IMG/VR virus record: IMGVR_UViG_3300027819_000023
Span: 1 to 42,877 of that record
From: a virus
Lineage: Duplodnaviria; Caudoviricetes
Strand: one strand, 5' to 3'
Length of the DNA: 42,877 nucleotides
The notes below the pieces were generated by a model. That model searched no databases. It had not been told where the DNA came from and saw only the letters and a list, made by a program, of their open reading frames with translations. This document shows, piece by piece, positions 1-42,877 of the stretch; the stretch's first letter is position 1; each line of letters begins with the position of its first letter. The position numbers and the translations under genes were made by a program.

Positions 1-119
1 AGGATGCTCGCCGAAAACGAAAGAACCAGCCCATATATACTTGTGACGATAGCAAAAATAACAAATAAAATAACAGTGCATGCAAACCAATTTGTGCAAT
101 TGCTAAAATCCAATCTCAC
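1..119 (-). CDS. Small membrane protein, truncated by window edge
   Basis: Own translation: GGAGG RBS then GTG, MRLDFSNCTNWFACTVILFVIFAIVTSIYGLVLSF...; hydrophobic helix. Confidence 0.5.
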   Translation of the reverse strand, partial: MRLDFSNCTNWFACTVILFVIFAIVTSIYGLVLSFSASI

Positions 120-390
120 AATATCCTCCTTTTAAAGTTATAGGGCTATAGGCAAGAGTTTTTGATGTTAATCTTTTGTACTCTTCCATAGAAGTATCAA
201 GTTTGCGTTTTTCCAACATCTCATAGCATTCAACCATCAACTTCTTGAACTCCTCAACACTGAGTTCGTAGATTTTCATTTCATCCATGTTAACCTTTGG
301 GGTTAACAATTCACCACTTTTTTTTATCTTTCCCAGACCTTGACAGTTCGGGCAAATCTTCTCGTCTTCGTAATTAAATAAGTCAGTCAT
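103..390 (-). CDS. Hypothetical protein with CxxC motif
   Basis: ORF track 103..498; start moved to MTDLFN (390) because of an AAGGAG RBS; CPNCQG motif. Confidence 0.6.
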   Translation of the reverse strand: MTDLFNYEDEKICPNCQGLGKIKKSGELLTPKVNMDEMKIYELSVEEFKKLMVECYEMLEKRKLDTSMEEYKRLTSKTLAYSPITLKGGYCEIGF

Positions 391-403
391 ATTCTTTCTC
401 CTT

Positions 404-715
404 TTAGAGTTTATTCCTTTTATCATAAGCATTTTTAAAAAAAACCCATAATTCCTTTTCCGCCCATTCAGCCTTATTACCTCCAGACGCACAACCAAGT
501 AGATTTTTCATAATCTCCACATCTACTAGACATTGTTTTTCAAACAGAGGTTTTGCATGACCTTCAAAGCCTAACTTATAACTATCATGGAATGGTTGTA
601 TGTAATGTTCCATAATTGATTTTTCTAATGAATGTTTTATGTGATAAGCTAATTTTCTAGCTTCCTCACCACTTAATTCTATTGTTATTTTTTCAGCTTT
701 TATATTCATATCCAC
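404..715 (-). CDS. Hypothetical protein
   Basis: 103-aa ORF with AAGGAG RBS, in operon orientation. Confidence 0.65.
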   Translation of the reverse strand: MDMNIKAEKITIELSGEEARKLAYHIKHSLEKSIMEHYIQPFHDSYKLGFEGHAKPLFEKQCLVDVEIMKNLLGCASGGNKAEWAEKELWVFFKNAYDKRNKL

Positions 716-778
716 TCCTTATAAATGTGCGGGCTTTTTGTCATACTCCGGCAAGGGGCGAGAGAAAGGAGAAGTGCT

Positions 779-1111
779 TCAAGATCGCCCCCTTCCAGAT
801 ATTTCAGTAATAACAATATTTGATTGTGCTTCAATCAATTTCTTCTTGAGCCGATAGATGGCAGTTTTCATACCTTTAACATCTTCTATTTTATATATCC
901 CTTCTTTTGTTGTATATGTAAAATCCGCATAATATTTGAATATTTTCTTACCATTCAACGTAAATAAAAACGGCACTTGTGTTTCCAATGATTTTATTTC
1001 GCCAGCTTTTTGAAGAAATTTTAAATCAATATATCTATGAGATTCCGCAATTGAATCAAAATAGATTCCATCAACAAGGGTTTTTCTAGCATTATATTTA
1101 TTCCTTCTCAT
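779..1111 (-). CDS. DUF1064-family phage PD-(D/E)XK endonuclease (putative resolvase)
   Basis: NKYNARKT.VDGIYFDS.AE..RY, YYADF, EDVKG and YRLKKKL signature motifs. Confidence 0.85.
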   Translation of the reverse strand: MRRNKYNARKTLVDGIYFDSIAESHRYIDLKFLQKAGEIKSLETQVPFLFTLNGKKIFKYYADFTYTTKEGIYKIEDVKGMKTAIYRLKKKLIEAQSNIVITEISGRGRS

Positions 1112-1305
1112 GTTTTCCTTTCATCATACATTTCGCAACACCCGGTTTGTGTCCATTCTGAAAATACAATCTTTACATTCCCCTCCCAAAACTCAGGAGC
1201 CAGGCAGACATACCCTTTTAGCTCAGATATAGGCTTTCCAGTAGTCAAAGGATGATGTCTATCCTCGGCTAGACGTTGACAAGTTTTGCACTCTGGCATT
1301 TTCAT
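1108..1305 (-). CDS. Small Cys-rich hypothetical protein
   Basis: CKTC...C...CC; 4-nt overlaps with both neighbours. Confidence 0.6.
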   Translation of the reverse strand: MKMPECKTCQRLAEDRHHPLTTGKPISELKGYVCLAPEFWEGNVKIVFSEWTQTGCCEMYDERKT

Positions 1306-1472
1306 TTGTTATTCCCACAACAATTTTCCTTTTTGTATTCGAGAAGTTCTTTTAATTCAGCAATAAGGATTCCCTCGCTAATGGCACACATAGAGTTCTC
1401 TCCATAATACCAGCATATTGATTCGTGATTTCTTATATGTTTCTCAATCAATTCCTTAATCTTTTCTTCCGT
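1302..1472 (-). CDS. Hypothetical protein, start uncertain (ACG at 1472?)
   Basis: ORF track 1302..1550 overlaps the upstream gene; GGAAAGGA precedes ACG-GAA-GAA-AAG. Confidence 0.4.
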   Translation of the reverse strand, partial: TEEKIKELIEKHIRNHESICWYYGENSMCAISEGILIAELKELLEYKKENCCGNNK

Positions 1473-1473
1473 G

Positions 1474-1749
1474 TTATCCTTTCCAGCAGTGTTTGCTGCC
1501 GTCCCATTTCTTGAGTTTCGATTTAAGTTTTGAAATTTCCTTTTTATCAAGATAAAACAAACAATCAGAGGCTATTTTTTTCTTATACTCATGCAGCGTA
1601 TCATACAGATAATCCTTCAATATATTTGCGAAAATATCACTATTGCAATTCCATGCAAAAGGGATAACAGGTTTTTCTATAGGTACATCTGTGTCAATTT
1701 GTGCAAATAAATTTGTGCCGTCTACTCTAAAATTTATAAAATTATCCAT
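1474..1749 (-). CDS. Hypothetical protein
   Basis: ORF 1474..1830; start moved to MDNFIN (1749) after an AAAGGA RBS; the upstream part is a structured spacer. Confidence 0.6.
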   Translation of the reverse strand: MDNFINFRVDGTNLFAQIDTDVPIEKPVIPFAWNCNSDIFANILKDYLYDTLHEYKKKIASDCLFYLDKKEISKLKSKLKKWDGSKHCWKG

Positions 1750-1768
1750 GATTTTCCTTTCTAAATTA

Positions 1769-1876
1769 TAGGTTGCAAGGTGGCCAGCTATCCCCGATAT
1801 ACAGTGATAGCTGTTCGCACTTACGTACACATTACCTGCAACCTAGTACAGATACGGTGAGGAAGACTCACGTATC
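1769..1876 (-). ncRNA. Structured intergenic RNA element (multi-stem)
   Basis: TAGGTTGCA/TGCAACCTA closing stem, CAGCTATC/GATAGCTG stem, GUAA-loop hairpin on the minus strand, separate GATACG..CGTATC hairpin. Confidence 0.5.
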
Positions 1877-1879
1877 AAG

Positions 1880-2050
1880 TTACTTTTTTTCATTAGGTGC
1901 CACTTTTTCTGCGGCAGACAAAAAAAGGTATACATCGTTTGCATGCCCAAGAAATTCTCTCTGTTTATTTTTTGATAATGCCTTGAATACTTCTTCAAAC
2001 GACCTCCTCGTTTCAATTATTTCTTCTTTTGTAAATTCACCTTGTGCCAT
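1880..2050 (-). CDS. Hypothetical protein (56 aa, not in ORF track)
   Basis: Own translation MAQGEFTKEEIIETRRSFEEVFKALSK...; AAGGAAGGA RBS. Confidence 0.65.
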   Translation of the reverse strand: MAQGEFTKEEIIETRRSFEEVFKALSKNKQREFLGHANDVYLFLSAAEKVAPNEKK

Positions 2051-2076
2051 CTTTTTATTCCTTCCTTAAAATTAAT

Positions 2077-2153
2077 TTGCGGGAAGGGATTGTAAAGTAC
2101 TTATCTGTATGAGGTTTTAACATACAGTTTTGGGAAATTGTCCCTCCCCGCAA
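2077..2153 (-). promoter_or_regulatory. Long intergenic hairpin
   Basis: 13-bp closing stem that pairs fully (one G-U) only on the minus strand; inner CTGTATG/CATACAG stem. Confidence 0.5.
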
Positions 2154-2156
2154 CAA

Positions 2157-2864
2157 TTAAGTTCTTTTTGATTCCCTCTGTGTTTCTTTAATGTTCAATC
2201 CGTGTATTTTGCCTTTCCAATTATTCATCTTTGCAACTTGTTTCAGGTTTTTAAATTCTACGCATGATACTGGTATATATCCATCAACGATAGCCAGGCA
2301 TACATCCTTTGCTATCTCTATTTCTACTTCAATATCCTTGATCCACGTGATGCTTCCACCGGATTCCATCTTTGTGGTTTTCTCGACTGCTTTTTGCACG
2401 AACACAGGCTTTTCGATGACTGCCTCAGCTTTTTCCAGTAATATTTCAGACTTTTTCGGATTTAGCGCTTCCATGTCCAGCGCCTTCTTAAGCAAACTTT
2501 CTCTTTCTTTATCAGCCTTCTCTCTTGCCATCCGTTCAAGCAGTTCCTGTTTCGCTCTCTCAATTCTATCCTGTTCCATCTTCCAGGACACGCGGGTAGA
2601 AGATATTTTGCTTTCTGCTTCTTCTACAGGTGCAAGTTCCTTGTCCCAATTGTCCTTTATTTCCTTTGCACTGGCTTTCGCTTTATCCGACATAGGCTTC
2701 CAGGCAGCATTGATTTGCTTCTTGATTCTTGCAAGCGATAAGGCAACTTCCCCGGCAAGTTCAAAGTCTTTAACGGTAACTATTTTTAGAGCTTTTGCTT
2801 GCTCTGTAAGGCTCAATGCTTCTTTCTTTACGTCTTGTCCGTATTCCGTCATTGCTCCAGTCAT
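2157..2864 (-). CDS. Coiled-coil phage protein of the recombination module
   Basis: Long E/K/A-rich helical region; ATGA overlap with the exonuclease gene. Confidence 0.7.
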   Translation of the reverse strand: MTGAMTEYGQDVKKEALSLTEQAKALKIVTVKDFELAGEVALSLARIKKQINAAWKPMSDKAKASAKEIKDNWDKELAPVEEAESKISSTRVSWKMEQDRIERAKQELLERMAREKADKERESLLKKALDMEALNPKKSEILLEKAEAVIEKPVFVQKAVEKTTKMESGGSITWIKDIEVEIEIAKDVCLAIVDGYIPVSCVEFKNLKQVAKMNNWKGKIHGLNIKETQRESKRT

Positions 2865-3481
2865 GTGCTTTCTCTCCATCCTTTCAAAAGGGTTTCAAAT
2901 TCTTTTTTCTTCCAATACCAATCAAGTAACTTTCTAAACATCGGACAGCTCTGCTTACGTTCTGCATTGTGTACCCTATACCCGGCATCCAAGCTGAACT
3001 CCACAACGATTTTACGTTTAGGCGGGAAGTCTGAAACGAGTCCAGCATATCCGGCCATTCTTAATGGGTCGCAACATGGGTCGTATTTGCGGAGTTTCCA
3101 ATCATAAATACAATCTTCTGTAACGAGATCAGGCTTTCCGCAATACTTCAACTTCACATTACAAAAAGCCTTTTCTATTGCTATAATAGAAGACCTTCCC
3201 AGCGTTGGCAACCCATTTGTGTCGTCTCTATGGAACTCTCTGAACTGTCTCATAGGTATAATCAATTGCTCGTCAATTGAATCCTCATCCAGATCATCCG
3301 CGAGAAACAGCCTGATACACTCATGGAAAGCTACCCCTAAATCCTTCTTACGTTCCAGCTTTCCGGGGTGTGCTTTGCTATAATCCATCGAAAGCGGAGC
3401 GACAATATTTGAAACAGATGGAATATGTTTACCATCAAGCAAATGAATCCTACTTTCTTCATTGTATGTAAATTCACCCAT
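2861..3481 (-). CDS. PD-(D/E)XK (Cas4/RecB-like) exonuclease
   Basis: PSVSNI, G..FH, IEK, YCGKPDL, IYDWK motifs. Confidence 0.75.
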   Translation of the reverse strand: MGEFTYNEESRIHLLDGKHIPSVSNIVAPLSMDYSKAHPGKLERKKDLGVAFHECIRLFLADDLDEDSIDEQLIIPMRQFREFHRDDTNGLPTLGRSSIIAIEKAFCNVKLKYCGKPDLVTEDCIYDWKLRKYDPCCDPLRMAGYAGLVSDFPPKRKIVVEFSLDAGYRVHNAERKQSCPMFRKLLDWYWKKKEFETLLKGWREST

Positions 3482-3690
3482 TATTCAGAGACTCTATTTT
3501 GTTGATTAATTTAAGTCTTTACATTACCGACTACCGTAAAGTTGCTTAGCTCGTCACATTTCGAGGATTTACGAATTTATGAATCAAAACCTCCAAGCAA
3601 TCTGCTTTTTCAAGCTGTAAAGACTTATTATAGATTCAACCCTTCCGCCGCTTCGGCTTTCTTCATTGTAGGCAAAATTCCACATTATTC
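3453..3690. repeat. Diverged 34-bp direct repeat (3453-3486 and 3657-3690)
   Basis: 28/34 identical ungapped, 14-bp exact core CTTTCTTCATTGTA; duplicates the start of the exonuclease gene. Confidence 0.8.
3512..3627 (-). ncRNA. Structured RNA element between the direct repeats
   Basis: Perfect 12-bp IR TAAGTCTTTACA/TGTAAAGACTTA; GCUU-GAAA-AAGC tetraloop hairpin and UUGCUUGG/CUAAGCAA stem on the minus strand. Confidence 0.55.
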
Positions 3691-4575
3691 TAATACCCAT
3701 TCATTTTCATCAGCCTGTCCAAACACTCTATCAATTATTTCATTCAGATAATCACTCACTATTTTCTCCTGCTTAACCTCTCTCAGTATTGCGATTATCT
3801 TGGCAAAATAGGCAACATCAATACCAATCAATTGCTCTTCCAAAATATCAGGATTTGTTAAATCTAATTCAGAAATCTGGAACATTATTTTTAGTATTTC
3901 CCCTGCGGTAATATTCCATTTTCTTTTTACAAACTTTTTCATCCGCAAGATAGAGGTTAGCGGATACAAACTGCCTTGATATTTCAATTGCTTTGTTATT
4001 AAAGATTCAAGTGCTTCTTTGTTTGTTACCAATCCATCACGGAATGTAAAATAATTAGTCGCATGAATGTAGTCAAAATTTTTATGAATTGCACTAGCAT
4101 CTCCATTAAATCTCAATATGATTTGTATTTTGTTTGATAATGAAATGGCGTTCGGACTAAAGTAAAGAGGCACATATTCAATTGAATCTTTTTTATCTTC
4201 ATTAATCCGCATACCTCCAGCTAAATCATTGAAAAACAACTTCACTTGTGTTGGTTTTAAGTTATTGATTGAGATACCAAATATGTTCTTATCTGAAGAC
4301 ACTTCTTTCAACAATAATTCTTTTTCGAGGCCATCAAAAACTCTGATATTGGTTATATCTTTTGTGTAATATCTAGCGAGGGAAGCAAGCACATCCTGTT
4401 TTTGCAAGTACACATCATAATCATTAATATCTTCCCCTAGCAGCATAGATGCTATGCTGCCACCAGAAACTAATAAGTTTACCTTTACCTGTTTTCTGAG
4501 GTTTTCGTCTGAAATGGTCTCCAGCCATTTGTTCATTTTATTTTCAATTGTTTTTTGTATTGTTTTTATCTGCAT
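3685..4575 (-). CDS. Nucleotidyltransferase (Pol-beta superfamily, CCA/poly(A) polymerase head-like)
   Basis: VSGGSIASMLLGEDINDYDVY (GG...DxD) and NFDYIHA motifs. Confidence 0.75.
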   Translation of the reverse strand: MQIKTIQKTIENKMNKWLETISDENLRKQVKVNLLVSGGSIASMLLGEDINDYDVYLQKQDVLASLARYYTKDITNIRVFDGLEKELLLKEVSSDKNIFGISINNLKPTQVKLFFNDLAGGMRINEDKKDSIEYVPLYFSPNAISLSNKIQIILRFNGDASAIHKNFDYIHATNYFTFRDGLVTNKEALESLITKQLKYQGSLYPLTSILRMKKFVKRKWNITAGEILKIMFQISELDLTNPDILEEQLIGIDVAYFAKIIAILREVKQEKIVSDYLNEIIDRVFGQADENEWVLE

Positions 4576-5504
4576 TATAAACCTGCCTCCTGTGCGGCCT
4601 CGTCTGCAAGTTTGCTCAATTCTGGATCATTGGGTTCTTCTGGCATTGGCGTCATAGATACAATATTCGTATATTTCCCTTTTGTTTCTGTCTTGATAGT
4701 AACTCCCGTGCCAGATTCCTTTGCCTTCTTAGCTTCTTCCGCAATCTTCTTATCAAAAGTCGTCCAGTCCACACCGTTCGTATCTTTGATATAATATTTA
4801 GTCCATTCTGAACCATCTTCCTTTTTTCCTGTTTTTATTGTAACCGCTGCAATACCTATCATCATTTCCCCTGTATTGTTTGTTGGTGCTGCCGGGGCAG
4901 ATTTGCTTTGCGGAGTTTTAACTTTTGTTTTGTACTCAACCTTTGTAATTTGTGATACATCAATCCCAGATTCCGCAAGGTCATCATAGGTAAGGTTTCT
5001 GATGCCAAGCAGTCTGGTAATTCCGTTGCCGATTAAGTTTGTATAGGCCGATTTAACCACGTCCCCAATGTCAATCGCCGAGGGGGGCAATTCTTTTCCT
5101 TGAACATATTTACCATCAACATAAGTTCCCTTTTCGTATTTCTTAAAAAACCCATCCTTGCTTGACCTTGTACCAATACATTCAATGCTTGCATTGCCGA
5201 GGGTAAAGATGCCTTTGTATGTCACCATGTAATGTCCATCGTCACCGTCTTGCTGAGTTCTAGGTTCTTCCACTGTCCAAGATATGCCAAACAATCTGGC
5301 AATCTTTTCTCCGCCCGATGTTTGCAAATACGGTTTACCATTCTGGTCAACCCAATCTTGGTAATTCGTCACCCGCAAAGATAATCCCTTAATCTTTTTC
5401 ACCGCCTCAATTCTGGCTTCTGCTTTATGTGCAATACTTATCAAACTATCTGTAGATATTGCAGTCAATACTTCTCCTGTGTCTTGATTCAATTCGTTAC
5501 TCAA
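4575..5504 (-). CDS. Putative single-strand annealing protein with a C-terminal beta-rich (OB-like) domain
   Basis: KPYL..SGGEKIARLFG motif typical of phage recombination-module proteins; Pro/Ala linker; acidic tail; TTG start after AAGGAG. Confidence 0.5.
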   Translation of the reverse strand: MSNELNQDTGEVLTAISTDSLISIAHKAEARIEAVKKIKGLSLRVTNYQDWVDQNGKPYLQTSGGEKIARLFGISWTVEEPRTQQDGDDGHYMVTYKGIFTLGNASIECIGTRSSKDGFFKKYEKGTYVDGKYVQGKELPPSAIDIGDVVKSAYTNLIGNGITRLLGIRNLTYDDLAESGIDVSQITKVEYKTKVKTPQSKSAPAAPTNNTGEMMIGIAAVTIKTGKKEDGSEWTKYYIKDTNGVDWTTFDKKIAEEAKKAKESGTGVTIKTETKGKYTNIVSMTPMPEEPNDPELSKLADEAAQEAGL

Positions 5505-5505
5505 T

Positions 5506-5700
5506 TTATTCTCCTTTCAAAATCCTACAAGCTTTTTCTTCGTTGTCAGTTTCGATTAATGTGCGAGTTTTTTTTGCATAAGGTTTGCATTGATAAACAG
5601 TAAACATTCTGCCATCCTCCCAGGCAATAAGCCACTTATCGCCAATTTCAAGCCTTGAGTTGTTTTCAAGCAATGCCTTTAATATATGTTCTCCAGCCAT
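5506..5700 (-). CDS. Hypothetical protein
   Basis: Start MAGEHIL coupled to the upstream stop. Confidence 0.6.
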   Translation of the reverse strand: MAGEHILKALLENNSRLEIGDKWLIAWEDGRMFTVYQCKPYAKKTRTLIETDNEEKACRILKGE

Positions 5701-5888
5701 TATTTCTTCTCCCCCTCCCCGCACAATTCTAAAATTTTATCAATTACCTTTTCACATTCCTTGTATATTCTTGCAAAATCAAACGCTTCCCTAGTTGCCG
5801 CCTCTTCTTTTCCCTTCTTGATCCTTTTTACCTCTTCAGAGCTACTTAGGTATTCTCTAATAATACCAACCTTGCTTTTCCTAGCCAC
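5700..5888 (-). CDS. Hypothetical protein
   Basis: 62-aa ORF, GGAAGGGG RBS, GTG start. Confidence 0.55.
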   Translation of the reverse strand: MARKSKVGIIREYLSSSEEVKRIKKGKEEAATREAFDFARIYKECEKVIDKILELCGEGEKK

Positions 5889-5925
5889 AATCCCCTTCCT
5901 TTCATGCTAATATCTCTCTCATAAG

Positions 5926-6057
5926 TTATTTCTTCTTTCCACGCCAATTTTTCGAGGTGCATCTTGGGCACTGAATAATATCGTCCGGGTTCTTGCGTGG
6001 TGTCCAAGATTTTTTACATTGTTTACACTTTAATTTAGGTAGTTTTGTGTTTGCCAT
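5926..6057 (-). CDS. Small zinc-ribbon protein (43 aa, not in ORF track)
   Basis: MANTKLPKLKCKQCKKSWTPRKNPDDIIQCPRCTSKNW...; AAGGAG RBS; first gene of the leftward operon. Confidence 0.75.
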   Translation of the reverse strand: MANTKLPKLKCKQCKKSWTPRKNPDDIIQCPRCTSKNWRGKKK

Positions 6058-6113
6058 TATTACTCCTTATTATAAACCTCCCTTTAAAAATATCATATAA
6101 TTAACTGATGCAA

Positions 6114-6141
6114 ATAATATCATATTATTATAATATGTCAA
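6114..6141 (-). promoter_or_regulatory. Sigma70-type leftward promoter
   Basis: TTGACA-16 nt-TATTAT with extended -10 TG. Confidence 0.6.
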
Positions 6142-6235
6142 CAAGAAAAAAACAAATATATTTCCTCGTTTCCTTGTATCCCAGTAAATACAAGCGTTTG
6201 TGGGGATAATTATTTTTTGATAATTTATTTTGGTA

Positions 6236-6263
6236 TTGACAAATAAATAAATTATGATACATT
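6236..6263 (+). promoter_or_regulatory. Sigma70-type rightward promoter
   Basis: TTGACA-16 nt-TACATT with extended -10 TG. Confidence 0.55.
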
Positions 6264-6347
6264 CAATGAGCAACATATAGTAACTTCCCCTTGTGGATTT
6301 AACCTTTACCTGGTTCGCAAGGGGAAGCTTTTCCCCTTGACAAATAT

Positions 6348-6830
6348 ATGAACTACGAAACAACTGCCGAAATAGAAATAGCTATCGCTAAGCATTACGG
6401 ATGGCGACAAAATCTTATTGTGCCCAATGTATCATGGGGATTGTTGTACCATGAGGCCGATATACTTGTAATGACCAAGCAAGGTTATTTGACTGAAATT
6501 GAAATAAAAGTATCTAAATCTGACTTAATTGCTGACAAATCAAAAAGACAACAACACCAGAGCAAGCTCGTGAAAAGCATATATTTTGCCATGCCGGAGA
6601 AGTTAGAAATATATACAGACCATGTGTTATCGAGGGCTGGAATATTAATCGTAGGAAAGACAGGGAAAATTAAGCTATTAAGAAAAGCAGAGATTAACAA
6701 AGAATCACGAATATTAACTGATAATGAAAAGTACAATCTTGCTCGCTTGGGAACCATGCGAATTTGGAATTTAAAATCCAATTTGTTGATGCAAATGAAT
6801 AGTTATAAAAATTTGCTAATTTCAAAATGA
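6348..6830 (+). CDS. MmcB-like PD-(D/E)XK nuclease
   Basis: EADILV...EIEIKVSKSDL.AD..K, YFAMP, AGIL motifs. Confidence 0.75.
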   Translation: MNYETTAEIEIAIAKHYGWRQNLIVPNVSWGLLYHEADILVMTKQGYLTEIEIKVSKSDLIADKSKRQQHQSKLVKSIYFAMPEKLEIYTDHVLSRAGILIVGKTGKIKLLRKAEINKESRILTDNEKYNLARLGTMRIWNLKSNLLMQMNSYKNLLISK

Positions 6831-6838
6831 TAATTTTC

Positions 6839-6866
6839 TTGACAAAAATACGGATTGTGGTAAAAT
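6839..6866 (+). promoter_or_regulatory. Sigma70-type promoter for the replication operon
   Basis: TTGACA-16 nt-TAAAAT with extended TG. Confidence 0.7.
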
Positions 6867-6883
6867 AAAAGGGAAATTTACAG

Positions 6884-6986
6884 GCTTGTATGAATGAGAT
6901 GCAGGCGATACATTATACAGCCCGTGAGGGCGCAACAGAACCCGGCAATAGGTGCTCATTCCACTTATTGACCGGGTTTTTTGTTG
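6884..6986 (+). promoter_or_regulatory. Structured 5' leader with complementary loops and a terminator-like stem
   Basis: Loop GAATGAG (6892-6898) is the reverse complement of loop CTCATTC (6955-6961); GCCC-GTGA-GGGC hairpin; T run after CCGGG. Confidence 0.7.
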
Positions 6987-6994
6987 GAGTATTT

Positions 6995-7111
6995 ATGAAA
7001 AAACCAAGAAAAGTATTAAGGCGTTTGTTGAAACAATACAGAAACGAGTCTGAAGTTGTAGATTGCATACAAATTATCATTGAGAGGTTAAACAATGATA
7101 GGCACTCTTGA
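6995..7111 (+). CDS. Small basic protein upstream of the primase
   Basis: GGAG RBS, MKKPRKVLRRLLKQY...; overlaps the primase start. Confidence 0.45.
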   Translation: MKKPRKVLRRLLKQYRNESEVVDCIQIIIERLNNDRHS

Positions 7112-8693
7112 CCATGCATTGAATTACCTATCACAAGGCATCCCGCCAATACCAGCAAACCCAAAAACCAAAGCACCGCTTGTCAAGTGGACTGAGTATC
7201 AAACCCGATTACCCACAAAAGAAGAAGTCATTGCAATGTTTAAGCAATTCCCAAAATGTATGATCTCGGTTGTTACCGGAAAAGTATCAAATCTTGTCGT
7301 GATTGATGCTGATTCCCCTGAAGCTGTACAAAAGATAGAAGAACACTTACCAGACTCATACGAAACAGTAATTGATATATCCCCACGTGGAGGTCGGCAT
7401 TATTGGTTTCAGATGAACGGCGTGGAGTACCAAAGCAAATCGGGTATATTTGAGAAATGCGATATAAAATGCAATGGTGGTGTATTGTGTGTTCCGCCTT
7501 CTGTTAATGATACAGGAGGACAGTATCGGTTCCTGAATAGTTTAAATTTTGAACGTAGCATGTTGCATCCCATGCCTGAAAGTCTTTCTAAGTTCTTGCA
7601 GTCTTTAAGTAGTAGTATATATAATAAAACAAAAACGCAAGATGTGTGCCAAAACTTGAAATATTTCGAGGAAGGTACAAGGGATGATAATTTATTCACC
7701 GTAGCAAACGGATTGATTAAATCCGGAATCAATATTGTGCTTATTACCGAAGTGCTTAAAAGATTAATACTTAGTTGGGGTGAAAAGCCTGACGAAAAAT
7801 GGATTCAAGATAAAATTCAGAGCGCCCTAAGCCGGGTAGAACGCAAAGAAAGAAATTTATCTGCCGAAGTACATGATTGGGTACTGTCTACAAGTGGCGT
7901 CTTTTTGTCTACAGAACTCTACAACTGTCTACAGTTGTCTACAAGGGAGGACAAAAAGAATGTTTCAATCATACTAAAAAGATTATCAGAAGAGAATATT
8001 ATTGAACGTTCAGGGAACAAAAATGGATGCTTCAGAAAATTAGACATAAACGAGGAAGTAATTGACTATGTTAATGTTAAGACTACATGCCTAGATATTA
8101 AATTCCCATTTCAAATTGAAGATTATGTGCGGATAATGCCAAAAAATGTTATTGTCATTGCCGGGGAACCGGATGCAGGAAAAACCGCCTTCCTTTTGAA
8201 CCTGGTTAAAATGAATATGGATAAGAACGAGATATTCTACTTTTCAAGCGAAATGGGATCACTTGAGTTGCAAGACAGATTAAAGAATTTTGACCATCCG
8301 ATTAACGAATGGAGATTCAAACCGATTGAACGTTCAAATGACTTTGCTGATGTTATCCGTCCGGATGCCGTAAACATAATTGACTTTCTAGAAATTTCAG
8401 ACAATTTTTACCAAGTATCGGGATTGATAAAATCAATCTATGACAAGCTTGATAAAGGTATTGCCATTATAGCGTTACAGAAAAACAAGGGAACAGATTT
8501 TGGACTTGGTGGGATGCGATCACTTGAGAAACCACGGCTATATTTAAGCATGGAACCGGGAAAGCTTAAAATTATCAAAGCAAAGAATTGGGTGTCCGCC
8601 GATAAGAACCCAAACAAGTTATCAATTACGTATAAACTATACAAGGGCTGCCACTTTACACCAATTTCAGGGTGGTTAAAGCCAAATGATTAG
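7095..8693 (+). CDS. Bifunctional primase-polymerase (Prim-Pol) + PriCT + RecA/DnaB-like helicase
   Basis: VTG...LVVIDAD, SPRGGRHYWF, VPPS; EGTRDDNLF; Walker A GEPDAGKT; FSSEM; IIDFL. Confidence 0.9.
   Translation: MIGTLDHALNYLSQGIPPIPANPKTKAPLVKWTEYQTRLPTKEEVIAMFKQFPKCMISVVTGKVSNLVVIDADSPEAVQKIEEHLPDSYETVIDISPRGGRHYWFQMNGVEYQSKSGIFEKCDIKCNGGVLCVPPSVNDTGGQYRFLNSLNFERSMLHPMPESLSKFLQSLSSSIYNKTKTQDVCQNLKYFEEGTRDDNLFTVANGLIKSGINIVLITEVLKRLILSWGEKPDEKWIQDKIQSALSRVERKERNLSAEVHDWVLSTSGVFLSTELYNCLQLSTREDKKNVSIILKRLSEENIIERSGNKNGCFRKLDINEEVIDYVNVKTTCLDIKFPFQIEDYVRIMPKNVIVIAGEPDAGKTAFLLNLVKMNMDKNEIFYFSSEMGSLELQDRLKNFDHPINEWRFKPIERSNDFADVIRPDAVNIIDFLEISDNFYQVSGLIKSIYDKLDKGIAIIALQKNKGTDFGLGGMRSLEKPRLYLSMEPGKLKIIKAKNWVSADKNPNKLSITYKLYKGCHFTPISGWLKPND
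7885..7943 (+). repeat. Iteron-like TGTCTACA array (candidate replication origin)
   Basis: TGTCTACA at 7885, 7906, 7926 and 7936; variant ACTCTACA at 7916. Confidence 0.7.
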
Positions 8694-8724
8694 ACGGCTT
8701 AAATAATTTTTGGAGGACTGAAGC

Positions 8725-8871
8725 ATGATAAGTGGCGAAGAATTGATTAATTTATTAGTAGAGAGGTTGAAAATTAAAAATATACCTCCCTCTGATAATA
8801 ATATAATTATCGAGTTGAGATCATTAAACCCGCTTGAAATGTCTCGCTATGCCCATTTTCGTAAACATTAA
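8725..8871 (+). CDS. Hypothetical protein (48 aa)
   Basis: GGAGG RBS; MISGEELINLLVERLKIK... Confidence 0.5.
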   Translation: MISGEELINLLVERLKIKNIPPSDNNIIIELRSLNPLEMSRYAHFRKH

Positions 8872-8930
8872 TGATAGACATATACAAAAACAAGGTAAAA
8901 CTGCCGATAAGGAATTTAAGGGGGTGAACG

Positions 8931-9113
8931 ATGGGAAGCTATAAGGATATATATGATATAAACGTTACAGTGTGGTATGACAAGAAGGTTTATACTGTCT
9001 CTAGGCATTATGAATCTGGTAGTAATAATGGGTGTAACCACATAGAGAATATTCCGGGAACTGCCGAGTACATGGGGCAAGAAATATTGGAAAAAATCAA
9101 ATCAGCTACTTAA
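8931..9113 (+). CDS. Hypothetical protein
   Basis: 60-aa ORF with AAGGGGGTG RBS. Confidence 0.55.
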   Translation: MGSYKDIYDINVTVWYDKKVYTVSRHYESGSNNGCNHIENIPGTAEYMGQEILEKIKSAT

Positions 9114-9163
9114 TGAAATTATGGAAGTTGTTTGGAACTCCACTGAACAATACGAGTTAAACG

Positions 9164-9193
9164 CACCAGGAAGCCTAGTAAGCCCTCCTGGTG
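9164..9193. terminator. Hairpin between convergent operons
   Basis: CACCAGGA/TCCTGGTG inverted repeat. Confidence 0.45.
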
Positions 9194-9206
9194 AGTTTTG
9201 GCATGG

Positions 9207-9440
9207 TTATAGACATTGCGCAGCCTTAGCATCGTTTGAAAGTAGCTCGTCGCTCATTACTGCAAGCCGGTTTTTAAAATCAGCATAGGTTTCAGTAATA
9301 AAATCTAAGTCGACAAGTTTCGGCATGGATATAGTAATACCATGCCGGATCAAATGCCAGTTGTGCGGATCACCCTCCTCTAACTCCCAAGCATCCCCAG
9401 CGTAAACCACTATTAATCGTTCACCGTTAGGCTGTAGCAT
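9207..9440 (-). CDS. Hypothetical protein
   Basis: 77-aa ORF, AAGGGGA RBS. Confidence 0.55.
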   Translation of the reverse strand: MLQPNGERLIVVYAGDAWELEEGDPHNWHLIRHGITISMPKLVDLDFITETYADFKNRLAVMSDELLSNDAKAAQCL

Positions 9441-9562
9441 GTTTTTATCCCCTTTTACGTGTAAAGTGTATTAATTCAATCCGTTAGTGTCTCTTTTTGA
9501 TTTATTCCACTCTTCAAATTCTACATATTTGCATTTTGCGCATGGTTTCTCTTTTGTGCCCA

Positions 9563-9859
9563 TTATTCCCCTTCTTTCTTTTTGTATTTTCCTAAATCTG
9601 ATACTGCATTAACGCCTTCGGCAAGGCACTCTTTTATTAACGTACCATAACCATTGATTTCTTTTATTTTCTCTCTTGGCAAGCATTTTCTGACGGTAAT
9701 ATAGAGATAAGTGTTGTCGGTAAATCTAATACCTTCTGACATTAATTTGCTATAAGCCTTTGTGTCCTTTAGTTTTAGTACCATACGATGGCAAATTCTT
9801 ATTTGGCTGCTCGTATATCCTGACCATGTCCCCTCGATCACGTATCGTACTCTTTTCAT
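9563..9859 (-). CDS. Hypothetical protein
   Basis: 98-aa ORF coupled to the upstream gene. Confidence 0.65.
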   Translation of the reverse strand: MKRVRYVIEGTWSGYTSSQIRICHRMVLKLKDTKAYSKLMSEGIRFTDNTYLYITVRKCLPREKIKEINGYGTLIKECLAEGVNAVSDLGKYKKKEGE

Positions 9860-10041
9860 TTTGCGCCATCCTCCAGTCCGTCGATAATTTCCCGCTCGTA
9901 AGCGTTCAGGGTTTTAATGAGTTTTGTTGCTGCTATACATCGGCTTAACTTCTTTTCTGCCAACTCTTGGGTATAATTCGTCTTTGTAACGTCCTCAGCT
10001 CCAAGTTTTCCGATTATTGCAGGTATTAAATTTTTATTCAT
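9856..10041 (-). CDS. Hypothetical protein
   Basis: Start MNKNLIP in an ATGA overlap. Confidence 0.55.
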   Translation of the reverse strand: MNKNLIPAIIGKLGAEDVTKTNYTQELAEKKLSRCIAATKLIKTLNAYEREIIDGLEDGAK

Positions 10042-10238
10042 TTTCCTATGACCTCCAGATAACCTTCCTTTGTCCATTTGCCGGGATAAACTTTAACAGT
10101 TTTGTTTTCGGTTGTACGCTGTCCATTTTCGGCCATTTTCGCCTTTCCGCATTCTTCCCACACAGTCCACCAGCAAGCGCCGAGGATTGCAAATCCCATA
10201 ATTACTGACCACAGATACCATTGTTTTGCTTTAGTCAT
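10038..10238 (-). CDS. Small membrane protein
   Basis: N-terminal TM helix WYLWSVIMGFAILGACWW. Confidence 0.6.
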   Translation of the reverse strand: MTKAKQWYLWSVIMGFAILGACWWTVWEECGKAKMAENGQRTTENKTVKVYPGKWTKEGYLEVIGK

Positions 10239-10558
10239 TGGGTTTTAATCCTTTCTCTTCCTACCTCGTCAAGTAGTAAATATTTGAGGGCTTCCGCGGC
10301 ATCCCCCAGGGTAAATTTCTTATGAGTTTTGTTATCGGCTGCCACAAAATAAAGTATTGTCTTTCCTTCATCGTCTTGTACCACTTGTAGTTTATCTCCT
10401 GTTTTCATTGCCAGCCATTGCGTAGTATACATCGTTGTGTAAAAGCTAGCCGTATCCTTGCAATCCTGGCAGGCTATTTGATAGCCCTCGATACCGTTAA
10501 TACTGATAATTGTCTCATCTACATCTTGTGTGTGTCCACATATCCTTGTTACTTTCAT
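10235..10558 (-). CDS. Hypothetical protein with CGH...CxxC
   Basis: 107-aa ORF, AAAGG RBS. Confidence 0.65.
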   Translation of the reverse strand: MKVTRICGHTQDVDETIISINGIEGYQIACQDCKDTASFYTTMYTTQWLAMKTGDKLQVVQDDEGKTILYFVAADNKTHKKFTLGDAAEALKYLLLDEVGRERIKTQ

Positions 10559-10611
10559 TTTGTGCCTTTCTCCCCGTATATCTAAGCCGGTAGGACAGCT
10601 TGTTAAAAAGG

Positions 10612-10872
10612 TTAAACTGCTAACGATTCTACAAGAGCAAAATATTTACTTGATTTTGGTATTCTTATTTTATCCCTCATTACATAATCTGTCTGTATTT
10701 CTGTATCATTTTCAACTTGCAATTCCTTGTCCAGTCCTTCTGGTAGTCTATCGTAAGTTTTTATATAGATAGTAGCGTGTTCTCCGTCTTTAGCGTGTGC
10801 TGAATTGCTATACCAGCATGGGAAATATTTACCATCAACTTTTAAGCCTTTTTTTAATAATTTAATTTGCAT
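10612..10872 (-). CDS. Hypothetical protein
   Basis: 86-aa ORF, AAAGGA RBS; NDTEIQTDY motif. Confidence 0.65.
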   Translation of the reverse strand: MQIKLLKKGLKVDGKYFPCWYSNSAHAKDGEHATIYIKTYDRLPEGLDKELQVENDTEIQTDYVMRDKIRIPKSSKYFALVESLAV

Positions 10873-10928
10873 GTTTTTTTCCTTTCAAGTTTGTATCTCC
10901 CTCGATAGGAGGGAGAAGGGGTTAAAAG

Positions 10929-11129
10929 CTAAGATTTAAAATAAACAACTTCAAAATCGGTAGGGGTGGAAAAACATATTCCAGTTTTACCCCCTTTTAC
11001 TTTTACGGGTCTCTGCGATATTTTCTCGCCCGGATTACAGTATCCCATCGCCATTTCTTCCGCTTGTGCAATACTCCCCTCTATTTTTTCTACCGCTTTA
11101 CCCATTACTGTATCAAATAATATAATCAT
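10929..11129 (-). CDS. Hypothetical protein
   Basis: Start MIILFD after GAGGGGGA. Confidence 0.55.
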   Translation of the reverse strand: MIILFDTVMGKAVEKIEGSIAQAEEMAMGYCNPGEKISQRPVKVKGGKTGICFSTPTDFEVVYFKS

Positions 11130-11205
11130 CTCTTCCCCCTCTTCAGAGTTTTTACTTTTTGCGCATCGCACTTGCTTTGCACGTTAGGATATATAACAAT
11201 AATCG

Positions 11206-11503
11206 TACCATTCAGGATAAATTTATCAAATCGCCCGCTAAACCAGTAAATACGCCATAAGTATTTTTTCGACATATTAAATCGGTATAAATCAGCCACA
11301 CTAAAAGTGTTTCAAAGTGAAACAAGTATTGCCATAAGCATTTCATAGTTGCAATAATTACAATAAAATCAAGGCCTACAGGGTGTAACTTATTGATACA
11401 TGGCAAAACTGTATGAAATGGTTACGGTTCTATGTGTTACCGAAAATACATTTGTTGATATTAAAGGACTTATGATTTTAATTGATAATTTATCTGAACG
11501 GTA
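11206..11503. promoter_or_regulatory. Divergent control region bounded by inverted near-copies of a ~23-bp motif
   Basis: 11206-11229 TACCATTCAGGATAAATTTATCAA versus 11482-11503 TTGATAATTTATCTGAACGGTA. Confidence 0.5.
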
Positions 11504-11564
11504 TTGATATTGCAGTATAAAAAGATAGTTAATTTTGGTTAATCTTTTTGAAAAGGGGTGTGAA

Positions 11565-11759
11565 ATGGAAAGCGTCAAAGAAGTAGTAAAATGGGATAGT
11601 TCAGGGCAGTTTACAAGGATTGCAGTTGTTGAGTTACTAGGGTGGCGTAATTGCAAAGGCAATGCAACACCAACGGGGAAAAGGATTGCTAGAACTAATT
11701 GGGATAAGCTCACGCCAGCGGCCAGGAATGTATTGGTTAATCATGGGGTGGAAAAATGA
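11565..11759 (+). CDS. Hypothetical protein
   Basis: Start MESVKE after AAGGGGTG. Confidence 0.6.
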   Translation: MESVKEVVKWDSSGQFTRIAVVELLGWRNCKGNATPTGKRIARTNWDKLTPAARNVLVNHGVEK

Positions 11760-11959
11760 AAACAGTAAAACTTAATAACGGGTGGACGGTAATGGCAAAA
11801 GAAACGAAGTACGGAATGTGTGCTATCTCATATTCTAACCGGACTCAAGCATCTCGTAAAGCATTCATGCTTCGAGCAAGCGAAGGCCTTGACTGTGATG
11901 TTATGAACGGAGCGGGCAGACCGTTCTATATAAGGGTAAATTCTTTGGAAATCAAATAG
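11756..11959 (+). CDS. Hypothetical protein
   Basis: 67-aa ORF, ATGA overlap. Confidence 0.6.
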   Translation: MKTVKLNNGWTVMAKETKYGMCAISYSNRTQASRKAFMLRASEGLDCDVMNGAGRPFYIRVNSLEIK

Positions 11960-11973
11960 TAACAAAATTATCC

Positions 11974-12002
11974 TTGACAAACAAAAACAAATAGTGTAGC
12001 CT
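11974..12002 (+). promoter_or_regulatory. Sigma70-type promoter
   Basis: TTGACA-17 nt-TAGCCT. Confidence 0.5.
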
Positions 12003-12009
12003 ATAGGCA

Positions 12010-12142
12010 GCTTATCCGAAATGTGTTTATTGATTTATTAATAAACCATGTGAAGGCAACGCCCATGAGGGCTGCTAATTATAATAACAAACTACCTCTC
12101 GTAAGAATATGAACAAAATGACTAACCACGATAAGGATAAGC
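12010..12142 (+). ncRNA. Candidate small structured RNA (~135 nt)
   Basis: GCTTATCC/GGATAAGC closing stem starting at the predicted TSS; internal hairpins GTTTATTGA..TTAATAAAC and GCCC-ATGA-GGGC; no ORF in the track. Confidence 0.5.
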
Positions 12143-12238
12143 AGATTAAAACCGTACTAACATTCCTGCTGAAAAATTGTTGTGATCTTAAAATAGTTGA
12201 AATTTATCCCGGTTGTAATAGAGTAAAGGTTATTTACC

Positions 12239-12427
12239 ATGAGAACTACAATGCAAATCACGTACAAGTCTAAACCCATAACTTTTGGTATTAAATCCAA
12301 AGGCCTCGGCAATATTGAAAGAACCTTCCACAATCCCATAAGACAGGATGATGTTAAATTCCAAAATAAACACCCGGCCTGTAAGTCATGCAAAGGTTGT
12401 GGTCATGGAGAGTGCCCTATCAGATGA
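12239..12427 (+). CDS. Small protein with C-terminal Cys cluster
   Basis: CKSCKGCGHGEC; overlaps the next gene. Confidence 0.5.
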   Translation: MRTTMQITYKSKPITFGIKSKGLGNIERTFHNPIRQDDVKFQNKHPACKSCKGCGHGECPIR

Positions 12428-12600
12428 CCGAAATAGAATACATCAACTCTACCAACTTAGTAAAATGCAGAAATGCAATACTGATTATAAAAGATATCTG
12501 TGTTGATGATATCATAACAAATGCAAAACGCTTGATCTTACTTGACACGCTTTGCGGAATTGTAGATAAGCTGGAAAAACAAATCATAATAAAAACATGA
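12424..12600 (+). CDS. Hypothetical protein
   Basis: Start MTEIEY in an ATGA overlap. Confidence 0.55.
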   Translation: MTEIEYINSTNLVKCRNAILIIKDICVDDIITNAKRLILLDTLCGIVDKLEKQIIIKT

Positions 12601-13154
12601 CTACTGATACTGTTGATAAGCCCATTAAAAAACGGACTAAAAAACAGCAAGAATGGTATGATAAACTATCACGACAAAAAACAAAAGCCGATCCACACAA
12701 AATAGCGGAGCTACTTTCAAGCGGTAAAATTAATAAATCAGATGTTGCAAAACTCCTAAATGTAACTCCTCAAGCCATTTATAATTCAATAAGAGAAAAT
12801 AGAATTGATACTTCTGGTTTCGACATACCCTCTATAAAAGACAAGGAAATTGACGAACTTTATGTGCTCGGTAGTATTCTACGTAAGCGCATGTACGATA
12901 AGGTCGTGTCCGATGACAAGTTAGGACTAATTGAAATGTGTGCAGGTATAGATCGTACATTCCAGCAACGCCGGGAACTACAGGGCAAAGCGCATTCAAG
13001 CATCAATGTATTCACTCTTGTGCTTCAACGAGCAGACCAGCAGATAATTTCTACGTCTGCAACTACAATATCTAGTACACCTATTCCAGATAATCAACCT
13101 ATTGTACCTGATGCCGGCAACCATACCACAGGTTGTCAAGACAATGTAACGTAA
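12597..13154 (+). CDS. HTH protein, probable terminase small subunit
   Basis: HTH KSDVAKLLNVTPQAIYNSI, helical middle, low-complexity tail; upstream of TerL and followed by a G-run. Confidence 0.6.
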   Translation: MTTDTVDKPIKKRTKKQQEWYDKLSRQKTKADPHKIAELLSSGKINKSDVAKLLNVTPQAIYNSIRENRIDTSGFDIPSIKDKEIDELYVLGSILRKRMYDKVVSDDKLGLIEMCAGIDRTFQQRRELQGKAHSSINVFTLVLQRADQQIISTSATTISSTPIPDNQPIVPDAGNHTTGCQDNVT

Positions 13155-13246
13155 TAACTATTCTGAGACCTCACATAATAGACGTATACAATACCAAACC
13201 AAGGAAACAAGGTAGTGTCTATCGGTGGTTGATGTTTGCCGATACA

Positions 13247-13268
13247 GGGCAGGCCGGGTAGGGGGGGG
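13247..13268 (+). other. G-rich tract, candidate packaging-initiation region
   Basis: GGGCAGGCCGGGTAGGGGGGGG in an AT-rich genome, just after the TerS candidate. Confidence 0.45.
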
Positions 13269-13334
13269 ACACCGATAATTAATTTTAATCGTATCATACC
13301 TGAAAAATTTTTATGATTTCTAAAAGAGGTTTCA

Positions 13335-13472
13335 ATGTCAATCAGCAAGATAGAGATATTTTTGATTCTATTAGGAGTAATATTTTTTGGTACTATGGTA
13401 TGGTGGGCAATGACAACTGAAGGGTATTTGGCAATATTTATGTATGATTTATTTGAAAAGATATTTCAATAA
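13335..13472 (+). CDS. Small membrane protein (45 aa)
   Basis: GAGG RBS; MSISKIEIFLILLGVIFFGTMVWWAM... Confidence 0.55.
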   Translation: MSISKIEIFLILLGVIFFGTMVWWAMTTEGYLAIFMYDLFEKIFQ

Positions 13473-13486
13473 ATTTCAAAAGGCAG

Positions 13487-13515
13487 TTGACAATCACACA
13501 TAATTGTTATATACT
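13487..13515 (+). promoter_or_regulatory. Sigma70-type promoter
   Basis: TTGACA-17 nt-TATACT. Confidence 0.7.
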
Positions 13516-13524
13516 ATACACATA

Positions 13525-14013
13525 ATGAGTATTATAAAGTGTAAGATATGTGGTGTTGAGGTAGAAGTAAAGCCTTACGACATAAACAGGCGCACGTTAT
13601 GTGAGTCAGTAGAGTGCCATAAAGAGGATAGGCGCCTCGCAATGAAGGCATATAGACAGACTGAAGCAGGGAAGGCAATGACGAAGTTTCTTAATTTGAA
13701 GTATAAGGTGCCAGACATTGATAAGGTATGTCAGGTGTGCGGAGAGCAGTTTAAGACAGCGAGAAAGAATCGTTATATATGTTCTAAACCTGAGTGTCAG
13801 GCTAAGGGAAAGTATTTAAGGATTAAGAAATACAGAGCCAGTAATATAGAGAAGTCAAGAGCGAGGGATATAGTAAGCAAAAGAATAAACAGGGAATCCT
13901 CTATGAAGAGAGAGCCTTGTATTGCATGCATAGACAGCATCCCAGGAGAAGCCCATCATCATAATTATTCAAAGCCAAAAGATGTAATTTTTCTTTGTTG
14001 GGACAGTAATTAA
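13525..14013 (+). CDS. Zn-finger/HNH-type endonuclease, C-terminally degenerate
   Basis: Two CxxC..CxxxxC repeats; REPCIAC...EAHHHNYSKPKDVIFLC ends WDSN instead of CxxCH. Confidence 0.65.
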   Translation: MSIIKCKICGVEVEVKPYDINRRTLCESVECHKEDRRLAMKAYRQTEAGKAMTKFLNLKYKVPDIDKVCQVCGEQFKTARKNRYICSKPECQAKGKYLRIKKYRASNIEKSRARDIVSKRINRESSMKREPCIACIDSIPGEAHHHNYSKPKDVIFLCWDSN

Positions 14014-14023
14014 AAGAGGATTT

Positions 14024-14293
14024 ATGGATATAATAACAAGTTACATGGCAGCAATAGGACTTGGGCTTTCACTATTTTGTTATTTTGTTTTAATGACACA
14101 TAAACGAGATAGTGTTGTTTCCGGTGAAGAGACTGGAGTATATTGCCAAGTACACTGTAAAAGGTGTGCTAGGTTAATGATAAAAGACGATCAAGGATTT
14201 ATATCGTGTGCGAATAAGCTTTGCGAAAGACAGGGGATTCTATATTATCCACCTTCCATTAAGATATATCGAGTAGGCGAAAAAAACAATTAA
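14024..14293 (+). CDS. Membrane-anchored Zn-finger protein
   Basis: N-terminal TM; CKRC...CANKLC. Confidence 0.6.
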   Translation: MDIITSYMAAIGLGLSLFCYFVLMTHKRDSVVSGEETGVYCQVHCKRCARLMIKDDQGFISCANKLCERQGILYYPPSIKIYRVGEKNN

Positions 14294-14394
14294 ACTCAAG
14301 CAGTATAAGGCAGCCATTGGTTTATATTACCCTGGCCTATGACTGCCGAGTCTTTAAAGAAAGTAGCGAATAATGGGTGATAGAAGGAGAATTT

Positions 14395-14679
14395 ATGAGT
14401 ATAACTACATTTGAAGGCGCTAAGATTGACGATAAGCTATATTGTGGAATATTTCCGACAAGCAAGCGTGATGATAAGACAAATTGTTATGTATATCAAG
14501 TCAGATCTGGTGAAAAATTTCCATTACAGCTCAAGAACGAAAATGGGTGGCTTTTAGTATTTACAATCAAGGGACAGCTTTACCCAGGTGGAGGCCAAGT
14601 CGTTTTTTGGTCAAAGCCTGAATTTGTAATACCGGCAAAATTACAAAAGACAAATGAAAATCACGTGCCCAAACTGTAA
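14395..14679 (+). CDS. Hypothetical protein
   Basis: Start MSITTF after AAGGAG. Confidence 0.6.
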   Translation: MSITTFEGAKIDDKLYCGIFPTSKRDDKTNCYVYQVRSGEKFPLQLKNENGWLLVFTIKGQLYPGGGQVVFWSKPEFVIPAKLQKTNENHVPKL

Positions 14680-14758
14680 CACCTTAATGAAAATTGAGAC
14701 GGATAAGCATCCTTATAAATGCCCGTGCTGTGGGAAGATTATTTTATTGGATAGATAA
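14654..14758 (+). CDS. Tiny zinc-ribbon protein (34 aa)
   Basis: MKITCPNCNTLMKIETDKHPYKCPCCGKIILLDR; TAATG coupling to the protease. Confidence 0.55.
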   Translation: MKITCPNCNTLMKIETDKHPYKCPCCGKIILLDR

Positions 14759-16386
14759 TGGGATTACCATATTTTTATTGGTATTATAATTACGGGAATT
14801 ACATGAGGCTGGAGAATGATACATCAACTCCAAAGACATACACGGTGTATATCTATTTTTACACAGGGGACGATAAGAATACTTATGATTTAACATTAGA
14901 TGATGGGACTAAAAAAAGCGTCTCTATATCGAAAAGCGTAAAAAAGGTTTTCGGCATTAATACCGCCACTGGAGATATAAACACAGGCGACAATTTCAGT
15001 ATTTCCGAAAATGCCTTAGATACATTGTGGGAATTAGATAGTGTTAAAATCACGATGGCTCAATATGCAGCTAAAATATGGGAACATTTATTACAATTTA
15101 CCATATTTGATGCAGATTGGGGGCTGAATTTTGTTCCTGAAAATGGTGATACCTCAGCATACAGAACATTTACCAAATCAAGCGATGTAATTACTTCGGA
15201 TTATACAGGCAATATTTATATTTATAATCCTTATGCCGGGCTGGGTATTAATGGAGTTTATCGGGGATACCCAAATACGCAAATAGGGAAAACATTTTAT
15301 ATTAATTCAGTATTGCTTAAACATTCAGATAATGGCGGTAAGGAATCCGGCGTTGGCGATATAGGGAAGTTTTACAGTGGTGGATATTACAATATAAGAG
15401 AAGTAATATTACATGAATTTGCCCATTGTTTAGGATGGGGACATCCATTTGACAGTAATGGTTACAGCGGTATCCCGATAGCACAATCTAAAAGCTTTAA
15501 TACGAATTACAATTCCTATTTTACATTTGGAAACCTTAGTCGTATGCAAATGCCAGCATACAAAGGATTTATACATCCAGGTGGTGTTACCGAAGGAACC
15601 CTGAACACACTAGATATTATTTATAACAACACAACCACTTCAGCGATAATCAATGGAAGTATAACTGGTAATAATACCACGGTAAACAATAGATTTAAAG
15701 ATGGCTTTGGAGTTGCTTATTTAATAGATGGACACAAAAAAGAGTGCATGTATTCATCCCCTATTGACAGGAATGGTGATTTTAAATTTAGACTAAGAAT
15801 TATACCACCTTCAACGGTTAATTATTATGTTTTAATAACATCGGCAGAATTTAATACCCATTTTGTACAGCAAGAGAAAAAGGGAAAAACAAATGTATTG
15901 CGTCCCATAAAAAGAAGAGACGATAATACATTTGAAACTATTCTGGATACTGATAATTTTGATGGATACGCATTTGAAGAATACGGTAAAATTTATTATG
16001 CTACAAAAAACATTGGAGCGATCGCTACAGGGACAACAACAATAACAATTAATCCTACTACCGGCTCTTCTGGTGATGGTTATTCAGCAGACACCGTATT
16101 AGAATTGGAGGGCTTGATTTCTAGTTATGTTAATTATACAGGTGCAAATACCTTCTCTGTTACTAAGCTATCGGGAAAATATTATTTATGCGCAAAGACC
16201 CATACTTCTAAGACTGGAGACAATGGGAACAAACCCAAAATAGGTAAGAAATGGAAAAAATATTGGGTAAAAAGTCCGAGTAAATATGAATCCGATGCCA
16301 CAGAATGGAAAAAAGACACAAAATATTATGGTGATTTTAGTTATTCTGAGGATAGTAAGAAAAAACTAGGTTGCATGTCAGATTAA
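14758..16386 (+). CDS. Metzincin-type zinc metalloprotease with C-terminal accessory domains
   Basis: HEFAHCLGWGH (HExxHxxGxxH) and a candidate Met-turn SRMQMP. Confidence 0.8.
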   Translation: MGLPYFYWYYNYGNYMRLENDTSTPKTYTVYIYFYTGDDKNTYDLTLDDGTKKSVSISKSVKKVFGINTATGDINTGDNFSISENALDTLWELDSVKITMAQYAAKIWEHLLQFTIFDADWGLNFVPENGDTSAYRTFTKSSDVITSDYTGNIYIYNPYAGLGINGVYRGYPNTQIGKTFYINSVLLKHSDNGGKESGVGDIGKFYSGGYYNIREVILHEFAHCLGWGHPFDSNGYSGIPIAQSKSFNTNYNSYFTFGNLSRMQMPAYKGFIHPGGVTEGTLNTLDIIYNNTTTSAIINGSITGNNTTVNNRFKDGFGVAYLIDGHKKECMYSSPIDRNGDFKFRLRIIPPSTVNYYVLITSAEFNTHFVQQEKKGKTNVLRPIKRRDDNTFETILDTDNFDGYAFEEYGKIYYATKNIGAIATGTTTITINPTTGSSGDGYSADTVLELEGLISSYVNYTGANTFSVTKLSGKYYLCAKTHTSKTGDNGNKPKIGKKWKKYWVKSPSKYESDATEWKKDTKYYGDFSYSEDSKKKLGCMSD

Positions 16387-16397
16387 ATAATTAATAC

Positions 16398-16426
16398 TTG
16401 ACAATCTATAATATTTATGTTATAGG
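16398..16426 (+). promoter_or_regulatory. Possible sigma70 promoter
   Basis: TTGACA-17 nt-TATAGG with extended TG; an internal TATAAT is an alternative -10. Confidence 0.45.
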
Positions 16427-16434
16427 CAATAGCA

Positions 16435-16980
16435 ATGAAAATAACAAATAGTCTCTCTACATGGTTGGCAATTGCAGGAATGCTTCCAATGGGGGTTGGT
16501 GGCATTGCTAAAGGTGTTGATATTCTAAGGTATGATTTTTTAGGCAAAGCACACAATGAAGAAGAAGTCTATGTAAGGCATATGACCTCAGACCATCTCC
16601 TCGATAACGAACATGCCCAAACAACAAAAATCCCAGTAACAGATGGTGTAATCATAGTCAATGTATTCCCTGATAAATGCGTTGTGGTCAAGCGCAAGAC
16701 AAGCGATGGGATGGTAACGGCAATGAAGGTGTTGCCTGACCCTGAGAAGGCTGAGAAGATTAAAGAGATATACTCTGATTGCTCTAATGGTGTGGCTTAC
16801 GCAATGGCTGCCCCGTTTGATTTCGGCGCACATAAACAAGATTGTGACTATAAAGAAGAAAAACAAGGGGTAGCCATTGTTAGGTCTTACGGTGATGGAT
16901 GTGTCTTGAGATACGAGTTTGATAAATATGGAAATAGCAAGAACTGGGTTTGGGTAAAATATAAACATAATGCAAACTGA
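16435..16980 (+). CDS. Membrane-anchored/exported protein with C-terminal DGC domain (paralogue A)
   Basis: Hydrophobic N-terminus; C-terminal ~50 aa align with ORFs at 22006 and 23778. Confidence 0.7.
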   Translation: MKITNSLSTWLAIAGMLPMGVGGIAKGVDILRYDFLGKAHNEEEVYVRHMTSDHLLDNEHAQTTKIPVTDGVIIVNVFPDKCVVVKRKTSDGMVTAMKVLPDPEKAEKIKEIYSDCSNGVAYAMAAPFDFGAHKQDCDYKEEKQGVAIVRSYGDGCVLRYEFDKYGNSKNWVWVKYKHNAN

Positions 16981-18595
16981 AACATTAAACGCTAAAGCAC
17001 AGGAGAAAGAAACCCAACGGGCATTGCTATGGCGCGAGGATTATGTTGTTTGGACAAGAGATTATTTTGGTAGAAATATTGCAAACAAAGCCTTGTCAGA
17101 AGGTATGAATATTACTACTAAAACAGGACTTGGAATACAACAAGAACAAGCATTCAAAGAAGTAGACAAACTTATAATGGCAAGATTGAAAAAACTTGCC
17201 CAAACCCAAAGACCAGAATTAAATATAAAACTCACCGAACAAGATGAACTATATCTTAAAAAAATCGGAGTGTCAATAATGGCCGGACGTGGAGTAGGGA
17301 AAGATTTTTGGCTTGCTGTGCTTGCTGCCAGACTGCTTTCAATATTTCCTGATTGTCGTATAGTTGTTACTGCTAATACTGATACTCAGCTTAAAAATGT
17401 ATTTTGGTCAAGATTTAAAACGGTTGCAAATCTTGCTTTAAAATATTCTGATGAAGACAATGAAACAATCTTTACTAAAATGTTTGAAATACAAAGTGAA
17501 AAATGCTTCTGTAAAGATACCGAAGCGCATCCCGAATGGTTTATGGAAGCAATCGTATCGAGAAAACAACCCGCAGGAAGTGACGCTGGAAATGCAGCAA
17601 TAAGCGGAAGACACGGGAAATATCTTTTCTTTTTCATAGATGAAGGTTCTCACGTAGAAGACTATGTATTTAAAGATTTCGAGGAAACAATGACTGGCGC
17701 TGTAAATTTAATGTTTATAGTTTTCAATCCAAAGCGCACGAGAGGATATGCAATAGATACTCAATATAAAGACAAAGATAGATGGGTTGCCTTGAGATGG
17801 AATGCAGAGGAATCTGAAATTATAACAAATAAAGATAAACATAAAGAAATTGAAGATAAATATGGTGGTAAAAATTCAAATCCCTATAGAATTTCAGTTT
17901 TAGGACTCCCCCCTCTTGCCGACACAGATACCTTAATTCCTGCTGATTGGATTGAAGATGCAAAGACTAGAGAAATAGCATATACCGATGATGATCCATT
18001 AATAAAATCATTTGACGTTGGTGGTGGCGGCGATCCTTCTGTTATTGGTTCAAGGCGTGGTTATAATTTCAAAGATTTTGGCTTTGATGTTAATAAAGAA
18101 AACGATAGTAATAAAGTTACTCAATGGGCAAGAACTAATTTCTTAAAAGACGAAGCCGATGCAATGGTTGGCGATGTTGGGAATCTTGGGTGGGCAGTTA
18201 TTGGTAGTTTAAGAAAAGATTTAGGATGGAGAATTGTCCCTTACGATAGCAGAAATACGGCCATAAGAAGTGACTTATATTATAACAAAAGGGCTGAAGA
18301 TTATTTTAAATTAAGAGATATTTTCCAAGACAAATTAATATCAATACCGGATGACGATGAATTGACAAATGAATTATTGGCATTGCAATCATGTGAAAAA
18401 AATGGTAAAAGAGCCATAATTGATAAGAAACTTATCAGAAAAGCATTGGGCGGAGAGAGCACGAATAAATCCGATGTGTTGGCTATGAGTGTTTCAGTAG
18501 ACGATGATGATTTCAGAAAGAATACAAGACAAGACGAAGATGATGAAGATGCCTATTGTGTTGCTACGATAAGAAATCCAATTACGGGATATTAA
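16970..18595 (+). CDS. terL: Terminase large subunit
   Basis: Walker A AGRGVGKD, Walker B FFIDEG, FNP coupling motif, RNase H-like DVGGGGD, NKRAE, terminal SD.LA. Confidence 0.95.
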   Translation: MQTETLNAKAQEKETQRALLWREDYVVWTRDYFGRNIANKALSEGMNITTKTGLGIQQEQAFKEVDKLIMARLKKLAQTQRPELNIKLTEQDELYLKKIGVSIMAGRGVGKDFWLAVLAARLLSIFPDCRIVVTANTDTQLKNVFWSRFKTVANLALKYSDEDNETIFTKMFEIQSEKCFCKDTEAHPEWFMEAIVSRKQPAGSDAGNAAISGRHGKYLFFFIDEGSHVEDYVFKDFEETMTGAVNLMFIVFNPKRTRGYAIDTQYKDKDRWVALRWNAEESEIITNKDKHKEIEDKYGGKNSNPYRISVLGLPPLADTDTLIPADWIEDAKTREIAYTDDDPLIKSFDVGGGGDPSVIGSRRGYNFKDFGFDVNKENDSNKVTQWARTNFLKDEADAMVGDVGNLGWAVIGSLRKDLGWRIVPYDSRNTAIRSDLYYNKRAEDYFKLRDIFQDKLISIPDDDELTNELLALQSCEKNGKRAIIDKKLIRKALGGESTNKSDVLAMSVSVDDDDFRKNTRQDEDDEDAYCVATIRNPITGY

Positions 18596-18596
18596 A

Positions 18597-18758
18597 ATGA
18601 ATACTAGAATTGTAATTCCAATTGGTGCTATATTTTTAGTTATAATAATTGCGTTTTTTATTTGGAAAGTAGAACGGAAAATTAATTATAAAATAGGGTA
18701 TAAGAAAATGGTGGAACAAACAATATTGGAAATGGTTAAAAAAGAGGCATTAAAATAA
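18597..18758 (+). CDS. Small membrane protein (53 aa)
   Basis: MNTRIVIPIGAIFLVIIIAFFIWKVERK... Confidence 0.6.
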   Translation: MNTRIVIPIGAIFLVIIIAFFIWKVERKINYKIGYKKMVEQTILEMVKKEALK

Positions 18759-18926
18759 ACCAGGAGAAATAAATGAAAAGGAATATACAGCTTTTGGAGA
18801 AGTGGAAATTCGTTTAGAACTAGAAGGCAAAGGAATTGTATTATATATTACTGATAAAACTCTAATAGAATGTCTCGAAATTAGAAAAGTAGTAAATTTA
18901 AACGAAATATCATAAGGAGAATTAAT

Positions 18927-19106
18927 ATGACAAATTTCCCGTGGAAAGATTGGGGTAGGGAATTTGAAGATTGGTTTGAAGAGAATTACAAAAACAGAAT
19001 AAGTAATTATCCAAATACTATAAAATATATTATAAAGGACATCGCCAGAGATGCCTGGAATAAGGGTATTTTAGTAAGTCATGGTTTAGATAAAGTTGAA
19101 AAATAA
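18927..19106 (+). CDS. Hypothetical protein (59 aa)
   Basis: AAGGAG RBS; MTNFPWKDWGREFEDWF...; abuts the portal start. Confidence 0.6.
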   Translation: MTNFPWKDWGREFEDWFEENYKNRISNYPNTIKYIIKDIARDAWNKGILVSHGLDKVEK

Positions 19107-21044
19107 ATGCAAATAGACTTAAACAAAATAGATAAAGACGAACTTAAAAAAATCGGAACTCTTGTTAAAGAAGATTTTGACAAGGACGTTGAATCACGTT
19201 CCGAGTGGATAAAAAATGGCGCTGAATGGTTTAAACTATTTACCGGATTCAGGGCAAAGAAAACATTTCCGTGGGAAGATTGTGCAAATGTGCATATACC
19301 GTTGCTGGGCACATCTATCTTACAATATCAGGCCAGGGCTTACGATGCCCTATTTGCTGCGCGGGAAATAGCAAAAATGTTTTCTACCGATGGGAAATCA
19401 GTAGACTCATGTAAAAGAGGTTCTAAATATCTGAATTATCAATTAACCGAAGAGATGGAAGAATGGCCTGAAGAATCAGATAATTTGTTAGTTTTGCAGC
19501 CTATTTATGGTGTTGCTGTAAGAAAGACATATTACGATGCCGTTATTGGACGTATTACAAGTAGACTTCTGAGTGTTTCATCATTCGTTGCTCCTTACAG
19601 ATGTCGCCGATTAGAAGATGCGTTAAGGAAAACACATTGTTTTACTTTATCATTAAACGAAGTAAATAAAAGAATAGAACTTGGTATTTATAATAAAGAT
19701 GCAGAGGATTTAAAGGCTACAGATACGGATGAATCCAATATATTTTCCAAAATTACTGATAGTGTGGATAAGGCAACCGGAGAAACAAAACCCGCCGAAT
19801 CTGAAGATACAATCTTTATTTTAGAACAACATAGGTTGTTAAATTTAGGCAAAGGAAAGACTAAACAACCTTATATTGTAACGGTGGAATACGATACCGG
19901 AACAGTGCTTTCTATCGTTGAACGTTTTTACGAAGACCCACTAACAAAAGAAACAGAAACATTTGAATATTTCACAGCATATCCCTTTATTCCTAACCCT
20001 GAATCCTGGTGTGGATTTGGTTTTGGGGCAATGATGCAGGGGCTGAATGAGGCTGCTAATACAATCTTGAATCAGCTTATAGATTCTGGTACATTAGCCA
20101 ATGTGCTTGCTATGAGTGGCTTTATTAATAAGCGTAGTGGATTAAAGAAGGGGCAATTAAGAGCAAAATTAGGGGAGTTTGTTGAAGTAGATGCAACGTC
20201 TGCTGATTTTGCAAAAGATATATTCCAATTTAAAGCCGAGCCGCCTTCCGCAGTGTTATTCACTGTTCTTGGATTATTACAGCAATATTCAAAAGAAATA
20301 AGTTCTGTGTCTGACTCCCTTCTTGGTAAATTACCACCTTCAGACACCACAGCCACGACTATGCTTGCTGTAATGGAACAAGGCATGAAAGTATTCTCTG
20401 TCATTCACAAACGCAATCACAGATCGTTTAAAAAGGAATTAAAGAAAATAGCCATACTTAACAGTATGCACTTAGATGAAAAAGTATATTTCTATGTGCA
20501 GGATTCCACTGCTGACGAAGTCCAATATGAATTTTCCGGCAAAGTAGACTTTATGAATAAGTATGATGTTATCCCGGTAAGCGATCCTAGTATAACATCC
20601 CGCGCAGAGAAACTTATAAAAGCAAAAACTGCTTATGAAATTGCAATTGCAAATCCATTATTAAGTCAAGATAAAATGGTTTTATGGCAAGTAACCAAGA
20701 AACTATTTGAAGCAAATGAAATATTCGATATACAAATACCTAAACCACAGCCGCAAGAACAACCCGACATGACCCCGGAAGAAGAGCACGCGAGTATTCT
20801 CATGGAAAAGGGCGTACATGCCTTGCCAGAACAAGATCATTTACAACACATGGATGCACATCAGTCATTTATGGAAAGTGTCTGGTATGAACAATTAACG
20901 CCTCATGGTAAGAAGTTGCTAGAAGAACATAATCGCGAACATCTTTCGATGCAGTATCTAAAAGAAAATCAACAAATGGAAGAAGGTATGAATGGAGCCG
21001 AGCAAGGAAGAATGGCAGGAATGGCTATGCAGCCCATGCAGTAA
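19107..21044 (+). CDS. Portal protein (P22-like)
   Basis: 645 aa after TerL; PWEDCANVHIP, YLNYQL, YPFIPNP..GFG, NQLIDSGTL, TATT motifs; Q/M-rich tail. Confidence 0.9.
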   Translation: MQIDLNKIDKDELKKIGTLVKEDFDKDVESRSEWIKNGAEWFKLFTGFRAKKTFPWEDCANVHIPLLGTSILQYQARAYDALFAAREIAKMFSTDGKSVDSCKRGSKYLNYQLTEEMEEWPEESDNLLVLQPIYGVAVRKTYYDAVIGRITSRLLSVSSFVAPYRCRRLEDALRKTHCFTLSLNEVNKRIELGIYNKDAEDLKATDTDESNIFSKITDSVDKATGETKPAESEDTIFILEQHRLLNLGKGKTKQPYIVTVEYDTGTVLSIVERFYEDPLTKETETFEYFTAYPFIPNPESWCGFGFGAMMQGLNEAANTILNQLIDSGTLANVLAMSGFINKRSGLKKGQLRAKLGEFVEVDATSADFAKDIFQFKAEPPSAVLFTVLGLLQQYSKEISSVSDSLLGKLPPSDTTATTMLAVMEQGMKVFSVIHKRNHRSFKKELKKIAILNSMHLDEKVYFYVQDSTADEVQYEFSGKVDFMNKYDVIPVSDPSITSRAEKLIKAKTAYEIAIANPLLSQDKMVLWQVTKKLFEANEIFDIQIPKPQPQEQPDMTPEEEHASILMEKGVHALPEQDHLQHMDAHQSFMESVWYEQLTPHGKKLLEEHNREHLSMQYLKENQQMEEGMNGAEQGRMAGMAMQPMQ

Positions 21045-21189
21045 ACAATTCCTGATTGAACTTGAAAGCGAAAAGCAAAGACAATTAGAAGTAACAGTGT
21101 ATGGCAAAAAGGAAGATTTTGAGTCAGGACGGGGACGTATCCTCGAGATTGACTATGTTATTGATTTGATAAAAGAGAAAGGAGAATAA
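20992..21189 (+). CDS. Small helical protein following the portal
   Basis: 65 aa, EWQEWL.SP and GRI motifs; typical position. Confidence 0.6.
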   Translation: MEPSKEEWQEWLCSPCSKQFLIELESEKQRQLEVTVYGKKEDFESGRGRILEIDYVIDLIKEKGE

Positions 21190-21407
21190 TGGAAAATAGT
21201 ACAAATATACCAATTGGATTTTTTATATTACTTGGATTTACAATTTTCCAATTAGTAAGGTTATATTTAATTTCAAAAGATGAAATTGTTAGATGTTTTT
21301 GTATGGTATTTTTAAGGAAAAGGTATAAGGAAATATATCAACAACCAATAAATAAACTTTTAGAACCAGGATTAAATAACATTTATTTTAATGATGATTC
21401 ACGATAG
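21189..21407 (+). CDS. Small membrane protein
   Basis: N-terminal TM, GGAG RBS. Confidence 0.55.
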   Translation: MENSTNIPIGFFILLGFTIFQLVRLYLISKDEIVRCFCMVFLRKRYKEIYQQPINKLLEPGLNNIYFNDDSR

Positions 21408-21484
21408 AATAGCTTCAACCCGGCAAGAAAATAACCTTCCATTTGTGGTAGATAGTATTTGTCTTGTTGGGAAGCTATTCTATC
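21403..21484 (+). promoter_or_regulatory. Long hairpin (RNase III-like substrate or small RNA)
   Basis: Perfect 14-bp IR GATAGAATAGCTTC/GAAGCTATTCTATC plus inner CCGGCAAGA/TCTTGTTGG. Confidence 0.6.
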
Positions 21485-21733
21485 TAATTACAAATAGAAT
21501 AGGAGAATAAAAATTAATGTGGATTGCCTGGTTTTACCAATTACAGGAAATGCAAGATAGACATATTGATACTAAACACATAAAGGAAAAGGAGAATAAA
21601 CAAATATGAAGCGTATAAGAGAATTAAAAGGTGGGAATATAAATGATGGTAAAAAATATGAGCCGATTTATAATGGCGATATTAAAAATCCTGTTACAAT
21701 AGTTACAAAACCAAGAAAATTAAAGGAGAATAA

Positions 21734-22003
21734 ATGTTAGATATTGAACCGTTGTTCAGTAGGATTATTGCAAAGCGTGTCGAAGTGGACAAGATAGGCT
21801 CAATTTATGTGCCCGAAACTGCAAATTCTATGAAGGCAACAGAGGGCGAGGTTATGGCCATTGGCGATGAAGTATCAGCCGTTAAAGTTGGGGATAAAAT
21901 CTTCTGGGGTAAATATTCAGGTGCGGAAATTGAAAGGAATAAACAGAAGTATATAATTATGTGTGAGGATGATATTTTGGGTATTATCAAAAAGGGGAAA
22001 TAA
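21734..22003 (+). CDS. groES: Co-chaperonin GroES (Cpn10)
   Basis: IEPLFSRII, GSIYVPE, GEVMAIG, VKVGDKI, KYSGAEI, EDDILGII. Confidence 0.95.
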   Translation: MLDIEPLFSRIIAKRVEVDKIGSIYVPETANSMKATEGEVMAIGDEVSAVKVGDKIFWGKYSGAEIERNKQKYIIMCEDDILGIIKKGK

Positions 22004-22005
22004 TT

Positions 22006-22275
22006 ATGGGAAAGAAAAAAGTTACGCATACTCAAGATATATTATTTTATGAAGGTAATGTCCCTCGTAATTTAACTGTAAAATCATTCAAAAATCCACT
22101 ACCTCATATCATGGTATTTGATATTGGATTTCACAAAGACGATAAAGGCTACGTTGAATTTAAAAAGGGAGGCAGAGAGGTTGCCAGGAAATACAAAGAC
22201 GGCTGCAAGCTTAATTACATGATCGAAGTTGATGGTAAGTCCTCTGGTTGGAAATGGGTTAAATATAATCATTAA
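22006..22275 (+). CDS. DGC-domain protein (paralogue B)
   Basis: FDIGFHKDD..Y...YKDGCKLNY...WVKYNH. Confidence 0.7.
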   Translation: MGKKKVTHTQDILFYEGNVPRNLTVKSFKNPLPHIMVFDIGFHKDDKGYVEFKKGGREVARKYKDGCKLNYMIEVDGKSSGWKWVKYNH

Positions 22276-22278
22276 ATT

Positions 22279-22506
22279 ATGAACGACTTAGAAAAAACAG
22301 AATTGAGTTGTGCTGCATTTGAGTTCTTTTGGTCTGCCACGCCTGAAGAAATACAATCGCTTGGATGGAGAATTGGAGAGAAGTATGATTCATGTTTTCA
22401 AGATGATTTTATAAGGATAATTATTAAACCCTTTGTTCAAGGTATTGCAAGTGGTGCTTACTGTAACTTTGATAATCCAGTAAGTATAAAAATAGACAAT
22501 GGATGA
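22279..22506 (+). CDS. Hypothetical protein
   Basis: 75-aa ORF in operon. Confidence 0.5.
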   Translation: MNDLEKTELSCAAFEFFWSATPEEIQSLGWRIGEKYDSCFQDDFIRIIIKPFVQGIASGAYCNFDNPVSIKIDNG

Positions 22507-22963
22507 AAACAAGAAAATCATCGAATTAAATAAGATTCTCCTTGTACCTAAATGGATTAGTAATGTATTGTCTTTTGCTCAAAAGTATCCATGTCTAGTC
22601 ACAAGAAATAAAATATTGAATGAACTTATTTCAGGAGAATTTAATAGAGATAAATTTAAAAAAGCATTGGATATTTCAAAAACTACTGGCTCTGCAACGG
22701 AAATGGAACGCCGCCAGAAATTATTTGACGAAATAAGTATTATTATTAAAGATTGGGGAGAAGTGCCACCGGCAAGGATTGTTTGCGCAAACAGTATTGC
22801 TATATTGATAGAAAATGGATTTGATAAACAAAAAACAACTGTAATTGGATTGCCTGGGGATATGTGGGACGAAAAAACACTTTATATGGATATAGGCTGT
22901 GACTTCCAAAGAGGTGTATATACATTAAAAAATACTTGTATGGGTGGATATGTTGAAATATAA
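22499..22963 (+). CDS. Hypothetical protein
   Basis: 154-aa ORF in operon. Confidence 0.6.
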   Translation: MDENKKIIELNKILLVPKWISNVLSFAQKYPCLVTRNKILNELISGEFNRDKFKKALDISKTTGSATEMERRQKLFDEISIIIKDWGEVPPARIVCANSIAILIENGFDKQKTTVIGLPGDMWDEKTLYMDIGCDFQRGVYTLKNTCMGGYVEI

Positions 22964-22965
22964 AC

Positions 22966-23058
22966 ATGGAAACGATTAAATTATTAAGTCCAATATTTAT
23001 ATGTATAGCTTTTATTTTTGGTATAGGTTTTGTTGCGGGTGCGTGTGTGGATGAATAA
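22966..23058 (+). CDS. Micro membrane peptide (30 aa)
   Basis: METIKLLSPIFICIAFIFGIGFVAGACVDE; fills the gap exactly. Confidence 0.4.
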   Translation: METIKLLSPIFICIAFIFGIGFVAGACVDE

Positions 23059-23060
23059 AT

Positions 23061-23228
23061 ATGGAAAAAGATAAAATAATTCTCGAATTAAATAATAAAG
23101 TTCTTGACTTTCTTAAAGAAAAAGAGTATATCGACGTGAGATTTACAGGGAAAATAATTTCTGAGATAAATTGCCGTAACGGTGGAATTTCAGATGTAAG
23201 TATTTCCCCGAAATTAATATTTAGGTAA
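23061..23228 (+). CDS. Small protein resembling DUF2292/YezD
   Basis: ...FTGKIISEINCRNGGISDV...; own translation, 55 aa. Confidence 0.45.
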   Translation: MEKDKIILELNNKVLDFLKEKEYIDVRFTGKIISEINCRNGGISDVSISPKLIFR

Positions 23229-23378
23229 GTGTGATGTACACAATAAAGAAAATAGAACAACTTTATCAGAAATATTTATTAACACAAAGCGATAGAGATT
23301 ATGATGCAGTATGTCATACATCAAAATTTAAGGCAGAATTGTATATTCCTCCATTTATTGAATATTTAGGTAAGCATT

Positions 23379-23624
23379 ATGAAAACAACAAGGCGTAATT
23401 TCTTAAAGTATTTAGGTGCAATGGCTGGAAGTTTGTTTGCAATACCGGCTTTTTTTAATCCCAAAAAAGTGGACAAATTGCCCCTTTTTGTAGACCAGTC
23501 ATTACCAATGAAATGTGATAAAAGATTAACAGATACCGATGGTTGGTATATTGTTACCGACAAGGGAAAACCAAAAGAAATGTATATGTCTGAAAACCTT
23601 TATGGGAGACATGTAAAAGTATAA
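23379..23624 (+). CDS. Small protein with twin-arginine (Tat) signal
   Basis: TTRRNFLK followed by hydrophobic YLGAMAGSLFAIPA. Confidence 0.7.
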   Translation: MKTTRRNFLKYLGAMAGSLFAIPAFFNPKKVDKLPLFVDQSLPMKCDKRLTDTDGWYIVTDKGKPKEMYMSENLYGRHVKV

Positions 23625-23678
23625 AAACAATAATCGAATAACTAAATTCGCTTAGTTTCTATCTAGTAATAGTATTAG

Positions 23679-23744
23679 AAGCCCGAATTGATGCTTGGTA
23701 TTGCTTGTTTCAGCTACCGATAAGTCATCAATCCGGGCTTTTTT
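23679..23744 (+). terminator. Long-stem intrinsic terminator/attenuator
   Basis: AAGCCCG..ATTGATG / CATCAAT..CGGGCTT followed by a T run. Confidence 0.65.
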
Positions 23745-23777
23745 ATTTTATACGCAAATTTTTTGGGTTATAAATCC

Positions 23778-23966
23778 ATGGAAAAAACAGGAAAAAAAGA
23801 TTTTGATCTTGGAGAACACAAAAAAGATATTCACTATGTTGAAACCAAAAAAGAAGATTATGTTGTCAAGAAATATAGTGATGGTTGTAAATTAAAGTAT
23901 CATAAGAATTTATCTGGCAAAGCAATTAGCCATGATAGGCATGAGTGGATTATATACCAACATTGA
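23778..23966 (+). CDS. DGC-domain protein (paralogue C)
   Basis: FDLGEHKKD..Y...YSDGCKLKY...WIIYQH. Confidence 0.65.
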   Translation: MEKTGKKDFDLGEHKKDIHYVETKKEDYVVKKYSDGCKLKYHKNLSGKAISHDRHEWIIYQH

Positions 23967-24006
23967 AAATATTATTTTGTAAATAACTTTTTATAGGAGC
24001 AATAAC

Positions 24007-24855
24007 ATGCCGCAAGAAGAAAAACAGGGTGGAACGGCAACTCTGCAAGATATTGTTGAAGAAAAAGAGGAAGAAATAAAAGAACCCGAAGATAATACTA
24101 CGGAGAAAGAACATAAAAACGAACCACGCGAAGGCAGTAAACGATGGAATGAGGTTTATTACGAGGCCAAAGAGGCCAAAAGGCGAAACGAACAATTAGA
24201 AAAGGATTTAGATGCTCTCCGTAAGCATAATAACGAAATGATGGAGGTGTTTAAGAATAATACATCCCCTGATTCGCCGCAGAATGTAAATAAAGAATTG
24301 AAAGAATTAAAGGCACAGAAGAGGGAGCTTGTCAAGAATCAAGAATGGGATAAGATTGCCGATATAGAAGACAAGATGGACGAACTCAGGGACAAAATAT
24401 ATTCAAACCCACATAAAAAGGAAACTATAAAAGAGGAAGATATTGAAAAGATTGTAGAAAAAAAGGTTCTTTTCACAAATGAGAAAAAAGCACTAGAGGA
24501 TTTTCAGGAAAACACAGAATGGTTTAATCCTGAATCTCCGAACTATGATGAATACATGGCTGCTACTGCCATAGGACTTGATAGGAAATTACAGAATACT
24601 TTTGAGGGTTCTCTGCAAGAAAGATTGAGAGAGGTTAAGAAGAAAGTTGAAGAAAAATACGGATATAAGAAAAGAAATAAAAGCTCTCCTCCTGTAGAAG
24701 GTGTTGGTGATGAAGGCAAAGAAAGAGGTAAAGATAAAATCGACTTATCGCCTGAAGAATTGCATGTAGCAAGAAGTCAATTCCCTGGCGACCCGGACGC
24801 AGCCAAGAAGTATTACGAACAAAAACAATTACTTGCTAAAAATAGGAGAAAATAA
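24007..24855 (+). CDS. Capsid scaffolding protein
   Basis: Acidic coiled coil, N.WF, C-terminal LSPEE..VA....Y..QK motif; upstream of the capsid gene. Confidence 0.75.
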   Translation: MPQEEKQGGTATLQDIVEEKEEEIKEPEDNTTEKEHKNEPREGSKRWNEVYYEAKEAKRRNEQLEKDLDALRKHNNEMMEVFKNNTSPDSPQNVNKELKELKAQKRELVKNQEWDKIADIEDKMDELRDKIYSNPHKKETIKEEDIEKIVEKKVLFTNEKKALEDFQENTEWFNPESPNYDEYMAATAIGLDRKLQNTFEGSLQERLREVKKKVEEKYGYKKRNKSSPPVEGVGDEGKERGKDKIDLSPEELHVARSQFPGDPDAAKKYYEQKQLLAKNRRK

Positions 24856-24857
24856 TT

Positions 24858-25448
24858 ATGTCATTTATATTCAATACAGACGGAAAGCCTTTTAATACTG
24901 CCGGAGAAGCTAATTATAAAGTTAGACAAGAACGCATAAAAGGCAAAGTAGTAAAGCATGGCGAAGGTGGATATGTAATCGAAACCAACGAAAATGATAC
25001 CGATACCAATACTTCTGCACAAGAAGAACAACCAACAGAAGTAAAAAAGAAACATAAGGTTACTAAGCCCTGGCAACCTGCAAGCCGCATTAGTATCCCA
25101 GAACATCTGAAGATTCCTGGATTCAGATACCGTTCCTGCAACACACGTTCTCCAGGCAATATACAAAAGAAAGTTGAAGAGGGCTGGATTGTAGACAAGG
25201 AACTTTCCAAAAAAATGGAACACGTAGCGACCGTTGAAGATGGACATAAAATTGACGGTACGACACGCTTTAGAGAATTAATCGTTATGCGTATACCGGA
25301 AGAGGTAGCACAAGGCAGAGATGAATATTACGCAAAACGCTCAATGGACCCCAAGAAACAAGCAAAAGCAGATTTAAGGAAAATCGGCATACAAACGTAT
25401 GAACCGAAAGAAGCACAAGAAGAAAATGAACATTTAGTCGAAGTTTAG
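24858..25448 (+). CDS. Conserved head-module protein
   Basis: PGFRYR...EEGW...LIVMRIPEE....RDEYY motif; between scaffold and capsid genes. Confidence 0.6.
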   Translation: MSFIFNTDGKPFNTAGEANYKVRQERIKGKVVKHGEGGYVIETNENDTDTNTSAQEEQPTEVKKKHKVTKPWQPASRISIPEHLKIPGFRYRSCNTRSPGNIQKKVEEGWIVDKELSKKMEHVATVEDGHKIDGTTRFRELIVMRIPEEVAQGRDEYYAKRSMDPKKQAKADLRKIGIQTYEPKEAQEENEHLVEV

Positions 25449-25458
25449 GAGGTAAATT

Positions 25459-25977
25459 ATGGCAAATACTGATGATCCAAGAGGCGGATATCCTATCCGT
25501 CATTTGTGTGGTGGCGAGATAAGGTCGAACCCTTACACACTGACAACTGGTGCGCGGGTTTATCAAGGCGATCAAGTTGAACTTGCTGATGATGGAACTG
25601 TAGCTGTTTCAGAAGCGGGAGATGCAACGGCAGCCATTGGTTTTGCCGCAGAGCATAAGAACGATTCAGCCAGTGCTGGGGGCTTGAAAATTTTGATTTA
25701 TGATGACCCTAACATTGTTTTTGGTATTCAGCAACAAACTGGTGGTACTATTGCGGCTGCTGATGTAGGGCTTTGTGCTGACCATGTTGCTGGTAGTGGT
25801 AATACGACCACATTGCAATCTGGGCACGAATTAAGCTTAACAGTGGCTACCACAGCGGCACAATTTTTAATTATTGGTAAAGTAAGCGAACCTAATAATG
25901 ACTGGGGCGAACATTGTGATTTAGAAGTCATTTTCAATGAGCATCGTTACAAGGGTGCTGGTTCGGCAGGTGTATAA
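25459..25977 (+). CDS. Capsid decoration/cement protein
   Basis: MANTDDPRG..P, YQGD.V, DDPN..F; Gly/Ala-rich; directly before the MCP. Confidence 0.65.
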   Translation: MANTDDPRGGYPIRHLCGGEIRSNPYTLTTGARVYQGDQVELADDGTVAVSEAGDATAAIGFAAEHKNDSASAGGLKILIYDDPNIVFGIQQQTGGTIAAADVGLCADHVAGSGNTTTLQSGHELSLTVATTAAQFLIIGKVSEPNNDWGEHCDLEVIFNEHRYKGAGSAGV

Positions 25978-25988
25978 GGAGATAAACT

Positions 25989-26888
25989 ATGCCTATAAAT
26001 ACAGGTAATTTTGGAGAATTGTTAGAACCTGGGTTATTTAAGATATTTGGTGATGAATATCCAAAACACCCGGAAGAGTGGGTACAGAGTGGATTTGAAG
26101 TCCGTAATTCAACGAAATTAACGGAACATTCGTTGAATATCACAGGTCTTGGTCTGATGACCGAAAAAGGTCAGGGGCAAGGCGTAACCTATGATACTAT
26201 GTATCAAGGTGCAAAGCATAGCGTCACTCACACAACTTATGGTCTTGGTGTGATAATTACAGAAGAAATGTATGAGTTTGACCAGTATGACCGCATTAAT
26301 CAGGCTCCGGCAATGTTGGCACGTTCTGCTGCCTATACATTGAATATCATAACAGCGAATGTTTTGAATAGGGCTTTCAATGCTTCTTATACTGGTGGTG
26401 ATGGCAAAGTTTTGTGCGCAACAGACCATGTGTTATATCGCGGTGGCGGTTCTTTTAAGAATCGTCCAACAAATCATGCTGACCTTAGCCCGACATCGTT
26501 TGAGCAGGCAATGATTGATATAGGCGATTATGTTGATGATGCAGGGAATGTGTTTCCGGTAATGGCCAAGAAATTGGTAATTGCTAACGAAAATGACTGG
26601 GCTGCTACTACATTGCTGTATTCTACCCTTGACCCGGATACTGCAAACAATGCAGTGAATCCGGCAAAAGGCAGAGTACCATATTTCATAAATCATTTTT
26701 TGACCGACCCTGATGCTTGGTTCATTATTACTGATGTGCCAAATGGATTAATATTCCATATTAATAAGAGACCAAAGTTTACCAGGGACAATGACTTTGA
26801 TTCTGAGAATGCAAAGTTCAAAGTTGTAGCAAGAGGAGTGCCTACATGGGACGACCCACGGGCTGTTTACGGTAATGCAGGAGCATAA
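25989..26888 (+). CDS. Major capsid protein (HK97 fold, Mu gpT-like)
   Basis: LLEPGL, HTTYGLG..ITEE, GGDGKVL...H, HFLTDPDAWF, DPRAVYG. Confidence 0.9.
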   Translation: MPINTGNFGELLEPGLFKIFGDEYPKHPEEWVQSGFEVRNSTKLTEHSLNITGLGLMTEKGQGQGVTYDTMYQGAKHSVTHTTYGLGVIITEEMYEFDQYDRINQAPAMLARSAAYTLNIITANVLNRAFNASYTGGDGKVLCATDHVLYRGGGSFKNRPTNHADLSPTSFEQAMIDIGDYVDDAGNVFPVMAKKLVIANENDWAATTLLYSTLDPDTANNAVNPAKGRVPYFINHFLTDPDAWFIITDVPNGLIFHINKRPKFTRDNDFDSENAKFKVVARGVPTWDDPRAVYGNAGA

Positions 26889-26900
26889 GGAGGATAAAAA

Positions 26901-27869
26901 ATGTTTAAGAAGCTAATTGCCTCTATCATGCTGATGGGTTGTATTGCCACACCTGCATTTGCTGAATTATCAGTTTATCCCAAAGGGTTTCCGAATGGCA
27001 TAAGCATTAGAGGTATGTCAATACTCAATACATATTCTGGAAATGTGTATTGGGTTGGTTCTGGAACTGCAAATGCAAGCAATAGCAATAAAGGAGATAC
27101 GCCAGAAAGACCATTCGCTACGATTACTTATGTATTAAGTAATAAAGTGACTGCCAATAATGGTGATATTATCATGGTAAAGCCTGGTCATACCGAAGAT
27201 ATGGGCAATACGTCTATCACCATGAGCACAGGTGGAGTTGCTATTGTAGGATTGGGGGTAGGTTCTAATAGACCCACATTTACTTGGGGAACAAACTCTA
27301 CCAAAATCCAGGTCATAGGGAACAACAATACATTTAAGAATCTGTACTTTGATATGACAGGCGCAGGTAGTGTTTCGACAGGTATAGACATTGATGCAAA
27401 TTATACTACCTTAGAGGATTGTGAAATATTACAATCTGATTCGAGCGGGCAGTGTAATATGGCAATAGACGTAGGTACTTCTGCTGCTACTGTAATAAAT
27501 AAATTAAAAGTTGTTGCAAATACAGCAAGCCCACAAGCTGCCATTAATATTTCCGATACAGCAGCGCAGCTAGTGGTGAGTGATTGCTGGATTGACGGTA
27601 ATTATGGCAGTGCAACAATAAGCAATCCAAGTGGGGCGGTTGCTACTAATTTATTAATCAAAGATAACTTTTTAAGGAATCAGAAAAGTGCTGTAATTGC
27701 ATTGGATTTAAACAGTGCATGTACTGGAATTTTATCAGGCAATGTATATCATTCCAATGTTGGTTCAAGTACAGGTGCGGTTGATCCTGGCTCGATGTTT
27801 TCCTATCAGAATTACAGTGTCAGCGCAGTAGACAAATCAGCAGTATTATCACCAGTATCTTTGGATTAG
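26901..27869 (+). CDS. Beta-helix virion-associated protein with N-terminal signal peptide
   Basis: MFKKLIASIMLMGCIATPAFA; FPNG; GDTPERPFATI and GDII.V.PGH beta-helix cap motifs. Confidence 0.7.
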   Translation: MFKKLIASIMLMGCIATPAFAELSVYPKGFPNGISIRGMSILNTYSGNVYWVGSGTANASNSNKGDTPERPFATITYVLSNKVTANNGDIIMVKPGHTEDMGNTSITMSTGGVAIVGLGVGSNRPTFTWGTNSTKIQVIGNNNTFKNLYFDMTGAGSVSTGIDIDANYTTLEDCEILQSDSSGQCNMAIDVGTSAATVINKLKVVANTASPQAAINISDTAAQLVVSDCWIDGNYGSATISNPSGAVATNLLIKDNFLRNQKSAVIALDLNSACTGILSGNVYHSNVGSSTGAVDPGSMFSYQNYSVSAVDKSAVLSPVSLD

Positions 27870-27881
27870 TTTGATCTAAAC

Positions 27882-27908
27882 GGGGAGGGGTAAAATAGAC
27901 CCCTCCCC
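27882..27908 (+). terminator. Hairpin after the capsid operon
   Basis: GGGGAGGGGT/ACCCCTCCCC, weak T tail. Confidence 0.6.
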
Positions 27909-27925
27909 ATTATTAGGGGAAAGTT

Positions 27926-28444
27926 ATGAAAGTTCTCAGTAAATTATGTTGTATTGCATTAATAGTATTTATTCCAAGTGCTGTTTATGCTTTTACTGAA
28001 AATGGCATAACTGGAACAACTACTGTTGAAAATACAATTTCATCTGATTTTTCATCCTATGGACAAATATTAATAAAGGAGGTGACTAGACATAATTCCA
28101 CAGATATTACTAAAGTTGTTGGTACGGGAACTTACATTTATAATGATGCCAGTGGAACATCTTCAACTGCTGGAAGCGTAAATATCAAAGGAATGACTTC
28201 TGTTTCAGAAATGCTTAGTCTTGTTACGTATCCCGGAGGAACTGTTTCGGCTACCATAGAAATAGGCATAGGTTCAAATACTACTTGGTATACTGTGGTT
28301 ACTAATGAATTTACCGCAACAAGTACGGTATATTTTTATGAAGGAACACATACTGCCGATAGGATAAGAACAGGATGGAAAACTAATACGGCTGGTTCGA
28401 CAACTGTAAAAGATATTGGTTCTTATAAAAAGATTTTGAAATAA
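27926..28444 (+). CDS. Thr/Ser-rich beta protein with signal peptide
   Basis: MKVLSKLCCIALIVFIPSAVYA; located in the virion module. Confidence 0.65.
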   Translation: MKVLSKLCCIALIVFIPSAVYAFTENGITGTTTVENTISSDFSSYGQILIKEVTRHNSTDITKVVGTGTYIYNDASGTSSTAGSVNIKGMTSVSEMLSLVTYPGGTVSATIEIGIGSNTTWYTVVTNEFTATSTVYFYEGTHTADRIRTGWKTNTAGSTTVKDIGSYKKILK

Positions 28445-28644
28445 TGCGACAATATCCAAAAAGTAGGTATCAGGGAGGGACTTATAAAAGAGAATGCGAC
28501 AGATGCGGGTTTGATTTTTTAAGAAATGAATTACAAAAAGAAGCAGATACAAATGCTATTGTATGTGATGATTGTTTAGATGAGTATGACCCACAGAAAC
28601 ATATAAAGAAAAGAATACGAGAAAAACCATTCAGGAGAGATTAG
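28444..28644 (+). CDS. Small Zn-finger head-completion protein
   Basis: CDRCGF...VCDDCLD...PQ. Confidence 0.65.
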   Translation: MRQYPKSRYQGGTYKRECDRCGFDFLRNELQKEADTNAIVCDDCLDEYDPQKHIKKRIREKPFRRD

Positions 28645-28647
28645 TAA

Positions 28648-29973
28648 ATGCTGATTAGTGTTCATGGTTTTGGTAGTGGTAAAACTGTCAGCTATATGCT
28701 TCTCGATAAGGATGGTAATACTATCCTTGATTTCACATCCACCGATGTAACCGAGAGAGTTATTGATTCGACTGCTGGGGAATCAACATATCAAATAGAT
28801 TTATCAGATTTCGCAACAGGGACACAATTTGCGGTAATTTGGAAAACAAACGATGCGGCACCCTGGACTTCTTCAGAACGATTCAATATACGCACACCTG
28901 TTTTTGCTCATGGTTTTGGTTCGGGCAAAACTGTATCTTATAAAGTAATAGAAAAAGACGGCACAATTGATACCGACTGGACAACCACGGGAGTAACAGA
29001 GGTTGTAGTGGTTGCAGGTGTCGAATCCGTTTATTATGTAACACCTTCAGAAATAGACGATGATTTTGAGGGTCATGTATTCTTCAAAACATCTGATGCC
29101 ACGCCTTTAACAGCAGCCGAAACCTTTGCGCTTTATTCTACGGCAGATACTACCAGCGATTGGACAGTTAAAAGATACGATATAATTAAGGATGCTTTAC
29201 AAATATTGGCAGTTGTCGGGGAAAGCGAAGAGCCTACCTCAAACCAAGTGGAATTTGCAAACGTGAGATTAAATGCCGTAATGAAGGCATTGCAAACAAG
29301 AGGCATGATGGTATGGCTACAGCAATGGAGTCAGAAGACATTTACGGCTTCAAGTAAAAAATTAGGTACGGACGCAGAAACATATACTTGCATTCAAGGG
29401 CATACAGCATCCAGTACAAACAAACCAATAACCGGAGCTAACTATACATCTGTATGGAAGAAAACTGGTAGTGGTGGTACGACATGGGTAAGCGGATCGT
29501 CATATACCGCGATAGGAGATTTCGATTTGTCTGCTTCAGTGACAAATATAAAGAAAGCATTTATCAGAGACGGAAGCACTGATACCACTTTAGACATTGT
29601 AGTTATTGATGAATATTTCGACATGGCTGATAAAACCACAACTGGAACACCTACAATGTTGGTATTTGTAAAAAAACCTATTCCGCATGTTTATTTGTGG
29701 CCTCAGCCAGACGATACAACTCTTGTTTTGCATTATCTTGAAGAAAGACGCATAAGGGATTTCGACACTACAAAAACTGCCATAGATTTTGATGTAAAAT
29801 TTGTCAATGCCGTAACATTACAATTAGCTTATTCAATGAGTTATAAATATGGACGTAAACTTTCAGACAGGGAATTATTGAGAAGGGATGCAGAAGAAGC
29901 TTTCTTTTACGCTCTTGGTGATAGTAGAGAGACAAACGAAACTACTTGCTTTGTACCAGCAATGAGGAATTAA
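28648..29973 (+). CDS. Head-tail adaptor (P22 gp4/T7 gp11-like) with extra domains
   Basis: IIKDALQIL...E.P......LN; GTP, YLWPQPD, LAY; N-terminal tandem duplication. Confidence 0.65.
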   Translation: MLISVHGFGSGKTVSYMLLDKDGNTILDFTSTDVTERVIDSTAGESTYQIDLSDFATGTQFAVIWKTNDAAPWTSSERFNIRTPVFAHGFGSGKTVSYKVIEKDGTIDTDWTTTGVTEVVVVAGVESVYYVTPSEIDDDFEGHVFFKTSDATPLTAAETFALYSTADTTSDWTVKRYDIIKDALQILAVVGESEEPTSNQVEFANVRLNAVMKALQTRGMMVWLQQWSQKTFTASSKKLGTDAETYTCIQGHTASSTNKPITGANYTSVWKKTGSGGTTWVSGSSYTAIGDFDLSASVTNIKKAFIRDGSTDTTLDIVVIDEYFDMADKTTTGTPTMLVFVKKPIPHVYLWPQPDDTTLVLHYLEERRIRDFDTTKTAIDFDVKFVNAVTLQLAYSMSYKYGRKLSDRELLRRDAEEAFFYALGDSRETNETTCFVPAMRN

Positions 29974-29974
29974 T

Positions 29975-32041
29975 ATGAAATCTCTTAAAATATCAATAAT
30001 AATCTCGCTTGTATTCTCAGGTATAATATTTTGCATAGGCAGTGCTTATCCAGCCAACACAGCCACACAGATCGATTTTATTTTGAATGGATTAAATGAT
30101 ACAAAGGGTAATCCTCTCTCTGGTGGTAAGATAGAAGTTTATTCGGCTGGATTAACTACTGGTAAGAATGTATGGAGTGACAAGAATAAGACAACTGTGC
30201 TTGCAAATGGTTCTGTTGCTTCTGGTACACCAATAAAGCTTGATACGTATGGTAAAAAGCTTTGTTATGGTGATGGTTGGTATAAATTTACGGTTAAAAA
30301 TTCAGCAGATGTGACCTTGTTTACTGTGGACAATATCTACATCGGTAATAGAGACGGCAGCCGATATGATGTATCTGATTACAATGATTTAGGGGCTGCT
30401 GTGACTGCGATAGCTTCTAATAATGCAATACTAGAAATAAGGTCAAATGTATCTGTGGGAACAAATACTACAATTCCGTCAAATATTACTGTGGAAGTTT
30501 CTAGGGCTGGTAAATTCACAAAGTCAGGGGCAACATTAACAATTAATGGTAATTTAGATACGCATGATGGATTGATATTTGATGGATTTACGACTACTGA
30601 TATTACTCTTAATCCTCTTTATGTTAAAGAAGTACATCCGCAATGGTGGGGGTTTGCCACAACGGCATCGGAAGCAAACAATCTTACATATTTAACGGCT
30701 GCAATAAATGCTGGCGTGCAAGATGTTGTTGTCCCTTCGGGTTCATTTCCTTTGGATGCCTTTACGATTAATAAAAGCGTGAGTATTAGGGGTGTAATCA
30801 GTAAGGATAACGAAAGTACAAAAGAAACCATATTCACTAACGGGGATGCTGCTACTGTAATGAAAATATCTGGCACTGTATCGGTTCATTTAAGTGATTT
30901 TCAAATACAGTCTTCCGTTGCAGGTGGTAGCGAAATTGACATCGAAGGCAATGCTGATAATGTGTTAATAGAAAGGCTTTGGATTGAGAATACCGCGGGG
31001 GGCAGTGCTGGCCAATATGGTATACGATTTAATGCCTCTGGCGGTAATGGTGATATAGAAAATCCAATAATTGATAATTGTGTATTTGTTGGAATTTATT
31101 ACAATATTTTACACAATGATGTATCTGGAACTGGCAGAGTCATAAAGCTCATTGTTAGGAATTGCAAAATGAAAGGAAGTACGAATGTATATGAATATTA
31201 CGACCCAACAGGGCAGGGATATTCGGCCACTATCCAGAACAATGAATTTAATAATTTCACGAAATTAGGTATTTATTTCGGTAGTAGCACTGGTATGACT
31301 ATTGTAGATAATAGATTTGACATAGGCTCTAATTCTTGGGATACGTTTACAGGGGCAGTAACGACACGAAATCCTATACTTTGCGGTACGACTTCTTCTC
31401 AAATAACTGCTTTTGGTAATACTTTCGTGTCGGGAGATACCGAAACAAATGCAAGAGGGAAATTATTTAAGCATCTTGACCCATCTCAGGGTAAGTATTT
31501 ATTTATTGATCCGTATGATGGAATTTATGCCGACGTCTCACAAAGATATTTCGGGGGTTTCCTTTTCAAAAACAATATAGATACCACAGGCGAAACTATC
31601 CGAGTGCAAACGAATAATTCACAAACAGCGGATTTGCTTCAATTCCAAAATGGAAGCACATCTGCTGTGTTGAGTGGTATAAATGCTTATGGAAACAAAT
31701 ACAATATGCCTGTGACTGTTACGGCCAGCGGCGGTTCAATTACTTGCAATCTTGCCAATGGTAATGTTTTTTATTACACTGCTGCGACATCCACATCTCA
31801 ATATATTGAGTTTAGTAATCATACACCGGATAGCGGCCAGTCTAGTAATAATGTACAGGTAAAATTGTTATTTGTACAAGGTGCATCAGGTGCAACGCAT
31901 ACGGTAACTTGGGCAAACAATATCTATGGCACATCGGCAGTAAGTACCGCGGTAGCAAAGAGAGATTTGTATGTGTATGACTATTTTAATCAAGGCAGTG
32001 CTACAGGTTGGTTTGCTAATAGCATAACAAAGGGAATGTAA
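29975..32041 (+). CDS. Tailspike (beta-helix depolymerase-like) with signal peptide
   Basis: DTKGNPLSGGKIEVYSAGLTT..PIKLD..G particle-binding domain, PQWWG, beta-helix repeats. Confidence 0.8.
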   Translation: MKSLKISIIISLVFSGIIFCIGSAYPANTATQIDFILNGLNDTKGNPLSGGKIEVYSAGLTTGKNVWSDKNKTTVLANGSVASGTPIKLDTYGKKLCYGDGWYKFTVKNSADVTLFTVDNIYIGNRDGSRYDVSDYNDLGAAVTAIASNNAILEIRSNVSVGTNTTIPSNITVEVSRAGKFTKSGATLTINGNLDTHDGLIFDGFTTTDITLNPLYVKEVHPQWWGFATTASEANNLTYLTAAINAGVQDVVVPSGSFPLDAFTINKSVSIRGVISKDNESTKETIFTNGDAATVMKISGTVSVHLSDFQIQSSVAGGSEIDIEGNADNVLIERLWIENTAGGSAGQYGIRFNASGGNGDIENPIIDNCVFVGIYYNILHNDVSGTGRVIKLIVRNCKMKGSTNVYEYYDPTGQGYSATIQNNEFNNFTKLGIYFGSSTGMTIVDNRFDIGSNSWDTFTGAVTTRNPILCGTTSSQITAFGNTFVSGDTETNARGKLFKHLDPSQGKYLFIDPYDGIYADVSQRYFGGFLFKNNIDTTGETIRVQTNNSQTADLLQFQNGSTSAVLSGINAYGNKYNMPVTVTASGGSITCNLANGNVFYYTAATSTSQYIEFSNHTPDSGQSSNNVQVKLLFVQGASGATHTVTWANNIYGTSAVSTAVAKRDLYVYDYFNQGSATGWFANSITKGM

Positions 32042-33552
32042 TGCCAAATGTAAAGATTCCATTAAATTCAGAGCCAAACAAAGATGAAGATGGAGTCGTC
32101 CTTGTTGATGGGGCTGGTTGCGACCTTATCAATGGGTTTATTTCAAGATTTGGGGCGCTCCATAGACGTTGGGGATTGAAGAACTTCGTATCGCTTGATA
32201 TGGGAACTATACTTGGTGTTTATAATTGGGAAAAAGAGAATTTACTCATTGCCGCTTCTGGTGAAAAGATATATACGATAGACAAGTACGGTACAATAAA
32301 AAATATAACAGGCGACAAACTTCAATCTTCTGGAAGGGTAAAGTTTGCGGAGGACTATGATTTTGTGTATATGGCAAATGGTGGTAAGGTTGTGGCTTAT
32401 GCTACCTTCTTGCAATATTTACAGCAAAATATTGACCATCCCGATCTTGCAGAAAGAAGTACAGATGGTAATTTAGGCAATCTGGATGTGGATTATGATT
32501 ATACGGATTCAACTATTTATATGCCTGACGAACACGCCCCTACAAGCGTGACCAATTTGGGCATGATAGACACATACATGCTTATGAATAACAAAGGTGA
32601 CGATTTTCTTACTTATTCTGAAGTAAGCGAACCCTTGAATGTGTCGGCGCTTAATTTCTTTAGGGCTGAATCTAAAAGTGATAACATTGTAAATTTTGCC
32701 ACGGAAAGAGGAGAAATAACTGCCTTCGGTAGCAAAACAATAGAATTCTGGCAAAACGATGGTGTGTCACCTTTTAGTAAAATAGGCGGACTCGACATTG
32801 ACCGGGGCTTGGGTGCAGCCGATTCTCTTGTACCCATGAACGGTGGATTTATGTTTTTAGACCATGAACGCAAACTTATATTCCTTTCTGGTAGAAATCC
32901 CCAGGTTATGAGCGTGTCTTGGGATAAGGAATTGCATAGAATAAAGAATATCGAAGACACTATCGCGGACAATATCGCCGTGGATGGAAATATGCTTTAT
33001 GTATTCTCTTTTCCAACGGATGGCAAAACTTATGTTTTCGATTCAAGACTAAACAGATTTCAGGGTGAATGGGCTTCGTGGGATACGGCTAGGGCTGATT
33101 ATTCGAGATGGAGAGGTAATTGCTATACATACATTCCGCAATGGGGTAAGCATCTAGTTGGTGACATAAACAATGGCACTATATACGAAATCAGGAACGA
33201 TTACTATAAAGACGGTGACAATCCTATACGGCTACAATGGACTTCGGGGCATGTTTCACATGGAACAAATCAGTATAAGCAAAGCAATAGGTTGATGATA
33301 ACTTTAAAGCGTGGTTCAGATACAGCATTGTCTCAGAATCCAAGATGTCATATTAGTTGGAGAGACGACAATAAGCCAGATTGGTCAAATGGTAGGGATA
33401 TTGATTTGGGCAACGTAGGTGATACCGAAATGGTAAAAACATTACATGCTTTAGGGCAATACAGGAATAGACAATACAGGATTGAATATTCTGATGAATC
33501 AGATTTTATCATAGTCAATATTGAAGAAGATGCTGACATTTTAGATAGATAG
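32041..33552 (+). CDS. Tail nozzle/DNA stabilisation protein (P22 gp10-like)
   Basis: AESKSDNI, FGSKTIEFW, LVGD..NG, SWRDD...WSN, LGQYRNR. Confidence 0.85.
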   Translation: MPNVKIPLNSEPNKDEDGVVLVDGAGCDLINGFISRFGALHRRWGLKNFVSLDMGTILGVYNWEKENLLIAASGEKIYTIDKYGTIKNITGDKLQSSGRVKFAEDYDFVYMANGGKVVAYATFLQYLQQNIDHPDLAERSTDGNLGNLDVDYDYTDSTIYMPDEHAPTSVTNLGMIDTYMLMNNKGDDFLTYSEVSEPLNVSALNFFRAESKSDNIVNFATERGEITAFGSKTIEFWQNDGVSPFSKIGGLDIDRGLGAADSLVPMNGGFMFLDHERKLIFLSGRNPQVMSVSWDKELHRIKNIEDTIADNIAVDGNMLYVFSFPTDGKTYVFDSRLNRFQGEWASWDTARADYSRWRGNCYTYIPQWGKHLVGDINNGTIYEIRNDYYKDGDNPIRLQWTSGHVSHGTNQYKQSNRLMITLKRGSDTALSQNPRCHISWRDDNKPDWSNGRDIDLGNVGDTEMVKTLHALGQYRNRQYRIEYSDESDFIIVNIEEDADILDR

Positions 33553-33561
33553 GGAGAAAAT

Positions 33562-34161
33562 ATGGCTGATCCAGCATTTGATGGTGAAAAAATTGCAGAT
33601 TTAGATGTTGATAATGTCGCAGAAGGTTCGACAAAATTAAAACATCTTAATAATGCTATAAGAGAAAGTATCTCTTGTCTGCAAACTACTTTTAAAGTAG
33701 AGCATGATAATGATACAGGTAAACATACAAAGAGATTTTTTCACGAAACTGTTCAGCTTACTAAAGCCGCAGCAGATACATCTGTTGAAATAATACCCGA
33801 CACTGATGTTACCGACGACAGGATTCTTTACTTGACAGGTTTCCTTGTGTTTAATCCTGGTGCGGCATGGACTGGTGGAAGTTTTGGTAATGTTGCAATA
33901 AAAGACAATGCAGATGTTGTTTTCGTGAGAATAAAAGAAGCTGGATTGGGGGAAAATAATTACACAACAATAGGGAGCAATATAAATGGACTTGATGGAG
34001 GCACTTCGGCAAGTACATCATGTTTGAATTTTACAAATACATCTCCCATGCTTATGGGCGTAGGCGGTACAGCCAATAAAGGATTAAAAGTAATAGCAAA
34101 TGCAATACCGACATCTGGCGGGTCAAGTATTTATGTCACTGCTTGGGGATTCATATATTAA
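33562..34161 (+). CDS. Tail-associated protein
   Basis: 199 aa; EHDNDTGKH motif; position in tail module. Confidence 0.55.
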   Translation: MADPAFDGEKIADLDVDNVAEGSTKLKHLNNAIRESISCLQTTFKVEHDNDTGKHTKRFFHETVQLTKAAADTSVEIIPDTDVTDDRILYLTGFLVFNPGAAWTGGSFGNVAIKDNADVVFVRIKEAGLGENNYTTIGSNINGLDGGTSASTSCLNFTNTSPMLMGVGGTANKGLKVIANAIPTSGGSSIYVTAWGFIY

Positions 34162-35147
34162 TGAGAGATATTCCAAGAGATATTACAGATAAGAAAGATG
34201 TGGAAAGTTGGTTTAGGGCATTGCGTGATAATGCCATTGCTGTGACTTCTCACAAGGAATTATCTGATGTTGAAGAGGTTGACGATTCTTCTACTGATTC
34301 TTCTAAGACTAAGCATGTGTCTAATTATAATATGAAGAAGATTTCCGACCACATGGATGATGCAAGTAAACATTTGAATCAACAACTTACAGGCGGTTCT
34401 AATTATTTGAGTACAATAACGGCAACTGCCCCTGTTGCGGTTTCCGGTAGCGGAACATCTAGAGACATAAATATTAGTGCGCATGTAGACGGTCTTGACC
34501 CACATGATGTATATCAGAAAGAATCTGAAAAGGGTGCGGCCAGTGGATATGCTTCATTAAATGCATCATCTTTGGTAAGTGAAAATCCTGCAAACGCAAC
34601 CGCTACACCTACGGCAAGCAAAATACCTATTGCTGATGGGAGTGGTAAGCTTGATGGATGGATAACGGCAGCTACGGCATACACGGGTGGGAATAATATT
34701 GTAATATCAGGGACAGACATACATCAAGCTTTAGAATTCGGGGCATCTGCTTATCGGGCTGGATTTATAACCGTAACGACTTCAACATGGACAAAAATAA
34801 CTTTAGATAGCCTTACCGCAAGTTATTTAGATAATGATTTTGATCCGCTTACAAACAATGATTACCTTGCCCCAATAGCTGGCAATTATCATGTTGATAT
34901 TCTGGGGGGTATTGTATCTCTTGCTGACGGGGCAGAAGTACGCGTTGCTATTTATGTTAATGGTACAATTGTAAGTTATAATAATGCTTATTCTCCGAAT
35001 GCTGCGGCTTCCCCGCGGGTATTAATAAGCAAAGATTTAAAATTAGCAGCAAATGACCATGTAGAAGGTTATATTTGGCACGATCACGGTAGTAATAGAA
35101 ATACGATTACAGATGCAATGTATATGACAATCCATTTTATTGGATAA
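34161..35147 (+). CDS. Tail fibre/needle protein with C1q/TNF-like C-terminal domain
   Basis: H....DPH..Y, KGAASGYASL; Y.APIAGNY, L.LAANDHVE. Confidence 0.6.
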   Translation: MRDIPRDITDKKDVESWFRALRDNAIAVTSHKELSDVEEVDDSSTDSSKTKHVSNYNMKKISDHMDDASKHLNQQLTGGSNYLSTITATAPVAVSGSGTSRDINISAHVDGLDPHDVYQKESEKGAASGYASLNASSLVSENPANATATPTASKIPIADGSGKLDGWITAATAYTGGNNIVISGTDIHQALEFGASAYRAGFITVTTSTWTKITLDSLTASYLDNDFDPLTNNDYLAPIAGNYHVDILGGIVSLADGAEVRVAIYVNGTIVSYNNAYSPNAAASPRVLISKDLKLAANDHVEGYIWHDHGSNRNTITDAMYMTIHFIG

Positions 35148-35159
35148 GGAGTACAGAAT

Positions 35160-35909
35160 ATGTTTGGTGTTATAGGTTCGATGTTAGGTGCTGCTGCTGC
35201 TAAAAAGGGACTGTCATCGGCAGAAGACATTTATGATGAATATGGTAATCTGATTTCATCTGGGATTGAAGATGTAACGAAAAAAGGGACAAAAGCATAT
35301 AGGGAACAATACGATAAAGCGATCGGTATGTATGAACCCTATAGGAAATTAGGGTTAGATTTACTTGACCAATATAAAGATACATTAACACCAGGTTCAA
35401 AATGGTATCAATGGAGAGTAAAGGAAGGGGAGAAGGCTGTAAATAGAAAGATGGCATCTCTTGGGTTGTATGGCTCAGGAGAGGCATCTACAGAAGCATT
35501 GCAACGTATGAACACCCAATTGTCCGCGGAAGAAGAGCAATCTGTATTCGATAGGCTTTATGGTGGAGTAAGTCTTGGCTATGGAGCTACTGGTGCATCG
35601 GCTGGATTAAGAACACAGAAAGTCGGACAAGTGACTGGATTAAAGACATGGGGAACATCGAATCTTAACAATTTGTATACGTGGTTGGCTGAAAAGAAGG
35701 CGGCATTGGCACAAGAAAAGGGTATGCAAACGGCTGGATTATATAGCGGGATAGGTAATACTATAGATCAAGGTATAATGACAGGGCTTACATTAGGCAT
35801 GGGTGGAGGTGCTGGTGGTGCAGCGGGAGCAGCCGCTGGGAGTCGTGTTGCAAGTAGTGTTCCGAGTAGTTTAACCCCTAATTCTCTTTACAATTATAAA
35901 TTTAACTGA
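35160..35909 (+). CDS. DNA ejection protein (P22 gp7-like)
   Basis: G/A-rich termini, EPYR..G, TPG..YQ.R..EG.KAV..ASLGLYGSG. Confidence 0.75.
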   Translation: MFGVIGSMLGAAAAKKGLSSAEDIYDEYGNLISSGIEDVTKKGTKAYREQYDKAIGMYEPYRKLGLDLLDQYKDTLTPGSKWYQWRVKEGEKAVNRKMASLGLYGSGEASTEALQRMNTQLSAEEEQSVFDRLYGGVSLGYGATGASAGLRTQKVGQVTGLKTWGTSNLNNLYTWLAEKKAALAQEKGMQTAGLYSGIGNTIDQGIMTGLTLGMGGGAGGAAGAAAGSRVASSVPSSLTPNSLYNYKFN

Positions 35910-35916
35910 GGTTAAT

Positions 35917-37164
35917 ATGCCAATATCAGCAGGTTCTTTATACGATTATTATAATCCATTCTCCGGTACACAGAGGAACATTGCCAATTTTGCCGATTTG
36001 TATGAGCGTAAAAAGCAAAGAGGAATGCAAGAAAAAGAATTAGGATTGCGTGAGCGTGGATTAGGTTTAGAAGAGAAGCGATTTGGACTTGCAGAAAAAC
36101 AAGAGGGCAGGCTTGGGCAATCGCAAGGTTTAGAAGATGAATATAAAAGAATGATTATAGGTAGAGAAACTGAAGAATTAAAGATGAAGCAGGATTTAAT
36201 GAACGATCCTGGGACTAGAATCAAAATTATGTCAACTGCAATGAAAGAAGCCTTTGCAACAGGCGGTAAGAAATTAGCTGAGAGTACATTAAAAGCATTC
36301 CAGGGTAATCCTAAATATGAACCCGATGTTAGAGGCTATACAATTGATGATTTTCAATTTACCAAAGGCGGCGGTATGTACGCTCCAATCATAACCACAG
36401 AAGGGGAAAGACTCGAAGGTCAATATGCATTTGTTGACCCTCAAGGTGAAATGCACACATTGGATATGAGGGAAAAAGATGGTAGTAAGCCTTCGTCTCA
36501 GCAAGAATATGAATATTCCAAGAATTTACCAGAAGATGAAAAGGCACAATTTGAGAAATTTGCAACATCTGGAAGAAGCGGAGATATTATAAGTAAATCT
36601 CAAACAGCTACTATTGCGCATAATATAAGGCAAGAACTAAGACAAAATCCCTACATTAAAGACTTCCAAGATGTTGACCAGAAATATACTGTAATGCAGA
36701 AAGCTTTAGAATCAGCTAAGACTGCAAAAAGTTTTATTGCTGTAGATCAGGCATTAATCACATTGTTTAATAAAATGACTGACCCTCAATCTGTAGTTAG
36801 AGAAAGTGAATATGCCAGAACGCCACAAAATATGTCCTTAATAAGCCGTATAAAAGGCAAAGCTGAAAAGATTATGTCTGGTGGTGCGGGACTAACATCT
36901 GAAGAACGTACTGCTTTGACTGATATGGCAGCCAAGTTTCACGAAGTGTATCAATCTAATTATGATAATGCAATTACAGATTATACCGATTTGGCCAAGA
37001 ATACTGGCATACCGCCTGAATTAATAGGGATACCATTTCAAAGAAAAGAAAATAAATCAAAAGGCAAATTAACAGTTGAACAGGCAAGAGAATATTTAAA
37101 ACAATCTAGTGGTGATAGGAAAAAAGCAGAAGAGTTAGCAAAAACAGAGGGATGGTCATTTTAA
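35917..37164 (+). CDS. Internal virion/ejection protein (gp20-like position)
   Basis: Helical; KMTDPQSVVRESEY motif; position. Confidence 0.6.
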   Translation: MPISAGSLYDYYNPFSGTQRNIANFADLYERKKQRGMQEKELGLRERGLGLEEKRFGLAEKQEGRLGQSQGLEDEYKRMIIGRETEELKMKQDLMNDPGTRIKIMSTAMKEAFATGGKKLAESTLKAFQGNPKYEPDVRGYTIDDFQFTKGGGMYAPIITTEGERLEGQYAFVDPQGEMHTLDMREKDGSKPSSQQEYEYSKNLPEDEKAQFEKFATSGRSGDIISKSQTATIAHNIRQELRQNPYIKDFQDVDQKYTVMQKALESAKTAKSFIAVDQALITLFNKMTDPQSVVRESEYARTPQNMSLISRIKGKAEKIMSGGAGLTSEERTALTDMAAKFHEVYQSNYDNAITDYTDLAKNTGIPPELIGIPFQRKENKSKGKLTVEQAREYLKQSSGDRKKAEELAKTEGWSF

Positions 37165-39542
37165 TGGGCGTATTTGACGAAGCAGAAAAAAGCCTAAGTG
37201 TCTTTGATATTGCGGAAAGCCAAGTGGCCACCATAGAGAGACCGCCGGAATTGGAAGAAAAATCTTCTGGCTTTAAATCTACTATTGAGCAAATAGAAAA
37301 ACCAATGGTAGATTTAAGCAAATTGCCTGGTAGTAATATTGCAAGGAAAACACAAGAGCTTGGCACAGAAATGCTTTTGGGTGTCGGTGGTGCTGCAATA
37401 GGTACTGCGGTCGCCCCGGGTGTTGGAACATTATTAGGCGCCGGCGCTGGCTATGCTCTTGGTAAGAGATTAAATGAAATTGGACGTGGAGAAGAAAAAG
37501 ATATAGGTAAAAGCTTTATAGATGCTGCTAAAGATGTTGCTTGGGGTGCTACGTTTGAAGGTGTTGGACAATTAGCAGGTAAGGGAATAGGAAAAGTAAC
37601 AGGATTATACAAAAATAGAGTTAATAAGGAATTTGTTCAACAGGCAAAAGAATTAGGCATAAAGCCAACGCCTGATGATATTACAAAATCAAAGACGTTG
37701 GCGATGTTCGAGACTAACTTGAGGCGTTTCTATGGTAGCGGGCAATTGTTTTATAAAGAAGATATTGAGAATACACAGAAGTTGATTGACCAATACAAAA
37801 ATGCAATTGCATCAGGTAAAGGTGCTTCCTCAATAGAAGAGCTTGGTAACGCTATTAAAAATAATGTAGACGATTATGTAACAAGGATTGAAAGTTTGAG
37901 GGGTAGATTCTTAAATCAAGCAAGGAATACAATCTTGAAGGATTTAGGTTCGCCGGATACCTACGAAACACTTGGAAGTAAATTCCACGAAGCCACAAAA
38001 GATGAGTCTCAGGCATTGGGCAAAATCGTTAAAGATAGATATGAAGAAGTAAAAGGTTTGATTAATTCTGCAATTCCACAAGAAAAACAGAATATTCCAT
38101 TAATAGAAACCAAAAAGGTAGCAGAAAAATATATAAAGGAATTAAGTAAAACTCCTGTACTTGCTGGTAAGTACAAAGGAATCATTAATGATTTAAAAGA
38201 AATTTTAAATGATACAATTGATATACCTGCACAATATAATAGACCTCTGGGACTTAGCGGGGAAACATCCGAAGCCTATAACGAAATATTTGGAAATATT
38301 ATAAAAAAACCTATCAAAAAAGATTGGGAATCGGTTGAATTAATGAGGCGATTATATAGAGATACAGCAGTAAAAGTTGATGAAGCATTTCAGGCTGCAA
38401 CTCCTGGCATAAAGGGGCAAATTAAAGAAGGCAAAAGTCTTGAGTCTTTAATTTATAGTAGGCTGAAAAATGCAATACAAACAGATCAAACAGCTTATAC
38501 CGAATTACTAGGGAAAGGTATTCAATCTAAATATGAAATAGCAAAGAAAACTGCACAAACATTAAAAACAACTTATGGGAATCCAGAAATAATAAAACTT
38601 GTTCAGTCTCATCCGGGAGAAATAATTGATGAAATATTAAAACCTTCTGGCTATGCAGAAATTGAAGCAGTAAAGAAAGCCATAGGGCAGTCAAATTTTG
38701 ATAAAATCATAAAACCTGGGATTACAAATAAATTGTTAGGCATAGGCAAAAATGAGATATTTGACCCGAATTATACCAGCAAGCAAATGTCTAATTTAAA
38801 CAAACAATTATTGAATAAAATCTATACCCCAACTGAATTAAAAACCATTACAGACATTGCCAAGAAGGGGATTGATTTTGCAAATAAACCTTTATATCCT
38901 TCATTCTTAAAACAAATTGCAGAATCAGGGAAAGAATCTGCTTATGGTATTGCCAAAAATGCCTTTGCTCAAGACGGTAAATATTTAACACGGAATTTAT
39001 CTACAATCTATAAATTGTCCGACCAATCAGCAAGAGACGAGCTTAAATATCAAATAACAGTTCAATTATTTACAGCAAAGCAACCATCGGGAGCAATTGA
39101 CCCCATGTCTATAGGGTCGAGAGAGCCTAAATTACTTGGATTTAGTGGTAAGGCATTTAGAAAGCAAGTAGATAAATTCTATCCATTATTGAAACAATTT
39201 GGTTATTCAACTGAGGATATAGGATTGTTGAAGAAAATTGCAAATGTTGCAGAGAACTTAAAAGGGGCAGAAAAGGTAGCGGGTAATCCAAGCGGTACAG
39301 GACAGGCAATGGCTACGCAGGCACAACTAGGCGTAGCATTAAGCCTAGTGTTCTCTGGGCATCCAATAGCTGCTGGTGCTGTAGCTGGCGCTCCCTATTT
39401 ACTTGCTAAGGCTTACTTATCACCAATGGGTAGAAGATTGCTAACAGAGGGATTAAAAATACCTACGGGAACACCACAAGCTACAGAATGGCTTACCAAA
39501 ATGATGACTTATTCAGCAGCTAATAATTTTACTGAGGAATAA
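37164..39542 (+). CDS. Large ejection protein (gp16-like position)
   Basis: Gly-zipper hydrophobic segments, NPSGTG motif near the C-terminus; start MGVFDE. Confidence 0.65.
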   Translation: MGVFDEAEKSLSVFDIAESQVATIERPPELEEKSSGFKSTIEQIEKPMVDLSKLPGSNIARKTQELGTEMLLGVGGAAIGTAVAPGVGTLLGAGAGYALGKRLNEIGRGEEKDIGKSFIDAAKDVAWGATFEGVGQLAGKGIGKVTGLYKNRVNKEFVQQAKELGIKPTPDDITKSKTLAMFETNLRRFYGSGQLFYKEDIENTQKLIDQYKNAIASGKGASSIEELGNAIKNNVDDYVTRIESLRGRFLNQARNTILKDLGSPDTYETLGSKFHEATKDESQALGKIVKDRYEEVKGLINSAIPQEKQNIPLIETKKVAEKYIKELSKTPVLAGKYKGIINDLKEILNDTIDIPAQYNRPLGLSGETSEAYNEIFGNIIKKPIKKDWESVELMRRLYRDTAVKVDEAFQAATPGIKGQIKEGKSLESLIYSRLKNAIQTDQTAYTELLGKGIQSKYEIAKKTAQTLKTTYGNPEIIKLVQSHPGEIIDEILKPSGYAEIEAVKKAIGQSNFDKIIKPGITNKLLGIGKNEIFDPNYTSKQMSNLNKQLLNKIYTPTELKTITDIAKKGIDFANKPLYPSFLKQIAESGKESAYGIAKNAFAQDGKYLTRNLSTIYKLSDQSARDELKYQITVQLFTAKQPSGAIDPMSIGSREPKLLGFSGKAFRKQVDKFYPLLKQFGYSTEDIGLLKKIANVAENLKGAEKVAGNPSGTGQAMATQAQLGVALSLVFSGHPIAAGAVAGAPYLLAKAYLSPMGRRLLTEGLKIPTGTPQATEWLTKMMTYSAANNFTEE

Positions 39543-39544
39543 AT

Positions 39545-42469
39545 ATGAAATATTTAATTATACCATTAACAATCTTTTTTTCTTCATATTTGAATGCAGC
39601 CGAATTTATACCGAAAAAGCTAAGTCAAATGACTGATGATTTAGGAATTGGTACGCATACGGCTGATACAAGTGATCCGCACGGAGCTACTGCAACACAA
39701 ACCAACCTAACCGTTGGAAGTTTAACCGTAACAGGCTCATTGGGTTTGGGTACGGTTACCCTATCTGGATATATGGCCGACAATGGTGGTTCGGCTACTT
39801 CGGCAAGACTAACATCGGTTCAAATAAATTCTGGTACTGGAACGTTATCAGCGGCGACAATTGCGGGAGTTTCAGCTCCATATCCAGCGCAAAATTCTGG
39901 CACTTGCACTGGATTAACTGCAAACAATACTAAATTAAGCGGGAATACCGCAATAGGAACAACTACTGCTGCGACAGATGTGGTTGATATTGATTTAGGT
40001 TCTGGTAATATGTTAATACAGTCTTCTTCTGGTTATCCTCAAACACAAGAAATACGTGGGGGTGCTGCGGCTGATGGTAATTTACTTGCCACTAAAATTT
40101 ATCAAGGAAAAGATAGCGCAGGTAATTCAACAAACTATGCGGGCATTTATAGTGTTTCAAGTAACGTAACAAATGGAAGCGAACAAGGTACTTTAGATTT
40201 CTATCTTTCAGATGCAGGTTCTTACGCTTTAAGAGGGCGTTGGAAAGGCTTAAATTTAGGTATAGGTACGTCTACACCACAAACAAAATTGCATGTTAAT
40301 GGCGATATTTCAATTCAAACATCAGGTTATTTGAATTTTGCCCCTAATACTGGAACAGCATCGAGTGGTTATGGAATTAGAGATAATGCAGGGACTATGC
40401 AATACAAAGGCAATGCAGGTACATGGACGGATATTCCATCAGGGGCAAGCGGTGGGGGTTTTATAGATAATGGAACAAATATTACTGAAACCACAGTAGC
40501 CGACCAAGTTCTTATAGGGACGACATCGGTTAATAATCGTCAATTTAATTGCGTTGGATCATCTACATTTTATGGCCAGGTTGCGATAGGTTCAAATACT
40601 ACTATAGTGAGTGGTTTGAATAGCACTTTGTTGGAATTGGTTCTTGGAGATAATGATACAGGCTTTAAATGGCTACAAGATGGAGATTTTGCGTTATATG
40701 GCAATGGAGATGAACAAATAAAAATTGATGGCAATGCCGATAAGGTATTAATAGGAACTACTACTTCTGGAACACGATTAAATGTTGGGGGCACGGTAAC
40801 GGCTGGTGGATTTAGTGGAAATGGTGCGGGATTGACCAATTTGCCTTCACAGGCTTTCTCACAAGTCACGGGTTCTGCCACAGCATCTCAATTGCCTCTA
40901 ATTTCAGGGTTGATTGGTTCTGCCACAGCATCTCAATTGCCTCTAATTTCAGGGTTGATTGGTTCTGCAACAGCATCTCAATTGCCAACGGTTATTAGAT
41001 TACCGGCAACAACTACAGCGCAAGCAGCAGGGGATTATGGACAACTCTATGTTAATAGTAGTAATGCAACCTCTGGTTATGAGTCTATTGTACTATTACT
41101 CCACATGAATAATCCTGGAGGTTCGGGAACGACTTTTGTGGATTCGTCTCCGAGTTCACATACTATAACCACAAGTGGAGATGCTGTAGGCACAAGTACG
41201 AGTAAATTCGGGAGTGGCGCAGGATATTTTGCTGGAACAGGGGACTACTTAACTGGTACAGATAGTGCTATCTTGGAATTTGCGGCAGGCGACTTTACCA
41301 TAGATTATTGGATTAAGTTTCTAGACACGGCTACTGGGGCACATGTATCACATTGGGACATATCTAGCACAGGATGGGAAATGTACTGGGGTGGCAATGT
41401 ATTAACATTTATATTCAATAGTGGTACACAGGTTGATAGATCGTGGACACCTACTTTAAATACTTGGTATCACGTAGAAATAGACAGAAGCGGAGCAAAT
41501 CTATATGATTTTATAGATGGTACGCAATTGGGCGCTACTTACAATATAGGCACAACATCTATAGCTGATAGCGCGGTAGGCATCGGGATAGCCGCTAGAA
41601 CTACTGGGGGTATTCCTGCAAATATTGTTATGGATGAGTTATGTATTTCCAAAGGAGTTGCTAGACATACTGGGAATTTCACCCCGCCGACAGCTGAATA
41701 CTCAAGTAATTATACACAGTATAACGCTATTTACAAGAATCCCGTTGCTGGAACAGATATGATTCTTCTACAATCCCCAGGAACTGCAACTACGGAGAAA
41801 TCATACATTTTAAATAATGCGACAATGACAGCATTTGGCTACGGAACAACAACAGGATTGCTTAATACATCAACTGTGTATTCTGCCGAGGCTAAGTATG
41901 GTGTAGCGGCTACCGTATTTGGGATAAAATCTGTGGATAAAATTAAGGGACATAAAACTAGATTTGTGAATAGTGTTCTAAGCAAAGTAAGAGGCATAAA
42001 TCTATGGGAATGGGATTTAATAGTTAGAAATACCAATGGGCTTGACGCAGAAGCACAAGCAAAATCTACCTATATTGATAGCAAAAAAGATGATTGGCTT
42101 GCCCTTAATAGAAATAAGTATATTGTATCCTCTAAAGAGACAGGGACGGGAACTGTGAATACTTACGACAAAGAGGCAATGAGTAAGGATTATAAAACTT
42201 ATGTCGAGCTTGAGTGGGCATCTGATTTAGAACAGCCAGATTTGGTTGACGCAGAGAAGGAAAATATGGATGTTGATTATGGTCAACATTTGCATGGGTT
42301 CAGGGTAAGTGACCCTACAACGCCGAAAGAGATCATAGTATCTGATGGAAGTGGCATTAGCATGATGGATGCGATAGCCATAAGCTATAAAGCCATCCAA
42401 GAGTTAGATGCTATTGTACAATTGCAGAAAACAGAGATCGACGAATTAAGGGTGTTAGTAAATCCTTAA
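39545..42469 (+). CDS. Tail fibre with signal peptide, LamG/ConA-like domain and S74-like C-terminal chaperone
   Basis: MKYLIIPLTIFFSSYLNA; NLGIGTSTPQTKLHVNG; LLLHMN..SKFG..DFTIDYW..ISKGVAR..NFTPPT; KAIQEL coiled coil. Confidence 0.85.
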   Translation: MKYLIIPLTIFFSSYLNAAEFIPKKLSQMTDDLGIGTHTADTSDPHGATATQTNLTVGSLTVTGSLGLGTVTLSGYMADNGGSATSARLTSVQINSGTGTLSAATIAGVSAPYPAQNSGTCTGLTANNTKLSGNTAIGTTTAATDVVDIDLGSGNMLIQSSSGYPQTQEIRGGAAADGNLLATKIYQGKDSAGNSTNYAGIYSVSSNVTNGSEQGTLDFYLSDAGSYALRGRWKGLNLGIGTSTPQTKLHVNGDISIQTSGYLNFAPNTGTASSGYGIRDNAGTMQYKGNAGTWTDIPSGASGGGFIDNGTNITETTVADQVLIGTTSVNNRQFNCVGSSTFYGQVAIGSNTTIVSGLNSTLLELVLGDNDTGFKWLQDGDFALYGNGDEQIKIDGNADKVLIGTTTSGTRLNVGGTVTAGGFSGNGAGLTNLPSQAFSQVTGSATASQLPLISGLIGSATASQLPLISGLIGSATASQLPTVIRLPATTTAQAAGDYGQLYVNSSNATSGYESIVLLLHMNNPGGSGTTFVDSSPSSHTITTSGDAVGTSTSKFGSGAGYFAGTGDYLTGTDSAILEFAAGDFTIDYWIKFLDTATGAHVSHWDISSTGWEMYWGGNVLTFIFNSGTQVDRSWTPTLNTWYHVEIDRSGANLYDFIDGTQLGATYNIGTTSIADSAVGIGIAARTTGGIPANIVMDELCISKGVARHTGNFTPPTAEYSSNYTQYNAIYKNPVAGTDMILLQSPGTATTEKSYILNNATMTAFGYGTTTGLLNTSTVYSAEAKYGVAATVFGIKSVDKIKGHKTRFVNSVLSKVRGINLWEWDLIVRNTNGLDAEAQAKSTYIDSKKDDWLALNRNKYIVSSKETGTGTVNTYDKEAMSKDYKTYVELEWASDLEQPDLVDAEKENMDVDYGQHLHGFRVSDPTTPKEIIVSDGSGISMMDAIAISYKAIQELDAIVQLQKTEIDELRVLVNP
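40871..40986 (+). repeat. 45-bp tandem repeat (2.6 copies) in the tail fibre
   Basis: GGTTCTGCCACAGCATCTCAATTGCCTCTAATTTCAGGGTTGATT x2 plus a partial copy. Confidence 0.95.
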
Positions 42470-42476
42470 AAATTAA

Positions 42477-42505
42477 TTGACAATTAAACATTTTTATGCT
42501 ATTAA
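42477..42505 (+). promoter_or_regulatory. Possible sigma70 promoter
   Basis: TTGACA-17 nt-TATTAA with extended TG. Confidence 0.5.
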
Positions 42506-42511
42506 AATAAC

Positions 42512-42631
42512 ATGTATCTTCTTCTATTTCCTGTTTATCTGATTCTTGGAGTCTTTGCATTAATACCAATAATATATTATTTTACAATTGACATTTTTGT
42601 GCCGCCTCCCGAAGCGGCTGATGATGTGTAG
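42512..42631 (+). CDS. Small membrane peptide (39 aa)
   Basis: MYLLLFPVYLILGVFALIPIIYYFTIDIFVPPPEAADDV; no SD. Confidence 0.45.
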   Translation: MYLLLFPVYLILGVFALIPIIYYFTIDIFVPPPEAADDV

Positions 42632-42667
42632 CGTATAGGCTTTTTCCTTTTCAACTATACGCTACAC
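42626..42667. terminator. Hairpin with perfect 13-bp stem
   Basis: GTGTAGCGTATAG/CTATACGCTACAC. Confidence 0.55.
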
Positions 42668-42693
42668 TATATTTTATTAAGGAGTAATATATA

Positions 42694-42783
42694 ATGCAAT
42701 GGCTTCCTATATTTCCGTTTGTGATAATAGCAGTTTGTGTAGGTGGTATTACCTACTGTATGTGGCATTTGCCACCAAATTAA
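42694..42783 (+). CDS. Small membrane peptide (29 aa)
   Basis: AAGGAG RBS; MQWLPIFPFVIIAVCVGGITYCMWHLPPN. Confidence 0.5.
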   Translation: MQWLPIFPFVIIAVCVGGITYCMWHLPPN

Positions 42784-42792
42784 GGAGTAAAT

Positions 42793-42877
42793 ATGAATAA
42801 ATTATTTGAATTCTTGCAAGAAAACAATGGTAATCTAAGCACGGCAAGATTAATTCCTGTAGTTATTACTGCTGCCG
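42793..42877 (+). CDS. Holin-like membrane protein, truncated by window end
   Basis: AAGGAG RBS; EFLQENNGNLSTARLI (S..R preceding a TM helix). Confidence 0.5.
   Translation, partial: MNKLFEFLQENNGNLSTARLIPVVITAA

Follow-up and report, generated by a model that had tools for sequence, protein, structure and literature searches.

An uncultured short-tailed podophage of the P22/Pam1 type encodes four predicted outer appendages with N-terminal leaders resembling secretion signals. The best reading, which we consider moderately probable, is Sec export of these four proteins followed by their docking on the particles at lysis. The assembly of tailed phages is taught as an entirely cytoplasmic process, and P22 tailspikes are able to bind finished heads in vitro. 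In the predicted sequence of steps, the host Sec pathway would export the four appendages while the leaderless core would stay in the cytoplasm; signal peptidase would trim the appendages to the N-terminus possessed by their leaderless relatives, the trimmed proteins would fold outside the cytoplasm, and lysis would mix the two compartments, with docking on finished particles at or after that moment. At the level of sequence, the leaders, their position before the family N-terminus, the intact conserved head-binding domain and the leaderless core all stand, and the case for an exported appendage is strongest for the tailspike 29975.

The window (the whole stretch of DNA analysed, 42,877 nucleotides) holds all four leader-bearing genes within a co-oriented structural operon (Table 1). 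The product of 25459 is presumably a decoration protein, judging from its position, and the extra N-terminal repeats of the adaptor are common only to the window and loci L119-L121. The 328-aa protein (34161) has a weak PHROG tail-fibre match (E 3.6e-4), and since this needle- or fibre-like protein is leaderless, some appendage may be present on the particles that needs no export. The record is 82% complete and lysis genes are absent from it. A promoter and terminator scan of the window stayed at or below chance, the nozzle scan returned matches to the same phage only, and no RNA datasets with the sequence were listed. Whole-sequence DNA matches came from two groundwater runs, which may be the source of the window, thus their contig match is not independent.

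Table 1. Features of the structural region, with positions in the window
Position	Strand	Feature	Basis
25459..26888	+	decoration-like protein and major capsid protein, neither with a leader	Phage_capsid_4 and PHROG major head matches; rule-negative
26901..27869	+	capsid-adjacent beta-helix protein, 322 aa, likely head spike; 21-aa leader, predicted cleavage AFA/E	
27926..28444	+	Ser/Thr-rich beta protein, 172 aa; 22-aa leader, predicted cleavage VYA/F	
28648..29973	+	head-tail adaptor (P22 gp4-like), leaderless, two extra N-terminal repeats	profile against P22 gp4 chains, E 7e-5
29975..32041	+	tailspike, 688 aa; leader of ~24-27 aa, head-binding domain (~30053-30352), beta-helix, C-terminal domains	
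32041..33552	+	tail hub/nozzle (Pam1 needle head, P22 gp10-like), leaderless	PHROG head closure Hc3, E 3e-51; 7EEQ needle head, E 9e-6
33562..35147	+	pair of tail-region proteins without leaders, of 199 aa and of 328 aa (the latter needle- or fibre-like)	both rule-negative
35160..39542	+	three ejection-type proteins, leaderless	first: PHROG 'DNA ejection' match; other two by position
39545..42469	+	fibre, 974 aa; 18-aa leader (predicted cleavage LNA/A), LamG lectin domain, S74-like C-terminus; slot after ejection genes	

Leaders were detected with a home-made rule that requires a positive n-region, a hydrophobic h-region and small residues at -3/-1, and that was calibrated on 36 annotated E. 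coli genes whose class labels were assigned by the analysts. The rule flagged 7 of 8 secreted proteins (MalE was missed) and the one lipoprotein. False flags fell on 1 of the 16 cytoplasmic proteins and on 1 of the 8 from the inner membrane; among internal windows of the window's structural proteins it flagged 5 of 5528. The original prediction that four reading frames carry n/h/c leaders held, with the frames and N-termini as quoted, as the rule picks exactly 26901, 27926, 29975 and 39545 from the 34 plus-strand (late) genes beyond position 12000, and flags 1 of the 27 minus-strand ORFs of the left arm. The portal, decoration, major capsid, adaptor, nozzle and ejection proteins of the window are negative by the rule. 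The leaderless core that had been claimed for this phage extends to its relatives, where 0 of 390 distinct core-gene homologues (capsid, portal, adaptor, nozzle) bear a leader, compared with 12 of 84 head-binding genes. Because leaders occur on the four predicted appendages and not on the core, the appendages are likely to be exported.

The cleavage positions given by the rule are unreliable, and the sites were therefore placed by aligning the proteins with relatives that have no leader. In several spike leaders the last residues are Y-P-A or F-P-A, which makes the exact site ambiguous, including that of 29975. This ambiguity, and the reliance on a single home-made rule that flags some membrane proteins, would suit the idea that the leaders are not export signals and are instead uncleaved inner-membrane tethers for assembly or mis-read N-terminal extensions. 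We judge this very improbable, since a positive n-region, a short h-region and a small-residue c-region recur in leaders that are unrelated in sequence, measure 18-35 aa and extend no further than the family N-terminus. In Sec topology a positive n-region means that the rest of the chain is translocated, and the n-region charge of these leaders implies that the remaining chain crosses the membrane.

A Shine-Dalgarno-like motif precedes the leader ATG in each of the four genes, and no ATG, GTG or TTG with such a motif lies at the mature N-terminus of any of them. Sec/SPI-type features are thus found at the true start in all four leaders by the rule and the start-site check combined, and downstream starts, an objection that the original prediction had itself raised, are rejected together with dual starts for 26901, 27926, 29975 and 39545. 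A second start has another possible role, as it or incomplete export might supply a cytoplasmic form for the particle, with the exported form serving another purpose in the envelope. Internal ATGs at codons 10 and 12 of 26901 are in line with such a division into two pools, as is the placement of starts within some leaders by gene callers. However, the internal codons lack a ribosome-binding motif and are not conserved among relatives, and neither 27926 nor the window's spike has such a codon before its mature N-terminus, which leaves the two-pool explanation improbable. The reverse error, leaderless relatives truncated by the gene caller, is rejected for the loci with DNA, as no upstream in-frame start giving a signal was found in 63 head-binding-domain genes or 83 genes of the 26901 family. 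The four leaders are real, lineage-specific and secretion-signal-like.

The tailspike had been predicted to carry its signal directly before a particle-binding domain, and the leader of 29975 indeed abuts an N-terminal domain whose profile matches the Pam1 'Tailspike head-binding domain' (7EEQ, E 4e-17); the domain was recognised in no other protein of the window. The structural model is moderate (mean pLDDT 60.9), with a central parallel beta-helix at residues 250-500 where block pLDDT is mostly 70-94, and its best fold matches are P22 tailspike at a low TM of ~0.2. Mature 29975 starts with ANTATQIDF, which aligns with the leaderless MANALQVEF of locus L087. The full leader is found in 10 of 13 spike proteins of the clade, and in the other 3 the start was called inside the leader; among the 10, identity is 76% in the head-binding domain, 66% in the beta-helix and 58% in the leader, so the domain is the best conserved part. 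Since the leader precedes a phage-specific domain, it is probably no leftover of a captured host enzyme. The 150 representatives of the closest sampled head-binding-domain families, taken as protein sequences only, include 123 in which the domain starts the protein and 24 with a signal-like leader. A complex prediction with two adaptor cores and three head-binding domains gave a score of 0.00 and no answer, and is uninformative either way.

The claim that all four are external virion proteins stood well for 29975, and gene position and fold make it plausible for 26901 and 39545; it is weakest for 27926. The model of 26901 is a beta-helix (mean pLDDT 83.9) with lyase-like fold matches, and in all 67 of the 67 loci with that type of major capsid gene a homologue follows the gene at a distance of less than 1 kb; 17 of 84 loci have no capsid gene of the type. 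Among 120 homologues 113 are leaderless, and alignment of AFA/ELSVYPKGF with relatives that begin MPISNYPxGF shows that the leader ends where the family starts, with the N-terminal arm kept. The only homologue of 26901 in the phage collection is an uncultured record, and matches of the family in genome bins span many phyla but may be mis-binned. Searches of 27926 against Pfam, PHROG and NCBIfam gave no match, and its nearest Atlas neighbours are unnamed viral clusters with scores below 0.9, which provide a lead only. The fibre 39545 has a Laminin_G_3 match (E 9e-8) and a C-terminus without a Pfam match whose Atlas features resemble Peptidase_S74 at 0.92, with 30 of 30 named matches being S74. 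A weak Pfam Toxin_R_bind_N match falls below the cut-off and overlaps the LamG domain, and a toxin was rejected. The N-terminus of 39545 has no similarity to 34161, and neither 27926 nor 39545 has a recognisable particle anchor.

In close relatives, the corresponding gene slots are occupied by unrelated proteins that bear leaders as well. The slot of 27926 in L121 contains an unrelated 144-aa protein that is the sole leader-bearer among 40 distinct members of its family, and L119/L120, which have a different head module, carry leaders on an unrelated 198-aa protein after the capsid and decoration genes, on the spike and on the fibre, a homologue of 39545 with a different leader. The head-binding gene of L043 bears a leader and its 26901 homologue none, whereas L173 shows the reverse pattern. 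Where the head-binding gene bears a leader, 3 of 8 loci had other leader-bearing genes of at least 120 aa, compared with 12 of 59 loci where it does not, which is not a significant co-occurrence (Fisher p 0.36). An all-or-none, genome-wide export system is hence not supported. Outside the clade the trait is gained gene by gene, and it is far more widespread than one genome.

Disulfide folding or glycosylation does not account for the leaders here, as neither cysteines nor sequons are enriched. Head-binding proteins with a leader have 0.71 cysteines per 100 aa compared with 0.80 in those without (20 versus 123, p 0.72), and leader-bearing proteins have no excess of glycosylation sequons. In the 26901 family, leader-bearing members have 4-6 cysteines against a median of 5, with C185, C229 and C274 common to the five clade members and rare elsewhere, and mature 27926 has none. 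A disulfide- or glycan-matured appendage is accordingly not supported.

The exported proteins might also act away from the particle, at the envelope or in the medium, where they could mask or degrade a receptor glycan (in superinfection exclusion, or to protect progeny from cell debris), assist release, or be presented on the host as adhesins. The lyase-like beta-helix and lectin folds fit glycan attack or binding, and the gene-by-gene acquisition of leaders and the presence of the leaderless 34161 are also compatible with such roles. Against them, neither the conservation of the spike's head-binding domain nor the kept arm of 26901 would be expected to persist without a particle, and all four genes lie inside the structural operon. 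In addition, several genomes bear the leader on the only head-binding gene in view: in L154 and L157 this gene follows ejection-type genes, and in L206 it follows nozzle and needle-like genes. An off-particle role is therefore rather unlikely, and export followed by docking is preferred.

A second assembly route for tailed phages, with a cytoplasmic core, Sec-secreted spikes and a virion armed by lysis, and with appendages switched independently in many lineages, seems to us only slightly better than an even prospect. No description of exported tailed-phage appendages was found in searches of full-text literature from which subscription papers are mostly absent, and the available parts of PMC3426561 and PMC13730344 contain nothing on them. 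Should spike export hold for roughly one in six of the closest head-binding-domain families sampled (24 of 150), lysis would become a step of assembly. Phage maturation would then be limited by the secretion machinery of the host, co-released particles could exchange spikes, and both the annotation of signal-peptide phage genes, often dismissed as morons, and the laboratory expression of receptor-binding proteins would change.

Among known systems, the filamentous phage proteins pIII and pVIII are virion proteins with cleavable leaders that are membrane-anchored and assembled during extrusion. In contrast, the mature proteins of the window are without a membrane anchor, and the core is of the cytoplasmic tailed-phage type. 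The fibres of crAss001 were rejected as a precedent, as in the accessible part of PMC10172136 their models begin at residue 1 and the word 'signal' does not occur. The MAT fibres of Bdellovibrio combine a signal peptide, a phage-like fibre and an S74 chaperone, and are chromosomally encoded surface adhesins according to the available sections of PMC10769870. This outline, which 39545 resembles with its leader and S74-like C-terminus, would favour off-particle adhesin display, and also indicates that such trimers can mature after export. In MAT fibres the signal peptide is followed by a conserved domain of 130 aa, and the fibres are not parts of virus particles, unlike the virion fibre proposed for 39545.

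The head-binding domain of 29975 is homologous to those of Pam1 (7EEQ), PDB 9VYG/9VYH, Xanthomonas PBR31 gp34, Rhodoferax P26218 gp26 and P22 gp9, and the P22/Pam1-type likeness extends to its beta-helix body and to the gp4-like adaptor and gp10-like hub encoded by the same genome. The PBR31 and P26218 spikes begin directly at this domain, whereas in 29975 the leader of 24-27 aa comes first. The PBR31 N-domain is called an apparent virion-binding domain, and within the accessible text a signal peptide is mentioned only for a separate esterase (PMC10975493). Leaders also occur on fibre- or spike-like proteins of tailed phages in culture, whose records give no export or assembly model. Burkholderia phage Bcep781 gp49 (AF543311) is noted as 'possible tail fiber; possible signal peptide domain' and is rich in cysteine, with 15 residues in 692 aa, in contrast to the four proteins of the window. 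In Cellulophaga phage phi18:3 (KC821620), 3 of 12 MS-annotated structural proteins, gp085-gp087, have leaders and the other 9 do not; their status comes from the GenBank note 'structural protein, experimental MS/MS proteomics', and co-purification is possible, but the annotation argues against an off-particle role. Export could be tested directly in phages already in culture, phi18:3 and Bcep781 among them.

In the right half of the window, a linear virus record with an estimated completeness of 82%, the structural genes all point the same way and form one operon like that of P22/Pam1-type podophages; it encodes the terminase, the portal and capsid proteins, a P22 gp4-like adaptor, a Pam1/P22 gp10-like hub and ejection-type proteins, with the lysis genes lying past the window's end. 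When a home-made leader rule (a positive n-region followed by a hydrophobic h-region and a c-region of small residues) was applied to the 34 plus-strand genes beyond position 12000, exactly four were positive, namely 26901, 27926, 29975 and 39545 (named by start coordinate), the same genes that were originally predicted to carry Sec-type signals. In a calibration on 36 E. coli genes, labelled by hand with the help of their annotation, the rule recognised 7 of the 8 secreted proteins and made one false call each among 16 cytoplasmic and 8 membrane proteins; within the structural proteins of this phage, it marked 5 of 5528 internal windows. A Shine-Dalgarno-like motif precedes the leader ATG in each of the four genes, and no start codon with such a motif was found at the mature N-terminus in these or in ten related genes inspected, which speaks against true starts downstream of the leaders.

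Judged by its head-binding domain and beta-helix, 29975 is a tailspike. 26901 has a beta-helix and a conserved, poorly modelled N-terminal arm, and no solved homologues besides lyase-type beta-helices were found; its homologues lie within 1 kb downstream of the capsid gene in 67/67 loci with this capsid type, and we infer that it is a head spike. 39545 combines a LamG domain with an S74-like end, and its gene occupies the spike position of PBR31 and P26218. 27926 matched no family in Pfam, PHROG or NCBIfam.

The leaders are additions to proteins that are normally leaderless. In the tailspike, the leader directly precedes a particle-binding domain, as had been proposed: the N-domain profile without the leader matches the Pam1 tailspike head-binding domain (PDB 7EEQ, E 4e-17), and this domain is the direct protein start in the cultured phages PBR31 and P26218. 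Among the best 150 of 34,985 matching clusters, which are not a random sample, 123 start at the head-binding domain, none of them rule-positive; 25 have an extension of 12-35 residues, of which 20 are rule-positive and 4 more signal-like by eye (one being a short call whose full leader is visible in locus L153), and in 2 the domain is internal. On a quick, poorly resolved tree of 161 head-binding domains (92 columns; five rows omitted, three labelled by eye), the leader state has to change 18 times, compared with 26.2 times when the labels are shuffled, and at least two changes are required by well-supported branches alone; the trait thus changed more than once, gain and loss being indistinguishable on this tree. 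The window's clade groups there with leaderless proteins, such as that of the related locus L087.

Among 120 homologues of 26901 listed of 130 matches, at least 112 begin 3-11 residues ahead of a conserved Tyr, and one is extended by 18 residues that are not hydrophobic. The remaining seven carry a leader; five of these belong to the window's clade, one of them with a short call, and two are distant. The leader end in 26901 coincides with the start of the leaderless homologues, and the leader of this family may have arisen in the spacer behind the capsid gene. Truncated calls as the source of leaderless genes were ruled out for the loci, as upstream extension of 63 head-binding and 83 26901-family genes revealed no signal; one of the former, in L177, has a short hydrophobic start that was possibly missed by the rule.

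Leaders are restricted to appendage-type genes. None of 390 distinct homologues of capsid, portal, terminase, decoration, adaptor, nozzle, scaffold and ejection proteins, in sets defined by profile or phmmer matches and not hand-checked, is rule-positive, in agreement with the expectation that core parts lack signals. The positive shares across the fetched loci are 12/84 head-binding genes, 3/88 genes of the 26901 family, of which one looks falsely positive, and 56/2023 plus-strand ORFs of at least 120 aa; they do not represent population frequencies, since a set of 80 loci was retrieved by a query built from leader-bearing proteins. Within the window's clade, the leader tracks the gene slot. 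The close relative L121 has leaders on its 26901 homologue, its spike homologue and an unrelated protein of 144 aa that fills the 27926 slot; the 39 other members of that protein's family are leaderless. L119 and L120, whose portal and capsid are unlike the window's, probably through a head-module swap, have leaders on spike, fibre and an unrelated 198-aa protein encoded downstream of the capsid and decoration genes. In addition, four appendage-type genes bear leaders on a phage-like contig that is only distantly related (L097, L150), and a 26901 homologue is among them.

These proteins would be exported by Sec and cleaved, leaving mature N-termini identical to those of leaderless relatives, and lysis would then mix the compartments so that the mature appendages dock on particles. 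In vitro, tailspikes of P22 can bind to heads that are already complete. We consider this route somewhat favoured. Docking is supported mainly by three observations: leader-bearing spikes are best conserved in their head-binding domain (76% versus 58-74% for other parts), the leader sits on the sole head-binding gene in view in several genomes, and in the cultured phage phi18:3 leaders occur on 3/12 proteins annotated as structural from MS/MS (GenBank note), by eye the fibre- or spike-like ones. Alternatively, the exported proteins could act off the particle, either by destroying the receptor or as adhesins of the MAT kind; 27926 and 39545, in which no particle anchor was recognised, may have such a role, which we regard as rather unlikely overall. 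Gene 34161 of the same window, needle- or fibre-like, is leaderless. Co-occurrence of leaders among genomes was not all-or-none, since further leader-bearing genes were present in 3/8 loci with and 12/59 loci without a leader on the head-binding gene (67 distinct of 80; p 0.36). No enrichment of cysteines or sequons with the leader was found, which leaves disulfide formation and glycosylation unsupported as reasons for it here; the five members of the 26901 clade do share three cysteines of their own.

An exported protein might dock at the N-terminal repeats of the adaptor. Furthermore, a small ORF with a predicted Tat signal would provide a second export route within the same late region.

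Further features of the window and of its close relatives L119-L121
Location	Feature	Observation
14758-16386 (+)	542-aa protein preceding terminase	No family match or leader; zinc-peptidase-like HEFAH motif and carbohydrate-binding-like end by eye
16435-16980, 22006-22275, 23778-23966 (+)	Small ORFs	Common C-terminal motif K/R-x-Y-x-DGC-x-L-x-Y; terminate in W-x-W-V-K-Y or similar
21734-22003 (+)	GroES/Cpn10 homologue	Two annotated cpn10 genes also in phi18:3
23379-23624 (+)	81-aa ORF	Twin-arginine (Tat) signal at start, TIGR01409 above cut-off; counterpart L121:3681
26888-26901	Capsid-26901 gap	12-29 nt with leader (window, L121, L097) versus mostly 60-190 nt without
28648-29142 (+)	Adaptor	Two additional N-terminal repeats, ~80 aa each (one a standalone 81-aa gene in L119/L120); insert at ~residues 235-290 with carbohydrate-binding look by eye
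42693-42877 (+)	After fibre	29-aa hydrophobic ORF, then truncated ORF start, presumably holin-like by motif
L119:3208-7962, L120:2906-7660	Head module	Portal, scaffold and capsid protein (369 aa) unlike the window's; tail module as in window
L119:478-3207, L120:701-2905	Large terminase	~370 aa longer than window's; intein-like text by eye

Searches of open full-text literature turned up nothing on tailed phages that export their appendages, and the nearest prior notice found is the record of Bcep781 gp49 ('possible tail fiber; possible signal peptide domain'). Leader-bearing appendages are a real and widespread variant of tailed-phage appendage biogenesis that is apparently undescribed, and the export-and-docking mechanism predicted from sequence is plausible. 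The parts are of known kinds; the spike of the window, however, differs from described tailspikes, which are leaderless.
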